From the NCBI GenBank assembly GCA_965233585.1, contig CBDDTI010000102.1, positions 1-47,711 of the forward strand: a stretch of 47,711 nucleotides of DNA, given 5' to 3'. The position numbers and the translations under genes are program-made. This stretch comes from a bacterium (lineage in GTDB: Bacteria > SAR324 > NAC60-12). Shown piece by piece: positions 1 through 47,711 of this stretch. Each line of letters starts with the position of its first letter. Within the stretch, counting starts at the first letter, position 1. The notes under the pieces are model-generated. The model saw only the letters and a list, made by a program, of their open reading frames with translations. It searched no databases and was not told where the DNA came from.

Positions 1-20
1 TCTTGTGCTCAGGCTTCAAA

Positions 21-1328
21 TTACTCAATCTCCTCCTCAACAGTGACCTCCACCATCTCAGAAGACTGCTGAGGCTCTTCAAGTCTTGCCTTCTTGGTGG
101 CTGGACCACAAGACTCAAACTCAGCACTGGCAGCCTCAGAAGGAACTGCAGCTTCAGGCTTGCTGGCACCAGGAGGCTCAGGAACTTGATCTTCAGGAAT
201 TGGCTTCTTACCATCTTTCTGCCTTTTCTGATGCAGCTCCAGCAAAGCCTCAGGGCTCAGACCAATAGCATCCATCTGACTGAGAATCTGCTGAGCCTGC
301 TCTTCTTTTAGCTTCCTCAGTTCCTCCTGAGCCTGTGCCATCTCTTCCTCCTTCTTCTGAGCCACTCTAGCATCAACCCTTTCCTGAGCTTCAATGGTGC
401 CAAGCCTGAGCTCAATCAAGGCAGCTTGCTCCTTAGACATCTTGTCAGCATCTTGCAGGAGCATAGTCATAGTCTCATCCTGAGCTGCATAGGCTTTGTC
501 AATGAGCATAAGCCTCTTAGAGATGATGTCTCTCAGTCCCTCCAAATCTGAGAGATCAGAACCCTCCAAGTCCATTGCCAGATGCTGAGAGATGGCATCT
601 GCCATGCTGTTCTGAGGGTCAATATGAGCAAGAATTGACTTGCAATACCCCCCAGCAAAGAAGGGCTGAGCCTTCTCAGCACCTGCAGCCTCAAGTAACT
701 GCTCAGGTTCAACATCTTGAGGTGACTGAGAATGTTCAGCACCTTGAAGTTGCTGACAACAAGGAGGCTCAGCAGGCTCAGCTGGCCTCTGCTTGTGCTG
801 AAACTGAGCTGCCCCAAAAGATTCTGAGACAAACTTCTGCCAAGGCAATGGGGTCATGTTGAGAATCACCTGATAATACTGAGCAATGACTCTCTGAGGC
901 CACCCATTGACATCCTGCAAGGTTGCAAAAGATGTGAAGAAAACTTTCAATCAGATATTAAAACTTAGTAATTAATATTTTTTCAATTAATCAATTAATT
1001 GATGAAGGCCATGCACCCATGCTCAGAGACACAAAGAACAAATGCATGCACACATGTTCAAACCCATGTCCTTGCAGTCTTTGCACCCATTCTGAAATGG
1101 GATCCTGCTGAGTTTCACCTTAGCATTGCACCCAGGACAAGCAACATCAGGCTCTCCATCATAGCGAGGGTAGCTGATGATCCTCTCAGGGTTTGATCCC
1201 TGAGCAAAGAGGTCATCCACTGAGGGAAAGCTTTGTGGAATGAGCTTGAGCTGAGCATGGCCACCCTTGACAGTAAATTCCATGCCAGATGGAACTAATT
1301 CTGAGTGATCCTTAGTGTTCCTTGCCAT
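21..1328 (-). CDS. Two-exon unknown protein, family A (exon 1 1328-1119 'MARNTKD..CPGCNAK', GT-AG intron 1118-915, exon 2 914-21 coiled-coil/acidic), ~367 aa predicted
   Basis: The 101-aa ORF has AAG|GTGAAACTCAG right after CPGCNAK. The 309-aa ORF (TTG start only) has TTTTGCAACCTTGCAG|GAT. Both sites are phase 0, and the intervening 204 nt include an AT-rich ATTAAT tract. ATG context is CTGAGCCATGG. Confidence 0.6.
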
Positions 1329-1859
1329 GGCTCAGTTGCTGAGTTGCAGCTGGCTGAGTTGAAAGGCAAATAGGCTCACCATGTGCTTGAGTTCACTAAT
1401 CAGCTGAGGAATCACATAAGCACAAGTCCAAGACCATGGGCACAAGTCCAAGACCATGGGCAAGCTGAGAGCCAACCCCACACCCCCAGAACCAACCCTG
1501 AGTCCTCTCTAAGCATTGCCATCATTCTGAGCATCTTCTAAGCCACATCTCTGATTGTTCTCTGTGAGCATCTTCTAAGCCACACCCTCAGGTCCTGCCA
1601 GGGGAAAAATATAAGGACAAGGTCAACTACATGGGCACTGAACCAAGATGAACCATCAATTAATTAATTACAATGTATTAATTACAAGTAGTTCTTGTGA
1701 AACTAGTTCAAAAAAAACAATGGCAACAACAACAGAACCACCTCAGCCCATCAAATGCATTTTTCCACTGCCAGCTGCTTGTCATGGCATGTGATGACAC
1801 AACTCAGTCTGAGCTGAGATATTGCAAAGCATTCCTAAGTCTTGTGCTCAGGCTTCAAA

Positions 1860-3154
1860 TTACTCAATCTCCTCCTCAACAGTGACCTCCACCATCTCAG
1901 AAGACTGCTGAGGCTCTTCAAGTCTTGCCTTCTTGGTGGCTGGACCACAAGACTCAAACTCAGCACTGGCAGCCTCAGAAGGAACTGCAGCTTCAGGCTT
2001 GCTGGTACCAGGAGACTCAGAAACTTGATCTTCAGGAATTGGCTTCTTACCATCTTTCTGCCTTTTCTGATGCAGCTCCAGCAAAGCCTCAGGGCTCAGA
2101 CCAATAGCATCCATCTGACTGAGAATCTGCTGAGCCTGCTCTTCTTTTAGCTTCCTCAGTTCCTCCTGAGCCTGTGCCATCTCTTCCTCCTTCTTCTGAG
2201 CCACTCTAGCATCAACCCTTTCCTGAGCTTCAATGGTGTCAAGCCTGAGCTCAATCAAGGCAGCTTGCTCCTTAGACATCTTGTCAGCATCTTGCAGGAG
2301 CATAGTCATAGTCTCATCCTGAGCTGCATAGGCTTTGTCAATGAGCATAAGCCTCTTAGAGATGATGTCTCTCAGTCCTCCAAATCTGAGAGATCAGAAC
2401 CCTCCAAGTCCATTGCCAGATGCTGAGAGATGGCATCTGCCATGCTGTTCTGTGGGTCAATATGAGCAAGAATTGACTTGCAATACCCCCCAGCAAAGAA
2501 GGGCTGAGCCTTCTCAGCACCTGCAGCCTCAAGTAACTGCTCAGGTTCAACATCTTGAGGTGACTGAGAATGTTCAGCACCTTGAAGTTGCTGACAACAA
2601 GGAGGCTCAGCAGGCTCAGCTGGCCTCTGCTTGTGCTGAAACTGAGCTGCCCCAAAAGATTCTGAGACAAACTTCTGCCAAGGCAATGGGGTCATGTTGA
2701 GAATCACCTGATAATACTGAGCAATGACTCTCTGAGGCCACCCATTGACATCCTGCAAGGTTGCAAAAGATGTGAAGAAAACTTTCAATCAGATATTAAA
2801 ACTTAGTAATTAATATTTTTTCAATTAATCAATTAATTGATGAAGGCCATGCACCCATGCTCAGAGACACAAAGAACAAATGCATGCACACATGTTCAAA
2901 CCCATGTCCTTGCAGTCTTTGCACCCATTCTGAAATGGGATCCTGCTGAGTTTCACCTTAGCATTGCACCCAGGACAAGCAACATCAGGCTCTCCATGAT
3001 AGCGAGGGTAGCTGATGATCCTCTCAGGGTTTGATCCATCACCAAAGATGTCATCCACTGAGGGAAAGCTTGGCCAACTGAGTTTGAGCTGAGCATGGCC
3101 ACCTCTGATAGTATAATCCATGCCATCTGGGACTGAGTCAGAGAGCTTTGCCAT
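1860..3154 (-). pseudogene. Family A copy ('MAKLSDS' exon-1 variant) with a 1-nt deletion frameshift in exon 2
   Basis: Copy of 21-1328 at offset +1838. CC at 2377-2378 versus CCC at 538-540 splits exon 2 into the 138-aa and 162-aa ORFs. Could be a sequencing error. Confidence 0.6.
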
Positions 3155-3220
3155 GGCTCAGTTGCTGAGTTGCAGATGGCTGAGCTGGAAGGCAAAAAGT
3201 TGACTATGTGCTTGAGTTCA

Positions 3221-3508
3221 CTAAGCAGCTGAGGAATCACACAAGCATGCATTCCTGCACAAATTTGAGCACAAGTCCAAGACCATGGGCAAGCTGAGAA
3301 CCAACCCCACACCCCCAAAACCAACCCTGAGTCCTCTGTCAGCATTGCCACCCTTCTGATGCTTCTCCTTCTCAGAGTCTTCCTTATCCTTCTTCTTCTT
3401 CTCAGTGTACTCCCTCAGGGCTTCAATGGCCCACCCTACATCGAAGCCATTCTCTTCAAGGAATCTGAGCACTCTTTCATGAAACTCCTCAGGTGTCTCA
3501 TCTGCCAT
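3221..3508 (-). CDS. Small ORF MADETPEE..., N-terminal part resembles a UBA-like helical motif followed by a Lys tract; true 3' end uncertain
   Basis: Same CTGAGCCATGG start context as the family A genes. FLEENGFDVGWAIEAL resembles the UBA-like 'LExxxWDxxxA' pattern. Open in all three copies. Confidence 0.4.
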   Translation of the reverse strand: MADETPEEFHERVLRFLEENGFDVGWAIEALREYTEKKKKDKEDSEKEKHQKGGNADRGLRVGFGGVGLVLSLPMVLDLCSNLCRNACLCDSSAA

Positions 3509-3581
3509 GGCTCAGAAAGCTTCTTAAACTAGGAATTGAGCCCACACAAGCTGAGAAATGCACCCTTGCTGATGTGAACAG

Positions 3582-6500
3582 CAATTTTTCAAGGTGATAC
3601 CTCATGATTGGCTCAGTTACTCAATAATATGAATGTTTGGATGGTACTCTATTGTGCCCAACAGCTTCTTGGTGTTGAAAAAAATCAAAAACCATTTCTC
3701 CACCTTTCTCTGAGTAAAGCTGGTCCATTTACTTTATAATATTTGTGATAAAGCTTTAAAATGCAAGGTTTTCCAAATAATTAGATGCCTTATTAAACCC
3801 TTATTAAAAAACAGCACTCAGACAATTTTTCAAGGTGGTACCTCATGAGTGGCTCAGTTACTCAATAATATAATTGTTTGGATGGTACTCTATTGTGAGC
3901 ACCAACTTGTGGGAGTGAAAAAAAAAACAAAACCCTTTCTCCACCTTTCTTTGGGTAAAGCTGGTCCTTTTACTTTAGAAAGCCATATTTATGTTAAAGC
4001 TTTAAAATGCAAGGTTTCCCAAATAATTAGATGCCTTATTAAACCCTTATTAAAAAACAGCACTCAGACAATTTTTCAAGGGGGTACCTCATGAGTGGCT
4101 CAGTTACTCAATAATATAATTGTTTGGATGGTACCCTATTGTGAGCACCAACTTTTTGGAGTGAAAAAAAACAAAACCCTTTCTCCACATTTCTTCGGGT
4201 AAAGCTGGTCCTTTTACTTTAGAAAACCATATTTGTGTTCAAGCTTTAAAATGCAAGGTTTCCCAAATAATTAGATGCCTTATTAAACCCTTATTAAAAA
4301 ACAGCACCCAAACAATTTTTCAAGGGGATACCTCATGATTGGCTCAGTTACTCAATAATATAATTGTTTGGATGGTACTCTATTGTGAGCACCAACTTTT
4401 GGGAGTGAAAAAAAAGCAAAACCCTTTCTCCATCTTTCTTTGGGTAAAGCTGATCCTTTCACTTTAGAAAGCCATATTTGTGTTAAAACTTTAAAATGCA
4501 AGGCTTTCCAAATAATTAGATACCTGAAAAAACCATAATTGGCTCAGTTACTCAATAATATAATTGTTTGGATGGTACTCTATTGTGAGCACCAACTTGT
4601 GGGAGTGAAAAAAGAAAAACAAAACCCTTTCTCCACCTTTCTTTGAGTAAATCTGGTGCCTTTACTTCAGAAAGCTATATTTGTGTTAAAGCTTTAAAAT
4701 GCAAGGTTTTCCAAATAATTAGATGCCTTATTAAACCCTTATTAAAAAACAACACCCAGACAATTTTTCAAGGGGATACCTCATGATTGACTCAGTTACT
4801 CAATAATATAATTGTTTGGATGGTACTCTATTGTGAGCACCAACTTGTGGGAGTTAAAAAAACAAAACCCTTTCTCCACCTTTCTTTGGGTAAAGCTGGT
4901 CCTTTTACTTTAGAAAGCCATATTCGTGTTAAAACTTTAAAATGCAAGGTTTTCCAAATAATTAGATACCTGAAAAAACCATAATTGGCTCAGTTACTCA
5001 ATAATATAATTGTTTGGATGGTACTCTATTGTGAGCACCAACTTTTTGGAGTGAAAAAAAGCATTAAAACCCTTTCTCCACCTTTCTTTGGGTAAAGCTG
5101 GTGCCTTTACTTTAGAAAGCTATATTTGTGTTAAAACTTTAAAATGCAAGGATTTCCAAATAATTAGGTACCTGAAAAAACCATAATTGGCTCAGTTACT
5201 CAATAATATAATTGTTTGGATGGTACTCTATTGTGAGCACCAACTTGTGGGAGTGAAAAAAAACAAAACCCTTTCTCCAACTTTCTTTGAGTAAATCTGG
5301 TGCCTTTACTTCAGAAAGCCATATTTATGTTAAAGCTTTAAAATGCAAGGTTTTCCAAATAATTAGATGCCTTATTAAACCCTTATTAAAAAACAGCACC
5401 CAGACAATTTTTCAAGGGGATACCTCATGATTGACTCAGTTACTCAATAATATAATTGTTTGGATGGTACTCTATTGTGAGCACCAACTTGTGGGAGTGA
5501 AAAAAACAAAACCCTTTCTCCACCTTTCTTTGGGTAAAGCTGATGCCTTTACTTTAGAAAGCCATATTTGTGTTAAAACTTTAAAATGCAAGGTTTTCCA
5601 AATAATTAGATACCTGAAAAAACCATAATTGGTTCAGTTACTCAATAATATAATTGTTTGGATGGTACTCTATTGTGAGCACCAACTTTTGGGAGTGAAA
5701 AAAAACATTTTCTTCACCTTTCTTTGGGTAAAGCTGATGCCTTTACTTTAGAAAGCCATATTTGTGTTAAAACTAAAATGCAAGGTTTTCCAAATAATTA
5801 GATGCCTTATTAAATCCTTATTAAAAAACAGCACCCAGACAATTTTTCAAGGGGATACCTCATGATTGGCTCAGTTACTCAATAATATAATTGTTTGGAT
5901 GGTACTCTATTGTGAGCACCAACTTTTGGGAGTTATAAAAAAAACAAAACCCTTTCTCCACCTTTCTTTGGGTAAATCTGGTGCCTTTACTTTAGAAAGC
6001 CATATTTGTGTTAAAGCTTTAAAATGTAAGGTTTTCCAAATAATTAGATGCCTTATTAAACCCTTATTTAAAAACAGCACCCAGACAATTTTTCAAGGGG
6101 ATACCTCATGATTGGCTCAGTTACTCAATAATATAATTGTTTGGATGGTACTCTATTGTGAGCACCAACTTTTGGGAGTGAAAAAAAAATTTCTCCACCT
6201 TTCTTTGGGTAAAGCTGGTCCTTTCACTTTAGAAAGCCATATTTATGCTAAAGCTTTAAAATGCAAGGTTTTCCAAATAATTAGATGCCTTATTAAACCC
6301 TTATTAAAAAACAGCACTCAGACAATTTTTCAAGGGGGTACCTCATGAGTGGCTCAGTTACTCAATAATATAACTGTCTGGATGGTACTCTATTGTGAGC
6401 ACCAAGTTTTTGGAGTAAAAAAAACATTTCTCCACCTTTCTTTGGGTAAAGCTGGTCCTTTTACTTTAGAAAGCTAATTTATGCTAAAGCTTTAAAATGC

Positions 6501-6660
6501 AAGGTTTTCCAAATAATTAGATGCCTTATTGAACCCTTATTAAAAAACAGCACTCAGACAATTTTTCAAGGGGGTACCTCATGAGTGGCTCAGTTACTCA
6601 ATAATATAATTGTTTGGATGGTACTCTATTGTGAGCACCAACTTTTGGGAGTGAAAAAAA
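3582..6660. repeat. Satellite array 1, ~13 monomers of ~244 bp (long) and ~200 bp (short)
   Basis: Tandem recurrence of TGGCTCAGTTACTCAATAATATAATTGTTTGGATGGTACTCTATTGTGAGCACCAAC. Short monomers end in GATACCTGAAAAAACCATAA. The first monomer is divergent. Confidence 0.97.
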
Positions 6661-7434
6661 TAAAAATAAATTAAAAGTAAATTGAAATCAATTGAAAGTA
6701 AATTGAAAGTAAATTAAAAGTAAATTGAAATCAATTGAAAGTAAATTGAAATCAATTGAAAGTAAATTAAAAGTAAATTAAAATCAATTGAAAGTAAATT
6801 GAAATCAATTGAAAGTAAATTAAAAGTAAATAGAAAGTAAATTGAAAGTAAATTGAAAGTAAATTAAAAGTAAATTGAAATCAATTGAAAGTAAATTGAA
6901 ATCAATTGAAAGTAAATTAAAAGTAAATAGAAATCAATTGAAAGTAAATTGAAATCAATTGAAAGTAAATTGAAAGTAAATTGAAAGTAAATTGAAAGTA
7001 AATTAAAAGTAAATTGAAATCAATTGAAAGTAAATTGAAATCAATTGAAAGTAAATTAAAAGTAAATTGAAATCAATTGAAAGTAAATTGAAATCAATTG
7101 AAAGTAAATTAAAAGTAAATTGAAAGTAAATTGAAAGTAAATTGAAAGTAAATTGAAATCAATTGAAAGTAAATTAAAAGTAAATTGAAATCAATTGAAA
7201 GTAAATTGAAAGTAAATTAAAAGTAAATTAAAAGTAAATTGAAATCAATTGAAAGTAAATTGAAATCAATTAAAAGTAAATTAAAAGTAAATTGAAAGTA
7301 AATTGAAAGTAAATTGAAATCAATTGAAAGTAAATTAAAAGTAAATTGAAATCAATTGAAAGTAAATTAATTAATTAAAAGTAAATTGAAATCAATTGAA
7401 AGTAAATTGAAATCAATTGAAAGTAAATTGAAAT
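6661..7434. repeat. AT-rich minisatellite built from 11-bp AAAGTAAATT(G/A) and 10-bp AAATCAATTG units
   Basis: About 770 bp made almost entirely of these two units, read directly. Confidence 0.97.
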
Positions 7435-7504
7435 CCTTTCTTAAGTTGATTGACCAAAAAATGTTGAGGGGGGGCAAAAAAAAGTGCGAGTTATAGAGTA
7501 TCCT

Positions 7505-7541
7505 CAAATTGTTTGGGGGGGGCCCCCCTCACACTAATCAG
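7505..7541 (+). other. Putative mobile-element terminus: G8C6 palindrome followed by TCACACTAATCAG
   Basis: AAATTGTT...hairpin...CCTCACACTA(A/G)TCAG recurs at 17360-17394 and 43920-43954. This copy sits at the switch from CpG-poor to CpG-rich DNA. Confidence 0.45.
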
Positions 7542-7616
7542 ATGCAAACATTAAGAGCTTTCATGGAATTTGTAACGGTTCGTTGTCATCCTGAGTTATC
7601 TAAAATCTGGTCTAAG

Positions 7617-8423
7617 GAGAAAACCTTTGAGCAACTGGTGACCGAGTTTTTGGGAAGAGAGGGCCAGCCCTTGCACTTGAAACCAGAATGTTTTGCCATC
7701 AGTGAGCCTGATGAACTGGAGCGTATCTGGGGTGTTCCAAAGCCTAGTGAAATGCACCTCCCAGAGCTACATTCTCAGAGATTTCAATTGTCTTGCGCAG
7801 CTATGTGTTTAGTCTTTTTCCCATCCCATTAAGATGTCGGTGAATGATTTCAACTAAGGTCCATGCAGAAATCCTTGCAAGGATACCGCCAACAGTTTCC
7901 CAATAAGAACATCTTTGACTTGTCACAGAACCCCCGGACCTATGGCCGGACAGACCTCAAAGACCACTCTATGCCGACTCTGGCTCGCAGTAGCCGACAT
8001 CTATGGCTCCTAGTCCCCAACTAGTTCTTGATTTCCGATCCTTTCCCAACTTCCGGTCCTTGACTTCCGTCCTTGCCCAACGTGCTCAGGTCAGAACCTT
8101 TGGGCCGGTGCTACACTGGTCGAGAGAAGCTTTTGAGTTTGGGGATGCCAGTATGGGGGCCTTATGCCGAAGCTGCTGGGGTGGAGGGGCCCTCAGCATA
8201 GTATCAGCATAGAAACAAATTATATTTTTTTTACAATTGGTTGATACCCAGTCTTATATAATTCACTATGAGTTCAAAAGCTGAGGACCGGGTTGACCTA
8301 GCCGATGATGGCACTTTCAGTGAGTCATGCCTTACCTCCATGACGGGCAACGCAATGCATTTACCAAGCGTTGGACTTTCAATGCTTGTCTCCAAATTGT
8401 GTGTCAAGAAAAATTCGAAGTGA
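7617..8423 (+). pseudogene. 5'-truncated, intron-containing C5 cytosine DNA methyltransferase gene, C-terminal half (exons 7617-7765, 7859-8005, 8090-8180/8183, 8286-8423)
   Basis: Spliced translation: EKTFEQLV...HLPESMQKSLQGYRQQFPNKNIFDLSQNPRTYGRTDLKDHSMPTLARSSRHLWSEPLGRCYTGREKLLSLGMPVWGPYAEAAG(V)DRVDLADDGTFSESCLTSMTGNAMHLPSVG...KNSK*. RCYTGREKLLSLGMP matches motif IX and GNAM matches motif X. All acceptors are AG|G and phases are consistent. Motifs I, IV, VI and VIII were not found upstream. Confidence 0.78.
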
Positions 8424-9003
8424 TATATACGTGCGCAACATTTCTCATGGTTGCATTAAACAACCTGCGGTGGAAGCTGGAGATAAAAAATGATGGGGTC
8501 CAGGGTTTTTGTTGTTTAGCTTGAGATGTTGTCCCCACTTCCTCATCGGAACTGTGCAAAGGATTGAACCCAATTTTTTTACCCTTACACGCAATTCCTT
8601 ACCCGCACAGTGGCATGTTGGAGGCAGTTTGCTGCGCGCCTCTGCTGTGCGGAGCAACTGCTGGGCCAGGGGGCCTGGCGCAGACGGGACAGGAAAGAGG
8701 GAACCTGAACTTTCAACATGTGGATTTATTTTCTTGTTTATTTCTGATTGCATCAGTCCGTCACGTTTGAATACCTATCCATCCGCAATCTGTTAATTTC
8801 AGGGTTCAAGAAATAAAAGTTAGCTGGCAGATTGAACTGTAGAAAACATAAGGAATAAACACTCACATGGCATTGCTGAACACAAATTGCACTTAGCCAA
8901 GGCTTCACGTCACTATGTTTCAGTCTCATATAAGACATAGAATTTCATTCCTAGTAGTGACCAAATGATATCAAATAACATGCTTACGTAAAACAACAAC
9001 ACG

Positions 9004-10263
9004 TTAATATAATAGTTCATTCTTGTCCAGCTGGTCCTTGGCAGTCTGGTAGGCAGCTGAGGTGATGTCAGTCAGCTTGCTCAGCTTTTTCTCAGCCTTG
9101 CTTTTTTGCTGGGCAATGCCAGCCATTTGAGACTCAAGCTTAGCATGTCTGATTTTGGCATCTTCACTGAGAGCATTTGCATGAGCCAGCAGCTTAGGCA
9201 CAATAGTGACCAACCTGAGTTTCCAATCTTTCCAGCCATCCTCAGGCCAGACTGAAGGCCACTCACCCCTGAAAAGCCTCAGCTCTTCCTCCATGTAATG
9301 CAGCACATAGCAGCCACAAGCATTGCTGCCCACAGGCTGAGTGGCAATGTTGCTGGGGGGGGAGATTGAAATCAGGGTCAATCAACTGGCCCATGAAGAT
9401 CTGCTGAGGATGAGATTCTTCATGCTCTTTGCTGAGGGAGTCATACCTCCTCCAAGTGATGGGTTGCCCAGGCCCTGCCCTCTGAGCTGCCAGTAAGGTC
9501 CAATGAAACTGAGAATACACTGGAACCAAAAGAAGCTTGCAGTGCTGAGACCAGCTTTTCTTGATGCCTTCCTTGAAGCCATCCAGCTGCTCAGGGTTGC
9601 CATCATTTTCAAGGATCAGCTTGCTGAGGATTGGGTCCACACAGTGAACTCCTAAGACTTCTGGGAGGGCAACATTAGCCTTGTCAAAGCACCATCTGAG
9701 AAGGGCCCAGCCAAGCCAAAGGTGCTGATCCTCCATCTCAGGGATTTCCTTAGGGCATGGGATCACTGAGTGGATACTCCACTCCTTTGGGCTCAAGCCA
9801 ACCTCATCTTCAGGATTGCAGCTCAGCTGGCTCAGCATGAGGCTGAGATCTCTCTTGCTGAGCTGGGTCCACTTAGGCCACTTCACCTTCAGAACTTTAG
9901 CCTTAGAGCTCTTGATCTCCACCCATTCAGGCTCAACATGATATGCACCTGAGTCAGTCACACAGATGTATGTAGCTGGTGTGCTGCCATAAGTGAGCTT
10001 GCCATGCTTGCCAAAGCTGAGCCTGCCTGCTGCTTCTGAAACAATCACAACTTCTTGATTGAAAAGAGGATCATCAAATTCAATTTCAGCAGGTGGTGCT
10101 TGCTCAGGTGGAGGCAATGGTGGTTTCTCAGAAAGGTCCTGCTTGGAGCCAGCCTTGACTAAGGCTTTAGCTGAAGCTTGTTTTTCAGCTTTTTTCTTCA
10201 AGCTCTTGAGCTTAGCTGAGGGCTTGGTCTTGCAGGAAGCTTTGTTCTTGATGGAAGCTTTGA
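9004..10263 (-). pseudogene. Ulp1/C48 SUMO-protease domain region, frameshifted at a G8 run (9355-9362); probable C-terminal part of the transposase ORF
   Basis: LLLVPVYSQFHWTLL (His codon 9503-9505), RRYDSL (Asp 9440-9442) and TQPVGSNACGCYVLHYME (Gln, Cys 9316-9318) give the H-D-(Q)-C order of peptidase C48. Removing one G joins the 312-aa and 125-aa ORFs. Confidence 0.85.
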
Positions 10264-10283
10264 AGGCTAGGCTGAGTTTTTTC

Positions 10284-13268
10284 TTAGGCTAGGCTGAGTT
10301 TTTTCTTAGGCTTGCTTTTCTGCCTGGCCTCAGGCTGGAGCTCAGCCAAAGCTTCATCTCTGCTCATGCCTGATAGTTTCTCAGCCACTGTTTGCACAAG
10401 TTTGCTCTTGTGCTTCCTCAGCAGCTTTCTGAGCTTCCTCTGCCTGGCCCTCTTAACAACATCTTTATCTTTCTTGCTTTGATACTCAGCAGTCCCCATT
10501 CTTCTGATTTGGGCTCTTCTGAGGGAAGGATGAATCCTCAGGGACAATGAGTTTTGAAGTTCTAGCTCCAAGTCCTCAGCAATGGCATCAGTGATCTCTG
10601 GCTGGAGGTCTTCCTCAGTGCAGTCCTTCTCATCCTCAGGGTTGTAATAGTCCCAGATTTGGAGGTCTGAGATGTGCTTCGCTGTGCTGCTCAGACTCCA
10701 ATCTGCCTTTGCAGGCACTCCCTCAGCATCTCTCCACTTGAGCCTGTCTCTGAGCCACTCAGGACTGTACCTCTTGGTGCCAACCTCTAAGCCAATCTCC
10801 TTAGCCCAGCTCTGAGACAGGAGTTCTACAAGCCTCCCTGATGCTGGATCAGGCCTGTAGACCAGGATCCCATTCCTCACTGCAGCTCTGAGGACCCATT
10901 CATCTTTGAGGTTCTTCTCAGCCATTGCTTCTTGAGCTGCCACAACTGCAGTGACAATTTCTAAGGGGCCAACTTTCCAAACTGAGTGCTCCACCTTTCT
11001 CTGGGTCTGCCACTGGGCTCTGAGATCAGTGAGCTTGTGTCTCACTAAGGCCTTGAACTGCTTAGCAAAATCAGTGTCAGTGATTTGCAACTTAGAGGTG
11101 CACTTCTCAGCCACAAGGCAGCTTAACTGATTTGCTAAGGCCATGGACTCAGTGGCTGAGTCACTGAACACTGAGGAGAAGCAATCCCTCATCCAAATGG
11201 ATGCAGGGTACTGGGCAGCTTGAGCCTGGATGCTCCAGCTGAGGATAACTGAGTCCACATTGGCTGCAGGCTGCTGCATGATCTCAACCTTAGACATGAG
11301 CTCAGGGTGGCTCTGCCTCAGCCTCCTGTAGGGCAGCATGACTCTCCCAGCTGAGCTTCCCTGAGTCCTGGTGATGACCTTATCACCAATTTTGAAGGTT
11401 TCATCACTGAGCCAGGTGCCACTCTCTGAGATGTTGCTCAGTCTGGCCCATTCACCTGGCACAACTAACAGCCCTTTGCCAACTGAGCCAATGATCTCCT
11501 GAGACTCATCGCCATAAACTGAGTGCAGGAGCTGCCTGGCTTCATATGTGATCCTGTATCTATCCTCCCCTGAGATTCCAATGAGAGTGGTGGATCCTGG
11601 CTGAGGCAAAGCTGGCTTGGCTGCTGGTGCTGAGGGCTGGGTTGAGCTTGCTGCATCTTTCTGAATGCTGGCTTCTGCATCTTGCTGAGGGCTGGCTGGG
11701 ACCATTTGCTCAGCATCTCCTGGAGCAGGGCTGGCTGAACCACAGAGACATTGCTCAGATTGGCTGGGTGGAGGTGAATCAAAGCTGCCCTGCTTCACCA
11801 GAGAATCTTGCTCAGGTTGGCTGGCTGGAGGGCTGCTGGCTGCTGATGCAAAGCTGAGCTGCCTCACTACTGACTCCTTGGGAGATGACTCAAAGCTGAA
11901 CTTTCTTTGAGGCTGAGGTGTGGATGGTACAATGGGCCCTATCAACATGTCAGGCCCATGCTCTGAGTGCATGGCTTCACTGATGGCTAGCCTGACTGAA
12001 GAGTAGTCCTTGACATCAGCTGAGGCATGCAGTTCCTCCTCAGCAAAGACAGCTCTTCTACCTGTAGCCTTAGCCCACAAAGGCACCTGATCAGAGAATC
12101 CAATGACCAACTGAGACCTTGCTGAAATGAACTGGGCAGGGCTGCTGAGCCTGTTGCTGTCAGCTAATGTCTGCTGAGATGCACATGTTGCTAGCCACAA
12201 TGTGTGGTCAAACTCTTGCCAGGTCAGCTTGGTCCTGGTTTGGGCTTCTACCTGGGAGATGTTTGTAACTAGCTCAGTGGACATGTACTTAGCATCAAGC
12301 CATTTGACCAGCTGAGCCTTAGTCTTTCTCCTGTAAGAGTCACTGTTGCAGAGCTTCTCTTTCCTGACTTCTCTTTCCTTAGCATCTGCCAGAAGCTCAG
12401 CCCTCTTTAGTGCAGGTATCTCAGGCACCTGAGCATTGTTTCTAAGCTCATTGGCTGTGAGCTGAAGCCTACCAAGATACTCAGCAAGCAAATCCTGCTT
12501 AGCAATGGTGTGGCCACATGCTCTTTCAATGCTGAGCCACTGCTTCATTTTTGAGATGATGTCTGAGAATGGAACCTTTCTGCCAGCTCCTGAGGCTCTT
12601 TTCCTCTTGCTCAACTGATGTTTATTCTTGCTTTTGAGATCCTTCTCAGCCACAAGTTTTTCCCAATGCCCTTCCTTAGACAAGATGTTCTTCAGAGCAT
12701 CCTTTCTGATGCCATACTTCTCCACTTGAGCTGCCCAGAAATCTTGTAGACTGCTGAAAGTGTCTTTGACTGCCTTCATCTCCTGGCAATATTTCAACTT
12801 AGTAGCAGCTGAGACTTCAACCCTTTTATTGTATGAGCCTGGTTTTTTTCTGTTTGTTGACTGAGGGCTGGCTTTTGGAGATTTGGATGGCTCTCTAGTC
12901 ACCAATCTCTTTCTTTTCTGTGCTGCCTCAATAAGCTCAGGTTCATTTGTGGCTTGTGAAGCTTCAAACTCAGCTTGCTGTCTGAGTGCTTCATTCTTTT
13001 CTCTGAGAGCATCGTCCTGAAATCTGCCAAGCCTCTGCCTTTTGAAAGGCTGAAGTTGCAGGTGCAATGGCACTGGCTGAGCTTCTTTCTTCTGGCTTGC
13101 TGAGCCAAAGAACTTGCCCAGGCCATACTGTACCTTTCCTGAGCTGGCTGGTGAAGACTCAGGGCTGCCAGTGGCACCCTTCTCAGGTGTAGCTTCAGCT
13201 CCTCCACCTCTAGCTCTGACTTGCTGGGTCACCTTAGTCAGCAAAAAGCCACCATGAAGGTAGCACAT
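10284..13268 (-). mobile_element. pogo-superfamily (CENP-B HTH + DDE_1) transposase ORF, DD35D, 994 aa
   Basis: KRKRASGAGRKVPF..MKQWLSIERACG resembles the CENP-B/Tc5 HTH. IGFSDQVPLW (D393), GEDRYRIT, QQPAANVD, IWMRDCF (D695) and CTSKLQITDTDFAKQFK (D731) align with the pogo motifs NxDETP, GxEKxRxT, QxKAWMD, LxxDxF and TxxLQPLDxxxNKPFK. There are 35 residues between D695 and D731. Confidence 0.82.
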
Positions 13269-13269
13269 T

Positions 13270-15207
13270 AGTGGCTCAGTTACTCAATAATATAATTGTT
13301 TGGATGGTACTCTATTGTGAGCACCAACTTTTGGGATTGAAAAAAACAAAACCCTTTCTCCACCTTTCTTTGGGTAAAGCTGGCCCTTTCACTTTAGAAA
13401 GCCATAGTTGTGTTAAAATTTTAAAATGCAAGGTTTCCCAAATAATCAGATGCCTTATTAAACCCTTATTAAAAAACAGCATCCAGACAATTTTTCAAAG
13501 GGATACCTCATGATTGGCTCAGTTACTCAATAATATAATTGTTTGGATGGTACTCTATTGTGAGCACCAACTTTTGGGAGTAAAAAAAACAAAACCATTT
13601 CTCCACCTTTCTTTGGGTAAAGCTGGTCCTTTCACTTTAGAAAGCCATAGTTGTGTTAAAATTTTAAAATGCAAGGTTTCCCAAATAATCAGATGCCTTA
13701 TTAAACCTTTATTAAAAACAGCATCCAGACAATTTTTCAAAGGGATACCTCATGATTGGCTCAGTTACTCAATAATATAATTGTTTGGATGGTACACTAT
13801 TGTGAGCACCAACTTTTGGGAGTGAAAAAAAAGCAAGACCCTTTCTCCACCTTTCTTTGGGTAAAGCTGGTCCTTTCACTTTAGAAAGCCATAGTTGTGT
13901 TAAAACTTTAAAATGTAAGGTTTCCCAAATAATCAGATGCCTTATTAAACCCTTATTAAAAAACAGCATCCAGACAATTTTTCAAATGGATACCTCATGA
14001 GTGGCTCAGTTACTCAATAATATAATTGTCTGGATGGTACTCTATTGTGAGCACCAACTTTTGGGAGTAAAAAAAACAAAACCCTTTCTCCACCTTTCTT
14101 TGGGTAAAGCTGGTCCTTTCACTTTAGAAAGCCATAGTTGTGTTAAAATTTTAAAATGCAAGGTTTCCCAAATAATCAGATGCCTTATTAAACCCTTATT
14201 AAAAAACAGCATCCAGACAATTTTTCAAAGGGATACCTCATGATTGGCTCAGTTACTCAATAATATAACTGTCTGGATGGTACTCTATTTGAGCACCAAT
14301 GGAGTACTCTACCTTTCTTTGGGTGAGCACTTTAGAAAGCCAACTTTTGGGAGTCCAAAAAAAAAGCAAGACCCAATTTTTCAAAGGGATACCTCATGAT
14401 TGGCTCAGTTACTCAATAATATAATTGTTTGGATGGTACTCTATTGTGAGCACTGAAAAAAAAAGCAAGACCCTTTCTCCACCTTTCTTTGGGTAAAGCT
14501 GGTCCTTTCAGAAAGCCATAGTTGTGTTAAAACTTTAAAATGCAAGGTTTCCCAAATAATCAGATGCCTTATTAAACCCTTATTAAAAAACAGCATCCAG
14601 ACAATTTTTCAAAGGGATACCTCATGAGTGGCTCAGTTACTCAATAATATAATTGTTTGGATGGTACTCTATTGTGAGCACCAACTTTTGGGATTGAAAA
14701 AAACAAAACCCTTTCTCCACCTTTCTTTGGGTAAAGCTGGTCCTTTCACTTTAGAAAGCCATAGTTGTGTTAAAATTTTAAAATGCAAGGTTTCCCAAAT
14801 AATCAGATGCCTTATTAAACCCTTATTAAAAAACAGCATCCAGACAATTTTTCAAAGGGATACCTCATGATTGGCTCAGTTACTCAATAATATAATTGTT
14901 TGGATGGTACTCTATTGTGAGCACCAACTTTTGGGAGTGAAAAAAAAGCAAGACCCTTTCTCCACCTTTCTTTGAGTAAATCTGGTGCCTTTACTTCAGA
15001 AAGCTATATTTGTGTTAAAACTTTAAAATGCAAGGTTTCCCAAATAATTAGATGCCTTATTAAACCCTTATTAAAAAACAGCACCCAGACGGTACCTCAT
15101 GAGTGGCTTTGTTACTCAATAATATAATTGTTTGGATGGTACTCTATTGTGAGCACCAACTTTGGGGGGTGAAAAAAAACAAAACCCTTTCTCCACCTTT
15201 CTTTGGG
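13270..15207. repeat. Satellite array 2, ~8 monomers including one scrambled monomer (~14285-14390)
   Basis: Same monomer as array 1, with diagnostic CCATAGTTGTG/ATAATCAGATG variants. Begins abruptly immediately upstream of the transposase ATG. Confidence 0.96.
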
Positions 15208-15584
15208 CAAAGGCTCCAGGATGTCTGAGATGTCCAAGCCCTGAAGGACATTGAGTTCCTCCTGCCTGCTGAGAGCTCCTTTGAAGTAATGAACTGCTGG
15301 GCTGTAGTAATTGAGCCACTGCTCAAAGGATTTGCTGAGCTTCTTCATCTCCTAGCTGGTTCAATGAAAGATCCCAAAAGATATAAACATAATTTAACTA
15401 TACAATGAATTGTAATTATAATGAGTTTACCTCAAGCAGCTCAGATGCACAAAATTATACTCAAGTCCCAACAAGCTTCATCCCTGAGCAGCTGCATCTG
15501 AGTGACCAGGGCTCTCAAGTTACTGAGTGGCTTCAAAAGGATGCTCAGGGTGAAGAGGAGCAAAGAAGTGAATGCAAGCCATCC
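15188..15584 (-). pseudogene. Degenerate or partial paralog of the 15973-16862 gene, running into the satellite
   Basis: Encodes NLRALVTQMQLLRDEACW and EMKKLSKSFEQWLNYYS..RQEELNVLQGLDISDILEP. These are similar to ELSTLVQVLQNLRDDLWY and QHWLSAYS..KAERLNVLSSIDLSDVAEP of the neighbouring gene. Confidence 0.4.
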
Positions 15585-15972
15585 CTGAGTTTTGCAACAT
15601 TGCATTCATGTTACAAGAGTCACCTTTACCTACATAATAAGAAACTTGTTGATAAAATAGAAAATTGAAAACATGAAAATAGGCAACACTAAGCTGTGCC
15701 CAAGGTCAAGCTCAGCTGAGGAAAAAATAGGATTGAGGTCCTTCAGCCTCACTGCCAGGTCAATAGCATTGCAACCTGATGTGCAGGCTTGGTGCAAAAC
15801 AAGAATACACTAAGAAAATAGCTAGTTGCCTAATTAATTAAGTAATTAGTCAATTAATCATACCAAATGATTACTAACTAATTAATTAACTAATTACTTA
15901 CTGATGTTGGATACTGAGGCAGACTCCTTTTTCCAAAAACGCTGCTCAGGTAAGCTGAGCCCTTGAATTGTC

Positions 15973-16862
15973 TCAGAATTCATTCTGAGCCTGTAGATCA
16001 CTGAGGTGCCATTCCACCTCAGCTTCAATGTTCCACTGAGAAAGTAGGTCAGGCTCAGCCACATCTGAGAGGTCTATGCTGCTAAGCACATTGAGCCTCT
16101 CAGCCTTGGTTCTGAGTCCTACTTCCCTGCTATAAGCACTGAGCCAATGCTGCTTAGCACAGCTGAAAGGATGTGCTGAGCCCAGCAGGTCATGGATGGT
16201 TCTCTCAGGTTTGTGGGCCCAAAGTACTGAGAGCTCAGGTCGCTGAGTGTTCTCCACCACCAGGGTCTCCTGCCTGAGCTCTTCATCTGAGGCAGTCCTG
16301 CTGTAGAGTGCCTGAGCTGGCTGAAAAGGTTTCAAGAAACCAACAGACATCAACTAAAAACATCCAAGAACATGTTCCTCTTCACAAAAAAAGGAAACCA
16401 AATGCATTCAAGTACCCTGAGGAATCGATTGTACATGACACCCTCCCTGGTGGCTAAGATAGCAGTGCTCAGCAGCAAGTCCCACTCTGTGAACTGAGCT
16501 TCTGAGTCCCAGTGGGAGACAGGTCCACTGAGAAGTGCCCAGCGCTTCTTCACTAAGAATTCTGAGAACAAAGCTGCACCACCTGCCTGAGGGTCAAACT
16601 CTTCAAAATGCTGCTTGAGGTGCCTCAGGGTGTCCCAGGTACTTCCTCCAGTCATATCCATCCTGAGCTCCATGGCCCTGACCTTCTCTGAGATGAAGTC
16701 AAGCCTCTGCTGAGAATGATCAGAAGCATACCAAAGGTCATCTCTGAGGTTCTGCAGAACCTGCACCAAGGTGCTGAGCTCAGTCTTGAGGCCCAGGAGG
16801 AAGATGAAGCAAAGAGCCAAGACTGAGAGCCCAGCCTGGTGTTGTTTTGTGCTTCCATGCAA
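15973..16862 (-). CDS. Spliced unknown protein (GT-AG intron 16415-16312 joins the 170-aa and 126-aa ORFs); 5' end uncertain
   Basis: CTCAGG|GTACTTG donor and CCAGCTCAG|GCA acceptor, both phase 0, give ..MYNRFLR|ALYSRTASDEELRQE.. The translation between them is typical intron-like T-rich sequence. Confidence 0.55.
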
Positions 16863-17359
16863 AAAAACAAGTAGTTTTTACCATTGGCCTAAGCAATTTT
16901 TTACAGCTGATCCAAGTATGGTACTGCTTGCTGTCAAGAAGCAAGCTGGGGTGCATGAATGACATCTGATAGCTGGCTGAGCCTAGCCTGTAGGTCCACT
17001 GAGGTACCACCTAGGGCTACCATCTGAGGAATGAACAAAAACATGTTGAACCATGCAATCCAAGGACCCAAAAACAAGTTGTTATGTAGCTGAGATGCTA
17101 GCCAAGCTGATGCCTGTGCTGCAAGCAAGAGCCATGATGCACACCATCTTCAGCTGAGGCCCCATGGCTCCAAGAGAAGAACTGATGCTGATGAAGGTGG
17201 CTGATACTGATGCTGATGAGAAAAAGCTGCTGAGGCACATGGTGCTCAAGAGGCTGAGATGCTGAAGACAGACTAGCTCAGGCTACTGTGTCTAAGACCA
17301 GGTTTATCTCCTGCAAAATAATTAATTAGTTAATTAATTATAAATAATTAATTAATTAG

Positions 17360-17394
17360 AAATTGTTGAGGGGTGGGTTCCTCACACTAGTCAG
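17360..17394 (+). other. Second hairpin + CACACTAGTCAG terminus-like motif
   Basis: TGAGG(GGTGGGTT)CCTCA stem-loop, then CACTAG|T, preceded by an ATTA-rich tract. Similar to 7505-7541. Confidence 0.4.
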
Positions 17395-18469
17395 GACACA
17401 AAATTAAGGTGCAAGCTCAGGAACTTGAGAGGCTCAGCCCAGATGAAGCCACCAAGCTGAGGATCACAAAGGCCTTCAGCTGAAGATTCATGGCTGTAGC
17501 CTTGGCTGCCATGGAAGCACATAGAAGCACATGCCATTAATTGATTATGTTTTAGTTCATCCTAAAATTTAAAAGAATAACCAGAAACAAAAACAGGACT
17601 AAACTTGATTGAGAAGCAAGGAAGCAAATGCAGTTGCAACTGGGTGCTCAGAGTGCTGAAGCTTGGGTGCTGGATGCTGCTGTGGTAGCATGCAGGCTCA
17701 GAACAGCCCTAGATGAAAACTTAGAAAGAAATGTCACCAACTGAGGGTGGCCAACACTCAGTGCCAATGCTTAGCAGTGGCTGCAGCCAACCTAAGTATG
17801 CCTAGTATGTTAAGTTATATAAATGCTACTTTAGATAGCCTTTCCTTTAGATAGCCTTTCCTTCATTAGTAGTGACTGCAACCTTCCCTTGTCATGCTAA
17901 GTCAAATCTCAGTGGTTGCTGCCAGCCCCAAGCAACTTTTTTTGATATCTGATGCTGTTCAAGAGCTGATGCATGCTGAGAATGCATCAAGGAGACAAAA
18001 ATCATGACCAAGTCATGGCTGAGGGTTGCTTAGGCTGTGCCCAGCTTCTAAAAAGTAGAAGTCACCTAAGCTCCATCAGAAGTGCATCTGCTGAGTCATA
18101 CTGTGCTTGCTGAGATAGATGCAGATGATGTAGCCCTGATACTTTTCTTCACATCTTCAGGTCCTGCCAGGGGGAACAGTATAAGGACAAGGTAAGCTAC
18201 ATGAGCACTGCACTAAGAAGAACCATTACAATGTCCAACATTAGCCATTGCTTATGCTAAGTAACTAAAGTAATTAGTTAATACTTTAACTATTCTAAAC
18301 TCCAACAACAACCTGCAGCAGTGCCAAAACCACCCACATCCCTGCAGAACTGCACTATTTTTTTCTGCCAGCTTTTCAACATGCTGCCAAGACTTATGAG
18401 CTGACTAAGCATTGCTCAGCATGAATGCACCTGAGTCATACCTCCTCAGGCTCCAAGAAACTGTACTAA

Positions 18470-19018
18470 TTACTTGTTGTCTGAGTTGGCAGACATGGCT
18501 GAGCCCTGGGACCTCTGACTAGTCTCATCTGGCTGACATTTTTGCAACATCTTTCTGAGATCAGCTTCAGTCAGATTGTACTCCCTCATGACCTCATCAA
18601 TGGCAGCCTCTTTGTCTCCTTCTATGTATTTCTCAGCTCTTTGCAGATTCACCTTCAGCTCAGCTTGCAAAGCACTCAGCTCCTTTTGCTCAGCTTCCAT
18701 TCTATCAGCATCTTCCCTGAGCCTGGTGATTGTAAGGTCCTGAAGTATTTTTGCCTGATCAAGTAGAGCAATCTTAGACCTCATACTCTGGCTCAGACCA
18801 TATGCATAGTCTAAGTCCCTGAGCTTCTCATCGTCTTCTGAGTTGTCCAGGAGTTCCTGAATCTCATGGCTAATGTCCAGTTGGTGGAGCTGAGACTTGA
18901 CATAGCCCTGGGCATCATTGGCAGTCCTGATAGGCTGATGCTCCCAAACTGGGCTTCTCTGCATATCTGATAAAGCAGCATCAGGTCTGCCTGAGCACCT
19001 CCCATGATAGTTCCACAT
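18470..19018 (-). CDS. 182-aa coiled-coil protein, family C (diverged paralog of family A/B exon 2)
   Basis: AQGYVKSQLHQLD..SKIALLDQAKILQDLTITRLREDADRMEAEQ aligns with family B AQGYCKSLLAQID..QKLLLVEQAYAAQDATMQRISTDAQQMAEEQ. Start context is CTCAGCCATG. Confidence 0.65.
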   Translation of the reverse strand: MWNYHGRCSGRPDAALSDMQRSPVWEHQPIRTANDAQGYVKSQLHQLDISHEIQELLDNSEDDEKLRDLDYAYGLSQSMRSKIALLDQAKILQDLTITRLREDADRMEAEQKELSALQAELKVNLQRAEKYIEGDKEAAIDEVMREYNLTEADLRKMLQKCQPDETSQRSQGSAMSANSDNK

Positions 19019-19425
19019 GGCTGAGATGATACAGAGCTAAGGTTTGCTGAATCTTTGCACCTAGATTTGATCCTCAATTAAAAAGCTGAGGAGTCACAGA
19101 GACATGCACATATGAACATGCTACAACTTCATTGGTTAATTAATTAATTAGTTACTCAATTCTTTGATGTCAACATGACTGAGCAAGATTGACACAAGGT
19201 CAACTACATGGGCACTGAACTAAGAAGAATCACTACAATGTATTAATTATAATGTGTATTTCTTGGTAATTAAACTAGTTCAAAAAAGCAATGGCAACAA
19301 CAACAGAAACAGCAGCAGCATTGACACATTTTCCCTGCCAGCTGCTTGCCATGGCTTGTGATGTTTCAAAAAAAATAAGGTAATCTGTTAATTACCTAGA
19401 TTCATCGTCAAGCTAGTGTTCATCC

Positions 19426-20634
19426 TCAGGTATTACCTGAGTCTCCCTCTGGCTTCTCAATCCTTTGCTTCTTGCTGAGACCAGGGGGCTCAGAAACTTG
19501 ATCTTCAGGAATTGGCTTCTTACCATCTTTCTGCCTTTTCTGATGCAGCTCCAGCAAAGCCTCAGGGCTCAGACCAATAGCATCCATCTGACTGAGAATC
19601 TGCTGAGCCTGCTCTTCTTTTAGCTTCCCCAGTTCCTCCTGAGCCTGTGCCATCTCTTCCTCCTCCTTCTTCTGAGCCAGGAAACCTTTCAGCTTCTCCT
19701 GAGCATCTAAGATGTCAAGCCTGAGCTGACCTAAGACACCTTGCTCCTCAGCCATCTGCTGGGCATCTGTGGAGATCCTCTGCATAGTGGCATCCTGAGC
19801 AGCATAGGCTTGCTCAACAAGCAGAAGCTTCTGAGAGATGATAGCTTCCAGCTCCTGCACATCTGAGACATCAGGACTAAGGTCCATCCCCTTCAGCTGA
19901 TTGATAGCATGCCTGATGCCATTCTCAGGGTCAATCTGAGCAAGCAATGACTTGCAGTACCCCTGAGCAAAGGTGCTGTCATCAGTCTGAGCAGCCATAG
20001 CAAAGGTAGCAGCTTTAGGTGGCTGAGAAGGTTCAGCATCAGGTTCAGCTTGAGGTTGCTGACAACCAGGAGGCTTAGCAGGCTTAGGTGGCTTCAGTTT
20101 GTGCTTGAACTGAGCTGTCCAGTAAGGTTTTGAGACAAACTTCTGCCAAGGCAATGGGGTCATGTTGAGAATCACCTGATAATACTGAGCAATGACTCTC
20201 TGAGGCCACCCATTGACATCCTGCAAGGTTGCAAAAGATGTGAAGAAAACTTTCAATCAGATATTAAAACTTAGTAATTAATATTTTTTCAATTAATCAA
20301 TTAATTGATGAAGGCCATGCACCCATGCTCAGAGACACAAAGAACAAATGCATGCACACATGTTCAAACCCATGTCCTTGCAGTCTTTGCACCCATTCTG
20401 AAATGGGATCCTGCTGAGTTTCACCTTAGCATTGCACCCAGGACAAGCAACATCAGGCTCTCCATCATAGCGAGGGTAGCTGATGATCCTCTCAGGGTTT
20501 GATCCCTGAGCAAAGAGGTCATCCACTGAGGGAAAGCTTTGTGGAATGAGCTTGAGCTGAGCATGGCCACCCTTGACAGTAAATTCCATGCCAGATGGAA
20601 CTAATTCTGAGTGATCCTTAGTGTTCCTTGCCAT
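19426..20634 (-). CDS. Two-exon unknown protein, family B (exon 1 20634-20425, exon 2 20220-19426)
   Basis: Same exon 1 and intron as 21-1328. Exon 2 (276-aa ORF) has a diverged middle and a shorter tail. Confidence 0.6.
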
Positions 20635-21165
20635 GGCTCAGTTGCTGAGTTGCAGCTGGCTGAGTTGAAAGGCAAATAGGCTCACCATGTGCTTGAGTTC
20701 ACTAATCAGCTGAGGAATCACATAAGCACAAGTCCAAGACCATGGGCACAAGTCCAAGACCATGGGCAAGCTGAGAGCCAACCCCACACCCCCAGAACCA
20801 ACCCTGAGTCCTCTCTAAGCATTGCCATCATTCTGAGCATCTTCTAAGCCACATCTCTGATTGTTCTCTGTGAGCATCTTCTAAGCCACACCCTCGGGTC
20901 CTGCCAGGGGAAAAATATAAGGACAAGGTCAACTACATGGGCACTGAACCAAGATGAACCATCAATTAATTAATTACAATGTATTAATTACAAGTAGTTC
21001 TTGTGAAACTAGTTCAAAAAAAACAATGGCAACAACAACAGAACCACCTCAGCCCATCAAATGCATTTTTCCACTGCCAGCTGCTTGTCATGGCATGTGA
21101 TGACACAACTCAGTCTGAGCTGAGATATTGCAAAGCATTCCTAAGTCTTTTGCTCAGGCTTCAAA

Positions 21166-22464
21166 TTACTCAATCTCCTCCTCAACAGTGACCTCCACCA
21201 TCTCAGAAGACTGCTGAGGCTCTTCAAGTCTTGCCTTCTTGGTGGCTGGACCACAAGACTCAAACTCAGCACTGGCAGCCTCAGAAGGAACTGCAGCTTC
21301 AGGCTTGCTGGTACCAGGAGGCTCAGGAACTTGATCTTCAGGAATTGGCTTCTTACCATCTTTCTGCCTTTTCTGATGCAGCTCCAGCAAAGCCTCAGGG
21401 CTCAGACCAATAGCATCCATCTGACTGAGAATCTGCTGAGCCTGCTCTTCTTTTAGCTTCCTCAGTTCCTCCTGAGCCTGTGCCATCTCTTCCTCCTCCT
21501 TCTTCTGAGCCACTCTAGCATCAACCCTTTCCTGAGCTTCAATGGTGCCAAGCCTGAGCTCAATCAAGGCAGCTTGCTCCTTAGACATCTTGTCAGCATC
21601 TTGCAGGAGCATAGTCATAGTCTCATCCTGAGCTGCATAGGCTTTGTCAATGAGCATAAGCCTCTTAGAGATGATGTCTCTCAGTCCCTCCAAATCTGAG
21701 AGATCAGAACCCTCCAAGTCCATTGCCAGATGCTGAGAGATGGCATCTGCCATGCTGTTCTGAGGGTCAATATGAGCAAGAATTGACTTGCAATACCCCC
21801 CAGCAAAGAAGGGCTGAGCCTTCTCAGCACCTGCAGCCTCAAGTAACTGCTCAGGTTCAACATCTTGAGGTGACTGAGAATGTTCAGCACCTTGAAGTTG
21901 CTGACAACAAGGAGGCTCAGCAGGCTCAGCTGGCCTCTGCTTGTGCTGAAACTGAGCTGCCCCAAAAGATTCTGAGACTAACTTCTGCCAAGGCAATGGG
22001 GTCATGTTGAGAATCACCTGATAATACTGAGCAATGACTCTCTGAGGCCACCCATTGACATCCTGCAAGGTTGCAAAAGATGTGAAGAAAACTTTCAATC
22101 AGATATTAAAACTTAGTAATTAATATTTTTTCAATTAATCAATTAATTGATGAAGGCCATGCACCCATGCTCAGAGACACAAAGAACAAATGCATGCACA
22201 CATGTTCAAACCCATGTCCTTGCAGTCTTTGCACCCATTCTGAAATGGGATCCTGCTGAGTTTCACCTTAGCATTGCACCCAGGACAAGCAACATCAGGC
22301 TCTCCATGATAGCGAGGGTAGCTGATGATCCTCTCAGGGTTTGATCCATCACCAAAGATGTCATCCACTGAGGGAAAGCTTGGCCAACTGAGTTTGAGCT
22401 GAGCATGGCCACCTCTGATAGTATAATCCATGCCATCTGGGACTGAGTCAGAGAGCTTTGCCAT
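21166..22464 (-). CDS. Family A two-exon gene, intact (exon 1 22464-22267, exon 2 22062-21166)
   Basis: 310-aa and 97-aa ORFs with the same splice signals as 21-1328. Confidence 0.6.
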
Positions 22465-22530
22465 GGCTCAGTTGCTGAGTTGCAGATGGCTGAGCTGGAA
22501 GGCAAAAAGTTGACTATGTGCTTGAGTTCA

Positions 22531-22821
22531 CTAAGCAGCTGAGGAATCACACAAGCATGCATTCCTGCACAAATTTGAGCACAAGTCCAAGACCATGGGC
22601 AAGCCGAGAACCAACCCCACACCCCCAAAACCAACCCTGAGTCCTCTGTCAGCATTGCCACCCTTCTGATGCTTCTCCTTCTCAGAGTCTTCCTTATCCT
22701 TCTTCTTCTTCTTCTCAGTGTACTCCCTCAGGGCTTCAATGGCCCACCCTACATCGAAGCCATTCTCTTCAAGGAATCTGAGCACTCTTTCATGAAACTC
22801 CTCAGGTGTCTCATCTGCCAT
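22531..22821 (-). CDS. MADETPEE small ORF, copy 2
   Basis: Near-identical to 3221-3508, with one extra Lys codon. Confidence 0.4.
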   Translation of the reverse strand: MADETPEEFHERVLRFLEENGFDVGWAIEALREYTEKKKKKDKEDSEKEKHQKGGNADRGLRVGFGGVGLVLGLPMVLDLCSNLCRNACLCDSSAA

Positions 22822-22894
22822 GGCTCAGAAAGCTTCTTAAACTAGGAATTGAGCCCACACAAGCTGAGAAATGCACCCTTGCTGATGTGAACAG

Positions 22895-25800
22895 CAATTT
22901 TTCAAGGTGATACCTCATGATTGGCTCAGTTACTCAATAATATGAATGTTTGGATGGTACTCTATTGTGCCCAACAGCTTCTTGGTGTTGAAAAAAATCA
23001 AAAACCATTTCTCCACCTTTCTCTGAGTAAAGCTGGTCCATTTACTTTATAATATTTGTGATAAAGCTTTAAAATGCAAGGTTTTCCAAATAATTAGATG
23101 CCTTATTAAACCCTTATTAAAAAACAGCACTCAGACAATTTTTCAAGGTGGTACCTCATGAGTGGCTCAGTTACTCAATAATATAATTGTTTGGATGGTA
23201 CTCTATTGTGAGCACCAACTTTTGGGGGTGAAAAAAAAACAAAACCCTTTCTCCACCTTTCTTTGGGTAAAGCTGGTCCTTTTACTTTAGAAAGCCATAT
23301 TTATGTTAAAGCTTTAAAATGCAAGGTTTCCCAAATAATTAGATGCCTTATTAAACCCTTATTAAAAAACAGCACCCAGACAATTTTTCAAGGGGATACC
23401 TCATGATTGGCTCAGTTACTCAATAATATAATTGTTTGGATGGTACTCTATTGTGAGCACCAACTTGTGGGAGTGAAAAAAACAAAACCCTTTCTCCACC
23501 TTTCTTTGGGTAAAGCTGGTCCTTTTACTTTAGAAAGCCATATTTATGTTAAAGCTTTAAAATGCAAGGTTTCCCAAATAATTAGATGCCTTATTAAACC
23601 CTTATTAAAAAACAGCACTCAGACAATTTTTCAAGGGGGTACCTCATGAGTGGCTCAGTTACTCAATAATATAATTGTTTGGATGGTACTCTATTGTGAG
23701 CACCAACTTTTTGGAGTGAACAAAAACAACAAAACCCTTTCTCCACATTTCTTTGGGTAAAGCTGGTCCTTTTACTTTAGAAAACCATATTTGTGTTAAA
23801 GCTTTAAAATGCAAGGTTTCCCAAATAATTAGATGCCTTATTAAACCCTTATTAAAAAACAGCATCCAGACAATTTTTCAAAGGGATACCTCATGATTGG
23901 CTCAGTTACTCAATAATATAATTGTTTGGATGGTACTCTATTGTGAGCACCAACTTTTGGGAGTGAAAAAAAAGCAAAACCCTTTCTCCATCTTTCTTTG
24001 GGTAAAGCTGATCCTTTCACTTTAGAAAGCCATATTTGTGTTAAAAATTTAAAATGCAAGGCTTTCCAAATAATTAGATACCTGAAAAAACCATAATTGG
24101 CTCAGTTACTCAATAATATAATTGTTTGGATGGTACTCTATTGTGAGCACCAACTTGTGGGAGTGAAAAAAGAAAAACAAAACCCTTTCTCCACCTTTCT
24201 TTGAGTAAATCTGGTGCCTTTACTTCAGAAAGCTATATTTGTGTTAAAGCTTTAAAATGCAAGGCTTTCCAAATAATTAGATGCCTTATTAAACCCTTAT
24301 TAAAAAACAGCACCCAGACAATTTTTCAAGGGGATACCTCATGATTGACTCAGTTACTCAATAATATAATTGTTTGGATGGTACTCTATTGTGAGCACCA
24401 ACTTGTGGGAGTTAAAAAAAAACAAAACCCTTTCTCCACCTTTCTTTGGGTAAAGCTGGTCCTTTTACTTTAGAAAGCCATATTCGTGTTAAAACTTTAA
24501 AATGCAAGGTTTTCCAAATAATTAGATACCTGAAAAAACCATAATTGGCTCAGTTACTCAATAATATAATTGTTTGGATGGTACTCTATTGTGAGCACCA
24601 ACTTTTTGGAGTGAAAAAAAACAACAAAACCCTTTCTCCACATTTCTTTGGGTAAAGCTGGTCCTTTTACTTTAGAAAACCATATTTGTGTTAAAGCTTT
24701 AAAATGCAAGGTTTCCCAAATAATTAGATGCCTTATTAAACCCTTATTAAAAAACAGCATCCAGACAATTTTTCAAAGGGATACCTCATGATTGGCTCAG
24801 TTACTCAATAATATAATTGTTTGGATGGTACTCTATTGTGAGCACCAACTTTTGGGAGTGAAAAAAAAGCAAAACCCTTTCTCCATCTTTCTTTGGGTAA
24901 AGCTGATCCTTTCACTTTAGAAAGCCATATTTGTGTTAAAAATTTAAAATGCAAGGCTTTCCAAATAATTAGATACCTGAAAAAACCATAATTGGCTCAG
25001 TTACTCAATAATATAATTGTTTGGATGGTACTCTATTGTGAGCACCAACTTTTGGGAGTGATAAAAAAAACAAAACCCTTTCTCCACCTTTCTTTGGGTA
25101 AATCTGGTGCCTTTACTTTAGAAAGCCATATTTGTGTTAAAGCTTTAAAATGTAAGGTTTTCCAAATAATTAGATGCCTTATTAAACTCTTATTAAAAAA
25201 CAGCACCCAGACAATTTTTCAAGGGGATACCTCATGATTGACTCAGTTACTCAATAATATAATTGTTTGGATGGTACTCTATTGTGAGCACCAACTTGTG
25301 GGAGTTAAAAAAACAAAACCCTTTCTCCACCTTTCTTTGGGTAAAGCTGGTCCTTTTACTTTAGAAAGCCATATTCGTGTTAAAACTTTAAAATGCAAGG
25401 TTTTCCAAATAATTAGATACCTGAAAAAACCATAATTGGCTCAGTTACTCAATAATATAATTGTTTGGATGGTACTCTATTGTGAGCACCAACTTTTTGG
25501 AGTGAAAAAAAACAACAAAACCCTTTCTCCACCTTTCTTTGGGTAAAGCTGGTGCCTTTACTTTAGAAAGCTATATTTGTGTTAAAACTTTAAAATGCAA
25601 GGATTTCCAAATAATTAGGTACCTGAAAAAACCATAATTGGCTCAGTTACTCAATAATATAATTGTTTGGATGGTACTCTATTGTGAGCACCAACTTGTG
25701 GGAGTGAAAAAAAACAAAACCCTTTCTCCAACTTTCTTTGAGTAAATCTGGTGCCTTTACTTCAGAAAGCTATATTTGTGTTAAAGCTTTAAAATGCAAG

Positions 25801-28800
25801 GTTTTCCAAATAATTAGATGCCTTATTAAACCCTTATTAAAAACCAGCACCCAGACAATTTTTCAAGGGGATACCTCATGATTGACTCAGTTACTCAATA
25901 ATATAATTGTTTGGATGGTACTCTATTGTGAGCACCAACTTGTGGGAGTGAAAAAAAACAAAACCCTTTCTCCACCTTTCTTTGGGTAAAGCTGATGCCT
26001 TTACTTTAGAAAGCCATATTTGTGTTAAAACTTTAAAATGCAAGGTTTTCCAAATAATTAGATACCTGAAAAAACCATAATTGGTTCAGTTACTCAATAA
26101 TATAATTGTTTGGATGGTACTCTATTGTGAGCACCAACTTTTGGGAGTGAAAAAAAAAACATTTTCTTCACCTTTCTTTGGGTAAAGCTGATGCCTTTAC
26201 TTTAGAAAGCCATATTTGTGTTAAAACTAAAATGCAAGGTTTTCCAAATAATTAGATGCCTTATTAAATCCTTATTTAAAAACAGCACCCAGACAATTTT
26301 TCAAAGGGATACCTCATGAGTGGCTCAGTTACTCAATAATATAATTGTTTGGATGGTACTCTATTGTGAGCACCAACTTTTGGGAGTGATAAAAAAAACA
26401 AAACCCTTTCTCCACCTTTCTTTGGGTAAATCTGGTGCCTTTACTTTAGAAAGCCATATTTGTGTTAAAGCTTTAAAATGTAAGGTTTTCCAAATAATTA
26501 GATGCCTTATTAAACCCTTATTAAAAAACAGCACCCAGACAATTTTTCAAGGGGATACCTCATGATTGGCTCAGTTACTCAATAATATAATTGTTTGGAT
26601 GGTACTCTATTGTGAGCACCAACTTTTGGGAGTGAAAAAAAACCTTTCTCCACCTTTCTTTGGGTAAAGCTGGTCCTTTTACTTTAGAAAGCCATATTTA
26701 TGCTAAAGCTTTAAAATGCAAGGTTTTCCAAATAATTAGATGCCTTATTAAACCCTTATTAAAAAACAGCACTCAGACAATTTTTCAAGGGGGTACCTCA
26801 TGAGTGGTTCAGTTACTCAATAATATAATTGTCTGGATGGTACTCTATTGTGAGCACCAACTTTTGGGAGTAAAAAAAACAAAACCCTTTCTCCACCTTT
26901 CTTTGGGTAAAGCTGGTCCTTTCACTTTAGAAAGCCATAGTTGTGTTAAAATTTTAAAATGCAAGGTTTTCCAAATAATTAGATGCCTTATTAAACCCTT
27001 ATTAAAAAACAGCATCCAGACAATTTTTCAAGGTGGTACCTCATGAGTGGCTCAGTTACTCAATAATATAATTGTTTGGATGGTACTCTATTGTGAGCAC
27101 CAACTTTTGGGGGTGAAAAAAAAACAAAACCCTTTCTCCACCTTTCTTTGGGTAAAGCTGGTCCTTTTACTTTAGAAAGCCATATTTATGTTAAAGCTTT
27201 AAAATGCAAGGTTTCCCAAATAATTAGATGCCTTATTAAACCCTTATTAAAAAACAGCACCCAGACAATTTTTCAAGGGGATACCTCATGATTGGCTCAG
27301 TTACTCAATAATATAATTGTTTGGATGGTACTCTATTGTGAGCACCAACTTGTGGGAGTGAAAAAAACAAAACCCTTTCTCCACCTTTCTTTGGGTAAAG
27401 CTGGTCCTTTTACTTTAGAAAGCCATATTTATGTTAAAGCTTTAAAATGCAAGGTTTCCCAAATAATTAGATGCCTTATTAAACCCTTATTAAAAACAGC
27501 ACTCAGACAATTTTTCAAGGGGGTACCTCATGAGTGGCTCAGTTACTCAATAATATAATTGTTTGGATGGTACTCTATTGTGAGCACCAACTTTTTGGAG
27601 TGAAAAAAAACAACAAAACCCTTTCTCCACATTTCTTTGGGTAAAGCTGGTCCTTTTACTTTAGAAAACCATATTTGTGTTAAAGCTTTAAAATGCAAGG
27701 TTTCCCAAATAATTAGATGCCTTATTAAACCCTTATTAAAAAACAGCATCCAGACAATTTTTCAAAGGGATACCTCATGATTGGCTCAGTTACTCAATAA
27801 TATAATTGTTTGGATGGTACTCTATTGTGAGCACCAACTTTTGGGAGTGAAAAAAAAGCAAAACCCTTTCTCCATCTTTCTTTGGGTAAAGCTGATCCTT
27901 TCACTTTAGAAAGCCATATTTGTGTTAAAAATTTAAAATGCAAGGCTTTCCAAATAATTAGATACCTGAAAAAACCATAATTGGCTCAGTTACTCAATAA
28001 TATAATTGTTTGGATGGTACTCTATTGTGAGCACCAACTTTTGGGAGTGATAAAAAAAAACAAAACCCTTTCTCCACCTTTCTTTGGGTAAATCTGGTGC
28101 CTTTACTTTAGAAAGCCATATTTGTGTTAAAGCTTTAAAATGTAAGGTTTTCCAAATAATTAGATGCCTTATTAAACTCTTATTAAAAAACAGCACCCAG
28201 ACAATTTTTCAAGGGGATACCTCATGATTGACTCAGTTACTCAATAATATAATTGTTTGGATGGTACTCTATTGTGAGCACCAACTTGTGGGAGTTAAAA
28301 AAAACAAAACCCTTTCTCCACCTTTCTTTGGGTAAAGCTGGTCCTTTTACTTTAGAAAGCCATATTCGTGTTAAAACTTTAAAATGCAAGGTTTTCCAAA
28401 TAATTAGATACCTGAAAAAACCATAATTGGCTCAGTTACTCAATAATATAATTGTTTGGATGGTACTCTATTGTGAGCACCAACTTTTTGGAGTGAAAAA
28501 AAACAACAAAACCCTTTCTCCACCTTTCTTTGGGTAAAGCTGGTGCCTTTACTTTAGAAAGCTATATTTGTGTTAAAACTTTAAAATGCAAGGATTTCCA
28601 AATAATTAGGTACCTGAAAAAACCATAATTGGCTCAGTTACTCAATAATATAATTGTTTGGATGGTACTCTATTGTGAGCACCAACTTGTGGGAGTGAAA
28701 AAAAACAAAACCCTTTCTCCAACTTTCTTTGAGTAAATCTGGTGCCTTTACTTCAGAAAGCTATATTTGTGTTAAAGCTTTAAAATGCAAGGTTTTCCAA

Positions 28801-30241
28801 ATAATTAGATGCCTTATTAAACCCTTATTAAAAAACAGCACCCAGACAATTTTTCAAGGGGATACCTCATGATTGACTCAGTTACTCAATAATATAATTG
28901 TTTGGATGGTACTCTATTGTGAGCACCAACTTGTGGGAGTGAAAAAAAACAAAACCCTTTCTCCACCTTTCTTTGGGTAAAGCTGATCCTTTCACTTTAG
29001 AAAGCCATATTTGTGTTAAAAATTTAAAATGCAAGGCTTTCCAAATAATTAGATACCTGAAAAAACCATAATTGGCTCAGTTACTCAATAATATAATTGT
29101 TTGGATGGTACTCTATTGTGAGCACCAACTTGTGGGAGTGAAAAAAGAAAAACAAAACCCTTTCTCCACCTTTCTTTGAGTAAATCTGGTGCCTTTACTT
29201 CAGAAAGCTATATTTGTGTTAAAGCTTTAAAATGCAAGGCTTTCCAAATAATTAGATGCCTTATTAAATCCTTATTAAAAAACAGCACCCAGACAATTTT
29301 TCAAAGGGATACCTCATGAGTGGCTCAGTTACTCAATAATATAATTGTTTGGATGGTACTCTATTGTGAGCACCAACTTTTGGGAGTGATAAAAAAAACA
29401 AAACCCTTTCTCCACCTTTCTTTGGGTAAATCTGGTGCCTTTACTTTAGAAAGCCATATTTGTGTTAAAGCTTTAAAATGTAAGGTTTTCCAAATAATTA
29501 GATGCCTTATTAAACCCTTATTAAAAAACAGCACCCAGACAATTTTTCAAGGGGATACCTCATGATTGGCTCAGTTACTCAATAATATAATTGTTTGGAT
29601 GGTACTCTATTGTGAGCACCAACTTTTGGGAGTGAAAAAAAACCTTTCTCCACCTTTCTTTGGGTAAAGCTGGTCCTTTTACTTTAGAAAGCCATATTTA
29701 TGCTAAAGCTTTAAAATGCAAGGTTTTCCAAATAATTAGATGCCTTATTAAACCCTTATTAAAAAACAGCACTCAGACAATTTTTCAAGGGGGTACCTCA
29801 TGAGTGGTTCAGTTACTCAATAATATAATTGTCTGGATGGTACTCTATTGTGAGCACCAACTTTTGGGAGTAAAAAAAACAAAACCCTTTCTCCACCTTT
29901 CTTTGGGTAAAGCTGGTCCTTTCACTTTAGAAAGCCATAGTTGTGTTAAATTTTTAAAATGCAAGGTTTCCCAAATAATCAGATGCCTTATTAAACCCTT
30001 ATTAAAAAACAGCATCCAGACAATTTTTCAAAGGGATACCTCATGATTGGCTCAGTTACTCAATAATATAATTGTTTGGATGGTACTCTATTGTGAGCAC
30101 CAACTTTTGGGAGTGAAAAAAAAAGCAAGACCCTTTCTCCACCTTTCTTTGGGTAAAGCTGGTCCTTTCACTTTAGAAAGCCATAGTTGTGTTAAAACTT
30201 TAAAATGCAAGGTTTCCCAAATAATCAGATGCCTTATTAAA
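22895..30241. repeat. Satellite array 3 (~7.3 kb) with ~3.0-kb higher-order repeat
   Basis: Same monomer as array 1. Variant monomers recur at 26320/29320 and 26804/29804. Confidence 0.97.
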
Positions 30242-30243
30242 GC

Positions 30244-30580
30244 CAATTAATTGATGAAGGCCATGCACCCATGCTCAGAGACACAAAGAACAAATGCATG
30301 CACACATGTTCAAACCCATGTCCTTGCAGTCTTTGCACCCATTCTGAAATGGGATCCTGCTGAGTTTCACCTTAGCATTGCACCCAGGACAAGCAACATC
30401 AGGCTCTCCATCATAGCGAGGGTAGCTGATGATCCTCTCAGGGTTTGATCCCTGAGCAAAGAGGTCATCCACTGAGGGAAAGCTTTGTGGAATGAGCTTG
30501 AGCTGAGCATGGCCACCCTTGACAGTAAATTCCATGCCAGATGGAACTAATTCTGAGTGATCCTTAGTGTTCCTTGCCAT
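30244..30580 (-). pseudogene. Orphan exon 1 ('MARNTKD'), truncated within its intron by the satellite
   Basis: The satellite stops at GCCTTATTAAA (30241) and joins via GC to CAATTAATTGATGAAGG of the intron. No exon 2 follows. Confidence 0.7.
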
Positions 30581-31111
30581 GGCTCAGTTGCTGAGTTGCA
30601 GCTGGCTGAGTTGAAAGGCAAATAGGCTCACCATGTGCTTGAGTTCACTAATCAGCTGAGGAATCACATAAGCACAAGTCCAAGACCATGGGCACAAGTC
30701 CAAGACCATGGGCAAGCTGAGAGCCAACCCCACACCCCCAGAACCAACCCTGAGTCCTCTCTAAGCATTGCCATCATTCTGAGCATCTTCTAAGCCACAT
30801 CTCTGATTGTTCTCTGTGAGCATCTTCTAAGCCACACCCTCGGGTCCTGCCAGGGGAAAAATATAAGGACAAGGTCAACTACATGGGCACTGAACCAAGA
30901 TGAACCATCAATTAATTAATTACAATGTATTAATTACAAGTAGTTCTTGTGAAACTAGTTCAAAAAAAACAATGGCAACAACAACAGAACCACCTCAGCC
31001 CATCAAATGCATTTTTCCACTGCCAGCTGCTTGTCATGGCATGTGATGACACAACTCAGTCTGAGCTGAGATATTGCAAAGCATTCCTAAGTCTTTTGCT
31101 CAGGCTTCAAA

Positions 31112-32413
31112 TTACTCAATCTCCTCCTCAACAGTGACCTCCACCATCTCAGAAGACTGCTGAGGCTCTTCAAGTCTTGCCTTCTTGGTGGCTGGACCAC
31201 AAGACTCAAACTCAGCACTGGCAGCCTCAGAAGGAACTGCAGCTTCAGGCTTGCTGGTACCAGGAGGCTCAGGAACTTGATCTTCAGGAATTGGCTTCTT
31301 ACCATCTTTCTGCCTTTTCTGATGCAGCTCCAGCAAAGCCTCAGGGCTCAGACCAATAGCATCCATCTGACTGAGAATCTGCTGAGCCTGCTCTTCTTTT
31401 AGCTTCCCCAGTTCCTCCTGAGCCTGTGCCATCTCTTCCTCCTCCTTCTTCTGAGCCAGGAAACCTTTCAGCTTCTCCTGAGCATCTAAGATGTCAAGCC
31501 TGAGCTGACCTAAGACACCTTGCTCCTCAGCCATCTGCTGGGCATCTGTGGAGATCCTCTGCATAGTGGCATCCTGAGCAGCATAGGCTTGCTCAACAAG
31601 CAGAAGCTTCTGAGAGATGATAGCTTCCAGCTCCTGCACATCTGAGACATCAGGACTAAGGTCCATCCCCTTCAGCTGATTGATAGCATGCCTGATGCCA
31701 TTCTCAGGGTCAATCTGAGCAAGCAATGACTTGCAGTACCCCTGAGCAAAGGTGCTGTCATCAGTCTGAGCAGCCATAGCAAAGGTAGCAGCTTTAGGTG
31801 GCTGAGAAGGTTCAGCATCAGGTTCAGCTTGAGGTTGCTGACAACCAGGAGGCTTAGCAGGCTTAGGTGGCTTCAGTTTGTGCTTGAACTGAGCTGTCCA
31901 GTAAGGTTTTGAGACAAACTTCTGCCAAGGCAATGGGGTCATGTTGAGAATCACCTGATAATACTGAGCAATGACTCTCTGAGGCCACCCATTGACATCC
32001 TGCAAGGTTGCAAAAGATGTGAAGAAAACTTTCAATCAGATATTAAAACTTAGTAATTAATATTTTTTCAATTAATCAATTAATTGATGAAGGCCATGCA
32101 CCCATGCTCAGAGACACAAAGAACAAATGCATGCACACATGTTCAAACCCATGTCCTTGCAGTCTTTGCACCCATTCTGAAATGGGATCCTGCTGAGTTT
32201 CACCTTAGCATTGCACCCAGGACAAGCAACATCAGGCTCTCCATCATAGCGAGGGTAGCTGATGATCCTCTCAGGGTTTGATCCCTGAGCAAAGAGGTCA
32301 TCCACTGAGGGAAAGCTTTGTGGAATGAGCTTGAGCTGAGCATGGCCACCCTTGACAGTAAATTCCATGCCAGATGGAACTAATTCTGAGTGATCCTTAG
32401 TGTTCCTTGCCAT
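31112..32413 (-). CDS. Chimeric two-exon gene: family B body with family A tail (307-aa ORF)
   Basis: Identical to the 276-aa ORF up to KKPIPEDQV, then continues with PEPPGTSKPEAAV..VEEEIE of family A. Confidence 0.65.
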
Positions 32414-32944
32414 GGCTCAGTTGCTGAGTTGCAGCTGGCTGAGTTGAAAGGCAAATAGGCTCACCATGTGCTTGAGTTCACTAATCAGCTGAGGAATCAC
32501 ATAAGCACAAGTCCAAGACCATGGGCACAAGTCCAAGACCATGGGCAAGCTGAGAGCCAACCCCACACCCCCAGAACCAACCCTGAGTCCTCTCTAAGCA
32601 TTGCCATCATTCTGAGCATCTTCTAAGCCACATCTCTGATTGTTCTCTGTGAGCATCTTCTAAGCCACACCCTCGGGTCCTGCCAGGGGAAAAATATAAG
32701 GACAAGGTCAACTACATGGGCACTGAACCAAGATGAACCATCAATTAATTAATTACAATGTATTAATTACAAGTAGTTCTTGTGAAACTAGTTCAAAAAA
32801 AACAATGGCAACAACAACAGAACCACCTCAGCCCATCAAATGCATTTTTCCACTGCCAGCTGCTTGTCATGGCATGTGATGACACAACTCAGTCTGAGCT
32901 GAGATATTGCAAAGCATTCCTAAGTCTTTTGCTCAGGCTTCAAA

Positions 32945-34243
32945 TTACTCAATCTCCTCCTCAACAGTGACCTCCACCATCTCAGAAGACTGCTGAGGCT
33001 CTTCAAGTCTTGCCTTCTTGGTGGCTGGACCACAAGACTCAAACTCAGCACTGGCAGCCTCAGAAGGAACTGCAGCTTCAGGCTTGCTGGTACCAGGAGG
33101 CTCAGGAACTTGATCTTCAGGAATTGGCTTCTTACCATCTTTCTGCCTTTTCTGATGCAGCTCCAGCAAAGCCTCAGGGCTCAGACCAATAGCATCCATC
33201 TGACTGAGAATCTGCTGAGCCTGCTCTTCTTTTAGCTTCCTCAGTTCCTCCTGAGCCTGTGCCATCTCTTCCTCCTCCTTCTTCTGAGCCACTCTAGCAT
33301 CAACCCTTTCCTGAGCTTCAATGGTGCCAAGCCTGAGCTCAATCAAGGCAGCTTGCTCCTTAGACATCTTGTCAGCATCTTGCAGGAGCATAGTCATAGT
33401 CTCATCCTGAGCTGCATAGGCTTTGTCAATGAGCATAAGCCTCTTAGAGATGATGTCTCTCAGTCCCTCCAAATCTGAGAGATCAGAACCCTCCAAGTCC
33501 ATTGCCAGATGCTGAGAGATGGCATCTGCCATGCTGTTCTGAGGGTCAATATGAGCAAGAATTGACTTGCAATACCCCCCAGCAAAGAAGGGCTGAGCCT
33601 TCTCAGCACCTGCAGCCTCAAGTAACTGCTCAGGTTCAACATCTTGAGGTGACTGAGAATGTTCAGCACCTTGAAGTTGCTGACAACAAGGAGGCTCAGC
33701 AGGCTCAGCTGGCCTCTGCTTGTGCTGAAACTGAGCTGCCCCAAAAGATTCTGAGACTAACTTCTGCCAAGGCAATGGGGTCATGTTGAGAATCACCTGA
33801 TAATACTGAGCAATGACTCTCTGAGGCCACCCATTGACATCCTGCAAGGTTGCAAAAGATGTGAAGAAAACTTTCAATCAGATATTAAAACTTAGTAATT
33901 AATATTTTTTCAATTAATCAATTAATTGATGAAGGCCATGCACCCATGCTCAGAGACACAAAGAACAAATGCATGCACACATGTTCAAACCCATGTCCTT
34001 GCAGTCTTTGCACCCATTCTGAAATGGGATCCTGCTGAGTTTCACCTTAGCATTGCACCCAGGACAAGCAACATCAGGCTCTCCATGATAGCGAGGGTAG
34101 CTGATGATCCTCTCAGGGTTTGATCCATCACCAAAGATGTCATCCACTGAGGGAAAGCTTGGCCAACTGAGTTTGAGCTGAGCATGGCCACCTCTGATAG
34201 TATAATCCATGCCATCTGGGACTGAGTCAGAGAGCTTTGCCAT
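32945..34243 (-). CDS. Family A two-exon gene, copy of 21166-22464
   Basis: Identical ORF translations at offset +11779. Confidence 0.6.
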
Positions 34244-34309
34244 GGCTCAGTTGCTGAGTTGCAGATGGCTGAGCTGGAAGGTAAAAAGTTGACTATGTGC
34301 TTGAGTTCA

Positions 34310-34600
34310 CTAAGCAGCTGAGGAATCACACAAGCATGCATTCCTGCACAAATTTGAGCACAAGTCCAAGACCATGGGCAAGCCGAGAACCAACCCCACA
34401 CCCCCAAAACCAACCCTGAGTCCTCTGTCAGCATTGCCACCCTTCTGATGCTTCTCCTTCTCAGAGTCTTCCTTATCCTTCTTCTTCTTCTTCTCAGTGT
34501 ACTCCCTCAGGGCTTCAATGGCCCACCCTACATCGAAGCCATTCTCTTCAAGGAATCTGAGCACTCTTTCATGAAACTCCTCAGGTGTCTCATCTGCCAT
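34310..34600 (-). CDS. MADETPEE small ORF, copy 3
   Basis: Translation identical to 22531-22821. Confidence 0.4.
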   Translation of the reverse strand: MADETPEEFHERVLRFLEENGFDVGWAIEALREYTEKKKKKDKEDSEKEKHQKGGNADRGLRVGFGGVGLVLGLPMVLDLCSNLCRNACLCDSSAA

Positions 34601-34673
34601 GGCTCAGAAAGCTTCTTAAACTAGGAATTGAGCCCACACAAGCTGAGAAATGCACCCTTGCTGATGTGAACAG

Positions 34674-37600
34674 CAATTTTTCAAGGTGATACCTCATGAT
34701 TGGCTCAGTTACTCAATAATATGAATGTTTGGATGGTACTCTATTGTGCCCAACAGCTTCTTGGTGTTGAAAAAAATCAAAAACCATTTCTCCACCTTTC
34801 TCTGAGTAAAGCTGGTCCATTTACTTTATAATATTTGTGATAAAGCTTTAAAATGCAAGGTTTTCCAAATAATTAGATGCCTTATTAAACCCTTATTAAA
34901 AAACAGCACTCAGACAATTTTTCAAGGTGGTACCTCATGAGTGGCTCAGTTACTCAATAATATAATTGTTTGGATGGTACTCTATTGTGAGCACCAACTT
35001 TTGGGGGTGAAAAAAAAACAAAACCCTTTCTCCACCTTTCTTTGGGTAAAGCTGGTCCTTTTACTTTAGAAAGCCATATTTATGTTAAAGCTTTAAAATG
35101 CAAGGTTTCCCAAATAATTAGATGCCTTATTAAACCCTTATTAAAAAACAGCACCCAGACAATTTTTCAAGGGGATACCTCATGATTGGCTCAGTTACTC
35201 AATAATATAATTGTTTGGATGGTACTCTATTGTGAGCACCAACTTGTGGGAGTGAAAAAAACAAAACCCTTTCTCCACCTTTCTTTGGGTAAAGCTGGTC
35301 CTTTTACTTTAGAAAGCCATATTTATGTTAAAGCTTTAAAATGCAAGGTTTCCCAAATAATTAGATGCCTTATTAAACCCTTATTAAAAAACAGCACTCA
35401 GACAATTTTTCAAGGGGGTACCTCATGAGTGGCTCAGTTACTCAATAATATAATTGTTTGGATGGTACTCTATTGTGAGCACCAACTTTTTGGAGTGAAC
35501 AAAAACAACAAAACCCTTTCTCCACATTTCTTTGGGTAAAGCTGGTCCTTTTACTTTAGAAAACCATATTTGTGTTAAAGCTTTAAAATGCAAGGTTTCC
35601 CAAATAATTAGATGCCTTATTAAACCCTTATTAAAAAACAGCATCCAGACAATTTTTCAAAGGGATACCTCATGATTGGCTCAGTTACTCAATAATATAA
35701 TTGTTTGGATGGTACTCTATTGTGAGCACCAACTTTTGGGAGTGAAAAAAAAGCAAAACCCTTTCTCCATCTTTCTTTGGGTAAAGCTGATCCTTTCACT
35801 TTAGAAAGCCATATTTGTGTTAAAAATTTAAAATGCAAGGCTTTCCAAATAATTAGATACCTGAAAAAACCATAATTGGCTCAGTTACTCAATAATATAA
35901 TTGTTTGGATGGTACTCTATTGTGAGCACCAACTTGTGGGAGTGAAAAAAGAAAAACAAAACCCTTTCTCCACCTTTCTTTGAGTAAATCTGGTGCCTTT
36001 ACTTCAGAAAGCTATATTTGTGTTAAAGCTTTAAAATGCAAGGCTTTCCAAATAATTAGATGCCTTATTAAACCCTTATTAAAAAACAGCACCCAGACAA
36101 TTTTTCAAGGGGATACCTCATGATTGACTCAGTTACTCAATAATATAATTGTTTGGATGGTACTCTATTGTGAGCACCAACTTGTGGGAGTTAAAAAAAA
36201 ACAAAACCCTTTCTCCACCTTTCTTTGGGTAAAGCTGGTCCTTTTACTTTAGAAAGCCATATTCGTGTTAAAACTTTAAAATGCAAGGTTTTCCAAATAA
36301 TTAGATACCTGAAAAAACCATAATTGGCTCAGTTACTCAATAATATAATTGTTTGGATGGTACTCTATTGTGAGCACCAACTTTTTGGAGTGAAAAAAAA
36401 CAACAAAACCCTTTCTCCACCTTTCTTTGGGTAAAGCTGGTGCCTTTACTTTAGAAAGCTATATTTGTGTTAAAACTTTAAAATGCAAGGATTTCCAAAT
36501 AATTAGGTACCTGAAAAAACCATAATTGGCTCAGTTACTCAATAATATAATTGTTTGGATGGTACTCTATTGTGAGCACCAACTTGTGGGAGTGAAAAAA
36601 AACAAAACCCTTTCTCCAACTTTCTTTGAGTAAATCTGGTGCCTTTACTTCAGAAAGCTATATTTGTGTTAAAGCTTTAAAATGCAAGGTTTTCCAAATA
36701 ATTAGATGCCTTATTAAACCCTTATTAAAAACCAGCACCCAGACAATTTTTCAAGGGGATACCTCATGATTGACTCAGTTACTCAATAATATAATTGTTT
36801 GGATGGTACTCTATTGTGAGCACCAACTTGTGGGAGTGAAAAAAAACAAAACCCTTTCTCCACCTTTCTTTGGGTAAAGCTGATGCCTTTACTTTAGAAA
36901 GCCATATTTGTGTTAAAACTTTAAAATGCAAGGTTTTCCAAATAATTAGATACCTGAAAAAACCATAATTGGTTCAGTTACTCAATAATATAATTGTTTG
37001 GATGGTACTCTATTGTGAGCACCAACTTTTGGGAGTGAAAAAAAAAACATTTTCTTCACCTTTCTTTGGGTAAAGCTGATGCCTTTACTTTAGAAAGCCA
37101 TATTTGTGTTAAAACTAAAATGCAAGGTTTTCCAAATAATTAGATGCCTTATTAAATCCTTATTTAAAAACAGCACCCAGACAATTTTTCAAAGGGATAC
37201 CTCATGAGTGGCTCAGTTACTCAATAATATAATTGTTTGGATGGTACTCTATTGTGAGCACCAACTTTTGGGAGTGATAAAAAAAACAAAACCCTTTCTC
37301 CACCTTTCTTTGGGTAAATCTGGTGCCTTTACTTTAGAAAGCCATATTTGTGTTAAAGCTTTAAAATGTAAGGTTTTCCAAATAATTAGATGCCTTATTA
37401 AACCCTTATTAAAAAACAGCACCCAGACAATTTTTCAAGGGGATACCTCATGATTGGCTCAGTTACTCAATAATATAATTGTTTGGATGGTACTCTATTG
37501 TGAGCACCAACTTTTGGGAGTGAAAAAAAACCTTTCTCCACCTTTCTTTGGGTAAAGCTGGTCCTTTTACTTTAGAAAGCCATATTTATGCTAAAGCTTT

Positions 37601-40600
37601 AAAATGCAAGGTTTTCCAAATAATTAGATGCCTTATTAAACCCTTATTAAAAAACAGCACTCAGACAATTTTTCAAGGGGGTACCTCATGAGTGGTTCAG
37701 TTACTCAATAATATAATTGTCTGGATGGTACTCTATTGTGAGCACCAACTTTTGGGAGTAAAAAAAACAAAACCCTTTCTCCACCTTTCTTTGGGTAAAG
37801 CTGGTCCTTTCACTTTAGAAAGCCATAGTTGTGTTAAAATTTTAAAATGCAAGGTTTTCCAAATAATTAGATGCCTTATTAAACCCTTATTAAAAAACAG
37901 CATCCAGACAATTTTTCAAGGTGGTACCTCATGAGTGGCTCAGTTACTCAATAATATAATTGTTTGGATGGTACTCTATTGTGAGCACCAACTTTTGGGG
38001 GTGAAAAAAAAACAAAACCCTTTCTCCACCTTTCTTTGGGTAAAGCTGGTCCTTTTACTTTAGAAAGCCATATTTATGTTAAAGCTTTAAAATGCAAGGT
38101 TTCCCAAATAATTAGATGCCTTATTAAACCCTTATTAAAAAACAGCACCCAGACAATTTTTCAAGGGGATACCTCATGATTGGCTCAGTTACTCAATAAT
38201 ATAATTGTTTGGATGGTACTCTATTGTGAGCACCAACTTGTGGGAGTGAAAAAAACAAAACCCTTTCTCCACCTTTCTTTGGGTAAAGCTGGTCCTTTTA
38301 CTTTAGAAAGCCATATTTATGTTAAAGCTTTAAAATGCAAGGTTTCCCAAATAATTAGATGCCTTATTAAACCCTTATTAAAAACAGCACTCAGACAATT
38401 TTTCAAGGGGGTACCTCATGAGTGGCTCAGTTACTCAATAATATAATTGTTTGGATGGTACTCTATTGTGAGCACCAACTTTTTGGAGTGAAAAAAAACA
38501 ACAAAACCCTTTCTCCACATTTCTTTGGGTAAAGCTGGTCCTTTTACTTTAGAAAACCATATTTGTGTTAAAGCTTTAAAATGCAAGGTTTCCCAAATAA
38601 TTAGATGCCTTATTAAACCCTTATTAAAAAACAGCATCCAGACAATTTTTCAAAGGGATACCTCATGATTGGCTCAGTTACTCAATAATATAATTGTTTG
38701 GATGGTACTCTATTGTGAGCACCAACTTTTGGGAGTGAAAAAAAAGCAAAACCCTTTCTCCATCTTTCTTTGGGTAAAGCTGATCCTTTCACTTTAGAAA
38801 GCCATATTTGTGTTAAAAATTTAAAATGCAAGGCTTTCCAAATAATTAGATACCTGAAAAAACCATAATTGGCTCAGTTACTCAATAATATAATTGTTTG
38901 GATGGTACTCTATTGTGAGCACCAACTTGTGGGAGTGAAAAAAGAAAAACAAAACCCTTTCTCCACCTTTCTTTGAGTAAATCTGGTGCCTTTACTTCAG
39001 AAAGCTATATTTGTGTTAAAGCTTTAAAATGCAAGGCTTTCCAAATAATTAGATGCCTTATTAAACCCTTATTAAAAAACAGCACCCAGACAATTTTTCA
39101 AGGGGATACCTCATGATTGACTCAGTTACTCAATAATATAATTGTTTGGATGGTACTCTATTGTGAGCACCAACTTGTGGGAGTTAAAAAAAACAAAACC
39201 CTTTCTCCACCTTTCTTTGGGTAAAGCTGGTCCTTTTACTTTAGAAAGCCATATTTGTGTTAAAACTTTAAAATGCAAGGTTTTCCAAATAATTAGATAC
39301 CTGAAAAAACCATAATTGGCTCAGTTACTCAATAATATAATTGTTTGGATGGTACTCTATTGTGAGCACCAACTTTTTGGAGTGAAAAAAAACAACAAAA
39401 CCCTTTCTCCACCTTTCTTTGGGTAAAGCTGGTGCCTTTACTTTAGAAAGCTATATTTGTGTTAAAACTTTAAAATGCAAGGATTTCCAAATAATTAGGT
39501 ACCTGAAAAAACCATAATTGGCTCAGTTACTCAATAATATAATTGTTTGGATGGTACTCTATTGTGAGCACCAACTTGTGGGAGTGAAAAAAAACAAAAC
39601 CCTTTCTCCAACTTTCTTTGAGTAAATCTGGTGCCTTTACTTCAGAAAGCTATATTTGTGTTAAAGCTTTAAAATGCAAGGTTTTCCAAATAATTAGATG
39701 CCTTATTAAACCCTTATTAAAAAACAGCACCCAGACAATTTTTCAAGGGGATACCTCATGATTGACTCAGTTACTCAATAATATAATTGTTTGGATGGTA
39801 CTCTATTGTGAGCACCAACTTGTGGGAGTGAAAAAAAAACAAAACCCTTTCTCCACCTTTCTTTGGGTAAAGCTGATGCCTTTACTTTAGAAAGCCATAT
39901 TTGTGTTAAAACTTTAAAATGCAAGGTTTTCCAAATAATTAGATACCTGAAAAAACCATAATTGGTTCAGTTACTCAATAATATAATTGTTTGGATGGTA
40001 CTCTATTGTGAGCACCAACTTTTGGGAGTGAAAAAAAACATTTTCTTCACCTTTCTTTGGGTAAAGCTGATGCCTTTACTTTAGAAAGCCATATTTGTGT
40101 TAAAACTAAAATGCAAGGTTTTCCAAATAATTAGATGCCTTATTAAATCCTTATTAAAAAACAGCACCCAGACAATTTTTCAAAGGGATACCTCATGAGT
40201 GGCTCAGTTACTCAATAATATAATTGTTTGGATGGTACTCTATTGTGAGCACCAACTTTTGGGAGTGATAAAAAAAAACAAAACCCTTTCTCCACCTTTC
40301 TTTGGGTAAATCTGGTGCCTTTACTTTAGAAAGCCATATTTGTGTTAAAGCTTTAAAATGTAAGGTTTTCCAAATAATTAGATGCCTTATTAAACCCTTA
40401 TTAAAAAACAGCACCCAGACAATTTTTCAAGGGGATACCTCATGATTGGCTCAGTTACTCAATAATATAATTGTTTGGATGGTACTCTATTGTGAGCACC
40501 AACTTTTGGGAGTGAAAAAAAACCTTTCTCCACCTTTCTTTGGGTAAAGCTGGTCCTTTTACTTTAGAAAGCCATATTTATGCTAAAGCTTTAAAATGCA

Positions 40601-41767
40601 AGGTTTTCCAAATAATTAGATGCCTTATTAAACCCTTATTAAAAAACAGCACTCAGACAATTTTTCAAGGGGGTACCTCATGAGTGGTTCAGTTACTCAA
40701 TAATATAATTGTCTGGATGGTACTCTATTGTGAGCACCAACTTTTGGGAGTAAAAAAAACAAAACCCTTTCTCCACCTTTCTTTGGGTAAAGCTGGTCCT
40801 TTCACTTTAGAAAGCCATAGTTGTGTTAAATTTTTAAAATGCAAGGTTTCCCAAATAATCAGATGCCTTATTAAACCCTTATTAAAAAACAGCATCCAGA
40901 CAATTTTTCAAAGGGATACCTCATGATTGGCTCAGTTACTCAATAATATAATTGTTTGGATGGTACTCTATTGTGAGCACCAACTTTTGGGAGTGAAAAA
41001 AAAAGCAAGACCCTTTCTCCACCTTTCTTTGGGTAAAGCTGGTCCTTTCACTTTAGAAAGCCATAGTTGTGTTAAAACTTTAAAATGCAAGGTTTCCCAA
41101 ATAATCAGATGCCTTATTAAACCCTTATTAAAAAACAGCATCCAGACAATTTTTCAAAGGGATACCTCATGAGTGGCTCAGTTACTCAATAATATAATTG
41201 TTTGGATGGTACTCTATTGTGAGCACCAACTTTTGGGATTGAAAAAAAACAAAACCCTTTCTCCACCTTTCTTTGGGTAAAGCTGGTCCTTTCACTTTAG
41301 AAAGCCATAGTTGTGTTAAAATTTTAAAATGCAAGGTTTCCCAAATAATCAGATGCCTTATTAAACCCTTATTAAAAAACAGCATCCAGACAATTTTTCA
41401 AAGGGATACCTCATGATTGGCTCAGTTACTCAATAATATAATTGTTTGGATGGTACTCTATTGTGAGCACCAACTTTTGGGAGTGAAAAAAAAGCAAGAC
41501 CCTTTCTCCACCTTTCTTTGAGTAAATCTGGTGCCTTTACTTCAGAAAGCTATATTTGTGTTAAAACTTTAAAATGCAAGGTTTCCCAAATAATTAGATG
41601 CCTTATTAAACCCTTATTAAAAAACAGCACCCAGACAATTTTTCAAGGGGGTACCTCATGAGTGGCTTTGTTACTCAATAATATAATTGTTTGGATGGTA
41701 CTCTATTGTGAGCACCAACTTTGGGGGGTGAAAAAAAAACAAAACCCTTTCTCCACCTTTCTTTGGG
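34674..41767. repeat. Satellite array 4 (~7.1 kb) with ~3.0-kb higher-order repeat
   Basis: Same monomer and variant order as array 3. The right end matches the end of array 2. Confidence 0.97.
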
Positions 41768-42532
41768 CAAAGGCTCCAGGATGTCTGAGATGTCCAAGCC
41801 CTGAAGGACATTGAGTTCCTCCTGCCTGCTGAGAGCTCCTTTGAAGTAATGAACTGCTGAGCTGTAGTAATTGAGCCACTGCTCAAAGGATTTGCTGAGC
41901 TTCTTCATCTCCTAGCTGGTTCAATGAAAGATCCCAAAAGATATAAACATAATTTAACTATACAATGAATTGTAATTATAATGAGTTTACCTCAAGCAGC
42001 TCAGATGCACAAAATTATACTCAAGTGCCAACAAGCTTCATCCCTGAGCAGCTGCATCTGAGTGACCAGGGCTCTCAAGTTACTGAGTGGCTTCAAAAGG
42101 ATGCTCAGGGTGAAGAGGAGCAAAGAAGTGAATGCAAGCCATCCCTGAGTTTTGCAACATTGCATTCATGTTACAAGAGTCACCTTTACCTACATAATAA
42201 GAAACTTGTTGATAAAATAGAAAATTGAAAACATGAAAATAGGCAACACTAAGCTGTGCCCAAGGTCAAGCTCAGCTGAGGAAAAAATAGGATTGAGGTC
42301 CTTCAGCCTCACTGCCAGGTCAATAGCATTGCAACCTGAAGTGCAGGCTTGGTGCAAAACAAGAATACACTAAGAAAATAGCTAGTTGCCTAATTAATTA
42401 AGTAATTAGTCAATTAATCATACCAAATGATTACTAACTAATTAATTAACTAATTACTTACTGATGTTGGATACTGAGGCAGACTCCTTTTTCCAAAAAC
42501 GCTGCTCAGGTAAGCTGAGCCCTTGAATTGTC

Positions 42533-43422
42533 TCAGAATTCATTCTGAGCCTGTAGATCACTGAGGTGCCATTCCACCTCAGCTTCAATGTTCCACTGAG
42601 AAAGTAGGTCAGGCTCAGCCACATCTGAGAGGTCTATGCTGCTAAGCACATTGAGCCTCTCAGCCTTGGTTCTGAGTCCTACTTCCCTGCTATAAGCACT
42701 GAGCCAATGCTGCTTAGCACAGCTGAAAGGATGTGCTGAGCCCAGCAGGTCATGGATGGTTCTCTCAGGTTTGTGGGCCCAAAGTACTGAGAGCTCAGGT
42801 CGCTGAGTGTTCTCCACCACCAGGGTCTCCTGCCTGAGCTCTTCATCTGAGGCAGTCCTGCTGTAGAGTGCCTGAGCTGGCTGAAAAGGTTTCAAGAAAC
42901 CAACAGACATCAACTAAAAACATCCAAGAACATGTTCCTCTTCACAAAAAAAGGAAACCAAATGCATTCAAGTACCCTGAGGAATCGATTGTACATGACA
43001 CCCTCCCTGGTGGCTAAGATAGCAGTGCTCAGCAGCAAGTCCCACTCTGTGAACTGAGCTTCTGAGTCCCAGTGGGAGACAGGTCCACTGAGAAGTGCCC
43101 AGCGCTTCTTCACTAAGAATTCTGAGAACAAAGCTGCACCACCTGCCTGAGGGTCAAACTCTTCAAAATGCTGCTTGAGGTGCCTCAGGGTGTCCCAGGT
43201 ACTTCCTCCAGTCATATCCATCCTGAGCTCCATGGCCCTGACCTTCTCTGAGATGAAGTCAAGCCTCTGCTGAGAATGATCAGAAGCATACCAAAGGTCA
43301 TCTCTGAGGTTCTGCAGAACCTGCACCAAGGTGCTGAGCTCAGTCTTGAGGCCCAGGAGGAAGATGAAGCAAAGAGCCAAGACTGAGAGCCCAGCCTGGT
43401 GTTGTTTTGTGCTTCCATGCAA
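42533..43422 (-). CDS. Copy 2 of the spliced unknown gene at 15973-16862
   Basis: Identical 126-aa and 170-aa translations. Confidence 0.55.
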
Positions 43423-45029
43423 AAAAACAAGTAGTTTTTACCATTGGCCTAAGCATTTTTTTACAGCTGATCCAAGTATGGTACTGCTTGCTGTCAAGAA
43501 GCAAGCTGGGGTGCATGAATGACATCTGATAGCTGGCTGAGCCTAGCCTGTAGGTCCACTGAGGTACCACCTAGGGCTACCATCTGAGGAATGAACAAAA
43601 ACATGTTGAACCATGCAATCCAAGGACCCAAAAACAAGTTGTTATGTAGCTGAGATGCTAGCCAAGCTGATGCCTGTGCTGCAAGCAAGAGCCATGATGC
43701 ACACCATCTTCAGCTGAGGCCCCATGGCTCCAAGAGAAGAACTGATGCTGATGAAGGTGGCTGATACTGATGCTGATGAGAAAAAGCTGCTGAGGCACAT
43801 GGTGCTCAAGAGGCTGAGATGCTGAAGACAGACTAGCTCAGGCTACTGTGTCTAAGACCAGGTTTATCTCCTGCAAAATAATTAATTAGTTAATTAATTA
43901 TAAATAATTAATTAATTAGAAATTGTTGAGGGGTGGGTTCCTCACACTAGTCAGGACACAAAATTAAGGTGCAAGCTCAGGAACTTGAGAGGCTCAGCCC
44001 AGATGAAGCCACCAAGCTGAGGATCACAAAGGCCTTCAGCTGAAGATTCATGGCTGTAGCCTTGGCTGCCATGGAAGCACATAGAAGCACATGCCATTAA
44101 TTGATTGTGTTTTAGTTCATCCTAAAATTTAAAAGAATAACCAGAAACAAAAACAGGACTAAACTTGATTGAGAAGCAAGGAAGCAAATGCAGTTGCAAA
44201 TGGGTGCTCAGAGTGCTGAAGCTTGGGTGCTGGATGCTGCTGTGGTAGCATGCAGGCTCAGAACAGCCCTAGATGAAAACTTAGAAAGAAATGTCACCAA
44301 CTGAGGGTGGCCAACACTCAGTGCCAATGCTTAGCAGTGGCTGCAGCCAACCTAAGTATGCCTAGTATGTTAAGTTATATAAATGCTACTTTAGATAGCC
44401 TTTCCTTTAGATAGCCTTTCCTTCATTAGTAGTGACTGCAACCTTCCCTTGTCATGCTAAGTCAAATCTCAGTGGTTGCTGCCAGCCCCAAGCAACTTTT
44501 TTTGATATCTGATGCTGTTCAAGAGCTGATGCATGCTGAGAATGCATCAAGGAGACAAAAATCATGACCAAGTCATGGCTGAGGGTTGCTTAGGCTGTGC
44601 CCAGCTTCTAAAAAGTAGAAGTCACCTAAGCTCCATCAGAAGTGCATCTGCTGAGTCATACTGTGCTTGCTGAGATAGATGCAGATGATGTAGCCCTGAT
44701 ACTTTTCTTCACATCTTCAGGTCCTGCCAGGGGGAACAGTATAAGGACAAGGTAAGCTACATGAGCACTGCACTAAGAAGAACCATTACAATGTCTAACA
44801 TTAGCCATTGCTTATGCTAAGTAACTAAAGTAATTAGTTAATACTTTAACTATTCTAAACTCCAACAACAACCTGCAGCAGTGCCAAAACCACCCACATC
44901 CCTGCAGAACTGCACTATTTTTTTCTGCCAGCTTTTCAACATGCTGCCAAGACTTATGAGCTGACTAAGCATTGCTCAGCATGAATGCACCTGAGTCATA
45001 CCTCCTCAGGCTCCAAGAAACTGTACTAA

Positions 45030-45578
45030 TTACTTGTTGTCTGAGTTGGCAGACATGGCTGAGCCCTGGGACCTCTGACTAGTCTCATCTGGCTGACATT
45101 TTTGCAACATCTTTCTGAGATCAGCTTCAGTCAGATTGTACTCCCTCATGACCTCATCAATGGCAGCCTCTTTGTCTCCTTCTATGTATTTCTCAGCTCT
45201 TTGCAGATTCACCTTCAGCTCAGCTTGCAAAGCACTCAGCTCCTTTTGCTCAGCTTCCATTCTATCAGCATCTTCCCTGAGCCTGGTGATTGTAAGGTCC
45301 TGAAGTATTTTTGCCTGATCAAGTAGAGCAATCTTAGACCTCATACTCTGGCTCAGACCATATGCATAGTCTAAGTCCCTGAGCTTCTCATCGTCTTCTG
45401 AGTTGTCCAGGAGTTCCTGAATCTCATGGCTAATGTCCAGTTGGTGGAGCTGAGACTTGACATAGCCCTGGGCATCATTGGCAGTCCTGATAGGCTGATG
45501 CTCCCAAACTGGGCTTCTCTGCATATCTGATAAAGCAGCATCAGGTCTGCCTGAGCACCTCCCATGATAGTTCCACAT
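45030..45578 (-). CDS. Family C 182-aa protein, copy 2
   Basis: Translation identical to 18470-19018. Confidence 0.65.
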   Translation of the reverse strand: MWNYHGRCSGRPDAALSDMQRSPVWEHQPIRTANDAQGYVKSQLHQLDISHEIQELLDNSEDDEKLRDLDYAYGLSQSMRSKIALLDQAKILQDLTITRLREDADRMEAEQKELSALQAELKVNLQRAEKYIEGDKEAAIDEVMREYNLTEADLRKMLQKCQPDETSQRSQGSAMSANSDNK

Positions 45579-45985
45579 GGCTGAGATGATACAGAGCTAA
45601 GGTTTGCTGAATCTTTGCACCTAGATTTGATCCTCAATTAAAAAGCTGAGGAGTCACAGAGACATGCACATATGAACATGCTACAACTTCATTGGTTAAT
45701 TAATTAATTAGTTACTCAATTCTTTGATGTCAACATGACTGAGCAAGATTGACACAAGGTCAACTACATGGGCACTGAACTAAGAAGAATCACTACAATG
45801 TATTAATTATAATGTGTATTTCTTGGTAATTAAACTAGTTCAAAAAAGCAATGGCAACAACAACAGAAACAGCAGCAGCATTGACACATTTTCCCTGCCA
45901 GCTGCTTGCCATGGCTTGTGATGTTTCAAAAAAAATAAGGTAATCTGTTAATTACCTAGATTCATCGTCAAGCTAGTGTTCATCC

Positions 45986-47194
45986 TCAGGTATTACCTGA
46001 GTCTCCCTCTGGCTTCTCAATCCTTTGCTTCTTGCTGAGACCAGGGGGCTCAGAAACTTGATCTTCAGGAATTGGCTTCTTACCATCTTTCTGCCTTTTC
46101 TGATGCAGCTCCAGCAAAGCCTCAGGGCTCAGACCAATAGCATCCATCTGACTGAGAATCTGCTGAGCCTGCTCTTCTTTTAGCTTCCCCAGTTCCTCCT
46201 GAGCCTGTGCCATCTCTTCCTCCTCCTTCTTCTGAGCCAGGAAACCTTTCAGCTTCTCCTGAGCATCTAAGATGTCAAGCCTGAGCTGACCTAAGACACC
46301 TTGCTCCTCAGCCATCTGCTGGGCATCTGTGGAGATCCTCTGCATAGTGGCATCCTGAGCAGCATAGGCTTGCTCAACAAGCAGAAGCTTCTGAGAGATG
46401 ATAGCTTCCAGCTCCTGCACATCTGAGACATCAGGACTAAGGTCCATCCCCTTCAGCTGATTGATAGCATGCCTGATGCCATTCTCAGGGTCAATCTGAG
46501 CAAGCAATGACTTGCAGTACCCCTGAGCAAAGGTGCTGTCATCAGTCTGAGCAGCCATAGCAAAGGTAGCAGCTTTAGGTGGCTGAGAAGGTTCAGCATC
46601 AGGTTCAGCTTGAGGTTGCTGACAACCAGGAGGCTTAGCAGGCTTAGGTGGCTTCAGTTTGTGCTTGAACTGAGCTGTCCAGTAAGGTTTTGAGACAAAC
46701 TTCTGCCAAGGCAATGGGGTCATGTTGAGAATCACCTGATAATACTGAGCAATGACTCTCTGAGGCCACCCATTGACATCCTGCAAGGTTGCAAAAGATG
46801 TGAAGAAAACTTTCAATCAGATATTAAAACTTAGTAATTAATATTTTTTCAATTAAACAATTAATTGATGAAGGCCATGCACCCATGCTCAGAGACACAA
46901 AGAACAAATGCATGCACACATGTTCAAACCCATGTCCTTGCAGTCTTTGCACCCATTCTGAAATGGGATCCTGCTGAGTTTCACCTTAGCATTGCACCCA
47001 GGACAAGCAACATCAGGCTCTCCATCATAGCGAGGGTAGCTGATGATCCTCTCAGGGTTTGATCCCTGAGCAAAGAGGTCATCCACTGAGGGAAAGCTTT
47101 GTGGAATGAGCTTGAGCTGAGCATGGCCACCCTTGACAGTAAATTCCATGCCAGATGGAACTAATTCTGAGTGATCCTTAGTGTTCCTTGCCAT
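45986..47194 (-). CDS. Family B two-exon gene, copy 2 (exon 1 47194-46985, exon 2 46780-45986)
   Basis: Translations identical to 19426-20634. Confidence 0.6.
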
Positions 47195-47711
47195 GGCTCA
47201 GTTGCTGAGTTGCAGCTGGCTGAGTTGAAAGGCAAATAGGCTCACCATGTGCTTGAGTTCACTAATCAGCTGAGGAATCACATAAGCACAAGTCCAAGAC
47301 CATGGGCACAAGTCCAAGACCATGGGCAAGCTGAGAGCCAACCCAACACCCCCAGAACCAACCCTGAGTCCTCTCTAAGCATTGCCATCATTCTGAGCAT
47401 CTTCTAAGCCACATCTCTGATTGTTCTCTGTGAGCATCTTCTAAGCCACACCCTCAGGTCCTGCCAGGGGAAAAATATAAGGACAAGGTCAACTACATGG
47501 GCACTGAACCAAGATGAACCATCAATTAATTAATTACAATGTATTAATTACAAGTAGTTCTTGTGAAACTAGTTCAAAAAAAACAATGGCAACAACAACA
47601 GAACCACCTCAGCCCATCAAATGCATTTTTCCACTGCCAGCTGCTTGTCATGGCATGTGATGACACAACTCAGTCTGAGCTGAGATATTGCAAAGCATTC
47701 CTAAGTCTTGT

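Follow-up and report, generated by a model that had tools for sequence, protein, structure and literature searches.

Structure of the gene at 7617-8423

The window, by which the whole analysed stretch of DNA is meant, comprises all 47.7 kb of contig C102 and carries, on its plus strand, four coding exons with features of the C-terminal part of a C5 cytosine methyltransferase. Exon 1, the first on the contig (7617..7765), starts in phase 0, ends two nucleotides into a codon and corresponds to the linker after motif VIII. Exon 2 (7859..8005) covers the target-recognition region with its DLSQNP and PTLARSS..LW signatures, exon 3 (8090..8183) contains a motif IX-like stretch, R.YTGREKLLSLGMP, and exon 4, the last coding exon (8286..8423), holds motif X as TGNAMHLPSVG, the native C-terminus and the stop codon TGA at 8421-8423; motif IX and motif X follow the target-recognition region in this order across exons 2-4. 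The intervening introns, likewise on the plus strand, measure 93 nt (7766..7858), 84 nt (8006..8089) and 102 nt (8184..8285). The first two run from GC to AG and the third from GA to AG, and at every acceptor of the three the AG is followed by G. Upstream, the last 65 nt of a further intron (7552..7616, plus strand, AG acceptor at 7615-7616) lie between the end of a repeat and the RNA-defined start of exon 1. Downstream, a 3' untranslated stretch (8424..8490, plus strand) is represented in RNA-like contigs that are collinear with the DNA, up to 8474 in run X15 and up to 8490 in run X16.

All four coding pieces lie in one reading frame, within stop-free stretches at 7497-7832, 7848-8024, 8064-8201 and 8262-8423. 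Read through as a single frame, 7497-8423 contains seven stops, none of them inside the proposed exons, and the exons joined by script give 528 nt, that is, 175 codons and TGA, with no internal stop. A continuous frame over four exons had been proposed in the first-pass annotation, which was made from the raw sequence. Its coordinates, its frame and the GC, GC and GA donors agree with the joints observed in RNA-like contigs, and the DLSQNP, PTL..LW, motif IX-like and GNAM elements that it had listed are all found in the joined frame; the GT donor at 8181, which it had also allowed for the third intron, falls outside the range permitted by the RNA joint and was rejected.

Each exon has a recognizable counterpart among related proteins. 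Exon 1 matches the N-terminal ends of P0009 and P0010, as well as the block of alignment columns that follows motif VIII. Exon 2 falls where conservation in the family is highest (Y/F-DLSQ, LPCL/PTL, SS..W) and is aligned to DNMT5 from residue 634; exon 3 pairs with the G-x-E..L..LG-x-P block, both in the family and in DNMT5. In exon 4, 44 of 45 residues are the same in P0005 and 41 of 45 in P0002, and the relatives terminate at the same place after LCV.... Several relatives are unspliced genomic ORFs, and in these the exon-encoded residues are conserved above the introns translated in frame: 44/50 for exon 1 against 9/18 for translated intron 1 in P0006, 33/49 for exon 2 and 28/31 for exon 3 against 11/26 for intron 2 in P0004, and 41/45 for exon 4 against 9/20 for intron 3 in P0002.

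A G directly after the AG acceptor is a trait of Symbiodiniaceae nuclear genes. The predominant donors in Symbiodinium genomes are GC, GT and GA, according to PMC5177918. The GC and GA donors and the AG-G acceptors of the window introns match this Symbiodiniaceae nuclear gene pattern. Non-canonical splice sites of a dinoflagellate were in this case located with base precision from raw sequence, and the gene that contains them is genuine and expressed.

Splicing and expression

Four public runs were compared with positions 7440-9400: X15 and X16, which come from different studies, and X17 and X18. X15 and X16 are RNA-like runs that are marked only 'RNA?', so that their RNA nature is a guess; their contigs reach word depths of 27-39, which the genome of such an organism could not plausibly yield in a run of about 105 million letters, and the runs are therefore taken as RNA. 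On this understanding of X15 and X16, the methyltransferase gene piece is expressed.

The joint 7765/7859, at which 93 nt are skipped, is present in X15 (depth 27) and X16 (depth 4.1). The second joint, 8004/8089 with two ambiguous letters and 84 nt skipped, occurs in both runs and is read as 8005/8090. The third, 8182/8285 with three ambiguous letters and 102 nt skipped, occurs in X15 only, and its sole canonical reading is 8183/8286; at this intron X16 has a 16-letter loose end behind 8185, whose letters are taken to be the beginning of exon 4. The junctions predicted from the sequence, 7765/7859, 8005/8090 and 8183/8286, are in this way reproduced in RNA-like contigs of two studies. Over 7617-8490, the untranslated end included, the X15 and X16 contigs differ from the window by one letter per run, and the RNA presumably derives from this very allele. 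Within the compared region, 8496-9090 is without RNA cover. X17 and X18, which are coral metatranscriptomes and certain RNA libraries, contain unspliced contigs over intron 1 (7676-7905); these could represent pre-mRNA or DNA carry-over and are neutral evidence.

Relationship to C5 cytosine methyltransferases

Direct similarity to PF00145, which the first-pass annotation had named as a check, did not appear. Neither the four single exon frames nor the X-read-through of the region matched this Pfam family at E ≤ 10, nor did the contiguous homologue P0009 at E ≤ 0.1, and a phmmer search of the X-read-through against the PDB gave no match. A six-frame PF00145 scan of the whole bin to which the contig is assigned returned six matches from 13 candidates, none of them on C102. 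The only Pfam match of the exon frames and the X-read-through was one to bL9m_N in exon 1, which at 20.4 and 17.2 bits stayed below the cut-off of 27.3 and was dismissed as noise.

Searched with phmmer against 1.84 billion representative proteins, the read-through found 50 relatives at E ≤ 0.001, of which 13 reached E ≤ 1e-10. Residues 3-171 of the spliced peptide are colinear with eight contiguous relatives (P0009, P0014, P0017, P0020, P0025, P0032, P0035 and P0048), the best of which is P0009 (43% identity, E 1.8e-40). Alignment to contiguous relatives without intron inserts therefore provides independent support for the splicing. In an alignment of 27 relatives, the longer members contain motif IV (G-x-PC-[VI]-x-FS), motif VI (IHENV) and motif VIII (FG-x-P-x-x-R-x-R), and these precede the block that matches the window (Y/F-DLSQ.., LPCL/PTL..SS..W, G-x-E-x-L..LG-x-P, GNGM). 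PF00145 was matched at E ≤ 0.1 by four of 49 relatives. Of these, P0038 exceeded the cut-off of 22 with 30.6 bits, and the other three fell below it; the match in P0038 lies N-terminal to the part homologous with the window. Other Pfam domains were not seen in the 49 relatives.

Profile and fold comparisons connect the family to solved enzymes. A 27-sequence profile (A1) had one significant solved match, Cryptococcus DNMT5 (7r76, deposited as 'Rad8'; E 1.6e-8), in which profile positions 97-208 align with chain residues 634-733, covering the target-recognition region and motifs IX-X, as window exons 2-4 do. A profile of the ten longest members (A3) matched M.HhaI (E 1.2e-10) marginally ahead of DNMT5 (E 6.4e-10), followed by Dnmt2 enzymes from E 2.8e-6, and its M.HhaI match covers motifs IV-VIII. 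An AF2 model of the 477-residue relative P0031 has a mean pLDDT of 66.6, with values of 72-97 from about residue 240 onward and a poor N-terminal part. Its best folds are four DNMT5 entries (E 7e-9 to 1e-7, about 16% identity), then M.MpeI, a Dcm-like enzyme, Dnmt2 and M.HhaI.

Since PF00145 is silent on the exons and, like the PDB, on the read-through, the methyltransferase call is transitive and passes through the relatives. This indirect evidence strongly supports the assignment of the family to C5 cytosine methyltransferases with a DNMT5-like C-terminal half, where 'DNMT5-like' refers to profile and fold matches and not to phylogeny. The earlier reading of the piece as the C-terminal part of a C5 cytosine methyltransferase, with target-recognition region and motifs IX and X, is upheld through the family to which it is homologous, members or profiles of which match PF00145, M.HhaI and DNMT5. 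Word-based protein searches returned genomic fragments only, with one match among 610 candidates of near length, none among 1536 longer ones and five among 35 shorter ones; no full-length transcript or protein of the gene was among them.

The upstream exon and a related locus

The catalytic N-terminal half was sought in the window by tblastn with the corresponding parts of 13 relatives; among 36 HSPs at E ≤ 10, the best had E 0.068 over 16 residues. Motifs I, IV (PC), VI (ENV) and VIII, which are present in the relatives and in the related locus L007, are absent from the window DNA and from the bin. The first-pass observation that the catalytic half is missing and that satellite DNA lies on its side of the gene holds over the full 47.7 kb, as judged by tblastn with the relatives and by the PF00145 scan, the satellites being upstream at 3582-7433. 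Searched with the whole family, the bin yielded C102:7530-8810 only, plus one weak match on C201 from a different gene.

RNA contigs extend beyond the contig's own coding sequence. In X15 and X16 the match to the window begins at 7617, right after AG, and is preceded by the same loose end, identical in the two runs over its 29 and 53 letters and in frame. Its translation, ..S-W-S-E-G-H-T-W-Q-H, leads into E-K-T-F-E-Q-L of exon 1, and the upstream exon is known from these 29-53 nt (its last ten codons) of RNA contigs. The 29-letter loose end had no match with up to three mismatches in the window or the bin and no exact match in JGI metagenome contigs.

The organization of the front half can be read from L007, a complete paralogous locus and the one locus that exon 2 retrieved from JGI metagenome contigs among the 598 pattern matches listed (2689 nt, 67% identity, CpG observed/expected ratio 0.51). 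Its positions 1400-2296 contain counterparts of the four exons, with introns placed alike, and within about 1.2 kb upstream of them it carries a motif-I-like LFSGIEC near 250, motif IV as GTPCVLFS (~560-763), motif VI as LENV (~843-989) and motif VIII as ..FQSPTSRPREYRLTW.....AW (~1153-1250). One L007 exon ends in A-W-R-C and the next, after an intron of about 150 nt, begins with E-K-S-F-D-E-L; the window RNA shows the same spacing of W across this boundary, and the W column is conserved in the family. On the matching spacing and the conserved W, the sequence joined to 7617 is read as the end of the motif-VIII exon. 'Half-gene' and 'remnant', the terms under which the locus was first described, do not suit a piece that RNA splices at 7617 to an upstream exon homologous to the preceding exon of the family: 7617-8423 is probably not a half-gene, its front half lying off the contig.

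Flanking repeats and CpG content

On the left, satellite arrays (3582..7433, unstranded) consist of units of about 203-244 nt (3582-6660) and of an 11-nt unit, AAAGTAAATTG, present in 72 copies (6663-7433); the 244-nt satellite family also occurs on contigs C287 and C313. The terminal sequence of the satellite-bearing element (7437..7551, unstranded; a single copy in the window) ends in ...CAAACAT and is followed by TA. A 113-nt stretch at 7441-7553 recurs with 97% identity at C287:26463-26573 and C287:36134-36242, and both C287 copies have the same adjoining satellites, end in ...CAAACAT and TA and then pass into unrelated DNA. An element end common to two C287 sites puts the boundary of the element at 7551, 65 nt ahead of the acceptor, leaving 7552-7616 of the original intron, and the unrelated flanks at the other C287 ends mean that the methyltransferase piece is flank, not cargo. 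Four further runs, X1-X4 (studies P1 and P2), one of which may be the source sample, contain 132/132 sampled words of 7480-8800, a stretch spanning 7551/7552; the element end therefore does abut the intron. Of the two origins offered by the first-pass annotation, a host gene interrupted by a repeat element fits, with the break falling at the element end inside an intron, and a captured fragment is not supported, given the recurrence of that end at two C287 sites with unrelated flanks.

A Tc1/mariner/pogo-type target would agree with the TA that follows the end of the satellite-bearing element. The element end was also sought in inverted orientation, as a candidate terminal inverted repeat, but the window contains only the copy at 7530-7551.

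On the right, a pogo-like repeat element (about 9020..13283, minus strand) with ORFs of 999, 341 and 125 aa is convergent with the methyltransferase gene. It is 74.6% identical over 4290 nt to C352:24164-28363, and a partial copy lies at C352:55155-57006. The neighbouring ORFs had no Pfam or PDB match; their Atlas look-alikes carry DDE_1 (scores 0.87-0.90), which makes the 'pogo' identity a lead only, and the 'Ulp1' label would be a reading of His- and Cys-like motifs. A linkage between methyltransferase and pogo-like element, as had been suggested, is not borne out: neither of the two other copies has a family match nearby, the best in all of C352 having E 0.046 over 28 residues. L007 stops 390 nt after its stop codon and is uninformative on this linkage. 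A scan of 10 of the 16 ORFs of at least 150 aa gave no reverse transcriptase (RVT) or integrase family.

The distribution of CpG separates the gene piece sharply from these repeats. Of 81 CpGs in the window, 43 lie in 7487-9002 and 42 in 7552-9002, an island of 1.45 kb that makes up 3% of the window. The CpG observed/expected ratio is 0.55 in the island (7552-9002) and 0.65 in the ordinary DNA of C287, as against 0.01 in the pogo-like element, 0.02 in the satellites and the rest of the window and 0.06-0.07 in the same satellites of C287. The right boundary of the island, near 9003-9020, is where homology to the second pogo-like copy begins. TpG and CpA reach 1.47 and 1.48 in the pogo-like element compared with 1.25 in the island, and such a rise would be the signature expected of methylated-CpG deamination. 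The methyltransferase piece is thus a host-like, CpG-retaining island between two CpG-free repeat elements, and its earlier portrayal as a remnant inside DNA stripped of CpG has to be turned around, as the gene piece keeps its CpGs (0.55 against 0.01-0.02 in the flanks). Near-complete CpG loss in the repeats only, with the adjacent gene spared, could mark where methylation-driven mutation acts.

The contig itself stands apart from its bin, which comprises 12.0 Mb in 747 contigs and is filed as a prokaryote. With a CpG ratio of 0.040 compared with a bin median of 0.89, and with the introns of the methyltransferase gene, C102 is a eukaryotic contig, binned by composition. Four other contigs of the bin (C313, C138, C352 and C499) have a CpG ratio below 0.1. 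Eukaryotic contigs are present inside a bin filed as 'prokaryote'.

Interpretation of the locus

The observations are probably best explained by 7617-8423 being the last four exons of an expressed, intron-bearing, domain-only DNMT5-like gene whose front is cut off by an intronic repeat; the gene would be an ordinary one of a coral-symbiont-type alga, of a kind present in several copies in Symbiodiniaceae. In C5 methyltransferases the target-recognition region reads DNA, and motifs IX and X fold back onto the N-terminal Rossmann half and complete the cofactor pocket. The four exons would supply the target-recognition region and motifs IX and X together with the linker that follows motif VIII, and such a piece alone would have no methylation capacity. 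The satellite-bearing element would have inserted into the intron before 7617, 65 nt from the acceptor, with repeat DNA occupying the remaining 7.5 kb up to the contig edge, and the RNA would still join 7617 to the motif-VIII exon despite the insertion. We infer the insertion size as well as the activity of the full-length protein. A large repeat insertion within an intron appears to be tolerated.

The alternative that survives best, itself rather unlikely, is that this copy is truly truncated, a dead 3' fragment left by rearrangement or segmental duplication, and that the RNA comes from an intact near-identical copy elsewhere. The close match of the RNA contigs over 7617-8490, with one letter of difference per run and the untranslated end included, speaks against it, even if contigs cannot assign RNA between two identical copies. 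A dead fragment would also agree with a repeat-rich region in which no N-terminal exon is found in 47.7 kb or in the bin, but the last 65 nt of the intron and its acceptor are intact, the exons are free of stops and frameshifts, and the break falls at a defined end of a repeat element, as expected of an insertion into an intron.

Quite unlikely is an assembly artefact, in which the contig was mis-joined within the repeat and the upstream exons are really close by, with a small insertion or none. The 97% identity of the 113-nt element end to other copies, the satellites common to several contigs and the origin of the contig from a metagenome bin where, by its CpG ratio, it does not belong would all lend themselves to a mis-join; the boundary at 7551/7552, however, lies inside the stretch for which all sampled words recur in four runs of two studies, and a mis-join would alter the insertion size only, not the identity of the gene. 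The capture of a gene fragment as cargo of the satellite-bearing or the pogo-like element, with a possible functional link between methyltransferase and transposon, is very improbable: the piece does sit between two repeat elements, and Symbiodinium retrotransposons are reported to carry DNMTs (PMC5890265), but those transposon-borne DNMTs are intronless in the same source whereas the piece has three introns, its flanks at the two other element ends in C287 are unrelated, a family match at E below 0.046 accompanies 0/2 of the other pogo-like copies, both on C352, its CpG ratio is host-like (0.55, with 0.65 in ordinary DNA of C287 and 0.01-0.07 in the elements), RNA connects it with a homologous exon further upstream that the contig lacks, and no reverse transcriptase was seen in the ORFs scanned.

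The reading as an expressed gene interrupted by an intronic repeat can be carried further, to an active DNMT gene split by at least 7.5 kb of CpG-free intronic repeats that are spliced across (or whose flanking parts are joined in trans), with element-targeted methylation beside it; in this full form it is unlikely. If it were true, the base-pair-sharp CpG contrast would show that satellites and DNA transposons of Symbiodiniaceae are singled out for methylation and deamination, directly next to a gene that encodes one of the enzymes involved.

Comparison with known methyltransferases

Cryptococcus neoformans DNMT5 (7r76, 7r77, 7r78, 7t02) is the best solved match for the encoded region as well as the best fold match. 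In DNMT5, a SNF2-type ATPase follows the methyltransferase domain, and the chain has about 2350 residues, whereas the window gene stops about 20 residues past motif X. The stop at 8421-8423, together with RNA collinear with the DNA to 8474-8490, therefore indicates that a C-terminal ATPase module is absent, unlike in DNMT5. With M.HhaI and bacterial C5 methyltransferases the family shares the order of motifs IV (PC), VI (ENV), VIII (R-x-R), IX and X; it departs from the bacterial enzymes in that the Q of PCQ is replaced by V, I or L and that its C-terminal half is too diverged for detection by PF00145.

De Mendoza et al. 2018 (PMC5890265) report that over 90% of the DNMTs of Symbiodinium lack introns and reside in SymbioLINE or DIRS retrotransposons. 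They also describe a minority of exon-rich, better-expressed Dnmt5, Dnmt6 and Dnmt2 genes, mostly without a further domain, and place transposable elements chiefly in introns and intergenic DNA. SymbioLINE-Dnmt and SymbioDIRS-Dnmt3 have in common with the window gene the organism group and a methyltransferase domain beside repeats. They are, in that paper, intronless, with the ORF next to a reverse transcriptase or recombinase, while the window gene has three introns and no such neighbour. The resemblance is closer to the exon-rich Dnmt5/Dnmt6 paralogues (PMC5890265), with which it shares introns, transcription, a methyltransferase domain alone and the existence of several paralogues, as well as non-canonical GC/GA donors and transposable elements commonly found in introns. 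One supplementary text file of PMC5890265 contained no matching sequence.

The window gene fits the exon-rich DNMT class and would add a member to the intron-bearing, domain-only DNMT5-like genes of Symbiodiniaceae. It differs from the exon-rich Symbiodinium DNMTs in that only its last four exons are present on C102 and that these measure 94-149 nt, compared with a median of 65-68 nt given in PMC5890265. The paralogue L007 is compact, at about 2.1 kb, against 8-11 kb for the exon-rich Symbiodinium DNMTs in that source.

Gene structure and transcripts

The last four exons of the DNMT5-like C5 cytosine methyltransferase gene are separated by introns of 93, 84 and 102 nt (7766-7858, 8006-8089 and 8184-8285). 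All three lengths are multiples of three, so that the entire 3' part of the gene lies in a single genomic frame, an arrangement that recurs in the paralogue L007 (1400-2296) and in several relatives. In these relatives, prokaryotic gene finders called exon-intron-exon stretches as single ORFs. Among the assembled reads of run X15, taken as RNA, two short contigs of 58 and 59 nt both contain 8090-8119 but carry other sequence upstream of it, similar to the loose end found before 7617; these contigs could represent exon skipping or transcripts of a paralogue.

Repeat elements around the gene

The satellite-bearing element that interrupts the intron before 7617 terminates in ...AACAT followed by TA at 7551/7552 of the window, and the same junction is found in both copies on contig C287 (26463 and 36134) and in a diverged copy on C352 (~18871). 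This recurrence of TA after ...AACAT suggests that TA is the target site of the element, for which no inverted terminal repeat was found within the window. The equivalent intron of L007 contains a direct duplication of ~47 nt (1283-1376); tandem repeats may tend to expand in this intron.

Three to four copies of a second, minus-strand repeat unit with several ORFs lie in the window (16350-22727, 31112-34506, 42910-46816 and 21-3414), interspersed with satellite blocks, and further copies are on C313 and C352; no Pfam family was found in the 8 of its ORFs scanned. The repeat elements and satellites at 1-7551 and 9003-47711, ~46 kb of DNA, are almost free of CpG (38 in total, o/e 0.01-0.02), with TpG and CpA raised across the same DNA, and the borders between repeat and host-like DNA are sharp, within a few bases.

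Eukaryotic contigs in a bin filed as prokaryotic

This “prokaryote” bin includes eukaryotic contigs: the window itself and several others (C313, C138, C352, C499 and C287). They show CpG o/e of 0.02-0.09, or bear dinoflagellate-type repeats, 244-nt satellites in common and intron-bearing genes; their presence is not visible from the completeness and contamination figures of the bin. A different, second intron-bearing C5 methyltransferase gene lies on contig C201 of the same bin (G000:C201:7335-8997, loci L005 and L006). It appears to span motifs IV to X in full, with PCVDMS (motif IV), LLENV, SRARVYII, GKERMATLGFP and SGNSMH, and the CpG o/e of its contig is 0.44.

Follow-up and report, generated by a model that had tools for sequence, protein, structure and literature searches.

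Results

The region studied lies on the minus strand at positions 9004-13268 of the window, the whole 47,711-nucleotide stretch of DNA that was analysed. Three stop-to-stop frames cover it, of 999 amino acids (10284..13283), 341 amino acids (9263..10288) and 125 amino acids (9004..9381). An ATG at 13268-13266 gives the first of these a reading frame of 994 residues (10287..13268), which holds the transposase part and ends at a stop codon at 10284-10286. As the preliminary description had claimed, this stop is the product of a 22-bp tandem duplication (10264..10307): the copies, 10264-10285 and 10286-10307, are equal in every letter, the frame is shifted by +1, and the resulting TAA sits at the start of the second copy. 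Tandem Repeats Finder reports the repeat at 10264-10312, with a period of 22, 2.2 copies and 100% matches. When the second copy is removed, the frame reads ..KPKKKLSLAFKASIKNK.. into the 341-residue frame, joining the long frame to the next as had been foreseen. The read-through peptide predicted in this way occurs word for word in the independent protein P0163 and in the frame of a paralog, C352, implying that the frame match is not due to chance. The duplication itself is missing from both paralogs and from the contigs of all three public runs (including one RNA library) with coverage at this position.

The 341-residue frame encodes a Lys-rich linker, a small beta domain and the His/Asp half of a protease; the 125-residue frame encodes the Gln/Cys half and a coiled-coil helix. 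The two halves are split around a run of eight G (9355..9362), with FHWTLL (9491-9508) and RRYDSL (9434-9451) in one frame and SNIATQPVGSNACGCYV (9304-9354) in the other. All four catalytic codons survive in the window, His (9503-9505) and Asp (9440-9442) in the longer of these frames and Gln (9337-9339) and Cys (9316-9318) in the shorter. The earlier proposal that a lesion in this run separates the protease halves was right, but its nature was not one extra G: both paralogs and the contigs of four of four public runs carry two additional bases here (GA or GG), so that the window copy is short of two nucleotides, with the same effect on the frame. A third lesion is a 3' truncation. Homology to all relatives ceases at about 9020, and the window copy is without a conserved Cys-rich tail of about 100 residues; contigs of all four public runs have a loose end at 9020, reading on as ..NSVRFTWKNL.. 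into the tail. The copy at 9004-13268 is therefore dead in three ways, by the 22-bp duplication, the 2-nt loss and the 3' truncation.

Uninterrupted copies, sought in the genome and in related data, bore out the suggested fusion of about 1,410 residues. P0163 (1,387 aa, 96% identical to the window core) runs without a break across both lesion sites; P0172 (1,430 aa) is likewise uninterrupted; and the C352 paralog has a 731-residue open frame that passes from the core through the linker and both protease halves to the tail. Neither lesion site interrupts the frame in contigs from other public runs, among them RNA libraries, and RNA-library contigs bridge the linker without the duplication. Among 254 fetched proteins, 222 matched the core, 51 the protease and 44 both, always with the core preceding the protease (44 of 44); every fetched relative of at least 1,300 residues has both parts (23 of 23). 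Transposase and Ulp1-like protease are a single chain of about 1,400 amino acids, a real fusion.

An AlphaFold2 model of the transposase part scores pLDDT 76.2 as a whole and exceeds 90 in its core. Residues ~150-330 (12294..12836, minus strand) form a helical region that probably represents a paired helix-turn-helix DNA-binding domain, for which the evidence is weak. The CENP-B(1-129)/DNA structure 1hlv aligns weakly with these residues (VIA-align Z 6.8; rmsd 17, owing to a two-lobe hinge), the Mos1 paired-end complex 3hos can be superposed from residue 154 onward, and Pfam scans of 57 members give weak matches to HTH_Tnp_Tc5 in two (best E 0.008) and to CENP-B_N in one.

The catalytic core follows in two parts. 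Part 1 (residues ~340-440; 11964..12266, minus strand) comprises beta1 and beta2 and carries the first Asp, D398 (codon 12090-12092, motif FSDQ), which is kept in 66 of 67 aligned residues and lies in a modelled strand, E393-403, that corresponds to beta1. The RNase H-like fold is then split by a Ser/Pro/Gln-rich, low-complexity, disordered insertion (residues 442-574; 11562..11960, minus strand; pLDDT <50), which shows in-frame length variants across copies and RNA contigs and a Ka/Ks of 0.5-0.8, against 0.2-0.3 in the flanking domains. Part 2 (residues ~575-860; 10704..11561, minus strand) contains a beta-rich insert, beta4 and then a helix. D700 is at the end of beta4 (codon 11184-11186, motif MRDCF; kept in 81 of 83) and D736 at the start of the next helix (codon 11076-11078, motif QITDTD; 80 of 81); D738 (74 of 81) and K744 (78 of 81) are also conserved. 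Between D700 and D736 lie 35 residues, the exact DD35D spacing that had been claimed, while the distance from the first to the second Asp, 302 residues, is far beyond the usual Tc1/mariner/pogo values.

A VIA-align search of 48,161 chains placed Metnase first (3k9j; Z 11.4, 184 aligned residues, rmsd 3.6), followed by Mos1 (3hos and 4mdb, Z 11.2) and Sleeping Beauty (5cr4, Z 10.1), with retroviral integrases lower (Z 8-9.3). Foldseek with the 999-residue model gave no match at E<=0.001, its integrase cores falling at E 0.06-0.4 (best, HIV integrase, 0.06), and the family profile found no transposase among PDB sequences. A modelled Tc1/mariner-like RNase H-like fold and three conserved acidic residues placed as expected for the IS630-Tc1-mariner (ITm) group together support the assignment of the N-terminal part to the DDE/D transposases with a Tc1/mariner/pogo fold.

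Membership of pogo is likely, a label that rests on spacing, language-model neighbours, the weak CENP-B-like fold (Z 6.8) and a pogo-like motif. Pogo families have a DDxD site in which the third residue is Asp and is separated from the second by roughly 29-40 residues; here the third residue is Asp, at a spacing of 35 from D700. In the ESM Atlas, the ten best named clusters all carry DDE_1 and several carry HTH_Tnp_Tc5 (best score 0.92, 187 shared features). The core motif also resembles T-S-x-L-Q-x-x-D-x6-F-K, which we take to be a pogo signature. The HMMER matches predicted for a pogo/Tc5 enzyme were weak or missing. HTH_Tnp_Tc5 appeared only at the weak level given above, and Pfam DDE_1 (PF03184) had no match in the three window frames (E<=1), in three paralog frames (E<=0.1), in three sets of relatives (0 of 26; 0 of 57 at E<=10; 0 of 18) or in the whole assembly.

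The C-terminal domain is a CE-clan, Ulp1/SENP-like (C48-like) protease by family profile and fold, in agreement with the earlier assignment. Among solved CE-clan proteases the profile matched NopD best (8oi3, E 3.5e-9), then XopD, SENP1/2/5, RickCE and ChlaDub2, with the catalytic His, Asp, Gln and Cys aligned to those of NopD and XopD. The protease model (pLDDT 83.1) drew 52 Foldseek matches at E<=0.001, led by XopD (3.7e-7), NopD, NEDP1/Den1, SENP1/2/5/7 and Ulp1 (1euv). In alignment A2, His is kept in 21 of 21, Asp in 21 of 21 and Cys in 19 of the 19 present, and the oxyanion Gln in 13 of 21. A HMMER match to Peptidase_C48 had also been anticipated: P0030 exceeds the Pfam gathering cut-off (24.3 bits against 20.7) and is alone in doing so, but P0163, P0172, P0162, P0165 and P0177 fall below it, there is no match in the window frames or in the intact C352 frame, and only 2 of 57 members match at E<=10. 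The nearest folds include ubiquitin, NEDD8 and SUMO proteases alike, so the specificity for SUMO that had been suggested is one possibility among three. Intact members end in a CxxCx5CxxC tail.

The family is large. Its representatives at 50% identity number 1,001 at E<=0.001, of which the stricter limits of E<=1e-10 and E<=1e-30 leave 558 and 170, and the organism names among 120 listed matches are Symbiodiniaceae throughout. The contig is probably dinoflagellate DNA within an assembly filed as bacterial. That 12-Mb assembly holds three protease-bearing copies and two 5' fragments, each frame-broken or truncated. Between the window and C352, Ka/Ks is 0.22 in the N-terminal part and 0.31 in the core, showing that purifying selection acts between lineages. 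Contigs from RNA libraries, which may contain DNA, cover all 30 bins, and this suggests transcription.

Copies cease to resemble one another about 40 nt past the stop codon and, at the other end, no more than about 45 nt from the start codon. Just a few bases separate the start codon from a 243-bp satellite array (13272..15212) upstream of it; we give the array as context, with no implication that it belongs to the element. Copies on three contigs have surroundings of one kind, lying between 243-bp satellite arrays and the same families of neighbouring genes. In neither the window nor C352 is the gene flanked by terminal inverted repeats, and no TA target-site duplication or empty site was seen among the copies compared, which are decayed or on short contigs. 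Because such repeats and duplications were not found, it is by inference that we describe the family as mobile by transposition; segmental duplication or retroposition could also have spread the copies.

Discussion

These data make it probable that the minus strand of 9004-13268 is an inactivated copy of a multicopy Symbiodiniaceae family, whose intact form is an intronless composite-transposase frame of about 1,390-1,430 amino acids. From N to C terminus, the protein comprises a helical (probably paired helix-turn-helix) region, a split DDD core, the Lys-rich linker, the clan-CE protease and the CxxCx5CxxC tail. The core is RNase H-like, of IS630-Tc1-mariner/pogo type, with D398, D700 and D736 as its site and with disordered (~130-residue) and beta-rich inserts dividing it. 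Such a protein may bind the element ends, with the DDD site cutting and pasting the element, while the tethered protease would strip a ubiquitin-like modifier (SUMO, ubiquitin or NEDD8) at the transposition site, with either the transposase itself or host chromatin or repair factors as its target. This role for the protease is modelled on proposals for the Ulp1 and OTU domains of other transposases; the earlier suggestion was that the protease might counter SUMO-dependent silencing or act in self-processing.

With pogo and Tigger elements the family shares the DDD site, the third Asp, the 35 residues between second and third Asp, the Mos1/Metnase/Sleeping Beauty type of fold and possibly, on weak signals, a CENP-B-like helical N terminus; its nearest language-model clusters are DDE_1 proteins. 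Tigger proteins, as described in PMC9219625, are ~492 aa long (300-685) and are encoded by ~2.8-kb elements that show TA duplications and inverted repeats of ~20 bp. The window family, by contrast, is three times longer, at ~1,400 aa, has a core split by two inserts, and carries two additions, a Ulp1-like protease at the C terminus and a Cys-rich tail; a DDE_1 HMM match, inverted repeats and a TA duplication were not found for it.

Pairing of Ulp1 with a transposase is known for other transposon types. The sections of PMC2836005 on these elements describe Ginger1 transposases whose C terminus bears a Ulp1 or OTU domain and Mutator-like elements with Ulp1, and propose a role for the ubiquitin/SUMO pathway in transposition; as far as those sections go, both share with our family a DDE transposase and a C-terminal Ulp1 (C48) in one protein. 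Ginger1 is there a Gypsy-integrase-like enzyme with an H2C2 finger and a GPY/F motif, and the Mutator-like elements (MULEs) are of Mutator type (PMC2836005), whereas the transposase module of the window family best matches Tc1/mariner folds. Zisupton elements, like Ginger1 and Mutator-like elements, carry Ulp1. We found no Ulp1 domain fused in print to a Tc1/mariner/pogo-type transposase, the type on which the fusion sits here. The protease shares its fold, its aligned His/Asp/Gln/Cys and its triad with Ulp1/SENP/NEDP1, XopD and NopD, but it is tethered to a transposase and mostly lies below the Pfam C48 cut-off, and its nearest matches act variously on SUMO, ubiquitin or NEDD8. SETMAR/Metnase, the best structural match to the catalytic domain (3k9j, Z 11.4), likewise joins a Tc1/mariner-type transposase to a protein-modification enzyme, in that case a chromatin-modifying SET domain. 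Metnase, encoded by a domesticated primate gene present in single copy, has its methyltransferase at the N terminus; the window family is instead multicopy, with a C-terminal protease.

Some or all of the three lesions in the window copy might be assembly artefacts, or private to a collapsed copy, with the locus itself intact. This is a lesser possibility, favoured by the fact that the duplication, the 2-nt loss and the 9020 junction appear in no contig of the four public runs, and by a bridging X1 contig otherwise identical to the window over 369 letters. However, contigs drop rare variants and so show presence rather than absence, the runs compared are not necessarily from the source sample, and the other copies in the assembly have frame breaks of their own, at different places, implying that decay is normal there. 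That transposase and protease are two neighbouring genes which only seem fused, as their different frames in the window might suggest, is extremely improbable: open frames cross the junction in C352, P0163, P0172 and all 23 long relatives, and RNA-library contigs span the linker without the duplication.

The transposase could also belong outside pogo, on a separate deep branch of IS630-Tc1-mariner or in another RNase H-like group that arrived at DD35D by convergence. The missing DDE_1 match in frames, relatives and assembly speaks for this, as do the atypical insertions in the core; the best-matching solved structures are mariner and Tc1 enzymes, with no pogo catalytic domain among the matches, so the fold search cannot separate the branches. 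We nevertheless consider such a placement somewhat unlikely, given a third catalytic Asp at a spacing of 35, the DDE_1 content of all ten best named language-model neighbours (several with HTH_Tnp_Tc5), the weak CENP-B-type signals at the N terminus and the resemblance to the presumed pogo motif. More doubtful still is the idea of a host multigene family, domesticated or never mobile, in which a transposase-derived DNA-binding/nuclease module and a deSUMOylase or deubiquitinase serve a cellular task. It would have multiplied through segmental duplication and retroposition, both common in dinoflagellates. The like neighbourhoods on three contigs, the purifying selection between lineages, the RNA-library coverage of 30 of 30 bins and the failure to find inverted repeats, target-site duplications or defined ends all fit this idea. 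Yet all five copies in the assembly are frame-broken or truncated, the frame is intronless, diversity is very large and the DDD triad is retained in 97-99% of members. Taken together, these features are what a transposon family containing both active and decayed copies usually shows.

Beyond the reading of the window copy as one dead member of a transposon family, we tentatively suggest a still-active, Symbiodiniaceae-wide, pogo-like branch, apparently expressed in coral holobionts, in which the transposase always carries its own modifier protease and zinc-type tail and needs the protease for transposition. Dinoflagellate chromatin is unusual and largely histone-poor, and the protease might be required there, for example to take SUMO or ubiquitin off silencing or repair factors or off the transposase. 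If true, a Ulp1 domain would be seen here for the first time on a Tc1/mariner/pogo-type element.

To our knowledge, nobody has shown the function of a transposase-borne Ulp1/OTU protease, despite its repeated origins (Ginger1, Mutator-like, Zisupton). No class of transposases has better structural and biochemical models than the Tc1/mariner/pogo-type enzymes, and a fusion on this class offers a tractable system for asking why a transposon would take up a deSUMOylase or deubiquitinase. The fusion also gives a proposed function to a very large group of Symbiodiniaceae proteins, and a possibly active DNA transposon is identified in coral-symbiont genomes. For annotation, the consequence is that Pfam DDE_1 misses the family entirely. 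Relatives are now filed as 'unnamed protein product' or just as 'ubiquitin-like protease domain' proteins.

A Broken Gene for a Transposase and a Protease

The window copy of the gene (9004..13268, minus strand) is spread over several minus-strand frames, measured here from stop to stop: a transposase frame of 999 aa at 10284..13283 (994 aa if counted from its ATG, 13268-13266), a middle frame of 341 aa at 9263..10288 and a last frame of 125 aa at 9004..9381. The preliminary description attributed the first interruption to a 22-bp tandem duplication that creates a stop codon, and this is what we find. Tandem Repeats Finder places 2.2 copies of a 22-bp unit at 10264-10312, with 100% matches; the full copies, 10264-10285 and 10286-10307, are identical, and the TAA that ends the 999-aa frame sits where the second begins. 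If only one copy were present, the long frame would continue ..KPKKKLSLAFKASIKNK.. directly into the 341-aa frame. Of the four public sequencing runs compared, three span this site, namely X1, X3 and the RNA library X15, and the contigs of all three lack the 22 bases; the fourth, X17, is without coverage there. Apart from this gap, the X1 contig matches the window letter for letter over 369 positions.

The second interruption splits the protease. The motifs FHWTLL, with the His, and RRYDSL, with the Asp, share one frame upstream of a run of eight G residues (9355-9362), and the Gln/Cys motif TQPVGSNACG lies in a different frame downstream of it. A frame break at this run had been proposed and does exist, but its cause is not an extra G: two more bases are present here in the two paralogs of this assembly and in contigs of all four runs (GA or GG at 9354 in the runs), which implies that the window has lost 2 nt.

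Similarity to all relatives ends at about 9020, and some 100 residues at the end of the family protein are therefore missing from the window copy as well. In all four runs there are contigs with a loose end at 9020, beyond which the minus-strand consensus reads ..N-S-V-R-F-T-W-K-N-L.., the tail of the family. Directly downstream of the truncation point, a stretch of about 1.6 kb (7400-9020) has no other match in the assembly, except at its 7400 edge, where there are about 150 bases of an 11-bp repeat. This repeat is a microsatellite of AAAGTAAATTG, in about 72 copies at 6663-7433, between a satellite array and the unique sequence.

The Two Domains Form a Single Chain

Besides the window copy, the 12-Mb assembly contains one that is 91% identical (contig C313), one that is 75% identical (contig C352) and two 5' fragments, and every one of these carries frame breaks of its own. 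Nevertheless, the C352 copy has an open frame of 731 aa that begins at the end of the large domain, crosses a Lys-rich linker (..KKKLSLAFKHSLKNK..), takes in both protease halves without a break and continues into a Cys-rich tail. Among database relatives, P0163 (1,387 aa) is uninterrupted, is 96% identical to the window in the core, the catalytic domain of the transposase, and continues through both lesion sites (..KPKKKLSLAFKPSIKNK.. and ..LPPLSNIATQPVGSNACGCYV..). P0172 (1,430 aa) is also uninterrupted, with the same layout and the tail present. In searches for related loci, the sole match among genome contigs was spurious (36 residues, in a Bacillota MAG), and P0172 found one metagenome contig of 4.9 kb, whose flank is too short to define ends.

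In all, 254 fetched proteins were scanned with two home-made profiles, one for the core and one for the protease. The core profile matched 222 and the protease profile 51; 44 proteins have both domains, and the core precedes the protease in all 44. Both are present in every protein of at least 1,300 aa (23 of 23) and in 28 of the 30 of at least 1,200 aa; most shorter proteins resemble fragmentary gene models. Together with the C352 frame, P0163, P0172 and the contigs of the public runs, these results support the conclusion that the transposase–protease fusion is real, as the preliminary description had claimed. Contigs of two metatranscriptome libraries cover the stretch in all 30 bins, which suggests transcription; this falls short of proof, because such RNA libraries can contain DNA.

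A Transposase, Probably a Divergent Pogo Relative

Pfam matched no family at useful E-values in the N-terminal 1,000 residues, and DDE_1 was unmatched in the window frames, the paralog frames and 101 relatives in total; a PF03184 search of the whole assembly found nothing, and neither the family profile A1 nor phmmer with the 731-aa frame found anything relevant to a transposase in the PDB. The family is large nonetheless: HMMER over 1.84 billion representatives returned 1,001 proteins at E<=0.001, of which 558 reach E<=1e-10 and 170 reach E<=1e-30, with residues ~540-1000 the best-conserved portion.

An AlphaFold2 model built from a 90-sequence alignment has an overall pLDDT of 76.2; its structured parts exceed 90, and residues 442-574 fall under 50. 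Foldseek with this 999-aa model found no PDB match at E<=0.001, the best being weak matches to retroviral integrase cores (E 0.06), and none at that threshold among viral structures (BFVD), so there is no sign of a viral origin. In an all-against-all structural alignment of the model with 48,161 chains, the Metnase transposase domain (3k9j) scored Z 11.4, with 184 residues aligned at an rmsd of 3.6; Mos1 mariner scored Z 11.2 both for 4mdb and for 3hos, where residues 154-844 align and the DNA-binding part is thus included; and Sleeping Beauty (5cr4) scored Z 10.1, followed by retroviral integrases at Z 8-9.3. Values below about 8 can reflect a common arrangement; the transposase matches lie above this level and that of residues 150-330 to the CENP-B DNA-binding domain (1hlv, Z 6.8) lies below it.

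The catalytic residues agree with this fold. D398 (66 of 67 aligned members), D700 (81 of 83) and D736 (80 of 81) are near-invariant and occupy the expected DDE positions: D398 lies within the first strand, D700 where the fourth strand ends and D736 where the following helix begins. Exactly 35 residues separate D700 and D736, so the designation DD35D given to this transposase was correct. The first two Asp residues are an unusual 302 residues apart; in the model, this interval comprises a disordered Ser/Pro/Gln-rich insertion of about 130 residues and a beta-rich insert. The disordered insertion (11562-11960) varies between copies by in-frame differences of 6, 33 and 9 nt, and RNA-library contigs show a 33-nt skip and a 3-nt loss there.

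Evidence for a pogo affiliation is of several kinds. Neighbours in an ESM Atlas feature search, which the tool itself offers as a lead only, are clusters with Pfam DDE_1, often together with HTH_Tnp_Tc5; the best has a score of 0.92 and 187 shared features, and DDE_1 is common to all ten best named matches. Around D736, a T-S-x-L-Q-x-x-D-x6-F-K motif resembles the pogo signature. The preliminary description expected HTH_Tnp_Tc5, DDE_1 and Peptidase_C48 in one chain. Across 57 members, Pfam gave weak matches to HTH_Tnp_Tc5 in two (best E 0.008) and to CENP-B_N in one, and Peptidase_C48 is recognized in one distant relative, but DDE_1 never appeared. We read the N-terminal part as a DDD transposase of the IS630-Tc1-mariner/pogo assemblage, most likely a very divergent relative of pogo; the pogo label is likely, although the sole formal membership test at hand, Pfam DDE_1, gave no match.

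An Ulp1-like Protease at the C Terminus

Neither the window frames nor the intact frame of C352 gave a Pfam match for the C-terminal domain, and a PF02902 search of the whole assembly found nothing. However, a profile of 21 family members matched solved structures of clan-CE proteases, namely NopD (8oi3, E 3.5e-9), XopD (9.5e-5) and SENP1 (1.1e-4), with further matches to RickCE, SENP2/5, ChlaDub2 and a fungal Ulp1-like protease; the His, Asp, Gln and Cys of the family align with their known catalytic residues. Foldseek with an AlphaFold2 model of the domain (pLDDT 83.1) found 52 matches at E<=0.001, the foremost to XopD, NopD, NEDP1/Den1, SENPs and yeast Ulp1. In the protease alignment, His and Asp are conserved in 21 of 21 sequences and Cys in 19 of 19. 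The distant relative P0030 (1,410 aa) scores 24.3 bits with Pfam Peptidase_C48, above the cut-off of 20.7. We conclude that the C-terminal domain is an Ulp1/SENP-like CE protease, in line with its original assignment as C48-type; SUMO, ubiquitin and NEDD8 are all candidate substrates.

Intact members end in a conserved CxxCx5CxxC motif and then a Ser/Ala-rich tail (1185-1500, minus strand, of the C352 locus; C terminus of P0172). Of the sequences covering each Cys column (14-18), 14-15 keep the residue, at all four positions, and the motif, which is absent from the window copy, may be a zinc-binding module.

Such a protease is not foreign to transposons. Zisupton carries an Ulp1 domain. Ginger1 transposases with C-terminal Ulp1 or OTU domains and Mutator-like elements with Ulp1 domains have been described (PMC2836005), and typical pogo/Tigger elements encode ~492 aa in a length of ~2.8 kb, with inverted repeats of ~20 bp and TA duplications (PMC9219625). 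The pairing of transposase and Ulp1 is known for other transposon types; in full-text literature, with subscription journals and Repbase reports outside its coverage, we found neither a Tc1/mariner/pogo-type transposase fused to Ulp1 nor a description of the Symbiodiniaceae family of the window protein. Public databases already contain its members, without a name or with one taken from the protease profile alone: two relatives are called 'Ubiquitin-like protease family profile domain-containing protein' in UniRef.

Mobile Element or Host Gene

Several features point to a transposon rather than a host gene: many decayed copies, very large sequence diversity, a 4.3-kb frame without introns, conservation of the catalytic triad, and purifying selection between lineages, with Ka/Ks values of 0.22 and 0.31 between the window and C352 copies. 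Between the two closest copies Ka/Ks is ~0.5-0.6, as would be expected if they decayed after duplication. Against a transposon, similarity between copies stops no more than ~45 nt from the start codon and ~40 nt past the stop, and neither a target-site duplication nor an empty site was seen among the copies examined. Inverted-repeat scans around the window and C352 copies gave no terminal inverted repeats, only short chance-like or AT-rich pairs, and comparison of the flanks by eye made evident no such repeats, spliced-leader relic or poly(A) tail. The mobility of the element, like any biological role of its protease, is inferred rather than demonstrated. The two 5' fragments (C313:18008-18568 and C352:55155-57006) share contigs with full-length copies, suggesting that they arose by local duplication or nested decay.

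Arrays of a 243-bp satellite also adjoin the copies. In the window (13272-15212) and in C313, such an array comes to within a few bases of the ATG, and the last part of the monomer is similar to the gene's opening codons; C352 and a metagenome contig (L007) have a related satellite 3' of the gene. Because the arrays on the two sides of the element are in direct, not inverted, orientation, and the same satellite occurs between other window genes, we do not assign it to the element.

Host and Genomic Surroundings

All organism names among 120 listed relatives are those of Symbiodiniaceae dinoflagellates (Symbiodinium natans, Symbiodinium sp. CCMP2592, Durusdinium trenchii and Effrenium voratum), and the RNA runs that contain the stretch are coral metatranscriptomes. 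The long frames of the window all lie on one strand, with 243-bp satellites between repeated genes, and G+C is ~40% in all contigs of the assembly, which is filed among prokaryote genomes. The contig is probably Symbiodiniaceae DNA that ended up in the bin of a bacterial genome with similar G+C.

The arrays of the ~243-bp satellite, with variants of 202 bp and ~445-490 bp, occupy 3582-6660, 13272-15212, 22895-30241 and 34674-41772, and the satellite has 286 matches on seven contigs of the assembly. The window is composed of large repeated gene units, common to contigs C313 and C352. Repeated frames of 276-310 aa, with smaller frames beside them, lie on the minus strand at 21-950, 19426-20256, 21166-22098, 31112-32035, 32945-33877 and 45986-46816; Pfam found nothing significant in eight repeated frames, only weak coiled-coil-like matches. 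A 20-bp unit, GCACAAGTCCAAGACCATGG, is present in 2.2 exact copies at 1420, 20726, 30672, 32505 and 47286.
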